Source: Malacoraja senta
Lineage: Eukaryota
Length of the DNA: 64,000 bases
Direction of reading: 5' to 3'
NCBI GenBank assembly: GCA_038087875.1
Contig: CM075996.1
Coordinates: 4,342,001 to 4,406,000 of the forward strand
Numbering within the stretch: the first letter of the stretch is position 1; the number at the start of each line of letters is the position of its first letter. Below are positions 1-64,000 of the stretch, in pieces. The notes beneath the pieces were generated by a model. It did no database searches. It was not told where the DNA came from and saw only the letters and a list, made by a program, of their open reading frames with translations. The translations under genes and the position numbers were made by a program.

Positions 1-222
1 CGTAGCGGGTACGTCGGAGCTCGGGACGTCTCTTAGCGGCTCGTAACGTTAACGGCAGGGACTTGGGAAATGCGGTAAGCTCGGGATGTTTTTTCAACAT
101 GTTGAAAAATGTCCACGAGAGCCCCGAGTACCTACGAGCGGCTATTACCGTAATTCTCCGAGTTCGATTCAGGGGAAACTCGGGAGAACCCTTGAATTAC
201 CTCGTACAGTGGGACAGGCCCT
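1..222. mobile_element. Right end of a PIF/Harbinger-like MITE, truncated by the window edge
   Basis: Ends in AGTGGGACAGGCCCT followed by TTA; same TIR as the complete element at 25583-25798. TWA target duplication is typical of PIF/Harbinger. Confidence 0.65.
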
Positions 223-509
223 TTAAAACAATAAGCGTCGACTACTCGCACAAGATGTTTTGGAATTGTCTGGATACTCCAGGAACAGTGCAACAGATCA
301 GTGGCGCACGAACCCTCTCTATCAGTAGCCATGAAGTAAAAATCCATGCTAATGCTTGTTCAGAACCAAGACTGTATACTGTCTTAGAAGGTGTACTGTT
401 CCACATAGGTGCTCTGCGTCCACATGTCACAAACCTGACAAGGTTCAGGACTACAGCTGGAGATAAGAATAAAAAAGAGGCTCCTAGCTGAACTTCAGTG
501 ACTGTAATC

Positions 510-1112
510 AACGATACGATAGGATAAATCTTTACTCATCGCCGGAGGGAATTTGGTCTGCCAACAGTCACAACACACAACAAGGTACACGAAAGCTTGA
601 AATTAAAATTAAATTAAGAGTGAGGGAGAAAAAAAGAAAAAGACAAGCGACTGTTGGCTGGTTGCGTGTGTACGGCGCCTTCACCAAAACAAACAAACAA
701 ACAAATGCAGGCTTATCCCCAGGGCAGAGGATTGTAAAGCTAGAGTGCCCCCCCCCACCCCCAGCCCCACACCGGGCCCCCCTTTGTTCACCCACCGTCC
801 CTCATGGCGGTCCCCCCATGCCGTGTCCTCCATTATTCTTCACAGCGGTCCCGCCACGCCCCATTGTCATTCCCTCCTCCCCTCACACTCATCAACCGTC
901 GATCACGAGGCCCCACCACCGTCGAGGTTCTCGTTGCCGCCGAAGCTCACACTGCCGCCGAGGTCCCACCACTGCCTACGTCGAGGCTCCCATCGCTGCA
1001 GCCGCTGAAGCTCCTTTGGCCCAGACAGGCCTCGCTGCCCAGCTTCTCCGCAGTCCCCTGGGAGGCCTGTTGGGCGAGTCGCAGGCAGCGCAGTAGTTCC
1101 CCGGGACACTCA
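510..1112 (-). mobile_element. GC-rich interspersed repeat, unclassified, probably a non-autonomous retroposon
   Basis: CpG-rich block in an AT-rich intron with a short simple-repeat tail near 510-530; layout resembles 53350-54185. The overlapping ORFs are low-complexity. Confidence 0.35.
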
Positions 1113-1394
1113 CGCTAGACACAAAATGCTTGAATAATCGCTGAGTTACTCCAGTCTATATATATGCCTCTACTCACTTAATCTGCCATTACTGCCCCAC
1201 AACATGGCACAACATCTTTCACTGCCTCAAACTGTGCTGAAATAATAGTCATACACACAGAAACAGGCCCTTTAACCTATCTGAGTGCCCATAACATGTC
1301 ACAGCTTTATAACATCCCAGAGGCAGTACCTAGGTTTATCAGTGAAACCCTTGAGGTAAGATGTAGAAGCAAAGAACTGCAGAAGATGGATTAT

Positions 1395-1577
1395 ACACAA
1401 GACAGACACAAAGTGCTGGAGTAACTCAGCATGTCAGGTAGCATCTCTGGAGAAAAACGCTGCATGATGTTTCGGGTCGGGGCCCTTCTTCAGTCTGAAG
1501 AAGGATCCTGACCCAAAACTTCACCCATCCTTTTACTCCTGACCCGCTGAGTTACTCCAGCAATTTGTGTCTATCTA
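1395..1577. mobile_element. Inverted (head-to-head) pair of Penelope-derived terminal repeats
   Basis: Near-palindrome centred on CTTCTTCAGTCTGAAGAAG (~1485-1503), with arms GACACAAAGTGCTGGAGTAACTCAGC and GCTGAGTTACTCCAGCAATTTGTGTC. Confidence 0.7.
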
Positions 1578-1821
1578 TGAGATAACGCTCCGGTTTTGGT
1601 CCATCACTTTGTTAACAGGAAGGAACGTTTAAGCTATATTGACTAGGAACTAGATGGTCTCTTTCCAACAGACAGAAGCTTCTTGGACACGATGACTGAC
1701 ACACTAATCCCACTTTTCCTCTCGTGTCTCCGTCAACTCCAATCTTGGGGCAGTTTAGTGACCAGTTAATCTACCGACCAGTTTGTCTTTGGGCCGTGTG
1801 AGGAAACTGGAGCAGCTGGGT

Positions 1822-1857
<36 letters not shown>

Positions 1858-2001
1858 TTGCTGTCACAGGGAGAACATGCAAACATCACAGACAGCACCA
1901 AAGGTTCGGACAACATTTGGAGTTGCTGCCTGATATTACTGCCACAGGAGGCAAAACTTCCAATAGAAATGTAGCAAAAAATTTCAAAGCAGTGTACTTA
2001 C

Positions 2002-2515
2002 ATAGGCTTCATTGCTCGAATGCATAGAACATAAATTCTTAAGATCACGAAGGCGCTTTTCAAGATGAGAGGATATTCCTGTTGGCAACTGGTGGGACAT
2101 CTGCTTTTGGCTCAGGGTGGGCAAGATGCAGCTTGAAGACACCACAGTGTTGCTGCTCTCCTCGGGTTCAGAAGCCGGGCTTCCACTGGGTGTCTCCGCC
2201 AGCAGCTTCTCGATGTCCAAATCCCCGAGCAACTCCATGGCGTTGGCAGCTTCCTGAAGCAAGTCGTTCTCGTTGGAACTCCCCAGAATTGAAAAGACTT
2301 GATCGGAGGCAGTGAGGTTGTACTCGGAAAGGCCAGGGTTCTTTGTCGCCGGATCGGTCGTCTGGGAGGCGGGCAGTTGTTTCACGCCGGTCTCCTGCTT
2401 CTTCATGGCTTCTTTCTCCTTTTGGAACTTTTTGAGCATCTCGGCCAGAGAAAGCGTGTCGTTGTGGTTTTTCCGCTTCTTCTTCTGATGTTTGACCGCA
2501 TTGAGGGCCACCACT
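2002..2515 (-). CDS. UBN2: Ubinuclein-2 coding exon 6
   Basis: Acceptor ttcag at 2516-2517; encodes (G)VVALNAVKHQKKKRKNHNDTLSLAEMLKKFQKEK...LEKRLRDLKN, matching recalled human GVVALNSHKSEKKKKRYKDSLSLAAMIRKFQKEK...LEKRIEDLRV. First in-frame donor GTAAGT at 2001-1996; the 3' boundary is less certain (see findings). Confidence 0.88.
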
Positions 2516-2606
2516 CTGAAAGACAACCACAGCAGCAGTTACAACAGTGCACTGACAATCCAAGAGTCAAGAGTGTTTTATTGTCATATGTCCAAGATAT
2601 TATAAT

Positions 2607-2886
2607 GTCAGGGCGGGGAGAGTCCCCCTCCCCCGACACGGGTACCATGTAATCCCGTGCTACCTGCTCCATGGTCGGATAGTCGGCGACTAAACCGTCT
2701 CCCACACCTGGTTTGCCAGGTGAAGAGGGGGCTGTGGACCCCCAGCAGGACCAAAAACAAGACCTGTCAAAGGGCGGATGAGTTTCTAGCGACCCAATGC
2801 CCATCCATAGTAGAAGTTGCGATCACTGTCGTACACAGCATTGTAAGGCACCATGCCCGTTGATGTTTTCAACGATGATGATGATA
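2607..2886 (+). mobile_element. Structured SINE-like retroposon with (GAT)n tail, copy 1 (internally deleted)
   Basis: Near-identical to 8101-8320; ends TGTTTTCAACGATGATGATGAT; inserted into another repeat. Confidence 0.7.
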
Positions 2887-3469
2887 AAACAATGAAATTC
2901 GTACTTGCAGCAGCACAACAGAATATCTAAACATAGCACACTGCAAACAATATAATAAACGAGAGAAAGAAAATCCACGTTTATAAAAGTCCAATTTATA
3001 CTGCAACTTGAGAATTTGAATTCAGCCAAACAAAAACAGAAAATAAAAAGTTAATATCAATCATCGTGTCCACAAAGCTGGCAGTTGTCATAAAGAGTCC
3101 ATCCAGTTCCCTGCCAAGTTGACTTAAACTTTCCTTCCTGTTAGCAAAGTTTCAATCAAAACTGGAACCATATCTCAGCGGTTCACTGATAAAATGATGT
3201 CTCATCTATGGGATGTTGTCAGGTATCTCCAATTCTGTAAAACATCCCACAGCCCTCAGAATGAGTAACGTCAGACAAAATATGACATCGAGCTACCAGA
3301 GGGATTATTATGACAATTTGGTCAGAGTGTTGTACAAGCCTCTCAGAATATAATTTGCAGTCTTATGGCTTCTTTAGTTTGGTTCATCATTCATTTCCAT
3401 TGTCGATGATCTACATTAATGTCACTTTCACGACCAGCCCTTAGAATCAGAGTGTTACAGAGCTTATAG

Positions 3470-3755
3470 AGATTGATTGAATGAAAGATACAGCATGGAA
3501 ATAGGCCCTTCGGCCCTCCAGGTCCGCACTGACCATTGATCACCCATTCACACTGTGTTACCCCACTTTTTGCATCCACTCCCTACACATTAGGGGCAAT
3601 TTACAGAGGCCAATTAACCCACAAAGCTGCATGTCTTTGGGATGTGTGAGGAAACCGAAGCATTTCAGAGGAAACCCACTCAGTCACAGCAAACTGCGCA
3701 CACAGATAGCACCCGAGGTCAGGATCGAACCTGGGTCTCTGCCACTGTGAGGTAC
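3470..3755 (-). mobile_element. tRNA-derived V-SINE (HE1-like), degraded
   Basis: Minus strand reads ...GACCCAGGTTCGATCCTGACCTCGGGTGCT... and ends in a CR1-like tail GGCCGAAGGGCCTATTTCCATGCTGTATC with (ATCA)n. Confidence 0.7.
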
Positions 3756-4417
3756 TGGAGATGACAGAGATCGGGAGGGTGGGAGGATGGAAGGATGTAA
3801 ATTTGAGAATTTTTAATTTGCTGGGCTGGGAACCAATGTAGATCAGAATGAAGAAGGGTGTTGAAAAAGTGAACGGGACAAGGCAGCAGTGTTCTAAATG
3901 TTTTCATGCAAGCTAATAGGTGAGAGGACAAAACTGTCATGGAATAGCAAAACACATAGCAGCGTAACCAAATTAAACCGTGACTGATCTAAAGCCTCCA
4001 TTAGAAGACGAACCATCAAGCAGAATCTAAAGTTTCGGACAACATGCAGAGGAAACCCCATACATTTGTTTAAAGAGATCTGATGAGCACAGGAAAAAAG
4101 TCTGAAATGGGAAAAGACTAACACCCCCTCCCTCCACATTAACATCAATACCTTTTCAATCAATCAATCAATCAGTTTTATTCGTCACTTGCACATAAAG
4201 TGCAAGTGAAATGAATTTGCCAGCAGCGGTACAATGAAAAAAGAACACACAAAAACACAATAAAAATGTAACACAAACATCCACCACAGCATTCATCACT
4301 GTGGTGGAAGGCACAGAATTTGGCCAGTCCTCCTCCATTTCCCCCGTGGTCAGGACCTCAACCTATTTTCACAGTTTAAAAAAAATATTGCAGTCTCAGC
4401 ATTTCAATACCACTCAC

Positions 4418-4530
4418 CCTGACTCGTTGGGAACCTTTAGCTTCCTTGGTTTCTTCTCTTTCATCCCTCCTTCATCCTTCCTTCTTTGTTTTTTCACCAC
4501 CCTGTCTTCGCCATCTCTTAACTTTTGTTT
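4418..4530 (-). CDS. UBN2: Ubinuclein-2 coding exon 5
   Basis: AG/GTGAGT flanks, 113 nt, phase 0 to 2; KQKLRDGEDRVVKKQRRKDEGGMKEKKPRKLKVPNES(G), similar to recalled human KKRKRKEEGEKEKKPRKKVPKQLG. A second in-frame AG lies 9 nt downstream. Confidence 0.85.
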
Positions 4531-5204
4531 CTTTAAAAAAACCACACACACCAACTTTTCTGCTTATTATTAAGTATATAAGAGCGCAGGAGCTTGAAAG
4601 CAACCAATTAAGTCCTTCCCAAGACCACGCAAAAGTTGAACGTGGAGATTTGTCATTATGCCGTTGAAAGACTTTTGCAAAAATAAATTGAAGACGAGGC
4701 AATTGTATGAACATCTCAGGACATCATTTGGAAATGATAAAATAACAAGCTTAACAAAGAGGCAGAGATAGAAGACTTACACTTGGATGAATGAAGGGAA
4801 AGTTTGAAGACAACTTTATTAATGGGAGATATTAGAATTTGGAATGTTTTACAAATTGGCAGCTAATTAAGCTGAAATTAGATCACTTGAAATGAATATA
4901 TATTTGAAACACATAAAATGACATGGTTAAAGGAAAAAAATGGGGCTGAAGTGCTCACTCCAAATGACAAACAATTAAAAAACAGGAGTCATTATGCCCA
5001 ACAGATGGAATAAGTCAATTTTATTGCACAACAACTCGCACCACAGACCACGTGTCAGGCCAGAGCTCCGGGTATACAAGCTCATTCTGCAAAGGAGATC
5101 AGCATTGTAAACGTTAAACGTCCAGCTCTTAGTCACCAATCCAACTGCAGCAACAAGTCCTTGTAATGGGACAAAAAGTTCGCCCTCACTCATTTGCCAC
5201 GGCC

Positions 5205-5490
5205 TGGTTAGGGTGAATGTGGAGAGGATGTTTCCACTAGTGGGAGAGTCTAGGACCAGAGGTTGTGGCCTGAGAATAAAAGCACGTACTTTTAGAAAGG
5301 AGACGAGGAGAAATGTATTTAATCAGTGGGTGGTGAGTCTGTGGAATTCATTGCCACCGAAGGCTGTGGAGGCTGTCAATGGGAGAGATTGACAGATTCT
5401 TGATTAGTATCAGGGGTTGAGAATGAAAGATAGATAGACTTGATGTGCCGAATGGCCTATTTCAGCTCCTTGGACTTATGACCTTATGAA
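5205..5490 (+). mobile_element. CR1 (HER1-like) LINE 3' fragment
   Basis: Encodes the CR1 ORF2 C-terminal motif VERMFPLVGESRTRG...RVVSLWNSLP and has a simple-repeat tail. Confidence 0.75.
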
Positions 5491-5606
5491 GTGTTTGACA
5501 GCGGTGTGGGGCACTCCGTGGAGGTGACAAGAGAAGAAAACATTCAGGATTAAAATGATAAAAATCTGATTTAAATCGCAGAATTTTAAACCAAACCGTT
5601 ACTCAC

Positions 5607-5744
5607 TTTAGGAGATTTCAATCTTTTCTTCCCTACTACATCTTCGTCTTCAGTGTCTGAAGTCTGCCGGAACTGCAACGTTCCTGTGTTTATGTAAAAT
5701 CCTCCATATTTTGTTGACAACGAGGCTGGAACCAACTCATCATA
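5607..5744 (-). CDS. UBN2: Ubinuclein-2 coding exon 4 (HRD/HUN domain, C-terminal half)
   Basis: 138 nt, [54 protein letters not shown]. Confidence 0.95.
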
Positions 5745-5894
5745 CTGAAAAATAAAAGTAATGTTTCAGCCGGACCCTTTGGTAGTTCTAGCCGTGCAAG
5801 CTGGAATTTTGAGTCTCAGTTAAGCAGACCGGCGTACAAAGCTGAATGGGTTGCGGATGCCCAGTCTAAATTGTCTCTCGCTTGGCATCAGCAA

Positions 5895-6420
5895 GTTCAA
5901 AAGTAATAGGAGTAGAATTAGGCCATTTGGCTCATAGAGTCCACTCCGCCATTCAATCATGGCTGATCGCTGTCTCCTAATCCCATTTTCCTGCCTTCTC
6001 CCCATAACCCTTGACACCCGTTCTAATCAAGAATTTGTCTATCTCTTTCTTAAAAATATCCACTGATTTGGCCTCCACAGCCAATGAGTTCCACAGATTA
6101 ACTACCCTCTGACTCAAGAAGTTCCTCCTCACCTCCTTTCTAAAAGAGCACTCTTTAATTCTGAGGCTACATCTGGTCCTAGACTCTCCCACCAGTGGAA
6201 ACATCCTTTCCACATCCACTCTATCTATGCCTTTCATTATTCTGCAAGTTTCAATGAGGTTCCCCCCTCAACCTTCTAAACTCCAGCGAGTAGAGGCCCA
6301 GTGCTGTCAACCGCTCATCATACGCCAACCCACTCATTCCTGGAATTGTTCTTGTAAACCTCCTCTGGACCCTCTCCAGAGCCAGCACATCCTTCCTCAG
6401 ATATGGGGCACAAATGCTTA
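5895..6420 (-). mobile_element. CR1 (HER1-like) LINE 3' fragment
   Basis: ORFs 6251-6493 and 5977-6237 give APYLRKDVLALERVQRRFTR...YSLEFRRLRG and ESRTR...QRVVNLWNSL, the CR1 ORF2 C-terminus, frameshifted. Confidence 0.88.
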
Positions 6421-7139
6421 CTCTGCAACTATGTTTTGGGACTTGTCTGCGCCAATCAAAGGTTGCTTGTGCATTTCTTTCCACATTTCCCATGCAGAAT
6501 TAATCACCTCTTGTCATGACCATCATACTTTGAAGTCACGCAATTTGAAGTCTGATGAAGGGTCTCGACCTATTCCTTTTTTCCAGGGATGCTGCCTGAC
6601 CCGCTGAGTAACCCCAGCCTTTTGTGTCTATCTTCGGTGTAAACCAGCATCTGCAGTTCCTTCTCATACACTTTGAAGTCAGGTCTTTCCATCACAATTT
6701 CTTACAGTTTATTAGAAGCTATGATTATAGTAAAATCCAGGTCAAATTGCTTGACTAAAATTAACCCTGGCCCAGTTATTCACCACCTTCCTACCTACAC
6801 GTCCAAAGATCCTTTCCTTCGAACCATACAACAAAGATGACCATTCTGACAATTCATGCCAGTGATGTAACTGAACTGGAATAAACTAGTGGGAGACACA
6901 GCTAGTTCTGGACCACCTCAACAGCATTGTAGGTCAGGATGCCATCAGGACTCATAACTTTTCCTGTGCACAGTTCACTCGGTTCTTCCTTCATATCACA
7001 TGAAATAAACTGAATTATTTTGACGACCTTCTTTGATATGGGGAAGTTTGTTACTAATAGTTCAGCTATAACCACACTTATTACAATTGGTGCAGCGACT
7101 GAACAATGCAGAGAGGCCCCACACAAACATGAAATGAAT

Positions 7140-7470
7140 ATCATAAGGTCATAGGAGTAATAGGAGTAGAATTAAGCCATTCGGCCCATCAAGGCTACTA
7201 CGCCATTCAATTATGGCTGATCTATCTCTCCCTCCTAACCCCATTCTCCTGCCTTCTCCCCATTACCCCTGACGCCTGTACTAATCAAGAATCTATCTAT
7301 CACTGCCTTAAAAGTAACCACTGGCTTGGCCTCCACAGCCTATGGCAAAGAATTCCACAGAATCACCACCCTCTGACTGAAGAAATTCCTCATCTCCTTC
7401 CTAAAGGAAAGTCCTTGAATTCTGAGGCTGTGACCTCTGGTCCTGGACTCTCAACCTCGTGTAAACATCC
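7140..7470 (-). mobile_element. CR1 LINE 3' fragment
   Basis: Same 3' UTR and tail as 5895-6420. Confidence 0.75.
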
Positions 7471-7528
7471 ACTAATTCGACATTAACTAAATAGACGGGG
7501 ACTCGTTTCCCCATGGACCAATACTCAC

Positions 7529-7630
7529 CGCTTCAGAGTTGTCAATGAATGGATCTGTGTCATCGTAGCCATAACCCATGTCAATTAAATCCTGCATGCG
7601 GTCTTTCCGTCGCTTGTGGTTCTTCTGACC
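7529..7630 (-). CDS. UBN2: Ubinuclein-2 coding exon 3 (HRD/HUN domain)
   Basis: 102 nt, [42 protein letters not shown], containing the Hpc2-related GYD.xDxFIDNSE motif. Confidence 0.95.
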
Positions 7631-8100
7631 CTGAAATTAAGGCAAGTTGATCAATTTGCTTGTCATCAAGGAGACAAGGGATTACGTGTTGGAATGGAGC
7701 AAGTCAGTAGATATCCTGCCACTTTGTTGGACAGTTATCCCCCATAGGTAGCTATGCCCCGATCACTGGCTAGGTTGGCTGGGTATCCCCAACCCCCATT
7801 TATCATCGTCTGATTATCCAGGCACTTGCTCAACACAAATTTGAAAATCAACCCTTGCTGTCAGTTTAATCTCACAATCTACCCAGCAATTGCTTGGGAG
7901 AAGTAATGTATTTACTGGTCTGGGACAGAGTGAGGAAAGATCATGCCATTGGGAGAGCATTTTGTCAGGCATGGAGTTCATGTTCAGATGGCTTAAGTGT
8001 TGCCGCATTCTATCCTCTGGCTCTTTATTTCTGTAATACCAAGATCCACAGGGCACAATTAAAACCACTGCTGTACAGATATATAGATCATGTCTTCCTT

Positions 8101-8597
8101 GTCAGGTCGGGCGGAGTTCCCTCCGCCATGGGTACCATGTAATCCCGTGCTACCTGCTCCATGGTCGGATAGTTGGCGACTAAACCGTCACCCCCACCTG
8201 GTTTGCCAGGTGAGGGGGGGGGGGGGCTGTGGACCCCCAACAAGACCTGTCAAAGGGCGGATGAGTTTCTAGCGAGCCAACGGAAGTTGCGATCATTGTC
8301 GTACATGGCATTGCAAGGAACGATGATAAAGCACACACACCAAAATCCTACACTTCCAGTGGTGGAAGTCCGCAGGAACTGGAGGATAGAGATGTGTGGT
8401 GCGTCCGTCACCGTTCCTGTCGGAAACCAGCACCACTGTGGCCCCCTATCAGTCTGAAGAAGGGTTTTGGCCCGAAACGTTGCCTATTTCCTTCGCTCCA
8501 TAGATGCTGCTGCACCCGCTGAGTTTCTCCAGCATTTTTGTGTACCACCGTGTCACTAATGTTTTCAACGATGATGAATGAATGAATGAGCGAATGA
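8101..8597 (+). mobile_element. Structured SINE-like retroposon, copy 2, with a nested Penelope-derived repeat at ~8449-8545
   Basis: Same 5' start (GTCAGG) and 3' end (TGTTTTCAACGATGATG..) as 2607-2886; possible TSD TCTTCC(C)TT at 8093-8100 and 8599-8607. Confidence 0.7.
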
Positions 8598-9088
8598 ATC
8601 TTCCCTTCAATGTCAGTATTGGTTGAGATGTCAAATTGAGGTCTTGGGTGGACGTAAATAATCAGTTGACATCTATCCCTCAACCAACAGCTGATTATGA
8701 AGTTGTTTGTGGGAGAGGGGTCTTGCTGTATGTAAATTGGCCACCACATTTCCTGCGTTATAATATCACTACATTACAAAAGTATTTCATAAGTCTCAAA
8801 GTACTTTTGAAAAAACTCAGGGATGATAAAGATGCAAGTTTATTTGCTTGAAGAAAATTGAGATATTTCACCTCAATAAAAGATATTGCATGGAAACATA
8901 GAAAGATAGGCACAGGATTAGGCCATTTGGCCCTTCGAGCCAGCACCGCCATTCAATATCATGGCTCATCATCTAAAATCAGTACCTCGTTCCTGCTTTC
9001 TCCCCATATCCCTTGCTTCCTTTAGCCCTAAGAACTAAATCTAACTCTCTGTATTGTACCACTTGCACACAACCGTGTATACACTTAC

Positions 9089-9181
9089 ATATTTTTCCTC
9101 AAGTTTCTTTGCAAGAGCTTCCACTTCTTTCCTTTCTTTCTCTTCATTATTGAAAGGAACATCAGGGTTGGTTGAATTTCT
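9089..9181 (-). CDS. UBN2: Ubinuclein-2 coding exon 2
   Basis: 93 nt, CAG/GTAAGT; RNSTNPDVPFNNEEKERKEVEALAKKLEEKY versus recalled human DPFNDEHQERQEVEMLAKKFEMKY. Confidence 0.93.
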
Positions 9182-10354
9182 CTGTTGAAACAAAAAAAAG
9201 AGATTTGTTGAGATGTACGCAAGACAGACGAAGCACCTGAAATGAAAGTGCTTTCCTGTCGCCTCACCTGGGTACCTGCACTGAATTCCCACTGACGAAC
9301 TAACCTACAGAGACCACAGGAGATCCAAGGGTGGCTTATTGGCACAGCAGCTCCAGCAACCCGGTCAATCTCCACCTTTGGTGCCATCGCTATACATACG
9401 TTGTACAATCCCACATGTTCCCCATTTCACGTGGGTCGCTTCAGGGTAATCCCGTTTCCTCCCACACTCCAAAAGATACGAGGGATAAGTCCATAGGTTA
9501 ACAGACCACTGTAAATTGTGACCAGTGTGTAGATGAGTGGTAGAAATTGGGGGGGGGGGGGAAAGGGGAGATTAACAGGGATGTGGGGAGAATAAGATGG
9601 ATCATGGAAGATTAGTAAAAAAACTGGATGCTTGATAATCAGCTGAAGGGCCTGTTTCTGTGCATTGTCTCTTGATTACTATATAATGACTTACATGATC
9701 TCCGATGGGAGCAGCTACAACAACTAAACCAAATAAGTGTACAGCTGGAAGATAAAATAAATCAACTCTTATCTCCTGAATGTTATGAGCACCTGGTACT
9801 CCTCACCCATCTTGGAGAAGGACTACAATTGACTCCAATATGCATAACAGGATCACAGTGACAACAGCAGCAGCCCAAGGGACCATCGGATGGTCTCCTT
9901 TTTTATTGCTATGATGGAAATATTTCAAAGAATCTGTAAGCTGCAATTTAGCAGTTACACAACACATGGTGCTTTTCTTAAACTGGACTAAATAAGTGGA
10001 AGATCTTGCATTCCCAACAATATTTAGCAATCTGTTCAAATTGGAATGGCAAGTCCTTCCCAAATTAATACAATGAACTAGAAGTAAGGCTGCATTTGGT
10101 TTTCACACACCTATGAATAACTCCAATCCCAAGAGTCATCATAATCTCAGAGGTGGTCCTGCAAATCAATCCAAACAGACATATGAGACTGCAGGTGCTA
10201 GCATCTGGAGCAACAAAATATACTGCAAACTTGCAATACAAGCAGCATCCGTGGAGGCTCTCAATCCCTCTGTCTCTGCCACCTCCATCTCCACCCCTTT
10301 CCACCATCCGCAATGACTGCACCCTCCACAACTCCTTGGTACACTCATTCTTTC

Positions 10355-10822
10355 AATAGACAACAGACAATAGGTGCAGGAGTAGGCCATTCGGCCCTTC
10401 GAGCCATTCAATGTGATCATGGCTGATCATCCCCAATCAGTACCCCGTTCCTGCCTTCTCCCCATATCCCCTGACTCCTCTATTTTTAAGAGCCCTATCT
10501 AAGCTCTCTCTTGAAAGCATCCAGAGAACCGCCTCCACCGCCCTCTGAGGCAGAGAATTCCACAGACTTACCACTCTCTGTGAGAAAAAGTGTTTCCTCG
10601 TCTCCGTTCTAAATGGCTTACTCCTTATTCTTAAACTGTGGCCCCTGGTTCTGGACTCCCCCAACATCGGGAACATGTTTCCTGCCTCTAGCGTGTCCAA
10701 ACGCTTAACAATCTTCAATGAGATGCCCTCTCATCCTTCTAAACTCCAGAGTGTACAAGCCCAGCTGCTCCATTATCTCAGCATATGACAGTCCCGCCAT
10801 CCCGGGAATTAACCTTGTAAAA
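10355..10822 (-). mobile_element. CR1 (HER1-like) LINE 3' fragment
   Basis: ORF 10437-10718 (AGNMFPMLGESRTRGHSLRIR...QRVVSLWNSLPQRAVEA) and a (CTATTGT)n tail. Confidence 0.88.
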
Positions 10823-10834
10823 ACCTATCCTATC

Positions 10835-11430
10835 CAAACCAGCCCCTCCCCAGGTACTTTCCCCTGCAACCGCAGGAGATGGAACGCGTGTTCCTATGCC
10901 TCCTCCCTCACCTCCATCCAGGGAACCCAGCAGCCCTTCCAGATGAGATAGAGGTTCACGTGCACCTGCTCTAACCTCACCTGCTGCATCTGGTGTTGCC
11001 GATGTAGCCTCCTGTATGTCGGTGAGACCAAGTGTAGACTCGGTGACTGTTTCGCTGAACATTTGTACTCAGTCCGCCAAGGACTGCTGGACTGCTAACC
11101 ATTTTAACTCCCCCCCCCATTCCCATGCTGACCTTTCTGTCCTGGCCCTCCTCCGATGCCTCTCCCTCTGGCTTTACAATTCCACAACTCTTCAAACCTG
11201 TCTCATACCTCCTGTTCTGATCTCTGGCCTTTGTTCCAACCGGCTACCTGCCAAAAAAAAAAATCCTCACCAGTGTCGACTAATTATCTGCTACGCTTTG
11301 TCCTGCCTCTCCATTTTTCCCGCTTTCTTCTCCTCCCTACAATTAGTTTGAAGAAAGGTCTCGACCCAAAACGTCACCTATCCACGTCCTCCAGAGATGT
11401 TGCCTTACCTGTGGAGTTACTCTGTGTCCT
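10835..11430 (+). mobile_element. Penelope-like element fragment (GIY-YIG endonuclease) with degenerate terminal repeat
   Basis: Translates to PGTFPCNRRR.NACSY...FTCTCSNLTCCIWCCRCSLLYVGETKCRLGDCFAEHL, the CCHH/GIY-YIG region typical of PLEs, with a premature stop; followed by the hammerhead-like terminal repeat at ~11345. Confidence 0.85.
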
Positions 11431-14407
11431 TTAAATCTATCATGTTATTGTAGCTACCCATCCTAAACCTATCAACCTACGCAAGGTCCATTGTCCTCTT
11501 CAACTGCACATCCAAATACTTTTTTCAAGCCATGATGATATAACCCATGAATACCCAGAAAAGGTTCAGAATCCAATAGCAAAATGCTGCTGATACCGTA
11601 AATATGAAACAAAGCAGAAAATGTTGGCAACTCTACACACGTCACACAGCATCTGGTGAAAGGTCATCAATGGATGCTGTCCGATCTGCTGGGCATAACC
11701 AGTAATTTCTGGGGAAGGGAGTCTGAAGAAACATTGTCTGTCCATTCTTTCCACAGATGTCGCTGAGTTCCTCTAGCATTCTGGGCGTTGACCGGTATTT
11801 TCTGTTTTATTATTGATGTAAGATAATCCTTCATTTCTATAAGCAACGATACCAGTGATGTAAGCAGTTAGATGATAGACACAAAATGCTGGAGTAAATC
11901 AGTGGAACAGGGGAGAAGGAAGGGGCCACGTTCTGAAGAAGGGTCTCGACCTGAAACGTCACCCAGTCCTCCTCTCCAGAGACGCTGCCTGTCCCGCTGT
12001 GTTACTCTCGCATGTTGTGTCTATTTTCGGTGTAAACCAGCAACTGAAGTTCCTTCCTACACAGTTCGAAGTATTGTCGATTAGTTAGCAAGGGGATGTG
12101 AGAAATAAACCGAGAAAGAAAATTAACCTTTATTATTAATGTTTATGTGTCATTCCTAACTGTCACTGTATGTCATGTTCTCACTTGCGAGTGGAGCACC
12201 AAGGCAAATTCCTTGTATGTGAATACTTGGCCAATAAACGTATTCATTCATTCATACATACATCAAGTGCCAGAGGAAGCCACATTTTTTTTTAAAGCAT
12301 AAAGATAACTTTTGCATTAGTGTCCACAATAGAGAAGTCTTTGGCCAAACTTTATGTGCATGTGACGGAAAATACTGGCAAAACGCAGTGAGCCTGGCAG
12401 CATTATGGAAAGATAAACAGTTTAACATTTCAAGTTTGGGAATGTTCATCAAACCTGCTTAGTTTTCCTGGCATTTTCTGTATCTATTACAGATCTTAAA
12501 AAAAAAAAATTAACTTCAGATTTAAAAAAATTGTTTGTGTAAATTGTGAAGTTGCCAATGCTTTTCATAGTTAAAAAGCAAAACAAAATCAATAACAATA
12601 TCTAGGATAATAAAAGATGCTTGGGCAGGATAGCTGGCAAAAAACATGCACTAATATAAACTAACCACAGCATGTGCTGGCATCTACCAGAAGAACCAAA
12701 AATCTAAGTGCAAAATAGGAAAAAAAAAAATGTTTGGCTGAGAGAGATAAGAAAAATAAGCTTAAATGTTAATGACGTGCAGTAGACTAATTGTACACCA
12801 AATGCTTCCTAATGCATCTGGTAGTTATTAACAGGGAGAACATTTCACAAGAATCAAAATGTCACAGCACACTAGTCCCACAATATCAAAACGTTCAACA
12901 CTCAGTAAAACCACAAACTATATCGGCAAGGGTACAAGAATTTTAACCTCGACTGATGGCAAAAAATTAAACCTGATTTGTCCTGACATGTAAGTTAATT
13001 CAATGGGGAAAAATAATTCCACAGCCTGTTCAACTTCTACCACCTGAATTTCAAGAAAGTTTTTGCACAAGAAAATATCTTGACCACAAATCATTTTAGG
13101 AATATTAATGAAAGTCAGAGGCTATTCACCCCTTCACTATTTTGCCGTTTAATTAGATCCGGGCTGATCTGTCCAGCAACTTTATTTTTCCAAATCATAA
13201 CACAGAAATCAGGGCTGACACTCCAGTACAGTGCGAAGCGGCCCGACCCTAAACGTCGCCTATCCACTTTTTCCAGAGATGCTGCCTGACTCGCTGAGTT
13301 ACTCCAGCACCTAGTATCATTTAAGCAAGCGTTTTGTTTTCTTAGATGTAGCATTAAACTAAGATCAGTTTTGCTGTCTCAAGCAAATATAAAATAATTA
13401 TTTGTACTATTCATAAAAAACCAGGATATCCCCTGCATCCTTGCCAGTATTTATCCTCCAGATAACTCCTGTAAACAGGTCATTATAACATTGCCACTAG
13501 TGGGCCACAACTACGCATTAACTGACTGCCAACAAATCCTACAACAGGATCTGCCTCAAAAGAGCTCTAGGATGTGAAAAGTATTATATGAAAAGCAAAG
13601 TTTTTTTTTTGATAACCAGTTATCAGGATCTACCTCCTGACAAAGCCACGCTGATGATTCAGACATTTAATTCAATGATCTACGATGACCCTCCTTGTTA
13701 TTTCAGAGGGAAGCATTAATTCAGCTGTCAACCAAGACAGAGACAAAGCAATGAGGCAGCTCTACAGAATAACAATGCCGGCAGCAGTGGAATTCTCCAG
13801 CAATTTCTCAGTGAGAGAAAGCATTGTTCAAAGCAGCAACTTATTAACTCATTTCCCGCTATCTCCTATTGACCGCTGTCTGATCCAGATCTCAAAGCTC
13901 CACGTTTTGATTACAGTGAAATATTAAACACAAAGGCCAAAATGGTCACCGTTCAATGAGGAAAAATAGTCAACTGCAATTTGTGTTAAGAAGATGGGAA
14001 ACAGGCTGAAGCCCCTTTCTGGAAGGACAAGGAGTCGGTTTGGATGAATAAGGTTTGGAGTTGGTAGGGATGGCTTGGGGTATTTGGAGAATCGGTGGTA
14101 AGGAGAAGATTTGTCATCATTCAGGATAACAAGGGCCCATGGTAGGAGATGAGAGTTTAACTGGGACAGTGGAATAATCCACGGGATGGCAATGGTACAG
14201 AAATCCTTGGAGGAAAGAAGATTAGAGGGCATAGTGGAAGTAGCCGATTCTCCTGAGGGGGATGGGATAAGGTTACAGAAGGGATGTGGGTGAAAGTCAG
14301 GGGGGGGTTTCAAGGGGTTGTTGACATGATGATGAAAGTGACGTATAGGATGTTGATGAATGGGGTAGAGAGGTGGCGATGTAGTGGGGTTCATGGGGAG
14401 AGGAGGA

Positions 14408-14690
14408 CAATAGACAATAGGTGCAGGAGTAGGCCATTCGGCCCTTCGAGCCAGCACCGCCATTCAATGTGATAATGGCTGATCATCCCCAATCAGTACC
14501 ACGTTCCTGCCTTTTCCCCATATCCACTAACTGCTATTTTTAAGAGCCCTATCCAGCATTCTCTTGAAAGCATCCAGAGAACCTGCCTCCACCGCCCTCT
14601 GAGGCAAAGAATTCCACACACTCACAACTCTCTGTGAGAAAAGGTGTTTCCTCGTCTCCGTTCTAAATGGTTTACCCCTTATTCTTAAAG
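14408..14690 (-). mobile_element. CR1 LINE 3' fragment
   Basis: Near-identical to 10355-10640. Confidence 0.8.
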
Positions 14691-15799
14691 GGGAAATGGG
14701 GCAAATAAGGTGAAAGGAGAAAGTGACACGCCAGGGCCAATGGATGGGTCAACTCACAGAGTTCAGATTTATCATAGGTTCAGGTTTATCATTGTCAAAA
14801 AATTCTGTCAACATGTTGGACGACGACAGAAGCCAACAGCGAGTTACATCGTCAGACACACGAACGAACGAACAAGTAGCAAGGTACAGTGAACAGTTTT
14901 GTTTCGCATACAATTCAACCAGATCAGATCTACCGTACATAGATACAATCATGTTCATAAGTTCTCGGAGCTGATTTAAGCCATTCGGCCCGTACTCCGC
15001 CATTCAATCATGGGTGATCTATCTTCCCCTCTCAACCCCATTCGCCTGCCTTCTCCCCATAACCCCTGACACCCTTAGTAATCAAGAATCTGTCAATCTC
15101 CACCTTAAAAATATTAATTGGCTTGGCCTCCACAGCCATCTGTTCAGTTCAAACTCAAGTACACCAGATGGAGCAAAGCGGAAGATACAGAATACAGTTC
15201 TCAGCATTATAGCGCATCAGTTCCTTGGACAAAGTCCAATGTGTGCAATGGAGTAGAGGTGAGCCAAACAGTATCCTAGTTTATGGAAGGGCCCTTCAGA
15301 AGCCTGATTCCGGAGGGGAAGAAGCTGTTTCTGAGTCTGCTGGTGCGCACTTTCAAGTGGCGACAGGATCTGAATAGCATGGGGATAACTCATTGGGGTC
15401 AATGGCGAGGGGGGTTGAAGAGTATGATTCAGTGCATCAACGGGGCTTTCAACCCAGCATGATCAATGGGGACGATGGAGGAAGGGTAGTGAAAATGACA
15501 ACGGTGTATGCTCCATCGGTCAATGTAGATCCAATTCCGGCAAGTCAATGGTGATCATGAGTTCAGTTTAGTTTATTGTCACGTGTACTGAGGTACAGTG
15601 AAAAGCTTTCGTAGTGTGCTAACCAGTCAGCAGAAAGACAATACATGCTTACATAAGGAGGTGGAGTGAAGGGAGTCATCCAGCACTGCCAATGGGAAAC
15701 ACATCTTGGCAGGGTCAACAAAGGGGTGATGTTGGGTTCAATGGGTGGCGTGATATGGGAATGATAGCAGGATCAGGGAGGTGGGGGGGGCATAATGCA

Positions 15800-16520
15800 G
15801 CAGTGTGATGAGGTGGCTGCAGCGCAGTGAGTTCAATGGGGCACTCATCTCAGCAAGACAGGGACGGAGTGATAGCCAGGATCAATGGGTAGTGTAACTC
15901 CAGCGAGGTTTAAAGCGGTGAAGGCTGATTCAAAGGGGAGGGGGAGAGAGCATGACAAGGTAAAAGTTCAGAGTGAGCAATGGGGAGCACATCTCAGTTG
16001 GACTTGGTGAGAGTCGATGGGTAGCGTGGCTCCAACTGAGTTAAGTTCAGTTTAGATTATTGTCATGTGTACCATGGTACAGTAAAAAACTTTTGTTGCG
16101 TGCTAACCAGAGTTAAAGAGAATGGTGGCTAGATCCGGGGGGGGGGGGCAAGTTCATGGGATCATCGGGGGGCACATCTCAGCTGGACTGGGAGAGAGGA
16201 GCAATGATGGAGGGACAGTGCGTAGAGTGGCTCTCGCCGAGTTAAATGGAATGATAGACACAAAATGTTGGAGTAACTCAGCGGGACAGACAGCATCTCT
16301 TGAGAGAAGGAATGGGCTGGATCAAAGGGGAGGGGGCAAGTTCAAGGGAACAATCGGGTACACATCTCAGCTGGACTAGGAGAGTGGAGCAACGGTGGAG
16401 GTTCAATGGGTAGCGTGGCTGTAACTGAGTTAAAGGGGATGATGGCTGGATCAAAGGGAGGACTGTTCATGGGATCTATGGGGTGCATATCTCAGCTGGA
16501 TCTGGAGGAGGGGTCACACT
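15800..16520. repeat. Degenerate tandem repeat (unit ~130-190 bp) in UBN2 intron 1
   Basis: Recurring CACATCTCAGCTGGACT...GGGTAGCGTGGCT...GAGTTAAAG...GGCTGGATCAAAGGGGAGG units near 15845, 15988, 16173, 16361 and 16487. Confidence 0.65.
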
Positions 16521-16710
16521 GTCGGGCCAGGCTGGGGTGACAGCAAAGGCTCCTCTAGTATCTTTGGTCGACAATGCCATCAATGGAGGCCTGGGAGATG
16601 AATCAATGACAGTCTGGTGACTGGAGCAGCAATTGTCCCCACGCAGCCGGGCAGGGGGGAGGGGGGGGGGGGAGAGATGCACGGAGCTGCCCCGCGGAGC
16701 TCACTCCTAC

Positions 16711-16929
16711 CTTGACCTCCCGCAGCAGCTCGTTGTAGTTGTACTCGGTGTGGCTGCGGTCACTGGGCTCGCTCAGCTTCAGGCCGAAGCGCACGTTGCC
16801 CTGGTCGCCCCGCTCCTCTCGCCGCTTCTTCTTGGGGGCGGCGGCGGCGGCGGCGGCGGCGGGAGGCGCGGGCAGGGCGTCGGGAGGAGCGCTCACGGTG
16901 TTGAAGGCCACCCTCCGGGGTTCTGCCAT
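16711..16929 (-). CDS. UBN2: Ubinuclein-2 coding exon 1
   Basis: ATG at 16929 (gacATGG) in a CpG island; MAEPRRVAFNTVS...VRFGLKLSEPSDRSHTEYNYNELLREVK then donor GTAGGA. Human UBN2 begins MAEPRRVAF (recalled). 219 nt, phase 0. Confidence 0.93.
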
Positions 16930-17175
16930 GTCGGGGCGGGCCGTGGCCGGGGCTGTGGCCGAGGCCGGGGGCCGGGGGCCGGGGGCCGGCGCCAGGCCGC
17001 TGAGCCGCTGCAAGCGCGATCCAACCCCCCCCTCCCCTCACAGAGCCCACACCAGCGCCGCCATCTTGCGCGTCCCGACGTCACGGCAATGCGTGCTCTA
17101 CGTCACGCCTCTACGCGCTCACGTCACGGCGGTCTAACAGTGCGTCACGGCAACCCTGCCTTTGATGATGTCATA
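16930..17175 (-). promoter_or_regulatory. UBN2 CpG-island promoter / 5' UTR with YY1 motif and clustered CRE half-sites
   Basis: GCCGCCATCTTG (YY1 consensus) at 17057-17068; CGTCAC at 17079, 17101, 17122 and 17143; high CpG density. Confidence 0.7.
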
Positions 17176-17245
17176 GTAAGTAAGTAAATTGTATTTCTAT
17201 GGCACGTTTAAATCAACTCGCGTTGAAACCAAAGTGCTTTACATA

Positions 17246-17295
17246 AAAGAAATAATAAAAGAAATAATAAAAGAAATAATAAAAGAAATAATAAA
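17246..17295. repeat. Tandem repeat (AAAGAAATAATA) x ~4
   Basis: Seen directly in the sequence. Confidence 0.9.
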
Positions 17296-17664
17296 GTTTC
17301 CATACATCCATAGAATTTTTTTTTTTAAATCTGAAAAATGACCTAACACATTATAGAATTCAACTATAAATCACACAATAGAATTTAGCTGAAAGACTTT
17401 GCCCAAGAATTTTGTGTTTAAGAAGGAACTGCAGATGCTGGAAAATCGAAGGTAGACACAAGTGCTGGAGAAACCCAGCGGGTGCAGCAGCATCTAAGGA
17501 GCGAAGGAAATGGGCAACGTTTCGGGCCGAAACCCTTCTATTTTGCTTGGTAAATAGTTTTCTTGGTAACTGGCTTACATGTGATGATGAGACAGGGTAT
17601 AGAAATGAGTTTCATCAACTGACCAAATGGTGCCAGCACAGCAACCTGACTCTCAATGTCAGTA

Positions 17665-17905
17665 ATTTTAGTTTAGAGATACAGTGCGGAAACAGGCATT
17701 TGGCCCACCGAGTCCGCACCGACCAGCGATCCCCGCACATTAACACGGCACTAGGGACAATTTACTTACACCAAGCCAATTAACCTACAGACCTGTACGT
17801 CTTTGGAATGTGGGAGAAAACCGAAGATCTCGGAGTAAACCCACGCGGTCGCGGGGAGAATGTACAATCTCCGTACAGACAGCACCCGTAGTTGGGGTCG
17901 AACCC
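17665..17905 (-). mobile_element. V-SINE (HE1-like), 5'-truncated
   Basis: Matches the body and (CTAAA)n tail of 23094-23400. Confidence 0.75.
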
Positions 17906-18837
17906 AAGGAACGGAAGACCAAGGAACTGATTGCGAATTTTGGAAGAGGACCCATTCGCGGGAGCTTCGATCGCCCCAATTGCGGAAGTTTTGATTGCCC
18001 CGACCGTGGGAGAAAAGGAGGGACAAGTTATTTGCCTTCCATCACAGTGGGGAATGTGAGGTCGCCGAAAAAACAAGATGGATGTGCTGCCTGCACTGGT
18101 GAGGACTCGGAGGGAGTGCCATGAGTGCAGTGATCTCGGTGTTTTGCGGGGACATGGCTCCTTGAGGATATCCCAGAGTCTAGTGCGAGTGTGGACGGCT
18201 TTCTGACTGTTTGGGCGGGCAAGGACTGCAGAGAGAGTGACAGCAGTAGGTACAACTCTGGTCACATCATGGTGAAGGAGCGTGTTTGTGGCCCGGACAT
18301 TGAACTGATGGCTGGGTGCCCTGGGGATTCTCACACGCCGTTGTGGTGGCTGTTTAAGTCTATGTTTAATTTTTATGTGGTTATGTATCTTCTAGCTTTT
18401 TTGTATGACTGTTGGCAAATCAAATTCTTGTATGCTTACATACTTGGCTAATAAATTAATCACAATTACAATTAAATTAATTACAATATGAGGAGAAAGC
18501 AGGAACGGGGTACTGATTTTGAATAATCAGCCATGATCATATTGAATGGCGATGCTGGCTCGAAGGGCCAAAAGGCCTATTCCTGCACCTATTTTCCATG
18601 AACAACCATTCTGAAACAAACATCCCTCTTCATCTCTGGTAGTTAAAAGCATTTGCAGCCTTGCACTTCCTCCATAGCTGTAACCCCTATACTCTGCATT
18701 CTGTTTCTTTTTCTCGCTTGATATACTTATGTATATGGTGTGTTACCTGGATAGCACACAAAACAAAGTCTTTCACCATATTGTGGTTTGGGGGGAAATA
18801 ATAAACCAATACCAAAACGAGTGTCAGAAACTAATAT

Positions 18838-18843
18838 TTTATT
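18838..18843 (-). terminator. Candidate polyadenylation signal of TTC26
   Basis: AATAAA on the minus strand ~1.2 kb after the stop codon, followed by GT/T-rich sequence. Confidence 0.5.
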
Positions 18844-20056
18844 TACATAAAATAAGTTATAAATTTTTGTTCAAAGGTATTAATTATACAAGAGGAATGT
18901 AAATACACGAAGAAAGGCATTCGGAAAACTGTAGTGTCGTTAATATCAATATTGTTTTAAACAGAATTTTGTGGGATAGTGTTCTCTTCGAAGTGTGGAT
19001 TAGTATGGTCCTTCAGGCATGGGACACACCCTGGTGCCTCACAAATAACCAGTCTTTGCCTGCATGTCTTGACGGTGTCTGCAAGCTACTCCACACAGAA
19101 CACACCTTACAACACAGCGCACCAGGGAAAGCAAGTACAAGCACACACCCATAGCTAGTCATGCGGCACTGTACATTATTTTCCAGCTCTGAGCATCTCC
19201 CTGTTCCCAACCGCATAGTTGGCGATCGTCTCAATGAAAATGATTGAGCACTCCATGTGGGTTGCCTGATGCCTTTCAGATCCATTTCTGCCGATTCATG
19301 GATTTGCCTTGCTTATTCTATCCATTTAGTGGGTGGAAAACCATGGAGGTGGTGGGTGGGGGAGCAGCTTAAAGCTGTAACTGGCGTCCGTAGTCATTTT
19401 GTTGCTGGTGCTAGATTCCTGCGGCCACCTTTGTTTTAAATGATAATCTTGCTCATCCTGCCACACTGGCTGACACACAGCCCAATCACACACACACTCA
19501 CATGCAGTGAAATCAGTGAGCAGAAGGCAGATGCCTGTGGCTCCGAATGAAACTTTCCTGTTCATGCTTTAATGGGTGAATGGGGGAAGGGAGTGGCGTT
19601 GACAACGCTGCAAAGGATATGAAGGAGGTTTTGTAATTTATGAACCCACTTGAGAACCATGCAGCCCACAAGTGCTGACCTGCAACCTTTCTCTGTTCAC
19701 ATTAATGGACGTGGAGAATAATATCGGCGGCTGTGCGATTGAGTAGCACAGGTGCTGAAATATTTGATCCATTCTCCATCCGCAAAGTGAGGATGAGAAA
19801 AAAAGGTGGAATTAAAAACTGTATCGAAAGCAATTTAAATGTAAATTACTTTTAGCCATTGTGAAAGAAGCAAGTGTTTTCCCCGCAGAGGGCCACGTTG
19901 CAATATTTCACTTTGTGCGAACTCTTTGTTCTTTGGGGCCCTGTAATGACAGCCCACGGGTTCCTGGGAAAAATCAGAAACAAACCATTTAAAGCTACAG
20001 CTCCACCCAGAGTGTCAGCCTAATTAATTCATTCATTGCCCTTTCTCTCACCACAT

Positions 20057-20168
20057 TTAGATAGCCACTCGGTTGTCTTTGGCCCATTTCTTTAGGGTGC
20101 GGATTATGTATTCCACCTGAGGATTCCCAGTATTTCGAAGGAGATGGAGAACTTCCCGCATGGTCTCC
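20057..20168 (-). CDS. TTC26: TTC26/IFT56 exon 18 (last coding exon)
   Basis: ctag acceptor; ETMREVLHLLRNTGNPQVEYIIRTLKKWAKDNRVAI* matches the recalled human C-terminus. Confidence 0.96.
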
Positions 20169-20289
20169 CTAGGAGAGATGCACAATAAGTCGGTCAGTGG
20201 TTTATATTTCAGCAGCGCGTAGCTTTTATTCTGCCTCTTCCCTGGTAACCTGGTGGCCTCTGGGTTGATGGGAACCTGCTGCAGAACGA

Positions 20290-21212
20290 CCGTAGATAGA
20301 CACACAAAGCTGGAGTAACTCAGTGGGTCAGGCAGCATCTCTGGAGAAAAAGGAACAGGTAATGTTTCTGGTCCAGGCCGTTCTTCAGACTGAGAGTCAG
20401 AGAAAAGAGAAATGAGGGATATAGGCAGTGATATAAAGAGATATCGAGCAAATGAATGAAAAATGTGCAAAAAAATAACGATGACCAATGAAACGATCCA
20501 TTGTTAGCTGTGGGCCAGGTGATAATAGAAACATAGAAAATAGGTGCAGGAGTAGGCCATTCGGCCCTTCAGGCCTGCACCGCCATTCAATATGATCATG
20601 GCTGATCATCCAACTCAGTATCCTGTACCTGCCTTCTCTCCATACCCCCTGATCCCTTTAGCCACAAGGGCCACATCTAACTCCATCTTAAATATAGCCA
20701 ATGAACTGGCCTCAACTACTTTCTGTGGCAGTTGGGTTCTAATGAGTTATACAGACTATGAAACTCACCAGGACGACCGTGCAGCTAGTACAATAACCAG
20801 GGATAGAGAGAGAGGGGATGCAAGGGTTACTTGAAGTTAGAGAAATCGATATTCTTACTGCTGGGTGGTAAGTTGCCCACGCGAAACATGAGGTGCTGTT
20901 CCTCCACTTTGCATTTGGCCTCACTCTGACAAGGGAGGAGGTCCAGGAATGAAAGGTCAGTGTGGGAATGGGAGGGGGAGTTAAAGTGTTTGGCAACCGG
21001 AAGATCACGTCGGCCAAGGCGGACAGAGCGAAGGTGACTGTAGTTCTGCGGTGACTGTCGGCGCTTCCGGTCGAAACTGGGTCTGAGGAAGAGGCTCGAC
21101 CGGTAGCGTCACCTATTCCTTTTCTCCACAGATGCTGACCGAACCGCTGTGTTACTTCAGTATTTTGTGTCTCGTTTCGGTGTAAACCAGCAACTCCAGT
21201 TCCTGCCAACAC
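20290..21212 (-). mobile_element. Penelope-like element 3' end with inverted terminal repeat, interrupted by a CR1 fragment (~20526-20735)
   Basis: Minus strand ~20830-21010 encodes the PLE endonuclease C-terminus (..CQSEAKCKVEEQHLMFRVGNLPPSSKNIDFSNFK*); terminal repeat at 20290-20395 (-) and an inverted copy at ~21080-21212 (+). Confidence 0.75.
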
Positions 21213-22551
21213 AAGTGTCTGTACCAGGTCTTTGAACGGGATTTTGAATCCATTCCACTCACCCTGTTATTTCTGTTTAGTCCTACAGCTTCTCCTTTTA
21301 AGTAAAAAGTTTGAGTATTTTAATTCTGCTTCAACCCTCTGCCCCAATCATGTGGTAAATTACATCATCACCCTTACCTGTATTAACCCCCCCCCCCCCA
21401 ATCATCTCTCTTCTAATTCTTCTATCAGTTATTTATAAATTTGGCTCATCTGATCATTCCGCGACTCCTGTAAATGTTTCTTCCTACACAGACTGGGCAG
21501 TTTTGCTTTCCCACCCCTGAAAGAAAAAAAAAAGGTCAAGGGTGGGTTTAAGGGGAACAAAACCAGTTTCTCAAGGCTTGCCAAGTAACTGATCTCTGTC
21601 ATCTATTGAAGCTGACCCTGATATTACCCTGGTCAAAATAGTCCTGGCACTCACTGAATCCATTCACTGAACTGTCAGCGAAACAACAATAGACCCAACG
21701 TTCTTTAGCCCTTGCCTTTTGTTGGTGCTCCCTCCACAAGATGTCACCACTGGAGGTGAAAGTTCCCAGACCCCTGCTGACCTTCGAGAAGCTGCAAGAA
21801 AGCAGCTGGCTGTGGCTTTGTCACAAAACCCTTGCCTCCATTACTTCACTTTGAGAGGGTGGAAAGCACAGTGAGGTGGGCTTGACCTTCTCGGTAGCCC
21901 ACAAGGAGCAGGGCTGCAGCAGATCACCCACTGTGGGGAGAGAGAATCCCAAGCATGAACCCACGGCCACTCAGAACACCACAATGCAAACCATACTCCC
22001 CAACTCCTGAAAGGCAGGGTCATGGTTTACTTGCTGTTCTGGACACCCCAATGCAGGAAAGATGTGGAGACTTTGTGAGAAGGTGCAGAGGAGGTGTACC
22101 AGATTGCTGCCTGGATTAGAGCATTTCAGCTGCAGGGCGAGGTTGGATAGACTTGGATTGTTTTCTCTAGAACATCAGAAGGAGAAGGAAGACGATAGAA
22201 GTATATAAAATTATGAGGGGCATAGATAGGGAACAGTCAGAACCTTTCCCCCCAGGGTGGAAATGGGATTGCCGTAACGGGCTGAGTGGCCTTCTTCTAT
22301 GTCAGAACATACGAAGAGCCACGACCAGCCAGCTACGGATCAAAAGCCAGGAATGGGAAGTCCACCTTTGGCCAACATGGAACATGATGCACTGTGAGGC
22401 TTCCTTCTGCTGTAAATTTCTATAATTCTATCTTTGGATAAAACATGGGCTAATATAAAATCATAAACATTTGTAATAGATGAATGGCATCTTATATAGA
22501 TCTTATATTAGATTTTAATATTTAACATGAGCTATTTATACTGATACGTAC

Positions 22552-22685
22552 TTTGGTTCACGGCCTGCAAGGATCATTTGGAAGATACCAACGCAAGCTC
22601 CACGCTTTCCCTCCCAATATTCCGGATTTGGATCCAGGCGCTCAAGAACATCAAAAGCTTTCGCAGCATAGTAGAACTGTCCCAT
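22552..22685 (-). CDS. TTC26: TTC26/IFT56 exon 17
   Basis: 134 nt, [53 protein letters not shown]. Confidence 0.96.
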
Positions 22686-22941
22686 CTGGAAAACAAGCAT
22701 CACAGGGAGAATGTACAAACTCCACACAGAATCCGCTGTGGTGGATACTTATGTTAACTCTTATGTATTTGTGTGTCTTGCTGCTTTTTTTTAATGGCTG
22801 TATGGTAATTCGCATAATACTGTACCTTAATTGGTACGTGACAATAAAAAAACCTTTGATAGGCACAAAAAGCTGGAGTAACTCAGCGGGTCAGACAACA
22901 TCTCTGGAGAAAAGGAATAGGTGACGTTTCAGGTCAAGACC

Positions 22942-22995
22942 GGGGTGGGAGATTGCAACCTTCACGTGGTCCGCCCTGTTTCGACGAATGCAATC
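22942..22995 (+). ncRNA. Predicted minimal HDV/CPEB3-like self-cleaving ribozyme
   Basis: P1 GGGGUGG/CCGCCCU with G1-U wobble, P2 GAUUGCA/UGCAAUC, P3 ACC/GGU, L3 UUCACGU, minimal P4 U-UUCG-A, J4/2 CGAA with the catalytic C at 22985. Folded by eye; activity not tested. Confidence 0.85.
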
Positions 22996-23080
22996 AACCC
23001 GGCGTGCACAATCAAATAAGATCAAATAGAACAAGTTGTCGTACAACTTTAGGCTGTGCACGCCATACGCAAGAAGAAGA
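22942..23080 (+). mobile_element. Short retroposon headed by an HDV-like ribozyme, copy 1
   Basis: 11-bp TSD AGGTCAAGACC at 22931-22941 and 23081-23091; (AAG)n tail; second copy at 55531-55673. Confidence 0.88.
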
Positions 23081-23093
23081 AGGTCAAGACCCT

Positions 23094-23400
23094 TAGTTTA
23101 GTTTTGAGATGCAGCACGGAAACAGGCCCTTCAGCCCACCGGGTGCGCCCCGACCAGCGATCCCCGCGCATTAACACTATCCTACAGCCACTAGGGACAA
23201 TTTTTACATTTACCAAGCCAATTACCTGTACGTCTTTAGAGTATGGGAGGAAACTGAAGATCACGGAGAAAACCCACGCAGGTCACGGGGAGAAAATACA
23301 AACTCCGTACAGACAGCACCCGTAGTCGGGATCGAACCCGGGTCTCCGGCGCTGCATTCGCTGTAAGGCAGCAACTCTACTGCTCTGCCACCGTGACCGT
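23094..23400 (-). mobile_element. Full-length tRNA-derived V-SINE (HE1-like)
   Basis: Pol III A box (GGTGGCAGAGCAGTAG) and B box (GGTTCGATCCC) on the minus strand, conserved core GGTGCTGTCTGTACGGAGTTTG, CR1-like tail. Confidence 0.85.
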
Positions 23401-23792
23401 CCCTAAAGACTCACTTGTGCTCTTTTTCAAATAATGCTCTGGATTCCCCTACTCTGATCTAATGGCCAAGCTCCGGGGGTATTAAGTTTCAGTATGCCAG
23501 GCTTCCTCAGTACTGTACTAAAATGGCAACCTGAATTACAGGCTCCAATCTCTCAGGTGGGATCCAAGTCCACAACCTTTGACCAGAGGTTAGAGTGCTG
23601 CCTAATGACCCATGGTTAACATATTAACTTGGACTGAGTGAAAATATATAATCATCAGTAAGGCACAAGTATAAGCTGTAGCAATTTAGAAGTAAATCAC
23701 TGGAAGTTGTTTTTAAGTAAATTGATGCGGTTTATTGCAGTTCGTGCAATCCCTTGAGCAGCACCCACTTTACAAATGCTTGCTTCATTTAC

Positions 23793-23899
23793 CTTGTAGC
23801 AGTCATTAGCCAAGAGTTGTAGGAGGCTGAAAGACTCTCCAGAGGTCTCCATCTTCAAGTAGAGCTCCCATGCCAGGCGTGGTTTCTTGTTCATGATAT
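23793..23899 (-). CDS. TTC26: TTC26/IFT56 exon 16
   Basis: 107 nt; (Y)[39 protein letters not shown]. Confidence 0.96.
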
Positions 23900-25051
23900 C
23901 TGTGAAGGATCGAAAGAATAGGAACTTGTGAAACTGTGTCAGCCCCAAATAAGGGGAATGAATATGAAATATCCAGCAACAAACAAATGAGATAGTCCTT
24001 GTATTACAAATTACCATACTCAGTAAGTTCTGGTGGTCGAGGACCATTCATATTTTATGGTACAAATCAGAGATGGCAATGGAATAGATTTTTTTTTTTT
24101 TAAACTGTCTTACATTCAACCAGCATCACTTGATGCTTTTCTACAGCCACCACAAAACATTGCGAATTAAAGAGGCTTCGAGCCTTTGTGCTGGAGCACA
24201 CTTCTATTCCCGTACACAATCGCATAATTGACACGGCACAATTTGTTTTGGCCCATTACGCCCGCGTCAGTTTAGTAAGACTGCTTTCTGCCCAGTCACC
24301 TTTCTTCTCTGACCTATCCTGCGTAGTTCTGCGAAACAGTTCACACACGTTCATGGACATGCATACACAGGACGTGGCGGGAGAGGGAAGTAGGAGTGGA
24401 CAAAGGGTAGAAGTACTTTGCACCAGAGCCACAAAGCAGGATTGAGATATGAATCTACAGGTCGGGAGGAACAAGTAGGTCACTCAGCCCTTCAAGGTTG
24501 CTCCAGCATCAAGTTCAGGCCTGACTGTAAACTTGACTCTGTATTCCCACACACTCAAGGTTTCAACCATTTGTCTTAGGGTGGGTTTCCTGTGCAAGGG
24601 AAGGAGGAAATAATAAACAGACAGGGTTCCTGCTCTGGATTTTGTAATCCTCTGGGAGGCCCTTGTGAGAGTGTCGTGCAAAGGTTCGGGACATAATTCC
24701 ATGCATCTGTTGTGCTGCTGCAAGTTAGAATTTCATTGTTTCCTTTTGGGACATATGACAATAAAACAATTGATTCTTGACTCTTGAAATTGAAAAGTAC
24801 TCTTTTAGACTTAAGAGACCTTAGATGCAGGAAACTGTTCTCAGAACCTTCCAGCCCAAGACTCACTCCTCCCCTTCTCCCCTTTACACAGGCTATCCTC
24901 TCCCTGCACTCCCAGTTCTGATGCAGGATCTCGATGCGAAACGTCAACCATTCTGTTCCACAGACGCTGCCTGACCCACCGAGTTCCTCCAGCAGTTTTT
25001 TTTTTAAACGCTCTAAAATTCACGGCTTCAGCTAGATAACGTTCGACTCAC

Positions 25052-25121
25052 AGCAACGGGCCAGCCAGCTGAGGTAAATGTAGTCGTTCTTCAGCTTCTC
25101 ATTCTGAATCAGTTGAAACAC
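25052..25121 (-). CDS. TTC26: TTC26/IFT56 exon 15
   Basis: 70 nt; VFQLIQNEKLKNDYIYLSWLARC, CAG/GTGAGT. Confidence 0.95.
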
Positions 25122-25582
25122 CTGAGGAGTGGCGTAAAAGAGTGCAAAGTTTAGTAGAAGGAGGTGCTAAACCAGTCAACATACTGCTCGTTCGTTGAAA
25201 GGTGTCGATTTGGAATGCTGGGAGGGCAGGGTAAGATGTGGTGGCGTTGCGTTGGGGGTGGCAACACCGTTGTGGCAAACCCGATGAATGTGGAGGGTGT
25301 TGAGGTGGAAGCTTGGAAAAAGTTGAAGCCCACTGTGGTTCTGAGAGGAAGGAAAATCTGCAAGGCAGAAGTGTGGGCAATGAATTGGAAAAGGTTGAAG
25401 GTTCCATGAACCACAGCACAGGGGAAATCCTGGTTGTGAAACAGGAAGACATAATGGAGTCAGAGATGTTGAAAGTGGCATAATTACAACCAATGTTTCT
25501 TCATCTTTGTCACAGAGACTGAAATCCTTGCAAGGAGTGGAGTGGGAGGAAGTATAACCAAGGCAATCATGCAAATTGGTTA

Positions 25583-25798
25583 AGGGCCTGTCCCACTTTC
25601 ACCACCTAATTCACGACCTCTGCCAAGTTTGCCCTTGACTCATACTCGCAGCATGGACGTTACGAGGTCGTAGGTAGGTCGTAGGAGGTCGTAGGTACTC
25701 GTGGAATCAAGTAGGTCGGGGCTTTTTTTCCAGCATGATGAAAAATGTCCATGAGTAAAAAAGGTTGTGAATTAGGTCGTGAAAGTGGGACAGGCCCT
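25583..25798. mobile_element. PIF/Harbinger-like MITE
   Basis: ~37-bp imperfect TIRs (AGGGCCTGTCCCACTTTCACCACCTAATTCACGACCT / AGGTTGTGAATTAGGTCGTGAAAGTGGGACAGGCCCT), flanked by TTA and TTC. Confidence 0.8.
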
Positions 25799-26664
25799 TT
25801 CACAGACTATCCCCAGAAATGGAGATGAAGAAGTCAATGGAAGTGTCAGAGGTGAATCACGAGTAGTGAGGGAAGGATGGAAATTAGAAGTTTGAGGAAA
25901 TTTTAATTTCTCAATGAGAACTAACTCTACGTCTGTGGTGAAATATAAGTTACAAATCCTCACACATGAAGAATTGCCTCTGGACTAACTGACAATATCC
26001 TTGGATGGAGGAGAAAATTGAACAAAGCCCAGATTTGAAATGTTTTTCGAAATTACTTGGTGAAAGGATGTCCAAACTTGTATCTTTGGTGTACCTCATT
26101 TAACTCTGCTATCATTGACCTCGATGAATAGATACTCCACTTATTTTTGGTAATAGAACTAGAAGCTCTGATTGATTTTATCCAACCAGAAGGCAAAATG
26201 CCATAAACAGCCTTTACAAAATCTCAGGACCCAATGAATTCAAAAGGAGAAATCGGCAGGGAAAACTCAGAAGATAAAACAGGACTGAGTTTCCTGACTT
26301 GGAACAAATATCAGACTTCATTGATGACATCTGACCCATTATTAAATATTACATTAAATACTGTTAAATCAGTGAATTCAATGACAAGTAAAATTGAGCA
26401 GTCTGCGAAAGAGCCACCAATATGACAATTGTCAGGTTAAGCCTGATGCAAGGATACTAAGCAGCAATTTATGTTGCATAATCATCAGCAGAAGTAGTGG
26501 AAAGGTTGGAGTGAGGGGGGTGTCCCATTGAGCTCATGTAAGAATAGGACAATGCTACATAAAGGATGAGATGAAGCGAGCAGAGTTCTGACAGGTGAAT
26601 CCAACTCTGAATTTATGCTCTATTAAAACAAACCTGACATTTTGCTCTCAGTTTTACTAAAATA

Positions 26665-26850
26665 AATAAATAACCTACAAACCTGTATGTCTTTGGAGTG
26701 TGGGAGGAAACTAGAGCTGCCTGGAGCAAACCCATGCAGGTCACGGGGAGACACACAAACTCCGTACAGATAAGTACCCGTAGTTAGGATCGAACCTGGG
26801 TCTCTGGCACTGTAAGACAGCGATTCTACCGCTGTGCCACCATGCCACCC
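26665..26850 (-). mobile_element. V-SINE (HE1-like), 5' part
   Basis: A and B boxes plus core as in 23094-23400. Confidence 0.75.
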
Positions 26851-27241
26851 TTAACTTGGTTTTGTTCTTCAGAGTCCAGCAATTTTTGCTTCTGAAGCAC
26901 TGAAGTCGGAATCTCAGCTTACTGTATGTAGTTGGTTCTGACAAGCCCAAATTCATGCTCCTTGCAGGGGCCATGGAAGGGGCGGGAGGATGATTTGGAA
27001 GGGAATGCTCATGGGATGGTGTTACACTGATGATACCATAGAACTGGAATCAATAAAACTGGAAGCTCAAAATTTAGTTGTGTGTTCCTCTTAACCACTG
27101 GAAAACAATGCAAATGCTTTTCTGGTCCTGGTATCAAGGGTTACACCAATCAGTCAGTGTAGATGTAACTTATTTGCACCATGTCCACGTAATTGAGGAG
27201 ATGGCCAAGGTTAATGTTGGAACTCAATTGCAACCACTTAC

Positions 27242-27325
27242 TTCCTCAGCTTCCTTGAAATTGCCAACAGCTGCTTTCGCCTGTGCATAGTTGAAGTTGA
27301 AGAGGTCATCATTGTAGAAGTAACT
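27242..27325 (-). CDS. TTC26: TTC26/IFT56 exon 14
   Basis: 84 nt; SYFYNDDLFNFNYAQAKAAVGNFKEAEE, CAG/GTAAGT. Confidence 0.95.
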
Positions 27326-28897
27326 CTGTGGAATAAAAAGAGGAAGATTGTGTCACAACCTATAAACATCCACAATCTTTTGGAACTTTTGCAAGAATTT
27401 CATTGTCCTATCTGGGACACGTGACAAACTCTCTTGACTTGACGTGATTCTAGATTTTACATTTAAAGATTTAATGCTGCTAAATTAAGGTGAATCAAGA
27501 ACTGATATCTCCCACCTATCACACAGTATGTGACCGAATACTGTGAACTTTCAGACACTGCTTCTCCCTTTCCTCCTCCCACCATAACTCTATTGCAGCG
27601 ATCCCACGATATCTGTACGAGGTTAATGGTGATTCTGCCCTCCTGCCAACCACCTTCGACAAGAGGAAAGTATATTCCCCAAGTGTGAAACACATCCATC
27701 GCACTGCAGGCCAGCAGACTCACTGCAATGTAATGAAAGGGAACCACACATGTTGGTTTATACCAAAGATAAAGACACACAATGCTGGAGCAAGTCAGCG
27801 GGTCAGGCAGCATCTCTGGGGAAAATGGATAGGGGACGTTGCCAGGTCGGGACGCTTCTTCAGAACGAGGTCAAATTTATATGACACGTCTAATTTAACC
27901 TAGAGGGCTATAGTTTTCAATTTGTTGAAGCGATGCTTTGTTTCATGGTGTTCTGATAACTGAAAAGGAGTAGATCTCGCCAAACAATTTTTGCCTAATC
28001 TCATACCAATATAAATTTATATCCCATGCTTGTCGAGTTGAAGTAAAACTATGTCTCAGAGGAATAAAAACAAAATGCTAAAACCACCATCCCCCCCTAA
28101 CCCCCATAGCTTTGTGCTTTGGTAGATGCACTGATAGGTTGGAAAACTTAGAAGCCATTATCTCTGGGAAAAGATCATCATGAAATCTACTTGGCTTGAG
28201 ATCAGTGTCATTCATCCAACATATATTACTGATTATTCTGATCTATGTCTCATGTAGCAGCATTAGTGTCCCCCTAATGGCCTCTTACCAACCCAATCCT
28301 TTGTTTCCCTTGTGATTACAGTTTAGCTTCATAGATCTATGGATCCCTCTTTACCAAACATTGATCAAACATAAATTATTTTATACTTATCCACATCAAG
28401 TGACTTTGCGACATTGGGCCAGTTGCTATAAATAGTAGAGTGTTGTGGCTTTCCATGTTCTCTACCATACAATGGGATTTTCCTTATGACACCCCTAATC
28501 ATTAAAATGGCGTCCCTTAGCAAGTTATCCAGTTTTTATGCTTCAAAAAGACTCCATTCTCAACTATCTTTGTTTTATTGTTTGGAAGCCATTTTTCTAC
28601 CCGAGGATCTGCTTCATTTCTTTTTTTGTAACTCTCCCTCTTCTCTAACGATTGTCGAAGTATAATCATGACGGATTTTTAAGAGATCCAATGTTTAATG
28701 TTAAGTGCATTTATTTTAAGCTCTATTTTTAAAGATTATTTCACAGCCTTCTGCCTCCCTTTCTTCAATGTAGGCTTACTTATTGTTAACAAAATTGTCT
28801 ATTCATGCTTCTAGATTACTATTCAGGAGCCATGCACAATATCCAATGGTGCCACAGCCAGGTGGAAACCTTGGATGAAAGGAAAAATGCTACCTAC

Positions 28898-28986
28898 CTT
28901 GACAGAGTTGAGGTAGATTAAAACATCCTCAAATTGTTTCAGCAAAAAAAAACAGGAAGCCATACATTGCCGCCCAGGGATAGTAT
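28898..28986 (-). CDS. TTC26: TTC26/IFT56 exon 13
   Basis: 89 nt; (D)[38 protein letters not shown]. Confidence 0.96.
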
Positions 28987-29889
28987 CTGAAAATAAGAAT
29001 GATATTTTATGGCAAGAGTGGAAGGCTATATGATCAAATAATATGATTTGGAATTCATCAATTTGTACACTGTATTCACTCTTCAACATTATTCAATATT
29101 ATTGTAGCTGTGCAAGGAAGATTTTTTTTCCAGAAAGTTGGGTACCTTGCCTTAAAATTCCCTTGGTACCACAAGCAAATATTTGCCTTAGCATGGGTGA
29201 GCATGCTGGTATTAGCACTCTACAGAGAGTAGAAATAACTAGTAAAATGAGTTGTAACCATTTACAGTCAAACAGTAAATGTTTCTACTGTCTTAAACTG
29301 CGATTTGTTTGCAAATATCTCCCACTTATTTTGCATTATCTTGAAAGATGTCATGTTGGACGTTTCCCCCACAAGGATTAGCCACATTTCTGTCACCAAC
29401 TTAATCAAAATAAACACATTTCAGCTAAATATTCAATTTGTATTCATTTAGCCTTTTTGGCTAGACTCGAGGGTACCAAATGGTACATGTTTTAGATTAC
29501 AGTGCCTCAGAATAACTAGTAAACTCTGCAGTCTTTAAAGTAATTACAGTTCTGTAATTTAAAATTGTTCATGAATGGATGGACATATTCAAAATGTTCA
29601 TTGTTTTCAATACAACCTACTCATTTTTTGGCTGCTTTATTGAGACAGGACGTTGTTCAATTTAAATAGTACAAGAAATTTAAAGCAATTTCTGAAATGA
29701 TTATCATTAGAAATTATTATCAAATGAATATAAATTCAGGTTGAGGTTTGTGCAGGAACCCAAGCAAAAAAAAAAACCGTTTAGAACATTTGTGTAATTT
29801 TTACCACAATTTTTATCTCGACCACGGAATGTTCTCAAGGGGAAACTCTCGCCATTAATTCAATAACTGTAATTCTACCAGACGTTCTT

Positions 29890-30428
29890 CCCTGTCTTCC
29901 CAACATCAAATCTTCCCTGTCCCGCCTGCAACTGGTCCAAAACGCCGCAGCGAGACTCCTGACGGGCACCCAAAAAAGGGACCACATTACCCCGATCCTG
30001 GCCTCTCTCCACTGGCTCCCTGTGCGGTTCCGTATAAACTTCAAGATCCTCCTCCATATCTACAAAGCCCTCAATGGGCTTGCCCCAACCTACATAAAAA
30101 ATCTTCTCACCCACCACTCCACCTCCAGGCCCCTCAGATCAGCCGACTTGGGGTTGCTGAATATCCCACGGTCTAGGCATAAGCTCAGGGGCGACCGCGC
30201 CTTTGCGGTTGCAGCCCCTAGACTGTGGAACAGCATCCCCTTTCCCATCAGAACTGCCCCCTCCATCGACTCTTTTAAGTCAAGATACTCCCAAGCCTTT
30301 CCATACATGTATATGTATGTAGTTTGTTTTGTTGTGCTATTCTTATAACAAATGTAAAGCACTTTGGCCAACGAGAGTTGTTTTTTAAATGTGCTATATA
30401 AATAAATGTGACTTGACTTGACTTGACT
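29890..30428 (+). mobile_element. L2-clade LINE 3' end
   Basis: LQLVQNAAARLLTG..RDHITPILASLHWLPVRFRINFKILL..YKALNGLAP.Y...GDRAFAVAAPRLWNSIP, plus AATAAA and a (GACTT)n tail. Confidence 0.9.
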
Positions 30429-30699
30429 CCCAACATCATTGGAAGGTAGTTATTAGAAAACATTTGTTATATAATATACAATATAATAAAATGCTGACAG
30501 CCTCTTCTTATTTTAAGGAGAGTAGAAGTTACAAAAGGCAACTTTCCAGGAAGATAATTTAGAGCTGGCACATTTGACACTGTGGGATGACATGGTTAGA
30601 TTGACCTATGCAGTAAGTTAAAACTCCATCTGTCCTACACGGCTTCTTCCTACATTCTTCCAACTTCAACAAATCTGGTCTTTTCTCCTCTGCTTCCTG

Positions 30700-30905
30700 G
30701 ATGTGGACGTGAAAACACAGACTTTTGGGAGAATGAACAATCTGATCATGCCACCCACCATGATCATATTTGTGCAGAGACTCAAAGAGATAGTTGTGGC
30801 AATAAGCAACAATGGAAGTACTGGATTCTGCTGCAGTGGGACCGGTGCAGGGGTAGCACGCAAACAAAAGCTTCTCATTTCAGGCAAGCCAAAGCATCTC
30901 GGTAC
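30700..30905 (+). mobile_element. Possible decayed pogo/Tigger transposase fragment
   Basis: ORF 30703 ..RLKEIVVAISN..G..KQKLLISGKPKHL loosely resembles the pogo RLTV..C.N..G..KLK.LVIGKSK.PR segment. Confidence 0.35.
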
Positions 30906-31563
30906 ATGTGACAATAATAATAGACCAAAGCAAACCAGATGCCGTTTTCTGGTGGCATGGCGTGACTCTGCAGAAGTCTTGTCTCTCACGTGCCAGTACT
31001 TAGAGGGTCGCAATAAGATTTGCTAAGTTCAAAATAAAAATGGGAGCCTCAAATGACTCTTACCCAAACTACCCAAATATCAGCATTGGTTTGACTAAAT
31101 AGAATTAAATGAATGGCTTAAAGAGTGGTGTAGGGGTAAGGAGTTTTAAATAAAGGGAAGATGGCACTATATTGGGAAGAAAGCTACTCCTTTGAAATGG
31201 GCTCCATGTAAACCATGCTGGGACAAGCGTCCTGGTGTATCAGATAACCAGGATTGCAGATGGCGGCTAAAATTAATAAAGATAGGAAATGGGTAGCAAG
31301 TCCATGACCCGAGGGGTGAAATACTATAATTTTTCTTACATAAAACTTACATAAAATATGAGTCAGTGAAATTTAATAAGATGTCCCTTTACTATTGGTG
31401 CTCGTTTCCAGTTCTGTCTTGAGTATTGCAGCATAAAACAACAACTGATCATTTGCATACTTTCCGTCTTGCATATTTTGGTGAAGTGAGGGGCAGTGCC
31501 TATTACAAAAACAGAACTCGATCTGTTGTAACCCGCTCGCACTTGCAACTCTCCAGTACATAC

Positions 31564-31627
31564 CGCATTCACTGGCAGATCCTCCAACCAGCTGAAAATA
31601 CTGTTGTGCAATCTTCAGGTGCTCCCT
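31564..31627 (-). CDS. TTC26: TTC26/IFT56 exon 12
   Basis: 64 nt; REHLKIAQQYFQLVGGSASEC, CAG/GTATGT. Confidence 0.95.
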
Positions 31628-31663
31628 CTGTGGACAAACAAAGAGACATGACTAATGCCCCCG

Positions 31664-31800
31664 ACTAGTCTGAAGAAGGGTCTTGACCCGAAACGTCACC
31701 GTTCCTTCTCTCCCGAAATGCCGCCTGTCCCGCTGAGTTACTCCAGCTTTTTGTGTCCATCTTTGGTTTAAACCAGCATCTGCAGTTCCTCCCGACACAA
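31664..31800 (+). mobile_element. Penelope-derived terminal repeat with an intact hammerhead-like core (representative of ~20 copies)
   Basis: CTGAAGA-A-GGGTCTTGACCC-GAAACGTC at 31670-31697 followed by the common ...CCCGCTGAGTTACTCCAGC...CATCTGCAGTTCC tail. Confidence 0.75.
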
Positions 31801-32574
31801 AGAGACATGCTCAGCCAGGATTTTCTCCGCACAAGTTCTCAATAAGTGGTGGCCAATCTAGCATTAAATGTAATGCTGAATAAAGCCAGTGACATAAAAC
31901 GGGAACAGTGGTCATGCAGATTCTGATGTGGCTTTAGGTCTTGGGTTCCTTCCTCAACGATTGTGAGGGCTTGTTTAGACTATATTCAGCCCAAGGATGA
32001 CAATGACTATCCAGGGGTGATAACCATTTTATATATTTAAAATCTACGTACATGAAAAAAATCTCTCTGGATATTACAGATTGTTTTTCTGAAGAGTTCA
32101 GATATCAAAAATAATACATTTTCAGCAGCTAACGTGTCCATGACCCGAGGGGTGAAATTTAAGATGATTCACAAAGGAACCAGAAGCTACATGAGGGAAC
32201 ATATTTTTTCACTGCAGAACTTCATAGGATTTGAAATACAATCGTGAAAGAGTGATTAATGAAATTTAAAGAGAGCATGAGGTAATTATGTGAAGAAAAA
32301 TAATGTACAAGGTTTTGGAAAGATCGAGTGAGTGAGTGAGAGAAATTGGACCGCTGTGTGAAACAGCTAGTGCATAAATGAATAGGACAAGGTTTTAGTT
32401 TAATGTCTTTCCAATAGATGACATTTCACTCAAGATTGAAATGTAAATTTGGATCATGGGAGTCAAATCCTAATTTGTGACTTTAATCTATTATCTTCTG
32501 ATATGTTGCAAATTATTAATGTACAAGATGTGTGTCAGCGATATAGTGAATGTATATCCAATCCGACCCGAATT

Positions 32575-32945
32575 TCCGAATCCGACCTTTCTGTCCTGGG
32601 CCTCCTCCATGGCCAGAGTGAGGCCCACCGTAAATTGGAGGAGCAGCACCTCATATTTGGCTTGGGTAGTTTACTCCCCAGCGGTATGAACATTGACTTC
32701 TCCAATTTTAGGTAGTCCCTGCTTTCTCCTTCTTTCCCCTCCCCTTCTCCCACAGCTCTCCCATAGCCCACTATCTCCGCCTCTTCCTTTCTTCTTCCCG
32801 CCCCCCCACATCAGTCTGAGGAAGGGTCTCAACCCGAAACGTCGTCTATTTCCTTCGCTCCATAGATGCTGCCTCACCCGCTGAGTTTCTCCAGCATTTT
32901 TGTCTACCTTCGATTTTCCAGCATCTGCAGTTCCTTCTTAAACAT
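32575..32945 (+). mobile_element. Penelope-like element 3' end (endonuclease C-terminus, 3' UTR, terminal repeat)
   Basis: DLSVLGLLHGQSEAHRKLEEQHLIFGLGSLLPSGMNIDFSNFR*, then a pyrimidine-rich UTR, then CTGAGGAAGGGTCTCAACCCGAAACGTC at 32816. Confidence 0.85.
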
Positions 32946-33277
32946 TGTGAATGTATATTGTCTCTTTTTATCCAAGGTGTTTCTAAACATATACTGTCAC
33001 TTCTGCATGTAGGAGTATGTTTCATTTGAAACGATCTGCTAAACATTCAAGATCAGGTCCATGATTCCTTAGGTAATGGGAGTAGTTCAGGGAGTAGTCA
33101 CAGATGGATAAAATAGAAATACAAGTGTATATGTGTGCTACAGGTTCATGTTAATGACATCCCAAAAGGAAAAGTAACACATTTATTCTCTTCATAATAT
33201 CAAAACAAGATAATTTATTAATGTGTTTCCGTGTATAGCAAGCTATAGCAATGCAGTTTATGGAGAATTCAACTCAC

Positions 33278-33331
33278 CGAGCCCTGTTCCTGTCCTAGTG
33301 CTGCATTCACCACACCTTTCAATATATATTC
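33278..33331 (-). CDS. TTC26: TTC26/IFT56 exon 11
   Basis: 54 nt; EYILKGVVNAALGQEQGS, TAG/GTGAGT. Confidence 0.95.
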
Positions 33332-33879
33332 CTAATAGTGGAGAGAAAAGGCAACAGTATGACATGCAGTCAATGAATTAATGGCCTTTTGATTAATGTG
33401 CAAATCCGGCTCATGGGGATAAAAAAAGGTTTCCAACACAAAACATCACTCATCATTGACAATAGACGATAGACAATAGGTGCAGGAGTTGGCCATTCAG
33501 CCCTTCGAGAATAATGGGCAAATGAAAACAAAATGGTCTGTTCAGGTACTAGTTTGTACTTTAAGAAACTTACACTCACATAAACTAATTGTTTACTGTT
33601 ACAATTTTGTAACAATGAAGTCTTTCACACATCCAAGATATTAGGTCCTAATAACTTCATTTTCGTAGGATCAGAGATTTATAGTACAGAAGGCCATGCG
33701 ACTCATCCTGTCTGTCCATGGTAAAATGGACCTAATGTTTCTGATTCATGATTTTAGCAAATCTAATAGTGAGCATGATACACATGAGTACAGATATTTA
33801 CAACAAGGTTGAATCAAGTTGAGTTTATTTTCATATGAGCAAGTTTGGTGAAGTTCAGGTACAATAAACATCTTGTGGT

Positions 33880-34145
33880 TTCACCCATCACTCTTCTAAA
33901 CTCCAAAGGATACAGATCCAAACTGTCCAGCCTCTCTTGATAAGACAAACTTCTTATCCCAGTTATTGGCCTGGTGAATCTACTTTGGACTACCTTCACT
34001 ATTACCATGTAATGTTTTAGATAAGTGGACAAAACTGTGCTCAATATTTCAGATGTGGCCTTACAAACAACTGTGACCGAACCTCCCTATTCTTAAATCC
34101 CAACTCCTTTGCAATAAAAGCCAACGTGCCATTTGCTTTCTTCTC
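33880..34145 (-). mobile_element. Old CR1 LINE fragment
   Basis: ORF 33814-34044 VQSRFTR.I.G...LSYQERL..LDLYPLEFRR. Confidence 0.7.
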
Positions 34146-34227
34146 TACTTGTTGATAAGATAACATTTTATGATTCATGGGCTAGAACATGTGGACTAGT
34201 CCTCTGAACTTCACTCTTGACATCGCA

Positions 34228-34525
34228 GGGCCGCACGGTGGCGCAGCGGTAGAGTTGCTGCCTCACAGCGCCAGAGACCCGGGTTTGATCCTGACTACGG
34301 GTGCTGTCTGTATGGAGCTTGTATGTTCTCCCCGTGCTTGCGGGGGTTTTTCCCGGGTGCACGGTTTCCTCCTACACTCCACAGACGTACAGGTTTGTAG
34401 GTGAATCAGCTTCGGTAAGATTTGTAAATTGTCCCTAGAGTGCAGAATTTTGCTTGTGTGCAGGGTGATCGCTGGTGAGCCAAGGCATGTTTCCACACTG
34501 TATCCCCATACTAAACTACAACTAA
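34228..34525 (+). mobile_element. Full-length V-SINE (HE1-like)
   Basis: GGGCCGCACGGTGGCGCAGCGGTAGAG (A box), GGTTTGATCC (B box), core and (CTAAA)-like tail. Confidence 0.85.
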
Positions 34526-34692
34526 ATCTATCATCAACAACCTTACTACTAAATGTCATTACTGAGCAAACAGCTGGCATGAGGGACATAAGCAAATGTT
34601 TTAAAACATTAATACTATGCATAAGAGTGTACATTTTTACAATTTATCAGCTGAGTTACTGCCAAGTATTTCTGTCAAAGAAAACAGTTAAA

Positions 34693-34995
34693 ATAGACAA
34701 TAGACAATAGGTGCAGGAGTAGGCCATTCGGCCCTTCGAGCCAGCACCGCCATTCAACGTCATTCAACTGATCATTCCCAATCAGTACCCCGTTCCTGCC
34801 TTCTCCCCATATCCCCTGACTCCGCTATTTTTAAGAGCCCTATCTAGCTTTCTCTTGAAAGCATCCAGAGAACCTGCCTCCCTCTGAGGCAGAGAATTCC
34901 ATAGATTCACCACTCTCTGTGAGAAAAAGTGATTCCTCGTCTCCGTTCTAAATGGCTTACTCCTTATTCTTAAACTGTGGCCCCTGGTCCTGGCC
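34693..34995 (-). mobile_element. CR1 LINE 3' fragment
   Basis: Near-identical to 10355-10655. Confidence 0.8.
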
Positions 34996-36275
34996 CACTC
35001 TTATTTTACTGCTATTTTATTAAGAAATGAACTGCCTAAAAGGTGTGCTGAAGAAGAACAAAAACTAACTACTTCTCTAGTCTTTTAAGGTGATGCAGGT
35101 TACATGTCTGCAAGGTACTGTTGCAGCTGTATTAACAGGTTATGCACTGCCAACCTGTGGGTAGAACACTGCAACTGCAATTTGCAATTGATGCAGGGAG
35201 CGAATGCACAAGCTAGTGGATTGAATACCAGGCTGCTTTATCCTGGGTGGCATCACGCTATTTAATTACTCTTAGAGCAAGGCCACCCTGCGAATGGGGC
35301 AGTGTTCCTGAGCACTGTCTTTTGCTATTGATGCAAATGTATCAGGCAGTCATGAGTTGTGCCATTCATCACAGACTATCGAGCTGTGGCATTTAGGAAG
35401 CAGTCCCCTCGTTCTTGACACCCAATCCCGATGACATTCCTTTATCTACTATAGAAAGACCCAATATGAATTTTGTATGTTTTGACAACTTCTCCTCCTG
35501 ATTATTCTGAACTCTAGAGAGAAGAAGCCATGCCTGTTTAATCTTTCTTCTGAGGACAATTCCTCCATCCCAGGGACTCATCTGGTGAATTTTTGTTGCA
35601 TTCCCTCTTGTGCAAATATACATCTCTATATGTAGAGGGACCTGTACATAAGCATGTCAGGTGTGGTCTCATCAGGGACTTTTTTTTATTCGTATGGCTG
35701 TATGGTGACCCAAATTTCACTGTACCAATTGGTGCATGTGACAATAAATGTCTCTTGAATCTCTTGACCTTGATAATTCTAGTAAAATGCCTATACTCTT
35801 ATTCGGTATTCCTGTGTTGAGCTGCAGCCTTCAATCAATGTAGTTGATTCAACAACAATCAAATTCAAACCAGTACACAAAGCTGTTTTGCAGTAAGTAA
35901 AGGAGAAGATTCATCTAAAAATACAGCTATAGTATATTTTGCTTGGTCCAAATGAACAATATTTGTATGGTTTGGTGCCAAGCGGATGTAAAAATTAAAT
36001 TATTGTGGCAGTTTTGTTACAGAAGGAAATGGATTGAAGTCAAGGGTGAAGGTTGAATTTCATTAAACTCCCCGCTAAACGGCTGTGGTTCTTTTTCAAA
36101 CAGTTGTTTCATAAACAAAGCAAAACCTCCACATTTGTATAAAGAGAGTACCTACTAAAACACCCCAAAAGCCTCACTACTCACTCGCTGACTATTAATA
36201 CATGCCACACTAATATTTCCATTATGCAAATCTTTATGTGGTGGTCTGACCCAGAGAGTCACAAAATTTGCCTAC

Positions 36276-36331
36276 CTGTGGCGTTGTTGGCTCCAGTTCC
36301 TTAATAAGATTATAAGCCTCTTGCACGTCAT
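36276..36331 (-). CDS. TTC26: TTC26/IFT56 exon 10
   Basis: 56 nt; (D)DVQEAYNLIKELEPTTPQ, CAG/GTAGGC. Confidence 0.95.
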
Positions 36332-36774
36332 CTGCAATAAGTTATCTGAATGTTAGTGGAAGTGTGGCAATTGCAGGTAAACAGGCAAAACATAAGATGG
36401 AATGGTAGCAGAGAGCACTTGACAACAAAAGTAAATGGAAGATGAACACTGCCAATCATTTAGTTCTGGAAGATTAGGAACTGATGGATTTCTTGGACGG
36501 TCGTTGAAGCACACAAGCAAGATCATGTTTGCAGTTGTGGAAGTTAAGAGATCAGCCAAGTGAGCAATGGAATGGCCAAATGTGGATGGAACAAAGATGG
36601 AGTAGGGTTTTGTTCAGCGGTTGAATAAAGCAAAGGCAGAGAGAGGTGATGTTGCGGAAGTGGAAGCAAGTGGTGTTTGGTGATAGGGAGTAGGTGGAAA
36701 GAAAATGATGCAAGAATGTAGAATATTGCAGTGCAAGAGCACTTGCTTTCTATGTTCCGTGACACATTTCCTAC

Positions 36775-36877
36775 CTTGTCGCAGGTAATAAATGACTAGG
36801 TTGAGCCTGGCTTCAGGAATGACATCAATAAGTGGCGGGAGCACTTGCAAGGCACCCTCTCCACCCCGGAACACCAC
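36775..36877 (-). CDS. TTC26: TTC26/IFT56 exon 9
   Basis: 103 nt; [43 protein letters not shown]. Confidence 0.96.
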
Positions 36878-39800
36878 CTGAAGAGGGGAGGGTGTAGGGG
36901 GAGGGGGAAACAGTAATGATATCTAATCAGAGAGAAGACACCCATTGCAACAGAAATAATGCACATTCCTTGTTTCTGAATAAGGCACATAGTAGCCTCT
37001 AATCTTTTGTTATTTGGTTCAATTTTGGACAACATGCAATAATATTGAAATCACAATGATTTGGTTTCCCTCATTTTTAAGTTCTAAATGTAGTGAGCTC
37101 TTAAGCTCACCAGACTTGGTGCTACAATAGAATTGGGGATGCTCATGAAAAAGCTTCCTCCCAAATTGTAACCAATGACAAAGTAGATTAATACATTTTT
37201 AAAAAGTGTTCAGAAATTATGTCATTGTGCGTGACAAGAGAAATACGCAATGCTAATTAAAATCAGTTTAAATATTAGCCGTATATGTTTTCAGGGCATT
37301 AACTTGATGGGGAATGTGAGGAAAAAGCCAATCTATTTGCATATTAAATATTCTTTATCATAAGTTATAGGTTTAAGTTAATTTCTATTAGAAGAACAAT
37401 AGGAATTGAGAATTGCTGAACTGGTACATAACTGGTAGGGTTGGAGAAATGCAGCAGCAACAAACAATCTTTCTGCGTTAAAGGCAAACAGTTTGCCTCA
37501 TCCTACTTCCATGCATCTCTCAGCTTCACAGGAACAAACAACTGTACGTGTACGTATCATGCCTTTTACAAACCAATTCCAGCCCACAAAGTACTTCAGA
37601 AGTATATTCACTGTTGTAATGTGGGGAAACATAGTAGGTAATCTGTGCACAAAAACTTTCAAAAATGTGATTAAGGAAAAAAAATGCCAATGTTGGAAAT
37701 CTGAAACAGAACGGAACAAATACTCGGCAGATCAGAAAGCATCTTAATTTCTATCTTTTCCCAGTTTTGATGCAAGGTCCTTTGTTGGAAATATTAGTTG
37801 TTTCTCCCTCCACAGATGCTGTCTGTCCTGTTTGGAATTTTTAATATTTTTTTGCTTTCGTAACAGAAATGAGATAATGACCAATTTCTCTTATGGCTGA
37901 TGACAGGAGGATGAATATTGGCCAGGATGAAAAGGTTACCTTTTCAACAACTAAACAGGTTCGCTTCTTAATAAACATACAACACACAAACGTTTGGTAG
38001 ACCAGTTCAAAACTTTACTTATTATCGGCCGATGGAAGGGAGCAAGAACACTAGTCAAGTGAGCAATGCAGACACTTCACTGTCCTCATCCCCTTCTCCA
38101 AACAACAGAATTACATCGTATTATATAGTGTTTTTTTTGTCACCATAGCACATTCCACAAACATTAGTCATGGTCAGAGATAGAGAATAAAGGTTATTAC
38201 AGGATGCACCCGAGTGGTCTCGTCACATCAAAGGCATCTTGTCATATGGTACAAGGACATTACATCTCAAAGGCCTCGGACATTTGTTATTGCCCCTTAA
38301 TGAGATCAATCTAGTTTCCTCTCTCGTCACCTCCTCCCTCATAAACATCGGACATTTGGTGCAAGGCATTTTACATATCAAAGAGATCAATCTAGCTTCT
38401 TCTCTGCTTCCTCTCTCGTCACTTGGGAGACAAATGTTATAGTATTCATTATCTCAATACACAGCAAACTGAACTTGCCTTTCTGTATTATGCTACTGGA
38501 GAAAAGCCTAATTTGAGACTAAATATAAGCTGTAAGCTAGCCCAGGAACCAATTTAATATCTTCTTATATTTTTTACTTAATTCAGCCTTATCAAGGACA
38601 CCAGCAGTTAACTCCACTAAACTTTTGAATTTGTTTAAATTCATTGAAGAGGGCAGAGGCCTGTGGAAAATTGGAAAGAGGCCACATCCTATCATGCAGC
38701 TCCCCCCTCTCAAATGACTCCAGAAAGTCAGCCAAGATTTTAGCAGTCCAAGTATCTAGATTTCAGGCATGGCAATGTCCAATTCAAATGCAAAGACGCT
38801 GCCAGTGACAGGTTGCTCAACTTTGCAGAGAAACACAAGATGGAGGACATCTGGTGCTGCCAGTGTAAAGTTTGCATGTTCTGTGAAACTCTGTGACTGC
38901 CTGGGTTTCCCTGGAGTGCTCCAGTTTCCTCCTGCATCTTAATGGTGTGCTGGTTTGCAGGTTAGTTGACGACTGTAAATCACCCCTTGTGTGGATGGGT
39001 GGCAGGAGAATCAGTCTGAGGCAGGATGGGGTGGGGTGGAGTTGATGGACATATGAGAGGAAATAAGTTGCAGGGAAATAAGTGGGGGAGTTGGATTGAT
39101 CCAAGAGTAAGTCTATACACAAATAGCCTGTTTCAATGTCATACAAGACCATGAGACATTGTAAAGCCGACTCCAATAGAACATGGAGGTTTAGGGATAG
39201 GGGAAAAGATGTAAAACAGTGGTTTCTAGATCAGCGAACCGAAAGTTTGAAGAGACTTAACCAACCTTGAAAACCAGGCCCAAGTCTGAACATTCCTTGA
39301 TCTCAGTCAGAGTGTATGTTTAATTATTGTCAATGATAGTTGCTTCCGTTTGATAATATATTATGAGCATCAATAAATGGTTTTCACCCCATTATTTCCA
39401 AGGATAACCACATCCATCCTCCAATGTGTTTGAAATAAAAACAAAAATAGACAGGCAGCATTTATGGTTTGAGAAAAAAAAATGCTGGTACTTCCAACAT
39501 ATTTGCTTTTCATTTTCAGATTTCTTCAGCAACTTTTGCTTTTGGTATAACTTTGCAAGTAGCTTATAATTATGTGATTCATACAATTAAAAAATCCTTG
39601 GTTCTTGCTAGAAGAAGCTTTTATTTATATTATTACTACATGTGCAGTATTTAGTAGTTATGATACTAATACACACTTGCCTTTCTCTACTGCCTTATAC
39701 TTGGCACTGTTGAAACAGAAATCCCAAGTTTAAATTCTACTATGGTAAATTATGAAAATGAATTCAATATATTTGGTGATAGAAGAGAGAGCAGATGCTG

Positions 39801-40149
39801 GAATCTAGAGCCAGAAATAAACTGCTAGTGAAACTCAGTGGATTGAGCAATATCCAATGCAGGGTCTCGACCTGAAATGTTGACAATTCCATTCTGTGCC
39901 ATAGGAGCTACTCAACCTGCTAAGTTTGTTTTTTGCTCAATAATTTTGGTGTCCACAAAACAACACGGCTCAGAAAGCTGTGAAAACTAAGTGTTCAGTA
40001 GACCTTGCTGGCGTACATGAAATCGATGTTCACAGCACTGTTGATTTTAAATGCTTTCATGACAACAAATATTGTCTTAGACCTAATCTCCAAAACAAAT
40101 ATTTAAAAATCATTCATAGGACTGCCAAACAGAGACATTTAATACATAC

Positions 40150-40224
40150 CAGGTTGTGCTTTATGAGCTCTTTCGCAAAATCAAACACAGGGGAACCAAT
40201 GTCCATTAGATTTTTCAGTTCTGC
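40150..40224 (-). CDS. TTC26: TTC26/IFT56 exon 8
   Basis: 75 nt; AELKNLMDIGSPVFDFAKELIKHNL, CAG/GTATGT. Confidence 0.95.
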
Positions 40225-41989
40225 CTGGGGGAAGAAACATATGCAAATAAAACAATTGTTTTCCTTAGTTAAGAAGTTCTTAGAGCCACAATCGTTATCA
40301 GAATGAAAAACAGCTATGGGTTAAAACACTACAGTTTGGTACCTAACTGGTGTCGGACCATAGAAAGTCTGGACCACAGAAATATCCCCTGATAATCATC
40401 CACTGATCAGGAGAAATGTTATTTTTAAATAGACACTCCTTGGATCAGAAAGGGGTTCCAAATCTGTCTGTAACCCAACTTTTCTGTAAGTAGGAACCAC
40501 TGTTGGCCAAGATGGCAAAAGTTGCAGTTGTAGGTTAATTAACACCATACGAGTACATATATTAATTAAATATTAATTGGCTAAAACTAGTTAATAAGCA
40601 TACATCTATCTGTATGAAAGACACAATTCATGCTAGACCAGGGGAGTTGCCAGACCAGAGAATGCCAGACTCGAGAATTTCAACCCATACATTATTAAGC
40701 TGAGAAACTGGACAAGTGGTTCACTTGGTTGCTTCCCATCCCATTCTGAGTAAGACTCAATCAGCACTCCTGGTGGCACAGAGCTTGCAGTTCAGTTCAT
40801 TCAGTCAACGGAAATACTATACATGATTACAACCAAGTCGTCCACAGTGTACAGATACAGGATAAACGGAATAACGTTTTGTGCAAGTTAAAGTCCTGTA
40901 AAATCCAATTAAAGATAGTCCAAAGTTCTCCAATGAGGTAAATGGTAAGTCAGGATCACTCTCTAGTTGGCAATCTAACCATGAAAGCCTCCTCACTTCA
41001 TACTCTCATCTCCTCTAAATCTGACTGTTGGTAAAAGATGTGAAGATGGCTTTTTATACTTGGGTCCACGATATTCTTCAGCAAGGTCCCCACTGCCTGA
41101 AAGACCGAATTTGAGTAAATTTCAATCGATTTCAGTGGAAAGCAAACTCAGTAAAGGATGTAATAAACCTTTTTGATTAGATCAGATGTGGGAACAAATT
41201 GAATATGACCTCCGTTCATCATGTTCATACCTGACATGGGGAAGGTTGACTTTAAAACAATTTGAAATTAGATTTTTCACTGGTCAAATGAGTCATAGGT
41301 GGGTTGAACCTGCTGGGAAAATGTGGCAGTATTGACCTGCAAAAAGCCTCATTACATGCATAATATATTCCTTCATAGAAATGTTCTAGGTATGATCAAC
41401 CTGCCAAATTATGAGAATGGGACTTGCATTTTTATAGTAACAGGATGTCCCAAATATTTCACAACTAATGAAATAATTTAGAAGCTAGTTCACTGTTGCA
41501 ATTTTATTTGAAAAAGCTGGAGACAGAGAATGGTGACATTTCTACGTGAAGTACCTCTCAAAACAATTAAAACAGCCCTTTATGATCACCTCTCCTTATT
41601 ATCTATCCGTTCCAGTGCAGAAAGCCCCTTGTCAGTCATCACTATTCCAAAGGAACTCTTAGAACTATCAATCCCGATGCAACCAGCACAGATATAAGCC
41701 GTATCAAAAGAAGGAAGTGTTGGGGTTCTACATGCGGGTAATAACAGGGATTGCCCCCCCCCCCAATATTCCTATCTAGCTAACAATCAATCACTCGAGA
41801 ACGGGTTTGAAGAGAGAATAAGGCTGATAGTTCAAAGGGAGATCAGGGACTGCTATGTTTCTTTGCTTCGCTGAAACATGGCTCACTCGACTCGGCCATA
41901 CAACCCGAGGGTTTCTCCATTTGTTGAATGTATGGAATCCTTAGGCAAGGAGAAAGGCAGTGGCACCTACTTTTAGATCAATGCTTTTT

Positions 41990-42435
41990 GCACCCTTAGC
42001 ACCCATGGTTCCAGAGCTTTGCTATATTATCCATTTTGCCGGTGAACAGACTCGTGGGGCCGAGATACCAGCCCGCAAAGTCGGCCTCGGAACTGGGAAC
42101 TGGGGTCTGCCGGCTCCGGCCGGGTCGCAGTCCCAGTGCCCCGGCCGCAGGAGGCAAATTCAACCTGCCGATCAGCCACGGAAGTCGGCAATGGGAATGG
42201 ATCTACTGGCTACGGCCGGGCTGGAGAGCCAGTACCCCAGCCGCTAGGGGCAAATTCAACCCGCTGATCAGCCATGGAAGTCCCGATGAGATCGAGATCG
42301 GCTGCCTCACCCGGCCTAGGTGCCACATTTTCGGGGTGGAACTCGGAGGGGATTTCAAGTGCCCTCACGTAATTTTGTCCGGATTAAAGGAGATGCTGGA
42401 ATACCATTGCTGGAAAATCGATGGTGGAGCTGTAT
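41990..42435. mobile_element. GC-rich non-autonomous repeat, possibly a Tc1/mariner-type MITE
   Basis: CpG-rich insert with an internal duplicated unit (GGCAAATTCAACC.GC.GATCAGCCA.GGAAGTC) ending ...GGTGGAGCTG|TA. Left TIR not found. Confidence 0.4.
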
Positions 42436-42464
42436 TAGCTTTCTTCCTTAGCTCAGGGTGTTAC

Positions 42465-42636
42465 CTCTGCTGCCTTTCCATTGTAGAGTCGGAAGTGGTT
42501 GCAGGCTTTCAGGTTCAACGCAATGGTGCTGTCGGGATAATGTTGCAGATAAACTGCCAGAACTTCCTGGGAAACGTCGTAGTAATCCAGCTTATAGTAG
42601 CACAGTGCCACATACACATTCAAGGCCATAAATTCC
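42465..42636 (-). CDS. TTC26: TTC26/IFT56 exon 7
   Basis: 172 nt; [57 protein letters not shown]. Confidence 0.97.
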
Positions 42637-44289
42637 CTAGCAAAACACAAAGGGTAAAATGAGCAAACTTTAAAAAAAATATGCTAGTTGAAATGAAATG
42701 AAAACTGTAAAGCAATGGGTAATCAGAGTAAATGCCCACTTTTTTGAAAGTCTTATTTTGGCTGATCCACTGTACATGGTCCAGATTCGAGATAGCAGTG
42801 GTAGTGAACACAAAAGAATAGTGCCGGTAAGCGATCTGCAGGCTTACATCCCACACCATCGGAGGCACCCTGCGTGTTCCAAGATTGGCTGTGCAGGCTA
42901 CCTAGGGCACAGAGACTGAGCGGTGGACATGTGACACAAGGGAAGAAGTGTTTGCAGGCCACTGTGGGGATTGAGATGTCAGTGGAGTGGGTCGCTGGAG
43001 GCCCTGCAGAAGCCTGGGGCTCAAGTGGATCAGGCCAAAGACGCAGATCAGACCCAGCCTGCAAGGCAGAGGACATCAACAACATCACCTGGCCACGCCG
43101 ACCTCTGCAACTCCAATCCAGGGCTGCCGCCAGGACAATGGGCTGTTTATGGCCAAGTTAAGACTCAACATTTTCAACAACTTTGGACTTGAATCATACA
43201 AAATGGTGCCAGAAATGTGGCAACTCCTGGGGACTGTCTTAGTGTAATCTACTATTCCTACACTTGTCTCAAGTATGATTGTGCTTATGTATAGTAAGAT
43301 ATAAATATAGCCATGAATGTGCCATACCAGATAAGATACAGGCCAAGTGCTGGAAAATGGGATTAGTATAGTAGGTGCTTAATGGCACTCATACATGCAG
43401 TGAACCTAAGGACCTGTTTCTGTGCTGTTGGATTGTTTTTCTTACCAGTAGCAAAGTGTTAGAAGGTGTCACCTACAGTGCTACAAAGTGGCATTAACTC
43501 ACTAATAATCTGCCTAATAAATGCTAAATTTAGATTCTGCCTGGACCACTAAACTTCAGATTTCAATATGGCCTCAGTCCAATCAAGGACAATATGGTTC
43601 ATTTTAAGATCCAGGTAAGTGTGGTTGATCGTGACAAGTTTCCACAATGCAGTTTGTTGATATGCACACTTTATTCATTATGTTCTGAGAAAGGGCAACT
43701 GTCAAATAGGCTGAAGCCTTCAAAGGCAAGCAACTTTTATAACTCTAAAGTCTATGAGAATGAAAGTGAAAAGTGTAATAGCTGGAACCAAAACTATCGC
43801 ATGGAAGGATGGTTTCAATTTTGACGGTGATTGTAGTCACTATTGACTCCACATTGCTCACTTTCATTTGCAACTCCTTAACAAGAGCTGGACAACATTC
43901 AGTTTAAGATAAACGGCAAGTAATATTTGTGCCTTAAAGGTACCAAGCAATGTTCATGTCCAGCTAAAGTCTTACCTATCACTCCAACAATGAGTCTTGT
44001 GGTCAATTGATAGCATCTTACATGCTAATGGGGTCACACAGGCACCATTTTTAATATCTAAGGCAAGGTATTGATCCAGATAATCATGTCATAAGTGATA
44101 GGAGCCGTATCAGGCCATTTCACCCATCAAGTCTACTCCGCCATTCAATCTGCCTCTCCCTCCTAACCCCATTCTCGTGCCTTCACCCCATAACCCCTGA
44201 CACCCGTACTGATTTTCTAAATCTTTCCCTAACTATCCCAAGTGACTATCCCAAGTCACATAACGCCAACATGTCAACATGGGAGTTAC

Positions 44290-44435
44290 CGGTTATCGAG
44301 CAGGATACGCTTGTAGATATCAATGGCCTCCTGGTAATGGGAGCGCATATAGTGGATTGAAGCCAAACTGAGCTGATCCTCAGTGATGTCCTGCAGATTC
44401 TGGTGGTAGTTCATCAATCTCTTCTCATCACTGAA
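44290..44435 (-). CDS. TTC26: TTC26/IFT56 exon 6
   Basis: 146 nt; FSDEKRLMNYHQNLQDITEDQLSLASIHYMRSHYQEAIDIYKRILLDN(R). Confidence 0.96.
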
Positions 44436-45027
44436 CTGCAACAAAGTACAAGGGTCCAGATGAATAGTATTAAAGTAATTATAGTATTAAAGCATCTGAA
44501 GAAGGGTCTCGACCCGAAACGTTGCCTATTTCCTTCGTTCCATAGATGCTGCCTCACCCGCTGAGTTTCTCCAGCATTTTTGTCTACCTAGTATTAAAAC
44601 AGTATTGTGTTTTACTCTTATGTTTTGTTCAAATGCCATAAAGATCATTAACTTAAATTGCATGGTTGACACATTTCCGAAGGTACAACAATTTTATTTG
44701 GGCTTGTGCGAACGAAAGTCTACATCAAGGAATTCAAGTGGTCATTAAAATAAATGGAGTTAAACTGAGAGGGAAGTACGGGGAAGGAGTAAATCAGTGA
44801 AAAAGAATATAAAAGCGCACAATAAAAACAGGAGCAAAAGATATTATGGTAAAAAAGAGACAAATGTGCAATGGCATAACCAAGCAAACATGTAAGAGAG
44901 GGAGACAGTAGAGAAATTGTCTGTTCAAAATAAAAACAGAAACATGCAGAAAAAGGCAGATAAAGTGGGCTGACTGGTACGTACAGAACAATCAGAAATC
45001 AGCACATTTTAATCAATCTAAGTTTAC

Positions 45028-45077
45028 CTTGTGAGCCAGGTGAAACAACAGGCGATTCTGCAGTCGACTCTTAGGAG
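45028..45077 (-). CDS. TTC26: TTC26/IFT56 exon 5
   Basis: 50 nt; (A)PKSRLQNRLLFHLAHK. Confidence 0.95.
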
Positions 45078-46095
45078 CTGAAGGAGAGAATGAATAGATT
45101 TGAGTTTTTGTCCTTTGCAGTTTTATTTTCTACTCTTCTAAATCCTATTGCACAGAATTGCCCATGATGGAACATGGTCAACATGAAAAATGTGCATTAC
45201 AATCAACAGATTGTTTTTAAAAAAAAGACAGTCTAGAATAGAATCAATATCACATTATGCAAAGCAAATCCATTGGACCCAATATATCTGTGCTGTCTCC
45301 GTGAAGGTTATCTAACTCCTCTTCTCTCTTCACTCGTTACTCACAGGCCTATATTTTACCATTTAAGGGTCAAAGCCCTTATCAAAGTTATTACTGAATC
45401 TCCTCTCAGGCATTGCATATCAGATCATTACAACCTATTTTGTTCTTGTTTATCCCCAAGCTATTTTTCCCAGTTACCTTAACTTTATGTCTTCTAGTTA
45501 CCCATTCACCTGCCAGTGGAAATAGCTTCTATGTCCATTTTAACAAAATCCCTCAAATGAACATCTCTGTTACATGTCCTTGTAATCTTGTCTGCTCAAT
45601 GTAATCACTGCAGTTAAGTACATGTTTTGTGCACTCCAATATTCCAAACATGGCCGTTTTAGTACTCTTGGTTGAAGGATGATGTTCCCGCACGACTCTT
45701 CAAGTAATCTATTACATTCACCTGAATGAGCTAGCTAACACACTATGTATACCACTGAAGACAAGGCAGCGCCACCCTCGGAACTGAACATTCAACTAAG
45801 CTTGGGTCCATTTCAAAGATAAGAGACTTGTCCAGTGAGCTAAACTACCATGCTTAAAATATCCAAAGTAAAGACACTAAACAGGAAGAATGTGACATAC
45901 CACACAGTGAGAAAGAGAGAATTAAAATAATGCAACTAAAAAGTGTGAGATGGCACTGAACTAGAAAAAGGGATAAATAAAGAGTTGTCCATGGAAAACA
46001 AGAACAATAAAAAAGACCACTTCCAACAGAAGGAATTTACTGTGTAGTAAGGGCAGCTTGGAGATTAAGTCTTACACTATATTACTCTGACACAC

Positions 46096-46210
46096 CTTTC
46101 GTTGCAGCTTCCTCTGCTTCCTTATACATTCCCAAGTAAAAGAAAGTACATGCCAGATTCACCCAAACATCAGGGTGAATGTCTTCATTCTTTGTCAGAG
46201 CCTCATATTC
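46096..46210 (-). CDS. TTC26: TTC26/IFT56 exon 4
   Basis: 115 nt; EYEALTKNEDIHPDVWVNLACTFFYLGMYKEAEEAATK. Confidence 0.95.
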
Positions 46211-46892
46211 CTAAAGTAAGCAAATAGAGAAAGATCATGAATCAAAAGTAGCTGGGGCAGAATACTCACACAAGATAATACAACAAATCATAAATACATT
46301 TGACCATGTTATATGATTTTTAAATCACTTCAATAAAGCTTTCTTTCAATTACCACATTAATCAGGTTTTCTCATGTCAGAACATAAAAAATAGAATTTC
46401 AGCATGGAAGGAAACAGTATGCATCCTCAATATTTAGTTGGTCCATGATTAAGTTCTTGCACTGGTTATCATCTCAAAGGAAGTTTATTTTAAGTCCAGA
46501 TTTAGTTGTGTAGATTAAGTCCAGATTTAGTTATGTAGCAAATGTAGATTAATATTCCATAGATCCAGTTTGTGGAAATAGGAATTCCATAATTGCAGAA
46601 TTGGGTTGTTTCGGAATGTAGCTCAATGTGGTAAACTCTATCTACGACTTAATCCTGGCATAATACCACTCATCAATAACTTCCATAAGGCCATGTTAAA
46701 AAGAACCTTGAGGAGAACATTCAAGAGGTCATTAAACTGCTTAGAGGTGGGAGCCCAAGTTTTTCTAAATACACTAAAGTTGATGATCACAGTATGTGGG
46801 CAGAACTGATGGACAGAAGAGTTTAGAGCACCCTCTTACTGATTATGTGGAATGCTGTGAAAATGTGTTTTCATTCAAAGGCTTCACCTTAC

Positions 46893-46985
46893 CTCCATAG
46901 CCCTCCTATAATCTCCAAGGTGGAATGCGCAGTATCCCATCCACAAGTCAATGTCATCCTCCTTCTCGCCCACATGCCGCTTAAA
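46893..46985 (-). CDS. TTC26: TTC26/IFT56 exon 3
   Basis: 93 nt; FKRHVGEKEDDIDLWMGYCAFHLGDYRRAME. Confidence 0.95.
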
Positions 46986-48224
46986 CTGGGATAAACAAAA
47001 AAGAGTTTTTGAAAGACAAACTCAGTTTAAATTATTAGAAAAAAATGTTTAAACTCTTATGGATTCCAAATGCAGCAGCACATCTTTTGTATGGAAGCTA
47101 GACACAAAATACTGGAGTAACTCAACAGGACAGGCAGCAGAGAAGGGTTCTGGGCAGAGACTCTTCTTCATGAGGTTCACAAAAATGCTGGAGAAACTCA
47201 GCGGGTGCAGCAGCATCTATGGAGTGAAGGAAATAGGTAACGTTTCGGGCCGAAACCCTTCTTATGATGCTGCTGCACCCGCTGAGTTTCTCCAGCATTT
47301 TTGTGTACCTTCGATTTTCCAGCATCTGCAGTTCCTTCTTTAACTCTTCTTCATGATGTCTGTACACTGTGGTGGTACCTTTACGCAAGCACTGGAATTG
47401 AAACGGAGGGCGGAACACCAGAACCTTTCAAGATCAGGAAAGCATTACTGATCTTTGGGCTGGTAAATCCACAAATCTGATAGATTTTGCTAAAAGCTCT
47501 TAAAAAGCAGGGGCTGGTAAGAGAATTCTAAATGTCCCTAAATTTGGAGAAGGTTTCATTAGTTTGGAAAATAGAAAACATAACGTCTTTAATCAATAAG
47601 GGAAGGAGAAACAAAGCAGGAAGCTGCAAACCAGTTTGTATTACATCCTCCGCCAGGTAAATGTTAGAAGCTATTATTAAAGATGTTATAGCAGGCCACT
47701 TAGAAACAGTCAACATAATCAGACAAAGACAACATGGTTTTGTGATAGTGAAATTGTGTTTCACCAGTTTATTGTTGTTTGAAGATGAAATGTGCTGTAG
47801 ATAAAGGGAAACTACTGGATGGTGTAGCATCATAGGTTATTGAATAAAGGTTAGCTTGTAGGAGATACCAAGGAGAGACGAGAGAGTGACATGAGCTGGT
47901 CTCAGAGCTGACATGGACATTATGGGCTAAATGCCTCTTTACATTATGAAACCATTCTGTAATTCAGACAAAGTTATCATAGACAAAATATGAACAAGAA
48001 TTGGCTATACTATCCTTCAATGCACTTCTGCTATTAAGATCATGGTTGACCTGTTTAACTTTTTGCATCAGCCACGAGCAAATTATTTGCAATCCTGCCT
48101 CTGTGTCCATCTAGAATATCTAGGCTAATATCTTAATAATCTAGTATTAAGAGAGTTCCGAAGTATAAGAGATGCTGTCTTTTGGCAGAGGTTTTGAAAT
48201 GAACGTGATTTTCTCTCAAGTTCT

Positions 48225-49028
48225 AAGTTCAAGTGAGTTTATTGTCATGTGTCCCTGATAGGACAATGAAATTCTTGCTTTGCTTCAGCACAACAGAACA
48301 TAGTAGGCATTGATTACAAAACAGATCAGTGTGTCCATATACCATTCTATAAATATATACACACATGAATCAATATACTGATAAAGTGCAAATAACAGTT
48401 AATTGGCTATTAAAGTTCAGTGTTTTGTCCGAGCCAGGTTGAATAGCCTGATGGCTGTGGGGAAGTAGCTATTCCTGAACCTGGTCGTTGCAGTCTTCAG
48501 GCTCCTGTACCTTCTACCTGAAGGTAGTAGGGAGATGAGTGTGTGGCCAGGATGGTGTCCTTGATGATACTGCCAGCCTTTTTGAGGCAGCGACTGTGAT
48601 AGATCCCCTCGATGGAAGGGAGGTCAGAGCCGATGATGGACTGGGCAGTGTTTACTACTTTTTGTAGTCTTTTCCTCTCCAGGGCGCTCGTTGCCGAACC
48701 AAGCCATGATGCAACCGGTCAGCATGCTCTCTCCTGTGCACCTGTAGAAGTTAGAGAGAGTCCTCCTTGACAAACCGACTCTCCGTAATCTTCTCAGGAA
48801 GTAGAGGCGCTGATGTGCTTTCTTAATAATGGCATCAGTGTTCTCGGACCAGGAAAGATCTTCAGAGATGTGCATGCCCAGGAATTTGAAGCTCTTGACC
48901 CTTTCAACCATCGACCCGTTGATATAAACGGGACTGTGGGTCCCCATCCTACTCCTTCCAAAGTCCACAATCAGTTCCTTGGTTTTGCTGGTGTTGAGGG
49001 CCAGGTTATTGTGCTGGCACCATATGGA
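48225..49028 (-). mobile_element. Rex1/Babar-like LINE 3' fragment
   Basis: ORF 48624-48968 VDF.R...H.P.YING..VERV.SFKFLG..IS.DLSW..NT..I.KKAHQRLYFLRRL...NFYRC..ES.LT.CI.AWFG, the RT C-terminal region, frameshifted. Confidence 0.88.
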
Positions 49029-49775
49029 CAGTTGCTCTCGGATGAATGTAAAATCAAAATCTGTTTTACTATTTTAGAAGAGAAATAGAATTATCTCTAG
49101 TCTCTTGGCCACCATTTAAATCTCAATCAGCATTACTAAAAGCAAATTATCTGGTAGTTGTCAAATTGCTGGGTGTGGAGTTCTGTTAATGAGATAATTG
49201 CAGCACTTCCAACATTACAACAGTGGTTCTGCTTCAAATGATGCCCTTGCTTCATGAATACCTTGAAGTTAATACATTTTCCTTTAAACTTGCTTTTATA
49301 AAAACCCAGCCATTTCTTACTATGTACAATAAGTATCCACAATAATGAGTACATGCGAAGACTCAGGAAAATGGGGACCACTTCCCATCTCAGAAGGTTC
49401 CTCTCAATGAAGGCAGATATGATCAATAAAAAAGCCTTGCCTTCAGCGTGCCAGCACAGTCTTTGGCCACTTGTGGAAAAATGTGATTAAAGCTCAAGAG
49501 CTCAAACCCAGCATTAGCTTTGTATTGTCAAAAAAAAAAGACCATCTCCGCTAAAATGGAGTTATCAGCCAAATTAGCAGCACTGCATTCCATACCCTTC
49601 GAAAACAAGATTCGAACGCACTCTCCCAGAGATGACCTTGCACCTGTAGACGATGCCTGGGAGCGTAGCTTTTCTCAGGCCATTCAATGGGAAAGCGTGG
49701 CGTTGGTGGGCAAAACACAACAGCAATAGTTAGGTAGACCACCTGCATCCTCTGCAACTGGTAGTGCAGAAAAGT

Positions 49776-50091
49776 TGTCGACAAGGGGGGGGGTTTATGA
49801 TTGGCTCAGGAGGGGGCAGTGGAACAGTCTGCTCTGATAAGAAACGCCATAAAGGATGGTGTCAGGCGCCTTTTGGGGAGAAAGCCCCAGCATTGGATCG
49901 TGCCGCGAGCAGTACCAGGTAATCAAGAACCGGAACATCCTGCGGCATGCTCTGTGGTGTACTCGGGGTTTGCGAGTGCGTATGGGGATATACGGGGATT
50001 CGCGAGTGTATGTGCCTTATTTGGTAGTGTAATAAAATACTTAGTGAATCAAACTCTGTTGTCTGAATCCGGTGATTTATCAAACACAACA
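49776..50091 (+). mobile_element. Possible solo or partial LTR
   Basis: Begins TG and ends ..CACAACA, with a CCAAT box (ATTGG), a CATAAA TATA-like motif and AATAAA ~60 bp before the end. No clear TSD. Confidence 0.35.
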
Positions 50092-50656
50092 AGCTTATTG
50101 TCTGCCATGCTACGATGATCTCTGCCCTTACGTGTGCTTCTGTCATGCACAACCATAAACAGGCACCTCAAAGCACTTCTTCTTATTGAGTCCACACACA
50201 AGATTAGAAGTTGTTCAGCCAGAGCTGAACACACTTCTCGGCATCTGCATACAATGGTGTCTGTCTTGCGCTTCTTGTGCGTGGTGGTGGAAAGATTGGT
50301 GGAAACAGGGCTGCGACGTGAACGCTCTTTCCTTGACCCCTTCAAAGCATTAGAGGGATACTACTAAATCCATTGGCAAGCTAACAAATCATTGTTAACA
50401 TTTTGTCCCAGGCTAACATACCTCAATATTGAAGTAATAGTTACACTCAATTGGCTCCAAATTGTTCCATGTTGTTTTCATGCTCGACTCTCCAAACGGA
50501 ATCATTTTATCATGATTTTATCATGGTGCAAAATTACAAGGTTAAAGGAAGAAAGCCTATCAGCTTCACACAAAAGAATCACACTTTGATTTGCTTATTA
50601 CCCAAGTCCCTAAGTATATATGTATTAGCTGCACAAATTATCTGATGTAGATTTAC

Positions 50657-50794
50657 CTCCAGTAAGGTTAGAGCCCCAGAATAGTCTCTGTTTGTAAGAT
50701 ACTCCTCAAGCTTTGGAATTTTTTTCCCTTTTTTCTTCTTTTTATCCATCTGCAGCGTCTCTCCAGTGACAGCAGGTTTTGCTCGTGAGAGCAT
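50657..50794 (-). CDS. TTC26: TTC26/IFT56 exon 2
   Basis: 138 nt; MLSRAKPAVTGETLQMDKKKKKGKKIPKLEEYLTNRDYSGALTLLE, CAG/GTAAAT. Confidence 0.96.
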
Positions 50795-52300
50795 CTGGAT
50801 AAAAATAGATAAACTTTTTAGAGGATTTTACACTCAATGTCAGCCCTCCAATTTCCCATTTTTAATCATTTAAATTCAACTCTATAACTGAAATCATATC
50901 ACAAAGAGATTAAAACAGATAAGATTAATTGCGTTCTGAAGCACGGAAACAGCCCCTTATTGTGCTGACCAAGATGCCAATGCCATTTGCCAGTGTTTGA
51001 CCAACATCCTTCTACATCTTTTCTATCTATATAACAATCCAAACGTTGTTTTTAAAATTGTAACTGTATTGTCTCAACCACTTTCTCTGGCAGCCTGTTC
51101 AATATACCAACCCTCTGTGAAAAATGTTTGTCCATCAGATCACCTTTAAATTCTCCATTCACCTTAAACTTTTGCCCTCTAATGTTTAGACTCTCCTACC
51201 TTGAGAAAACTGACTATCTATGCCCTTCAAACTTTTGTATTCCTCTACAAGATCAACCTTCAGTCTCCTTTGTTCCAGGGAAACAATTCTAGCTTATCAA
51301 ATTTCTCCAGAGATTCAGTTTGAACAAGGATAATATTTCACCTGAAAGTAAAAAAGGAAATTACTTGCTGGAAATCTTAATTAAAAACAGAAAATGCTTG
51401 AAAAACTCAGCAGGTCAGGCAGCATCTGTAGAAGGAAATGAAAGATCTTCGAGCTGAAGTGTTAACTGTTCTTAACTCAAATATTGCTCAAAGTTATGAA
51501 ATCTTTAATTTGTCAGCTTTTTAAATCAAAATAATTGTGAATTTTTACCTTGCTGGGTTACCGTGGGCTTTCTAGTGTGATCCGGTACCGGAAACAACTA
51601 TCTGGGTGTATAACTTTAGAACTGATCTCCAGGTTCCTTGCATATCCTACAATGCTTCCATATTCATAGTGTTCCCTCTCATTGGCTTAATCTCACAGCC
51701 GTACTTCACTCCCACATTTCTCATATCCATCCTCTGGCATCAAAATCCCACGAGATCCTGCTCATTCCTCCTTCTCCCTGTTCCCGCATGTCAGAAGGTA
51801 CAGAAGCTTGAAAGTACGAATACCCTTCCATAAGCTAGGGTACTGGGAAATACCCTTCCATAAGCCTGAAATACCCTCCCATAAACGAATGTACTGGGAA
51901 ATTCACCTGTACCCCATTGTGGACATTAGACTTTGTCTCTGGAACTGATGCACTACAATGCTGAGAACAACATTCTGCACTCTGTATCTCCCCCTTGATA
52001 TATTGTAGTTGAGTTTGAACTGATTGTATTTATGTTTGTATTTATAGCTGATCTGTTTGGTTTGCATGCAAAACGAGGCTTTTCACTGTACCTTGGTAAA
52101 CGCGACAATAATAATAAACCTAAAACTAAAGAAACCCCTCACTCCAGTTCCCCTGCACTCTGCTCAACTGCGGGCTTTATCACATGGAACATAGAAAATA
52201 GGTGCAGGAGATCCTTCTGCGAAAAATGAATGGAATTGGGTCCTTCTCCCGCAATGGGACTATCTGACAGTGTCTCTGCGCGGGGGTAGTCCCAACTCAC

Positions 52301-52303
52301 CAT
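52301..52303 (-). CDS. TTC26: TTC26/IFT56 exon 1 coding part (ATG only)
   Basis: aaaATG|GTGAGT at the edge of the CpG island. Gives MMLSRAKPAV like the recalled human start and brings the total to 554 aa. Confidence 0.8.
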
Positions 52304-52319
52304 TTTCTTAGCTCTCCCG

Positions 52320-52860
52320 TGTAGGATCCGTGCAAGGAGAAGCCTAACGGCCTGGTCACGCCGTCATAGCAACGAAACCTCGGCCTTCCTGCGGCCTTCC
52401 TAGCAACGGAGCCCCGCCCCTCCACCTGCCGTCATCATCCTAGCCCCGCCCCTCCACCTACCGTCATTAACCTAGCCCCGCCCCTCCACCCACCGTCCTG
52501 CAAATGAAATGCCGCCTCCCCGCCCCGCCGCGGCGCGCAAGCCCCGCCCCGCCGTGGCGCGCAAGCCCCGCCCCCTGGCCAGTGCAACGATCCCGCCTCC
52601 TCACCTGTCGTCACGACAAGCAAACCCCGCCCCCTCACTCGTCGTCACAGCAACCAAACCCCTGTCCTCGTGGCAAAGAAAGCCCCGCCCCTTGACCCGC
52701 GGCAACGAAACTCCGCCCCTCCAGCGGACGTCACGGAGAAGCCCCGCCCCACGAAGCGGCCTGCCCATTTTCCCACCTCAAGCCGTTGTCATGGCAACGA
52801 GGACTTGTTGCGGAGGCGAAGCATCGCCGGCCCATTGTGGTAGGAGCGCCTGCAGCTTCC
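52320..52860 (-). promoter_or_regulatory. TTC26 CpG-island promoter with RFX X-box and GC boxes
   Basis: GTTGTCATGGCAAC at 52785-52798 (one mismatch to the palindromic X-box GTTGCCATGGCAAC), several RGCAAC half-sites and about 9 CCCCGCCC-type GC boxes. Confidence 0.8.
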
Positions 52861-53349
52861 ATTAACGTTGTGATCATGGCTTCAGAGCTCCGATTCCCAT
52901 CCGTTTGTACGGACAAAATGTAGAGACAAAGAACCGCAGGTGCTAGTTGAAACCAAAGACACTAGAGGAGCTCCTCTAATATCTTTGGTTGAAACCGTCA
53001 GAAGGAGGGTCCCGATCCGACAAGACACCCATCCTTTTCCTCCACAGATGCTGCCTGACCTGCTGAGTTACTCCAGCACGTTGTGTCAATAGTCTGTATA
53101 TGCCTTCTCGAACATATCTGCTCCTGTCATTTTTTCCTTCCCTTCCATATCAGAAATATGATGAACCGTTTCTTGAACAAGATTTCTTAAATATTTATAA
53201 AGTTCCAACAGAGGTAGACTGATAAATCTACCATGATTTTATCCACATGTAGATGTACGATTTTACAATTTGAATGTTTGATTTCCTAATTATCTCAGAT
53301 GCCATAAACCCAATCTCTGTCCAATCATGCCTTGTTTGATTTTCAAATA

Positions 53350-54185
53350 TTAGACTTACTTAGATTCCTTTATTGTCATTCAGACCTTTTGGTCTGAACG
53401 AAATTTCGTTGCCTGCAGTCATACATATAATAAATAACAAAACACACAATAAACACAAATTAACATCCACCACAGTGAGTTCACCAGGCACCTCCTCACT
53501 GTGATGGAGGCAAAAGTCTTAAAGTCTCTGTCTCTTCCCTCTTTGTTCTCCCTCTGCGCTGAGGCGATCCAGGCTTCTGACGTTGTGACCCCGGCGGGTG
53601 ATGGTAAGTCAGTCCCGCGGCTGAATCCGTGCTCCGTCCGCGACGGGCCGGTTCAAATTCCGTGGCCCGGGGTGGCCGAAGCTGCCGCCCTCCAGTCCAG
53701 TGGACGCAGCTGTAGTTGCGGGAGCCCCAGAAAAACAGGACACCCGCCTGTGACCTGCGAGCTCCCGACGATGTCGTCCAGCGGGCCCGCGGCCGAGCCT
53801 CCGGACTCAGGTCGCCACCAGCGTCCTCGGTCGCCACCGCCGGAACGCCACCGCAGCCCCGAAGCCGGCCAGCCCCACGCTGGTAAGTCCTGGCTCTGCC
53901 TCTGGAGCCTTGAGGTCGGTCGGTCGCAGTTGGAGTTGGAGGCCGGCAGCTCCGCCATTTTGGCCTCAGCGCAGACGGAGGCAGAGAAGGGGGATACGAC
54001 AAGAAAAAGTCGCATTCCCCCGAAGGAAGAGACAAAAATCATGTTTCACCCCCCCCCCACCCCACCCCACATGTACACAACCCAATAAACTAAATTTAAC
54101 TAAAACAGGACAAAAGAAAACAACAACAAAAGTAAAAACAGACGGACTGCAGGCGAGCCGCAGCTGTGCAACAGCGCCGCCACGT
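53350..54185 (-). mobile_element. GC-rich unclassified interspersed repeat
   Basis: CpG-rich body, AATAAA and simple tail at ~53350-53375; shares the TTTGCC(T)TCCATCACAGTG segment with ~18030 (+) and ~4300 (-). Confidence 0.5.
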
Positions 54186-55255
54186 CCCCAGGTGCCATAA
54201 ATCATGATTGTGCCATAAATCATGTTTTCAGTTGAGCTCTCTTTTCTGAGTTAGTTAAGCTTAAGCCTTAAGTTTCTGGATATGAAGTACACATTACTTT
54301 GCTGGAGTACACAAAAGTACTGGAGAAACTCAGCGGGTGCAGCAGCATCTATGGAGCGAAGGAAATAGGCAACGTTTCGGGCCGAAACCCTTCTTCAGAC
54401 ACTTTAACACTTTGCTGGAGTAACTCAGCGGGACAGGCAACATCTCTGGAGAGAAGGAATGTGTGATGTCTTGATCTGAAACGTCACCCATTTCTTTTCC
54501 AGTTTCCTTCCGCTGAGTTACCCCAGCATTTCGATGTAAATCAACATCTGCAGTTCCTTCCTACACATTTCTTTACGAGCTGTTGTTCAATGGCTTCTCC
54601 TCCACACCTTTCTTAATCAGACCACTGGGTTCATTACTTTATTATGTGACATTTAATTACAACAAGATAAACTGTAGAAATAAAATGTTATGCCCATTAT
54701 GGTCCATTAATCTATGCGGCAACGTGCTTGCCATCTGCTCCCAAATGCTTTTTAATTATAAATAAATATATTCATCTTTGCCAGGATTCTTTGTATTTCT
54801 TCTCAGCTTCTCCAAAAAAATTAGTTTCAGGGCTGCTTCCACTGTCATCGATAACTTCAAAGTTTTGCAGTTTGACCTTCCTGACGTTTGCCCCCAGCAA
54901 GTGCCAGTTTTTCCTTTGTTTGAATCTTTTAAATGTTGCTATGGTTTCCCTTTGCTTGTCTTTATTGTGAACATAAACCCTTTGCAGAAAAGTTTCTGAC
55001 ATGGGAGCGGGTACTGCTATATTCAATCAAATGAATTCAGCCCCGCAACCGCTGAAATCTCTGAAGAATTTTAGATGCTACATTAGCTCCACTTCATTCC
55101 ACCCTCTGCTTGGCTGGTGTTGTGCACTTTGTCAGTTAAACCTTCTTATTCGTTCCTCAACTCATCTTGTTTCTCTTTTCCAGGCCTAATTATGATTCAC
55201 CCCTCTTTTTCAGACTTTGTGTGTAATATCAGAACAGCCAGTACGACTGGCTGAT

Positions 55256-56065
55256 AATAGACAATAGGTGCAGGTGTAGGCCATTCGGCCCTTCGAGAAA
55301 GCACCGCCATTCAATGTGATCATCCACAATCAGTACCCAGTTCCTGCCTTCTCCCCATATCCCTTGACTCCGCTTTCTTTAAGAGCTCTATCTAACTCTC
55401 TCTTGAGAGCATCCAGAGAACCGGCCTCCACCGCCCTCTGAGGCAGAGAATTCCACAGGCTCACAACTCTCTGTGTGAAAAAGCAGTTCCTCATCTCCGT
55501 TCTAAATGGCTTACCCCTTATTCCAAAACTTCTTCTTCTTGCATATGGCGTGCACAGCCTAAAGTTTTAGGACAACTTGTTCTATTTGATCTTATTTGAT
55601 TGTGCACGCCAGGTTGATTGCATTCGTCAAAACAGGGCGGAACACGTGAAGGTTGCAATCAATCTTCCATCCCATTCTAAAACTGTGGCCCCTGGTTCTG
55701 GACTCCCCCAACATCGGGAACATGTTTCCTGCCTCTAGCCTGTCCAAACCCTTAATAATTTTATATGTTTCAATAAGATTCCCTCTCATCCTAAATTCCA
55801 TGGTATACTAGCCCAGTCGCTCCATTCTATCAACATATGACAGTCCCGCCATCCCGGGAATTAACCTTGTGAACCTACGCTGCACTCCCTCAATAGCAAG
55901 AATGTCCTTCCTCAAATTTGGAGTCCAAAACTGCACACAATTCTCCAGGTGTGGTCTCACTAGGGCCCTGTACAACTGCAGAAGGGCCTCTTTGCTCCTA
56001 TACTCAACTCCTCTTGTTATGAAGGCCAACCTGCCATTCGCTTTCTTCACTGCCTGCTGTACCTA
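55256..56065 (-). mobile_element. CR1 (HER1-like) LINE 3' fragment, interrupted by the ribozyme retroposon
   Basis: ORFs 55808-56050 (LYRALVRPHLE.CVQFW.P.LRKDI.A.E.VQRRFTR) and 55592-55801. Confidence 0.9.
55531..55673 (-). mobile_element. Short retroposon headed by an HDV-like ribozyme, copy 2 (ribozyme 55673-55616, mutated)
   Basis: Reverse complement of 22942-23080 with few changes; TSD ATTC(C/T)AAAACT at 55520-55530 and 55674-55684. Confidence 0.88.
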
Positions 56066-59000
56066 GATATATATGGATATCTAAATAGGAAGGTTTTTAA
56101 GGTAGACATGGAGAACGAGGCTGGTAAATCAATAGCAGGAAACAAATAATTGGCAGATCTGCTGAATCAATTTTTTGCATTAGTCTTCATGGTAGCAAAC
56201 ACTGCAAATATCCTTAGTGAGGTAACAGATGGGCTAATTTCAAATAACAAACAAGAAGGAACTTGTAAAAATCCCAATCACCAAGTGCTAACATCACAGG
56301 GCTCAAGGCGGATTCATTGCCAGCATCAGAGGGCCTGCAGCCAAGAGTGTTAAAGGATGGGGCTACAAAGATAGTAGACCCATTAGTTGATTTTTTTCAA
56401 AACCCACTAAATTTTGAGAGGGTAACAAAGCAACAAATGTGCCTTCTTTGTTCACAAAGGAGGTAACTCAGAAGGCAGGGAACCATAAACCAGTTAGAAT
56501 AGCTGATATTTTATTGTATATTTATTGTCGTTGCATCTGATGTACCTATAATATTAATAATTCCTTGAATGACCAAAGCCAACTCTTATTTGATTTTGGA
56601 TGATCAGCTATGATCATATTGAATGGCGGTGCAGGCTGAATGGCCTACTCCTGCACCTATTTATCTTTATTTCTATAAATTATTTCATTCATTTCCAAAG
56701 GTTGTGCATGATCAATCACCCCCTTTAGTTACTGAAACCAACCCACTAATACTGTGCATCTCAGTAATTGCCACCATTTGTTCAGAAAGAAATAAGACAA
56801 ATGAAAATATTTTTAAGATGCATATGCTGGAAATTTGAAATAAAAATAAAATTTTTGGAAACAGGACACCAGGTTAAATCCTGAACTTGGATCCCATCTA
56901 TATGCACATCCTCCCTGCGACTGTGTGGGTTTCATCCAGATGCTCGTTTTCTCCCACATCCCAACGATATGCAGGTTTGTAGGCCCTAGTGTGTAGAGAA
57001 AGTGGCATAATGTAGAATAAGCGGGAACGGGTGATTGATGGTCGATGTCGACTGAGGGGCCCGTTAAACTAAACTAAACTAAACTAAACTAGCAGGTCAA
57101 AAAGAAACCAGAGTTCACATTGGGATTTCACACCTCATGAAAATCTCATATTTGAAATATGTTTCTCTTTTCTCAGGCAATTTGAACCAGCCAACATTTT
57201 TTTAAATGCTAATACAAATCCTGAAAGACCAATAGCTGATGAATGGCCATGATGTTAGTTTAAATTTCTCAATTTTTCCCCATTAAGTTCTGTTTTTTGT
57301 TGAATTACGTTCAGGAAAATATTTATTTTAGACTCCAATAATAACACATCAGAAGATTCCTTATTGCTAATCTGTTGCCCCGTTGATATTTTTTTCTATT
57401 ACTACCTATGCTGCAATCCTCTTATCTCATTTATCGTATTTCTTTTCTGTATAATCATGCTGAATTTTTAACTCTCCATTATTATTTTCAAATGTTATCT
57501 TTAAACATTTACCCATTTTTATTTGGTATTCTTATCAGTTGTATGTTCATCTTAATTTCCAGAATGAAGTGCAGGAGACTTGCTTTCCTTATTGGACTGC
57601 AAATTGATCTATTAAATAAAATCAGCATTTACCAATTTTGATTGAATACAATATCTTAATTCCAATCAATCCTGGAGTAGATAAAAATCACAAAAGATTG
57701 GAGTGCTATTTTTCTTACACACTGGGCAGAAATTGTGTAAGAGAAAATAGAAATAGTACCTTCCATTATAAGTTCACATCAGTCCTGCAAAGTTAGCAGT
57801 AACTGAGATAGTTGCATAAATCTCACATCTCTAACTACCTCCATTTTTTAAAGTAGACCAAAAAGCTGGAGAAACTCAGCAGGCGAGGCAGCATCTATGG
57901 AGCGAAGGAATAGACGACGTTTCGGGTCGAGACCCTTCTTCAGACTGAAGTGTGAAGAAGTCACATTTTTGAAATGTAACTTCTTCAATAGCTTTATGGG
58001 TGCTTGACAATCAGATGAGAGTCCCAGTATTTTCAATGTTTATTCCTGTAATCACTGATTTTAATCCTTATTTTATATTGTACTGAAGCACACATTTAGA
58101 AAGTGCATTTTCCCTTTCAAACATTTTGTCTTTTTAATTGATAGGTATATTTAAATAACATGAACGTTTTATTTTCCAGGAATAGAAATATTACATTGGA
58201 ACCAATAAAAAGATAATGCATGACAAACATCAAATACAATATACAAATTAGCAGAGACTCTCATAGAGGTTAGATAATTATCTAGTTGAAACATTTAAAC
58301 ATATACAATGCCTTCAACAACTTTGTACCAGTGCTTTGTATGAACTGCATAATTATGTTTTTGGAATACAAAATTGAACATTGCTTGAGGAGGTTGCATT
58401 TTTGTCTTGGCTTTAGAAATGATATTCAGTTCTGAATGTACCAGTGCCAAAGCTTTACAAAAACTGACTACTCTCAAGAAAGAACCAGCTTATTTTTTGT
58501 AACATTTTGTTTCAATAATAGTTTCAAAATTTGGCAAATTAAATGTTTCTTGGAGGAGCCAAGTCATTCATTTAAATACAAATGTGTGTTTAGTTAGCAG
58601 TTCTTTTTGGCAGAATTTAGCAGCTCCCAACAGCAGACATGGGGATTCCAACACGCAAATGACATCAAGACTGTCGGGACTTGACTGAACAGTCCCCTAA
58701 TGCAGGGAGTACGCGACCCTTGTGCGCTTTGCTCAATTGCATTAATGTGGCACCCACAACCACGAATAATGCTGTTAGTTTTCTGGATCTTTTAGCTAGG
58801 GATCAATGTTGTGACTTACTGACACCAGTTAAAGCTAGTCTGCACTATCATCAGTCTGAAGAAGGGTCCCATTCTGAAACGTTGTCTGTCCATTCCAGAT
58901 GCTGCCTGACCCGCTGAATTCCTCCAGTACTTTGTGTTTTACCACATGAGGCTACTTACAGTGAGGTCAGAGCGGGACAAAGAAGGATTTCCGCAAATGA

Positions 59001-59421
59001 AGCTGGCCTGGGAAATTGCAGAATGTAACATGGGAAGATCAGCCTTTGAAGTTTTTGAACATTACGCTGGAGGCCTCATGTGAGGGAGTGACATAAAGGA
59101 GAAATATTCTGTAACCACAAGTGGTCAAATGGATGCCAGAATTCTCACTCAATGTCTCAAGACATTGGTAGTAGGTAACTGCGGAGGACAATTACACTAG
59201 TGAAGTCCTGGTGAACTTGACATGAATGTATCTTCAAATATAATTTTCTACCTCATGCAGCACTGTCCTCGCACACCGACCAACTCACTATGCCCATCAT
59301 CAGTCACTTATCAACAAGCTCTACCAATCAGTATCTGAAACTTGTAGTAATATTAATTGTATTGTAGTAATACTTGCCCATGTCGACCAAGGTGACCCAC
59401 CTGGCCATGTTTCGCCCATAT

Positions 59422-59912
59422 CCTCTGCAGAGAGTAGTGCGTTCGGCCGAACGCACAATGGGAACTACACTCGCCCCCCCTGCAGGAACTATACATCAGG
59501 AGGTGCAACTCCAGAGCCAATAAGATCATGGGAGACCCCTTCCACCCCAGCAACGGACTGTTCCAGCTGCTACGGTCAGGCAAACGCCTCCGTTGCCATG
59601 CTGTGAGAACAGAGAGGTTGAGAAGGAGTTTCTTCCCAGAGGCCATTAGGACTATAAACTCCTATCTCACCAGGGACTAACTTTACTGAACCATTCTACT
59701 GTTTTTTAACAATTGCTGTTTTTTCCCCTTTTTCCTTCCGCCCACAATATTTAAGATGTAAAAGAATATGTGATTCTATTCTTCCATTCTGTTTGTAGTT
59801 TGTTGTTTGTTTGGTTTTTTTGCACAAAGTCCGCGAGCATTGCCACTTTTCATTTCACTGCACATCTTGTATGTGTATGTGACAAATAAACTTGACTTGA
59901 CTTGACCTGACT
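59422..59912 (+). mobile_element. Rex1/Babar-like LINE 3' end
   Basis: LQRVVRSAERTMG..L..LQELY..RC..RA.KI..DP.HP..GLFQLL.SGKR.R....RT.RLR.SFFP.AIR, with AATAAA and a (GACTT)n tail. Confidence 0.88.
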
Positions 59913-60495
59913 TGATATCCCTAAAAACCTTTCCGATCCATGTACCTGTCCAAATGTCTTTTAAATGTTGTTATAGTACCTGCCACTCTGGCAGCTCATT
60001 TCTTATACCCACCGCTCTCTGTGTAAAAAAGTTGCCCCTCGGGTTTCTGTTAAATCTTTCCCTTATCATCTGTAAATTACCTGTAGTTGTAAGGAGTGGA
60101 TTTAAAAGTGGAATCACATAGAACTAGTGTAAACAGGTGATCAATGGCATGGATATAGCAGGCTGAAGGTCCTGTTTCCATGCTGTATCTTACAATCAAT
60201 GAAACAAATCTACAAATCATTTTACTATTATTATAAATAAAATGCTTAAAAAACGTATGGTAGAATTTGGCTAACGTTGGATCTCCATAAGTCCACTTAT
60301 TTATAACCCCGTGAGTCTCTGTCCCACAAACTCTCTCAGAGTTTTTTCATCATCATTTTTAATGACAAATAAGTATAATGTGTATTTCTTTATCATGTTG
60401 AGGGGATATGCCTTTTAAAGAGCCGTCTCAGTTATTATTATAGTACAAATGATTCTATATCAACTCTGCCCAATTATATTTTACAACCCCTTAGT

Positions 60496-60539
60496 TTTTA
60501 TTGAGCAAACAACACTTTATGCAAGCTGACCTTTGAGCT
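60496..60539 (+). promoter_or_regulatory. Candidate intestinal promoter module: CDX, FOXA and HNF4 (DR1) motifs
   Basis: TTTTATTG 60496-60503, GCAAACA 60505-60511, TTTATG 60516-60521, TGACCT-T-TGAGCT 60527-60539, about 140-180 bp upstream of the ATG. Confidence 0.6.
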
Positions 60540-60678
60540 CAGCCTCATGATATTATCTCGGGAGGAAAGCTTTGGGATGACAGATGAATCTACCTCATTG
60601 CTCTGCTTCCTGTGTACCCTTGAAAGTTAATTACCTCAGAGGAGGACAATTGTAGTGTTTTAACAACAGAGCTGAGAA

Positions 60679-60886
60679 ATGGAACGATTGCTAAGTTTCT
60701 GTCTGTGGACTGTGATTGCCATCCAGGGACACTTTCCCAAGAATCCCTTTTCCAAGTGCACGGATAAATTGTTTACAATTAACGTGGTTCTCTTGAACGA
60801 TTCCTTCTCTCCCTGGACTTTGAATAACGTAATTCCACATATAAAGAATGAAATTCATATTCTCAATCAGAACCTCCAAAGTCAAG
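60679..60886 (+). CDS. GUCY2C: Receptor guanylyl cyclase C-like, exon 1 (signal peptide and start of the extracellular domain)
   Basis: MERLLSFCLWTVIAIQGH...CTDKLFTINVVLLNDSFSPWTLNNV...ILNQNLQSQ(G) then donor GTAAGA, phase 1; aligns with recalled human MKTLLLDLALWS...[25 protein letters not shown]...RLQNAG. Ortholog versus paralog is unresolved. Confidence 0.75.
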
Positions 60887-61944
60887 GTAAGAGGCAAATG
60901 TTGCTCTGTTTCTTCTGTGTACTGTTCTTGTCTCTATGATACGGAACTAATACGCAGGTACAGGGGAAGATGCAGATAAAAGATTTACAAGGATAGAATG
61001 GAATGCAAACGTATTTGTGCAAAGAGGAAACTGAGGTGAGCCTGATAAAGATCCCGAAAATGATGAAGGGGTTTGAAGGGGGACATATATAGACATGTTT
61101 TCATTTGTCGGGAATAAGGGAACAAGCTGCCATTAATATAAAATCTTTATTACTAAATACGAATTCAAGAGGAAAAAAATCCTCATTTAGACACCGATGA
61201 GAATGTGGAACTCCTTAACACATCGTGGGGTTAATCCAAAAACATGGATGCGTTTAGGCAGGAGACAGCGAGATAATGATAGGGAAAGAAACATTGATTA
61301 GGTGGGATTATAAATGGGCTTTCACAGTAGATCTCTGAATGCAGCATTTGGTGAATTAGGCGAGTATATATTTATTTTCACAAAGTTTATCCGTAGTTAA
61401 TAGTCAAAGTTATTAACTTTTACTGATAAATTGTGTTGCTGCAGCTTGTAGTTTCATGTCAAAGTGACTGGTGTGAGTTCCTTTCAATAATGATGTGAGG
61501 GATGTATCCTTACATTAAATAAAGTACCTTGAGTGGGGGCTTCCTTTCTAATTATAATATTTTCATTGCAGTCAAGACTAGACTAGAGCTGTTTGAGTAT
61601 GTAAAAAGGAACGGAAGAAAAATCATAGATTTTACACAGTGGATTTCGGAGTGCAGTGGCTTCAGCGTGTAGGCTTAGGTGAGTGAGGGCTTTGGTAATG
61701 GGAGTCCGTGGCATCTTCTCAACACTGATCTTTGGTTGGACAGTGCGGCAGTGGTGCAGGTCAATTATGTAGTTGATGAGTATTTTCATTTTCATATCAA
61801 CTGTGGAAACAGATTAACTTATATTATAAGGGACCTTTTCTAAATTCAAAGTCTGGCAGATGAATCCAGTCATGCATGTGGGAATCGTAAGATGCTCGTT
61901 GCTGTTTGGATGACTACAACTGTGGAAGATGCTTCCAACCAGCG

Positions 61945-62295
61945 TGAGACAATAGACAATAGACAATAGGTGCAGGAGTAGGCCATTCGGCCCTTCGAGC
62001 CAGCAATCAGTACCCCGTTCCTGCCTTCTCCCCATATCCCCTGACTCCGCTATTTTTAAGAGCCCTATCTAGCTCTCTCTTGAAAGCATCCAGAGAACCT
62101 GCCTCCACCGCCCTCTGAGGCAGAGAATTCCGCAGACACCACTCTCTGTGAGAAAAAGTGTTTCCTCGTCTCCGTTCTAAATGGCTTACTCCTTATTCTT
62201 AAACTGTGGCCCCGGTTCTGGATTCCCCCAACATCGGGAACATGTTTCCTGCCTCTAGCGTGTCCAAGCCCTTAACAATCTTATATGTTTCAATG
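61945..62295 (-). mobile_element. CR1 LINE 3' fragment
   Basis: Near-identical to 10355-10720, with a (CTATTGT)n tail. Confidence 0.85.
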
Positions 62296-63025
62296 AGCAT
62301 TGGGTTTCAGAACTGCAGCTTCGGCTGGAGACACTCTGGTGTATCTGAGGCTGAAGGTGACACGGTTAGTAAGCTTTTAGTGGTGGTCTCCCTCAATTTA
62401 AGGAAAGGCAATTGGAGAAGCAATGGTTGATAACCAGGCAGAGGGTGGGACGCAGGCTGGTAGCCATAGGAACCTCAGAGTGCATCTCTCTCCAAAACTG
62501 TTTGTTGAAAAATGGTGAGTGAACATATCTCTGAGGAAACCAGCCTGATCCTAGATCAGTGCACACTGGTGGATTAAGCGGGTTAGAGCAGGGCAAAAGT
62601 GGGATGAAACTCAATAATAATAATAATAATAATAATATATTTTATTGTCATTGCACATAGGTGCAACGAGATTTGGTATGCATCTCAATAGAGAGTGGAA
62701 TAAACGTGTAGGAAGGAACTGCAGATGTTGGTTTGAACTGAAGATAGATACAAAAAGCTGGAGTTACTCAGCGGGTCAGGCAGCATCTCGTGCTTCTGCA
62801 GTTGTAGTCGTGAATCAAGGATGCTGTGTTGCCTCTTTGGTGTCAGGGTCGAGGATGTCATTGGCTTCCTTGAAATTGGCACCAAAGAGGATATTCTAAA
62901 GGGGCAGGGTAAAAAGCCAAAGGTTGCGATGCACATTGCTGCGACATTGATTAAAAAAGTGAGGCGAGATTTTAATACAGCAGAACTCAGTGAAAATGTA
63001 ACCTATTCTTGTATTTGTGTTTTAG

Positions 63026-63138
63026 GTTATAATGTCACTGTAAACGCATCATATGATGGTTTTGACAAAGCATCCTTTTCGACCAAAGGATGTTCCACAA
63101 GTGCTTGTGGAGGATTGGTGAAACTTCAGAATTTATTT
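63026..63138 (+). CDS. GUCY2C: Receptor guanylyl cyclase C-like, exon 2
   Basis: ttttag acceptor, GTAAGT donor, 113 nt, phase matches exon 1; GYNVTVNASYDGFDKASFSTKGCSTSACGGLVKLQNLF versus recalled human GLNVTVNATF...GDCRSSTCEGLDLLRKI. Confidence 0.8.
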
Positions 63139-63626
63139 GTAAGTATGTGGGTCAGATAAATGTAACATTTATTGAGCTGTGATCCTGTGCCAGTGTCCTG
63201 TCAGTGGGCAACAGTTACGAATAATATAGTTACTACTTCCCTATATCCCCGTCGCCCACCAACCTTTCATCATAATCCCTAATTGCATGAAAACCTATTA
63301 TATTGCAATTGCAGTTTATCCATTAGGGGGAGAGCTACACGAGACAGGTGTGTTTGAGTTTAGAGGGGGCTCTTGTTAGAGTAAACTGAAGTTTGTTTAA
63401 TCCACTTGACCTGTTCTATCTGACTGAATGCACAAAAAACAGAAGAGTTTGTGAATTACTACTCCAGAGATGTTCATTTCGGGGCTGTTTTTTTTGCACC
63501 TTTCTCTACCTTTTGGGGAAATGGATCGAGTTTGGAGCATGTCATGGCTCACAGAACTTTCAGCACACAAGTGTAAGCCTGAGAGGTGAGCATCAATAGA
63601 CTGGTCATCCTGGGGCATCACACCCA

Positions 63627-63750
63627 GGGCGGCACGGTGGCATAGCGGTAGAGCTACTGCCTTACAGTGCCAGGGACCCGGGTTGGATCCTGACTACAGG
63701 TGCTGTCTGTACAGAGTCTGTGCGTTCTCCCCGTGACCTGCATGTAGGTA
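63627..63750 (+). mobile_element. V-SINE (HE1-like) 5' part, interrupted by another repeat that runs off the right edge
   Basis: GGGCGGCACGGTGGCATAGCGGTAGAG (A box), GGTTGGATCC (B box) and core. Confidence 0.8.
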
Positions 63751-64000
63751 TGTTACAATACTTACCTTCAGCGGCACTGCAATTCTGCCACTGGCCGTGT
63801 GCACGATTTTGGCGCCTTTAATGGGGGGGGGGGGGGGCGGGGTTAAAACGCGGGTTTCTCCTACCTTGTCCTGGTTAATATTTCGTTGGAGTGCAAGCGT
63901 TTGCTGAAAAATCGTTCCGACGGGCGTTTTGTGTATTTTTTATTTTTATTCGATCGACAATGTCAGCGCTGGAGTCATTTTTAAATCAGCTTCTGAAGCC

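What the first reader, a model, noticed from the sequence alone, without database searches (positions are those of the whole stretch)
22942..23080. A ~140-bp retroposon made of a minimal HDV-like ribozyme, a stem-loop and an (AAG)n tail
Seen: the insert is bounded by an 11-bp TSD (AGGTCAAGACC). Its first 54 nt fit the whole HDV double-pseudoknot in the right order: P1 22942-22948/22971-22977 with a G1-U wobble, J1/2 GA, P2 22951-22957/22989-22995 (7 of 7 bp), P3 ACC/GGU, 7-nt L3 UUCACGU, G22978 available for a 1-bp P1.1, a vestigial P4 (U-UUCG-A) and J4/2 CGAA with the catalytic C at 22985. The predicted cleavage site, just 5' of G22942, is exactly the TSD/element junction. No tRNA, 5S or 7SL head or clear Pol III boxes are visible. 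Established: HDV-like ribozymes process the 5' ends of R2, RTE and L1Tc retrotransposons, and short non-autonomous derivatives are known (R2 SIDEs, trypanosomatid SIDERs). Inference: this is a promoter-less SINE-like element that cuts itself out of read-through transcripts and borrows a LINE enzyme, perhaps RTE-clade given the trinucleotide tail. I do not know of a description of it in cartilaginous fish, but cannot exclude one.
Basis: partly seen in the sequence, partly recalled or inferred. Interest (0 to 1): 0.92.

Follow-up and report, generated by a model that had tools for sequence, protein, structure and literature searches.

The report
Ribozyme-headed SINE of an RTE-like LINE
This 139-base insert is one of several thousand copies of a short mobile element whose first 54 bases form a stripped-down HDV/CPEB3-type self-cleaving ribozyme, and its full-size relatives in the same genome closely resemble the mammalian CPEB3 ribozyme.

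Summary
Window 22942-23080 is a 139-bp retroposon with an 11-bp target-site duplication and an (AAG)n tail. One 21-mer of it occurs 2,709 times in this 1.94-Gb genome. Of the 30 best copies, 29 start at the same G, and 20 have an exact duplication ending at the base before it.

The first 54 nt fit an HDV-type double pseudoknot. A covariance model built only from other ribozyme lineages of this genome finds exactly 22942-22995 (24.9 bits, E 3.5e-5). Across 24 sequences, 18 of 25 base pairs change on both sides while the core bases stay fixed.

The same ribozyme type, with a full P4, heads a 3.1-kb LINE that is RTE-like by architecture: one endonuclease plus reverse-transcriptase ORF, an (AAG)n tail and an 11-bp duplication. 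These heads score up to 64 bits on Rfam's mammalian CPEB3 model (cut-off 35).

In two single-cell RNA runs, about 1,000 reads each join a 30-nt adaptor-like sequence directly to G22942. Sense RNAs therefore begin there.

Self-cleavage itself is untested. A start of transcription at G1 is not excluded. No LINE sharing the element's 3' sequence was found.

This is a new variant of a known kind. The CPEB3 link is the most interesting lead.

The parts
22931..22941 (+). 5' copy of the target-site duplication AGGTCAAGACC
   Evidence: identical 11-mer at 23081-23091
22942..22995 (+). Minimal HDV/CPEB3-type ribozyme. P1 22942-48/22971-77, J1/2 22949-50, P2 22951-57/22989-95, P3 22958-60/22968-70, L3 22961-67, G22978, 6-nt P4 remnant 22979-84 (U22979-A22984 closing pair), J4/2 22985-88 with the putative catalytic C22985. 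Predicted cleavage is 5' of G22942.
   Evidence: RNA 5' ends at 22942
22996..23069 (+). 3' domain: outer stem 23001-23010/23055-23064 enclosing hairpin 23033-39/23043-49. Presumed recognition site for the reverse transcriptase.
   Evidence: -23 kcal/mol, z -4.86, 0 of 200 shuffles fold as well; coordinates
23070..23080 (+). C followed by the (AAG)n tail AAGAAGAAGA. Tail length varies between copies.
23081..23091 (+). 3' copy of the target-site duplication
55531..55673 (-). Second, older copy of the same family: 143 nt, 95% identical over bases 10-139, with a 4-nt GATT duplication in P2. Duplication AGTTTTAGAAT / AGTTTTGGAAT.
50177..50340 (-). Copy of a sister family C: 164 nt. Minimal ribozyme head at 50289-50340, tail ATAAGAAGAA, duplication TGCTTTGA.
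   Evidence: RF00622 27.6 bits, E 2.3e-5; 43.9 bits, E 5.1e-9

Best explanation
The element is a non-autonomous non-LTR retroposon, a SINE in the broad sense, whose head is a P4-less HDV/CPEB3-type self-cleaving ribozyme.

Proposed cycle:
1. Copies lying in transcribed DNA are read through by the host polymerase. This is shown.
2. The head folds into the double pseudoknot and cuts the chain just 5' of G22942. The RNA then starts at the element's first base and keeps its ribozyme. The fold is supported by comparison and the RNA 5' end at G1 is shown. Catalysis is inferred.
3. The 3' stem-loop and the (AAG)n tail are used by the reverse transcriptase of a LINE in the same genome that is RTE-like by architecture and carries the full-size version of this ribozyme and the same tail. 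This step is inferred.
4. Target-primed reverse transcription gives full-length copies with duplications of 6-13 bp abutting G1. This is shown.
For: Family and ends:
- 40 of 40 scored genomic matches are 96-100% identical and start at query base 1-4. Two other loci are 100% identical.
- 29 of 30 copies start GGGGTGG, and 20 of 30 have an exact 6-13 nt duplication ending at position -1.
- The head 21-mer occurs 2,709 times and the 3' 21-mer 3,184 times, so few copies are 5'-truncated.

Fold:
- In a 24-sequence alignment of seven lineages, 91.3% of 519 cells pair, against 38-47% when partners are slid by 1-3 columns.
- 18 of 25 pairs change on both sides: P2 6 of 7, P1 3 of 7, P3 2 of 3, P4 7 of 8. 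None of 500 shuffles reach the covariation score.
- T20, T21, C22, C24 and T26 of L3, the G and T after P1, and one A of J4/2 are invariant. The J4/2 C is at least 90% conserved.
- Family A and family C share the short P4 remnant, yet differ on both sides at 5 of 7 P2 pairs and 2 of 3 P3 pairs. This points to compensatory change after P4 was lost.
- Subfamily B has U5-A in place of U5-G in P1, and CTAA in place of CGAA in J4/2.

Membership:
- A model built without families A, B or C finds 22942-22995 end to end (24.9 bits, E 3.5e-5). It finds family C at 43.9 bits.

Partner LINE:
- Its heads score 59.7-64.2 bits on RF00622, cut-off 35.
- One copy runs from the ribozyme through an ORF of 940 aa, then a further 88 aa after a stop, to (AAG)4, with the duplication ACAGAACAAAA.
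- The ORF holds Exo_endo_phos and RVT_1 domains.

RNA:
- In single-cell runs X21 and X22, 1,134 and 963 reads carry loose letters just before 22942. Their consensus is one 30-nt adaptor-like sequence ending in GGG (agreement 0.71 and 0.69). I recall it as a template-switch oligo, which is added at RNA 5' ends.
- Depth on the + strand is 4-10 times that on the - strand.
- Among reads, differences of 10% or more inside the ribozyme occur only at 22949 (J1/2), 22973 (G>A, still pairs with U5), 22982 and 22983 (P4 remnant) and 22986 (second base of J4/2). None occur in the 5' strand of P1, P2, P3, L3, G22978, C22985 or A22987-88.
- Bulk runs X23 and X24 show 506 and 405 reads running from the element into varied upstream flanks, which shows co-transcription.
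Against: - No cleavage assay exists. A 5' end at G1 would also arise from transcription starting there.
- In the bulk oligo-dT libraries many reads cross the 5' junction uncut, and no pile-up of read starts at 22942 was reported (table 6: none). Those libraries look unstranded and would lose a 140-nt non-polyadenylated RNA, so this is inconclusive.
- Rfam does not call family A. The in-house model needed its filters switched off to report it.
- Nested folding energy of the 54-mer is no better than shuffles (z +0.92). Pseudoknots are not modelled by that tool.
- P4 is reduced to one possible pair.
- The one LINE 3' UTR I read shares only the tail with the element. Three 'not'-pattern searches found no LINE carrying the element's own ends.
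- Sequences in the alignment are related by descent, and the structure was read from them, so the shuffle control overstates significance. The slid control is the fairer one.
Confidence: 0.8

Rival explanations
1. The head is a ribozyme by descent but no longer cleaves, because loss of P4 killed it. The uniform 5' end is set by transcription starting at G1 from an internal Pol II or Pol III promoter. This would resemble the dual Pr77 promoter/ribozyme of L1Tc, but with the promoter doing the work.
For: Adaptor-joined 5' ends at G1 fit a transcription start as well as a cut. TTCGA at 22980-22984 weakly resembles the core of a B box; that resemblance is recalled, not tested. Sense-strand excess in the single-cell runs would also follow from autonomous transcription. 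Rfam scores for family A are below threshold.
Against: Families A and C share the P4 remnant, yet P2 and P3 differ by compensatory pairs, which is hard to explain without selection on the fold after P4 was lost. Family C has TTCCA where A has TTCGA, so no B-box-like core is shared. The 3.1-kb LINE starts at the same ribozyme base. Variation among expressed copies avoids all core positions. No tRNA, 5S or 7SL head is present.
Confidence: 0.13
2. Both mechanisms act, as in L1Tc/NARTc. The same 54 nt would serve as an internal promoter at the DNA level and as a ribozyme at the RNA level.
For: Strong sense-strand bias and abundant G1-ended RNA in the single-cell libraries. There is a precedent in the abstracts of PMC3383444 and PMC3185411, seen in the listing.
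Against: Bulk reads show that many copies are simply read through.
Confidence: 0.05
3. The HDV-like fit is a chance resemblance in an ordinary short retroposon.
For: Nested fold energy is not better than shuffles. Rfam gives E 1.7.
Against: An independent model gives E 3.5e-5 with end-to-end alignment. Covariation spans seven lineages. Homologous heads on a LINE exceed the Rfam cut-off by almost 30 bits.
Confidence: 0.01

Closest known systems
HDV-like ribozymes at the 5' ends of non-LTR retrotransposons (R2, R4, Baggins, RTE, L1Tc). Source: Ruminski et al. 2011, not held and recalled from its abstract; the review PMC6765202, passage read.
   Same: The ribozyme sits at the first base of the element and cleaves upstream of itself. 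It frees a promoter-less element from a co-transcript. The partner LINE here has RTE-like architecture.
   Different: Here the head is also on short non-coding elements present in thousands of copies in a vertebrate genome. On those it lacks P4. Its sequence is of the CPEB3 type.
R2 SIDEs, non-autonomous derivatives of R2 by internal deletion (PMC3414825; abstract seen in the listing)
   Same: Ribozyme head plus a 3' end used by the LINE enzyme, with no ORF.
   Different: SIDEs are specific to rDNA and share both ends with their R2 parent. This family inserts at varied sites. Apart from the ribozyme type, it shares only the (AAG)n tail with the LINE copy I read.
NARTc and SIDER elements of trypanosomatids with the Pr77/L1TcRz head (PMC3185411, PMC4035085; abstracts seen in the listing)
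   Same: Dispersed, high-copy short elements that carry the HDV-like ribozyme of their LINE.
   Different: A different LINE clade (ingi/L1Tc) in protists. That 77-nt head is also a proven promoter. No promoter is shown here.
Mammalian CPEB3 intronic ribozyme (Rfam RF00622)
   Same: LINE-type heads of this genome score 46-64 bits against a cut-off of 35. One lineage (R3) matches the model consensus through P1, P2, P3, L3, P4 and J4/2. The element under study shares L3, the G after P1 and the C.AA of J4/2 with the consensus printed.
   Different: CPEB3 is a single-copy intronic sequence, reported as not found outside mammals (PMC8233481, passage read). The sequences here are multi-copy heads of retroelements. 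Family A itself does not reach E 10 on RF00622.
Minimal, P4-less HDV-like ribozymes. The human-microbiome examples are recalled. Theta ribozymes of gut phages: PMC10879173, abstract seen in the listing.
   Same: An HDV-type core with P4 reduced or absent.
   Different: Those occur in bacteria and phages. This one is in a eukaryotic retroposon and clearly descends from a relative with a full P4 in the same genome.

Membership tests
HDV-like (HDV/CPEB3-type) self-cleaving ribozyme | Nested double pseudoknot with P1, P2 and P3 in the canonical order | tested here: met
   All pairs form in the window copy. Covariation: 11 of the 17 P1-P3 pairs change on both sides; 91.3% of cells pair against 38-47% when slid.
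HDV-like (HDV/CPEB3-type) self-cleaving ribozyme | P4 helix | tested here: not met
   Reduced to the 6-nt linker TTTCGA with one possible U-A pair. Relatives in the genome have 8-bp P4 helices. By recall, P4 is dispensable for catalysis in minimal HDV-like ribozymes.
HDV-like (HDV/CPEB3-type) self-cleaving ribozyme | G1-U wobble at the base of P1 with the cleavage site 5' of G1, and a conserved C in J4/2 | tested here: met
   G22942-U22977 and C22985 are present. G-U occurs in 14 of 21 sequences with letters at that pair; the other 7 do not pair there. The J4/2 C is at least 90% conserved and the following A bases are invariant or nearly so.
HDV-like (HDV/CPEB3-type) self-cleaving ribozyme | Score over a curated Rfam gathering threshold | tested here: not met
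   Family A scores 14.4 bits on RF02682 against a cut-off of 44, and gets no RF00622 hit at E<=10. Its relatives do pass: LINE heads 59.7-64.2 bits, and one family C copy 37.4 bits. An in-house model without family A gives 24.9 bits, E 3.5e-5.
HDV-like (HDV/CPEB3-type) self-cleaving ribozyme | Self-cleavage that leaves a 5'-OH product starting at G1 | tested here: inconclusive
   Sense RNA 5' ends at G22942 are seen as adaptor junctions: 1,134 and 963 reads, agreement about 0.7. The chemistry of the end, and catalysis, cannot be tested with these tools.
Classical SINE (head derived from tRNA, 5S or 7SL with a Pol III promoter) | Head homologous to a small Pol III RNA gene | tested here: not met
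   ARAGORN finds 0 genes. Rfam E-value scans give no tRNA, 5S or 7SL match.
LINE-derived non-autonomous retroposon (SIDE-like) | 5' end homologous to the partner LINE's 5' end | tested here: met
   The ribozyme head aligns with the LINE heads.
LINE-derived non-autonomous retroposon (SIDE-like) | 3' end homologous to the partner LINE's 3' UTR | tested here: not met
   Only the (AAG)n tail matches the one LINE copy read. 'Not'-pattern searches found no LINE with the element's 3' 20- or 21-mer. Each such search would miss a LINE with probability of about 0.6.
RTE clade (for the partner LINE) | Element of about 3.2 kb, one ORF with N-terminal AP endonuclease and reverse transcriptase, short-repeat tail | tested here: met
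   About 3.14 kb; ORF of 940 aa then a further 88 aa after a stop; Exo_endo_phos plus RVT_1; (AAG)4 tail. Relatives are 900-1,050 aa on contigs of 3.0-3.4 kb.
RTE clade (for the partner LINE) | Placement inside RTE in a reverse-transcriptase phylogeny | not tested
   No named reference sequences were available. The source names are uninformative.

The most novel reading that the evidence does not exclude
The mammalian CPEB3 intronic ribozyme is the domesticated head of a retroposon of this kind. A family of retroelements that are RTE-like by architecture, old among vertebrates, carries CPEB3-type ribozymes. One lineage in this genome (R3) matches the mammalian consensus helix by helix, including the P2 and P4 sequences. 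One such head, landing in a CPEB3 intron of an early mammal, would have been kept. The minimal SINE heads would then show that this ribozyme type works without P4 in a vertebrate cell.
Probability: 0.5. Interest if true: 0.87.

Novelty: new variant of a known kind. Interest (0 to 1): 0.78.

Why it matters
Ribozyme-terminated LINEs are known. A high-copy vertebrate SINE whose only head is a 54-nt, P4-less HDV-type ribozyme, with RNA 5' ends at the predicted cut, is a compact natural example. It shows how a promoter-less element can spread by riding host transcripts. It also supplies thousands of natural variants of a minimal ribozyme.

The wider value lies in the relatives. That would supply outgroups and a testable origin by exaptation of a transposon.

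Tried and rejected
1. Parent LINE by exact ends. I used 'not'-coded patterns downstream of the ribozyme (44 hits) and upstream of the 3' stem or the 3' terminus (36 and 56 hits). They gave only indel variants, subfamily B and single odd loci. No LINE emerged.

2. Locus L051/L061. It looked like the ribozyme followed by a LINE with ORF1 and ORF2. It is a truncated SINE copy next to another abundant repeat and an unrelated poly(A)-tailed LINE. Rejected.

3. A recurrent deletion variant lacking the 3' strand of P1. It might have tested whether the ribozyme is needed. All 15 loci fetched share the same flanks, so it is one old fragment carried inside another amplified repeat. Uninformative.

4. 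Rfam on the element alone. Nothing appeared in a 2-kb scan, and only E 1.7 in a 201-bp scan.

5. The in-house model with default filters did not report family A.

6. The look-up of sequencing runs: no RNA holder listed.

7. Bulk RNA-seq gave no pile-up of read starts at G1, with junction-crossing reads on both sides. It cannot separate cut from uncut sense transcripts.

8. Downstream DNA of lineages R3 and R4. Copies agree for only about 35 nt past the ribozyme, so their nature as LINE or SINE is unresolved.

9. The search of earlier findings by sequence found nothing.

10. Papers not held: Ruminski 2011 and Webb 2009. What I say of them is recalled.

11. The search was badly framed; its listing held no ribozyme paper.

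Full report
**What is at the site**

The 11-mer AGGTCAAGACC stands at 22931-22941 and again at 23081-23091. Between the two copies lie a 54-nt head, a 74-nt structured 3' domain and a tail AAGAAGAAGA. The insert sits inside another interspersed repeat. No call names the organism.

**It is a large, young retroposon family**

- In the window's own 1.94-Gb assembly, all 40 scored matches (of 156 first-look candidates) were 96-100% identical.
- 35 of the 40 covered bases 1-139, and all 40 began at query base 1-4. Two other loci were 100% identical.
- Among the 30 best loci, 29 begin GGGGTGG and one begins AGGGTGG.
- 20 of the 30 have an exact direct repeat of 6-13 nt whose upstream copy ends at the base before G1. 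By eye, most of the other 10 have a repeat with one mismatch. The AAG tail varies in length.
- A further 30 loci were chosen for odd internal sequence rather than for their ends. By eye they again mostly begin at the same G.
- The 21-mer spanning the end of the ribozyme occurs 2,709 times (control 0). The 21-mer at the 3' end occurs 3,184 times (control 0). Most copies are therefore full length, and no abundant LINE shares that 3' end.
- A second, older copy lies at window 55531-55673 on the minus strand, with its own duplication.
- Words of the element are held by 20 public runs from 11 studies under eight coded organism labels.

**The head belongs to an HDV/CPEB3-type ribozyme group**

Rfam alone is not decisive for this copy. 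The best match is RF02682 at 14.4 bits, E 1.7, although it is aligned over exactly 22942-22995.

The decisive evidence came from relatives.

*Family C.* A weak BLAST hit inside the window led to 50289-50340 on the minus strand. That stretch matches Rfam's CPEB3 ribozyme model RF00622 at 27.6 bits, E 2.3e-5. It is the head of a second retroposon family, C. The window copy is 164 nt, has the tail ATAAGAAGAA and has its own duplications. One search gave 1,365 first-look candidates; 40 were scored at 97-100% identity, and all began at query base 1 or 2.

*Whole-genome search.* Searching the genome with RF00622 gave 51 matches at E<=0.001 among 59 scored. 39 were over the 35-bit cut-off and the best scored 64.2 bits. 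The same search rang in 0 of 14 control genomes.

*Lineages.* The sequences I fetched fall into four lineages with a full P4, which I call R1-R4, plus family C.

*Covariation.* In a 24-sequence alignment of R1-R4, C, A and subfamily B, I counted the HDV-type structure:
- 91.3% of 519 cells pair, against 38-47% when partners are slid by 1-3 columns.
- 18 of 25 pairs change on both sides: P2 6 of 7, P1 3 of 7, P3 2 of 3, P4 7 of 8.
- None of 500 shuffles reach the covariation score.
- The sequences are related by descent and the structure was read from them, so the slid control is the fairer one.

*Conserved core.* Five of the seven L3 bases, the G and T after P1 and one A of J4/2 are invariant. 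The J4/2 C is at least 90% conserved. The base after it varies: G in family A, T in subfamily B and lineage R2, C in family C.

*Independent model.* A covariance model built only from the 15 R1-R4 sequences finds family C at 43.9 bits, E 5.1e-9. With its filters off, it finds exactly 22942-22995, end to end, at 24.9 bits, E 3.5e-5. The next hit scores 8.0 bits. With default filters family A was not reported.

*Nested folding.* This recovers P1 plus P3 for the 54-mer and P2 for the whole element. The energies are no better than shuffles, as expected for a pseudoknot the tool cannot model.

**The minimal form seems to have been kept under selection**

Families A and C share the same 6-nt remnant in place of P4: TTTCGA in A and TTTCCA in C, closed by a U-A pair where the long forms have C-G. 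Yet they differ on both sides at 5 of 7 P2 pairs and 2 of 3 P3 pairs.

Subfamily B is about 112 nt, has a different middle and has the same last 35 nt or so. It has U5-A in place of U5-G in P1, and CTAA in place of CGAA.

Among RNA reads, differences of 10% or more inside the ribozyme fall only at five positions:
- J1/2 (22949);
- the wobble partner 22973, where G>A still pairs;
- the P4 remnant (22982 and 22983);
- the variable J4/2 base (22986).

**The partner LINE**

The best RF00622 hits are the first bases of a longer repeat. I followed one copy from the ribozyme onward:
- a short leader;
- an ORF of 940 aa, then a further 88 aa after a stop;
- a 3' UTR ending in (AAG)4;
- ACAGAACAAAA on both sides, about 3.14 kb in all.

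The ORF has Exo_endo_phos and RVT_1 domains. Its relatives are 50-64% identical proteins of about 900-1,050 aa, mostly on contigs of 3.0-3.4 kb. The named ones come from amphioxus, sea urchin, insects, a lizard and a fish.

This is RTE-like architecture. I did not build a tree. The LINE's 3' UTR shares only the tail with families A and C. Mobilisation by this LINE is therefore inferred from four things: the shared ribozyme type, the tail unit, the length of the duplications and co-residence in the genome.

**RNA evidence (raw reads of one coded organism)**

*Single-cell libraries X21 and X22.* 2,706 and 2,494 reads were laid.
- 1,134 and 963 of them carry unmatched letters immediately before 22942.
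- Their consensus is a single 30-nt sequence ending in GGG, with agreement 0.71 and 0.69. I recognise it, by recall, as a template-switching oligo. Such oligos are added where reverse transcriptase reaches an RNA 5' end.
- The full oligo, its own GGG included, precedes all four G of the element. A strand-invasion artefact at the G run is therefore unlikely.
- Plus-strand depth is 4-10 times minus-strand depth.
- Poly(A) letters follow 23072 and 23065. This looks like oligo-dT priming on the A-rich tail.

*Bulk oligo-dT libraries X23 and X24.*
- 506 and 405 reads run from the element into varied upstream sequence.
- At least 717 and 817 reads run into varied downstream sequence.
- No pile-up of read starts was reported.

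Many copies are thus simply co-transcribed. These libraries cannot tell cut from uncut sense RNA.

Together the data show sense RNAs that begin at G1. They do not show the chemistry of that end.

**Comparison with what is known**

- HDV-like ribozymes at the 5' ends of R2, Baggins, RTE and L1Tc are established. [quoted passage not shown]
- R2 SIDEs and the trypanosomatid NARTc and SIDER elements are the nearest non-autonomous parallels (abstracts seen in the listing).
- This case differs in four ways. It has thousands of dispersed copies. Its P4 is reduced to a remnant. Its sequence is of the CPEB3 type.
- Seven searches of the held library found no description of such an element in cartilaginous fish, and none of CPEB3-type ribozymes in fish retroelements. 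Ruminski 2011 and Webb 2009 are not held. Repbase, Dfam and Rfam's own full hit lists could not be consulted.

**The CPEB3 lead**

Lineage R3 (L119, L121, L123) aligns with the RF00622 consensus through every helix, including the sequences of P2 and P4. The copies are visibly decayed yet still score 47.7-51.4 bits.

The simplest reading is that the mammalian ribozyme and these retroelement heads are homologous. That would make exaptation of a retroposon head a testable origin. I could not establish what R3 elements are. Copies agree for only about 35 nt past the ribozyme. One copy ends in A10 with an 8-nt duplication.

**Verdict**

The element is a ribozyme-headed, LINE-dependent retroposon: a new variant of a known kind. 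Catalysis by the minimal form is the main step still to be shown. I put 0.8 on the self-cleavage mechanism.

Noticed in passing
window 50177-50340 (-): Copy of a second ribozyme-headed retroposon family (C, 164 nt). Its head hits Rfam CPEB3_ribozyme at 27.6 bits. The genome gave 1,365 first-look candidates.
   Followed up: yes
L119, L121, L123, L128, L131 (lineage R3); L135-L137: Decayed ribozymes that follow the mammalian CPEB3 consensus helix by helix (47.7-51.4 bits for the three scanned). Copies agree for only about 35 nt downstream. One copy (L121+L135) ends in A10 with the duplication ATAGTTGT, as if a ribozyme-headed transcript had been retrocopied with a poly(A) tail.
   Followed up: partly
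L113, L117, L120 (R2); L122, L125, L130, L132 (R4): Two more ribozyme lineages with full P4 and compensatory P1, P2 and P3 changes. R2 has CTAA in J4/2. It is unknown whether they head LINEs or SINEs.
   Followed up: partly
whole genome: The core motif TTCACGT-N5-6-CCCTGT occurs 7,394 times against 93 for the reversed control. By eye, about three quarters of the first 100 listed are family A/B and about one quarter family C.
   Followed up: partly
L082-L096: A fragment of family A lacking the 3' half of the ribozyme is embedded, with identical flanks, in another repeat that has itself been amplified. All 15 loci fetched show this.
   Followed up: yes
L061 (contig C5), about 1088-7160: A poly(A)-tailed LINE with a 280-aa ORF1-like frame and a long ORF2 split by a stop. 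It lies next to a truncated family A copy and is unrelated to the finding.
   Followed up: partly
window 22700-22941 and 23092-23300: The element is inserted into another interspersed repeat. A different abundant repeat of about 260 bp turned up, with 2,639 first-look candidates.
   Followed up: no
window 23065 and 23072: Single-cell reads carry poly(A) directly after these positions (90-222 reads per run). This is probably oligo-dT priming on the AAG tail, but real polyadenylation is not excluded.
   Followed up: no
window 16650-16720 (-): Weak hit of the in-house ribozyme model (10.1 bits, E 2.2) whose P1 and P2 5' strands resemble the LINE-type head. It may be a decayed copy.
   Followed up: no
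window 48624-49073 (-): A 149-aa open frame that looks, by eye, like a reverse-transcriptase fragment of another LINE. It lies just downstream of the family C copy.
   Followed up: no

Follow-up and report, generated by a model that had tools for sequence, protein, structure and literature searches.

Family 1, to which the insertion at 55531..55673 belongs, is a bipartite, internally deleted derivative of a Vingi-like LINE, composed of about 77 nt from one end of that LINE and about 40 nt from the other, and it is likely that a predicted self-cleaving HDV-like fold, beginning at the first base of the element (G1), sets its 5' end. In the window (i.e. the whole stretch of DNA that was analysed, 64,000 nucleotides), the two copies of family 1, their target-site duplications (TSDs) and the host of the second copy are placed as follows:

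22931-22941 and 23081-23091: TSDs of copy 1, identical, 11 bp
22942..23080, plus strand: copy 1, 139 bp, with two differences from the family majority and all ribozyme pairs intact
55253..56060, minus strand: 3' fragment of a CR1-type LINE that hosts copy 2 and is split by its insertion, recognised from empty-site paralogs and translation
55520..55530, plus strand: left TSD of copy 2, 11 bp, with one mismatch to the right one
55531..55673, minus strand: copy 2, a 143-bp non-autonomous mini-Vingi retroposon of family 1
55674..55684, plus strand: right TSD of copy 2, 11 bp

Copy 1 is 95% identical to copy 2 over 132 nt and is the only other copy found in the window by BLAST. The coordinates, the orientation, the 32-kb spacing and both TSDs that the first-pass annotation had given for copy 2 were all recovered when re-read from the window sequence. 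Excising copy 2 together with one TSD gives back the sequence of three paralogous LINE fragments of the window (at 10626, 34965 and 62194), in which the empty site is present, and since both TSD copies carry one base that is absent from these paralogs, the duplication is real. The host flank translates as the C-terminus of a CR1-type ORF2, so that both the translation and the empty sites place copy 2 within a LINE fragment, as had been claimed, which we take from its motifs to be CR1. The copy-specific TSDs and the empty sites in host paralogs likewise bear out the mobility of family 1, and copy-specific TSDs combined with a variable 3' simple-repeat tail are what is seen in non-LTR retroposons inserted by target-primed reverse transcription. 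The further idea that the family is younger than the host CR1 holds for the insertion of copy 2 but not for the family, which spans a range of ages, given that copies from a blind sample of the genome are 86-99% identical to copy 1. Sequencing runs of six organisms contain at least half of copy 1's sampled words, while the unique flanks of the copy 2 locus occur in three other organisms; none of the contig pieces listed there spans the insertion.

The proposal that insertions of this family share a fixed 5' start, rather than being randomly truncated, was examined on 38 independent copies picked regardless of their 5' end, and the histogram agrees with it: 36/38 start at G1, 2/38 at nt 2, and none reaches further 5' (i.e. 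in 0/38 was further shared sequence present upstream of the start). These copies comprise 27 from a search with the last 63 nt as query (40 of 153 candidates scored and 30 retrieved, less copy 1 and one sequence from each of two pairs of duplicates), 6 from the blind sample (110 stretches of 10 kb from large contigs only, 1,098,400 called bases) and 5 from the flanks of 200 other search loci. A whole-element search (40 of 1,871 candidates scored, 30 retrieved) favours full-length copies and was left out of the count; among the 29 other copies of this set picked by likeness, one (L026) is truncated at about nt 8. A TSD call of 8-14 bp ends within three bases of G1 in 34 of the 38 unbiased copies. 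In the contigs of one sequencing run, which is labelled RNA and flagged as probably DNA, the top 5' loose end is again 22942 (254 contigs, compared to 24 and 4 at the other places listed), and the summed contig depth across this edge falls 80-fold, from 1.08 million to 13,000; the run is probably of the same species (one difference in 283 flank bases) and is therefore not independent of the assembly. The 3' loose ends of family 1 contigs, on the other hand, lie at several positions, and the (AAG)n tails are variable in length.

That two copies per 64 kb point to an abundant family is correct as far as the abundance goes, with approximately 10,600 genome copies (95% range 3,900-23,100, from the six copies in the 1.1-Mb blind sample), but the window is denser than the genome average of about 5.5 copies per Mb (the probability of two or more copies being 0.05). 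Summed contig depth, which is no copy-number measure, suggests a total above the blind-sample estimate.

A fixed end alone is no proof of cleavage, both because a 139-nt template may just be copied to its end and because an internal promoter would likewise set the start; the claim that the fixed end fits a ribozyme-defined one is therefore upheld for the G1 start itself and has to draw on the fold for the rest. Copy 1 parses under an HDV-like descriptor without any mismatch, with a 7-bp P1, a 2-nt J1/2, a 7-bp P2, a 3-bp P3, a 7-nt L3, a 7-nt stretch instead of P4 and a CGAA junction, in a total of 54 nt, and the head of the parent LINE parses without mismatch in P1, P2 and P3, compared to 0/200 shuffled sequences. 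The nested double pseudoknot, the G1 pair and a P1.1-compatible L3 are present in both copy 1 and parent, the change in P1 between the two keeps the pairing (U-A in the parent, U-G in the element), and the predicted catalytic C is conserved as the first base of CGAA in the element and of CTAA in the parent, in accordance with the catalytic role of C57/C75 (PMC9901934). Families 2 and 3 (see below) and five more Vingi-like heads also parse under this descriptor, with helix sequences that differ among them; it failed on the heads tried from five other groups (L354/L355, L356/L359, L357, L362/L365/L380, L262/L264/L268/L276) and on L344 and L345. No Rfam ribozyme model matches family 1 in the window at E up to 1, and none matches the parent heads L389 and L390 at E up to 5; the models expect a P4 and other helix sequences, and they do match sister families. 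The folding energy of the whole element is not significant (z -1.2 and -1.6) by a method that cannot form pseudoknots, while the 3' half taken by itself forms a long stem (z -3.3, 0/200 shuffles). A 10-bp inverted repeat at 23001-23064, also present in copy 2, pairs the end of the 5' part with the 3' part and closes this long stem, and by eye family 2 has a similar arrangement. Self-cleavage of the family 1 fold just 5' of G1 is a prediction, and the ribozyme reading rests on the coincidence, across several families, of the fixed end with the G1 of a paired fold.

It is conceivable, though unlikely, that the fixed 5' end of the same bipartite element is mainly due to an internal promoter in the first ~77 nt, with a fold of little or no cleavage activity. 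The 77 nt of L1Tc/NARTc serve as promoter and ribozyme alike (PMC3383444), family 1 retains about the same length of its parent, and the copying of a short template runs to its end no matter what sets that end; what speaks against it is that the helices are preserved despite different sequences from family to family, all of which begin at a P1-paired G, and that the C at the catalytic position is kept in parent and element. The junctions provide a further point. Reverse transcription of a capped RNA is expected to leave an extra 5' G, as in L1. The element directly abuts the TSD at 41 of the 66 junctions and is separated from it by 1-3 additional nucleotides at 21, the other 4 being without a TSD call; a lone extra G at G1 occurs in 0/62 of those with a call (one extra stretch ends in G), so there is no sign of a reverse-transcribed cap. 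In addition, 6/27 copies picked by their 3' end have each lost a different stretch of 4-15 nt that begins at nt 18-28, with two deletions elsewhere in nt 1-76 (binomial p 0.0002, before correction for an interval chosen post hoc), which fits reverse transcriptase skipping the folded core, and broken folds not founding lineages. These three signs (the P1-paired G across families, the missing extra G and the deletions) are indirect evidence for cleavage rather than simple initiation at a promoter. Immediately upstream of G1, 54/66 family 1 copies have a T or C, and the TSDs mostly open with A or G, which suggests either that the nick is made 3' of pyrimidines or that microhomology is involved at both ends.

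The parent of family 1 is a LINE some 2.8 kb long, now decayed, in which endonuclease and reverse-transcriptase (RT) domains are recognisable. Two loci, L383 (2,800 bp) and L384 (2,824 bp), have their own TSD each, begin with the 5' part of family 1 and carry its final 38-44 nt, followed by the tail, at the other end; copy 1 matches them with nt 2-77 and 101-138 (L383) and 9-78 and 95-138 (L384). Nucleotides 1-77 of copy 1 are 92-94% identical to the parent loci L383, L389 and L390, and the last 38-44 nt of the element 89-93% identical to the parent; for copy 2 the values are 85-89% in the 5' part, from nt 11-14 on, and 90-91% to the 3' ends of L383 and L384. The parent was reached with the endonuclease region of a sister LINE as query (150 of 658 candidates scored, 40 places retrieved), being absent from the first 20 extra Vingi-like loci and found in the next 20; a scan for AAG tails in the retrieved loci recognised no parent fragment. 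Pieces of L381 match Pfam Exo_endo_phos_2 and RVT_1 and are 32-49% identical to the 1,014-aa ORF of the sister LINE. By Pfam on L381 and on the sister copy L288, the parent thus has a single APE endonuclease-RT ORF without ORF1, and no RNase H domain was found in L288 or in the L381/L384 pieces, as in the Vingi clade, which has none (PMC13708176). The coding region begins about 100 nt past the ribozyme, and its frame is broken in every copy seen; all four parent loci seen at length are decayed or rearranged (e.g. L381 has its last bases disrupted and L382 is rearranged). One further locus, L367, has a family 1 head that leads into the 5' UTR and coding region of a LINE, and that UTR gave 30 matches from 28 candidates, all scored.

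The parent starts vary over ten loci (3 at nt 1-2, 4 at nt 5-10 and 3 at nt 43-65), partly because five of them (L382, L385, L387, L388, L389) are 5'-inverted insertions, in which the 5' segment is joined to an inverted piece of the body; of the uninverted ones only 2/5 start at nt 1-2. An inverted 5' segment is what is expected of twin priming, as in L1. The RT of the parent is 43% identical to that of the sister LINE, versus 29-33% to Nimb-like and RTE rows. In a tree of 18 in-genome RTs (18/23 candidate rows being long enough), the Nimb/I-like rows are set apart (100/99) and the ribozyme-headed Vingi-like families form an open fork. The label Vingi-like rests on this 43% RT identity and on the resemblance, at the 5' end, between the sister LINE and the printed sequence of Vingi-2_Gav.

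Could another LINE have moved the element? An abundant RTE family of this genome also ends in (AAG)n, and RTEs are known to spawn bipartite elements (PMC5786205). An RTE mover is nevertheless very improbable, as both ends of the element match the Vingi-like parent directly, while the RTE bodies at 50 DUF6451 loci (families found by scoring 150 of 772 DUF6451 candidates) have no similarity to it apart from one match, which is a separate inserted copy, and one RTE 5' UTR shows no likeness by eye. RTE was thus rejected as partner, one of three RTE families sharing the AAG tail and no other sequence. These three families (L091-L140) end in (AAG)n in one case and in (GTAA)n in another, and the third is presumably BovB-like. 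Nimb/I-type LINEs, the top Exo_endo_phos_2 matches, were rejected as well, since the 30 loci examined (from 150 scored among 32,292 candidates) contain an ORF1 and match none of the three mini-families. Those at L221-L250 are young, with an ORF1 and open frames of 1,277 aa in many copies.

Least probable of all is that family 1 is an ordinary RNA polymerase III SINE with a start that resembles a ribozyme by chance. Such a SINE would also be short, abundant and fixed in its start, and family 1 has no internal run of four T, yet there is no match in it to the A- or B-box by the familiar consensus and no Rfam small-RNA match in the window; moreover, its head is the parent LINE's own 5' end, with a fold that is absent from shuffles.

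The Vingi-like LINE that headed the parent search is one of several relatives of family 1 in this genome. This sister LINE (L281-L290) is about 3.13 kb long and young (copies 95-98% alike) and has an AAG tail; L288 contains one open frame of 1,014 aa with endonuclease and RT matches only. Two further mini-families exist, one of them with a copy in the window:

50176..50340, minus strand: family 2 copy, 165 bp, with a P4-less fold, a 6-bp P1, a CPEB3-type P3/L3, an (AAG)n tail and a TSD of about 8 bp

The Rfam CPEB3 match within this copy (50289-50351) has 27.6 bits, below the cut-off, and the head of family 2 is 84% like the 3.13-kb LINE over 37 nt; its search gave 40 scored matches of 1,681 candidates, and no direct parent of this family was found. 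Family 3 (40 of 2,066 candidates scored) is about 190 bp and has a P4 and a CPEB3-like P2 (L154:8692-8881, from a descriptor scan of retrieved loci); L341, L370 and L371, which belong to another Vingi-like LINE, match its 5' part, and L341 its 3' end as well. A T stands just before G1 in most of its 20 top copies, in which query selection may be a bias. The blind sample held two copies of family 2 and one of family 3.

More Vingi-like families are found at L342-L380, with HDV-like heads of varied P3, L3 and P4, the head of L372 giving weak matches to Rfam HDV models; in one group a 352-aa frame recurs, and many of its copies lie on small contigs. At the 5' junctions of L288, L355 and L363 the first 15-30 nt of the ribozyme head are repeated in tandem, which suggests re-initiation of the reverse transcriptase at a structured end. 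Further decayed mini-families, at L255, L259, L262-L266, L268, L272 and L274-L276, carry older CPEB3-like heads that include P4 and precede short stretches of non-coding sequence. Elsewhere in the window, at 47191-47291, a hairpin with 24-bp arms is made of two opposed pieces of a common short repeat, and its sub-threshold Rfam matches (psbJ, MIR172) are probably due to chance.

The sister LINE provides the connection to the CPEB3 ribozyme. Its head scores 63.8 bits to the Rfam CPEB3 model RF00622 (cut-off 35), and in a genome search this model gave 51 matches among 59 scored, of which 39 are at or over the cut-off and the top ones head the 3.13-kb LINE. The 5' ends of Vingi-2_Gav, Vingi-4_Crp, Vingi-2_SPur and Vingi-1_BF, as printed in the supplement of PMC5786205, all four show the CPEB3 layout by eye, and that of Vingi-2_Gav equals the Rfam CPEB3 consensus at 51/53 positions outside the P4 interior (also by eye). 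The 63.8-bit score suggests that the mammalian CPEB3 ribozyme originated from Vingi. More generally, it seems probable, if somewhat less so than the account of family 1, that the Vingi clade starts with self-cleaving HDV-like ribozymes whose derivatives include P4-less 54-nt forms in ~10,000 copies to an animal genome, and that the CPEB3 ribozyme would be a domesticated Vingi 5' end. The main text of PMC5786205 does not mention CPEB3, and the list of ribozyme-bearing clades given there has six entries, Vingi not among them; the part of PMC8256844 on CPEB3-related sequences in sea urchin, lamprey and lancelet does not name Vingi either. In the open-access literature covered, no published Vingi-CPEB3 link was found. 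Relative to the literature covered, the ribozyme on Vingi, the P4-less fold in an animal retroposon and the CPEB3 link, all three as predicted from sequence, would be new; family 1 itself may already have a Repbase or Dfam entry.

The closest precedent for family 1 is NARTc, in which 77 nt from the start and 30 nt from the end of L1Tc are retained; the L1Tc ribozyme cleaves before +1 (PMC3383444). NARTc and RIME, like family 1 with its ~77 + ~40 nt, have lost the interior of the parent LINE and preserved its termini, and as in Pr77/L1TcRz the G1 of an HDV-like fold is the first base of the element. Unlike these, family 1 lives in an animal, is 139 nt rather than 263 nt long, ends in (AAG)n rather than poly-A, has no P4, and is active by prediction only. 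Vingi is the sister clade to Ingi (PMC13708176), and parent and sister LINE resemble Vingi in having a single endonuclease-RT ORF, no RNase H and a length of about 3 kb. Internally deleted derivatives are on record for Vingi-1_EE (cited in PMC5786205). The 5' end of the sister LINE is closely alike, by eye, to that of Vingi-2_Gav (3,128 nt), whereas family 1 differs from the printed Vingi heads in the sequence of P1, P2 and P3 and lacks P4. The R2 SIDEs of Drosophila are likewise ribozyme-headed, non-autonomous and derived from a LINE by internal deletion, but they occupy rDNA sites and use the R2 machinery (PMC3414825), while family 1 is dispersed, with TSDs. Family 1 and the CPEB3 ribozyme (RF00622) are alike in the L3 sequence, the GU that follows P1 and the CGAA junction. 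The model itself does not match family 1, and the CPEB3 ribozyme is moreover a conserved intronic locus with P4, whereas the Vingi-like heads of this genome are mobile and high-copy. In its architecture (no P4, a catalytic C in J4/2, about 55 nt) the fold resembles drz-Mtgn-1 and the theta ribozymes; such minimal HDV-like ribozymes are described as occurring almost only in gut phages, often beside tRNAs (bioRxiv 10.1101/2023.06.13.544163), unlike the one of family 1, which heads a eukaryotic retroposon of ~10,000 copies.

Under ribozyme-set 5' ends, a source copy would be transcribed within a longer host RNA, from which the fold would cut just 5' of G1 and so release an uncapped RNA of unit length. 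The endonuclease/RT protein of the parent would recognise the 3' end and the (AAG)n tail in trans, as the shared ends suggest, and insert the RNA by target-primed reverse transcription, with TSDs mostly of 9-14 bp. Copy 2 would have acquired its mismatches in P1 and P3 after such an event. Its parts, from the descriptor parse and from identity to the parent loci, are:

55593..55673, minus strand: 5'-derived part (parent LINE nt 1-77 in copy-1 numbering; by identity to parent loci)
55616..55673, minus strand: predicted HDV-like ribozyme without P4 (descriptor parse)
55673-55667 with 55640-55634, minus strand: P1, mismatch at 55670
55660-55654 with 55622-55616, minus strand: P2
55653-55651 with 55643-55641, minus strand: P3, mismatch at 55642
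55650-55644, minus strand: L3
55626-55623, minus strand: J4/2, predicted catalytic C at 55626
55576..55592, minus strand: junction segment, about 17 nt
55531..55575, minus strand: 3'-derived part, ending in the (AAG)n tail (by identity to L383 and L384)

The junction segment seems to repeat the final bases of the 5' part. The changes that had been named for copy 2 (a P1 mismatch, a P3 mismatch and a 4-nt duplication) are all present in the alignment to other copies, but the list overlooked C41T and C103A. From the majority of up to 67 other copies, 29 of which were chosen by likeness to copy 2 (by which counts of shared variants are inflated), it differs at nt 4, 8, 28, 41, 103 and 127. G4A, the P1 mismatch, is shared with 3/67 other copies, while G28T, the P3 mismatch, occurs in 0/61; C41T, within the short loop standing in for P4, is also found in 16/67, and C103A in 0/66. 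The duplication, whose exact position is ambiguous because MAFFT and pairwise alignment place it differently, lengthens the fold from 54 nt in copy 1 to 58 nt, and is probably harmless since it lets P2 gain one pair in the parse. Copy 2 otherwise parses with the one mismatch each in P1 and P3. In a mutational scan of the CPEB3 ribozyme, P1 was more sensitive than P2 or P4 (PMC9901934), and given its P1 mismatch copy 2 is therefore likely to be impaired, i.e. a poor self-cleaver and a dead-end copy.

Copy 2 alone is ordinary, being one of ~10,000, and the interest lies in the CPEB3 link and in the minimal fold. An abundant animal retroposon, whose parent LINE is known, is now seen to begin with a P4-less HDV-like fold, and with this parent in hand both cleavage and trans-mobilisation are open to direct assay, for which the thousands of naturally mutated copies form a ready sequence-activity series. 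Vingi elements are under development as gene-writing tools (PMC13708176), and a natural template of 139 nt shows which ends suffice for mobilisation. The sister elements, finally, make the origin of the CPEB3 ribozyme testable.
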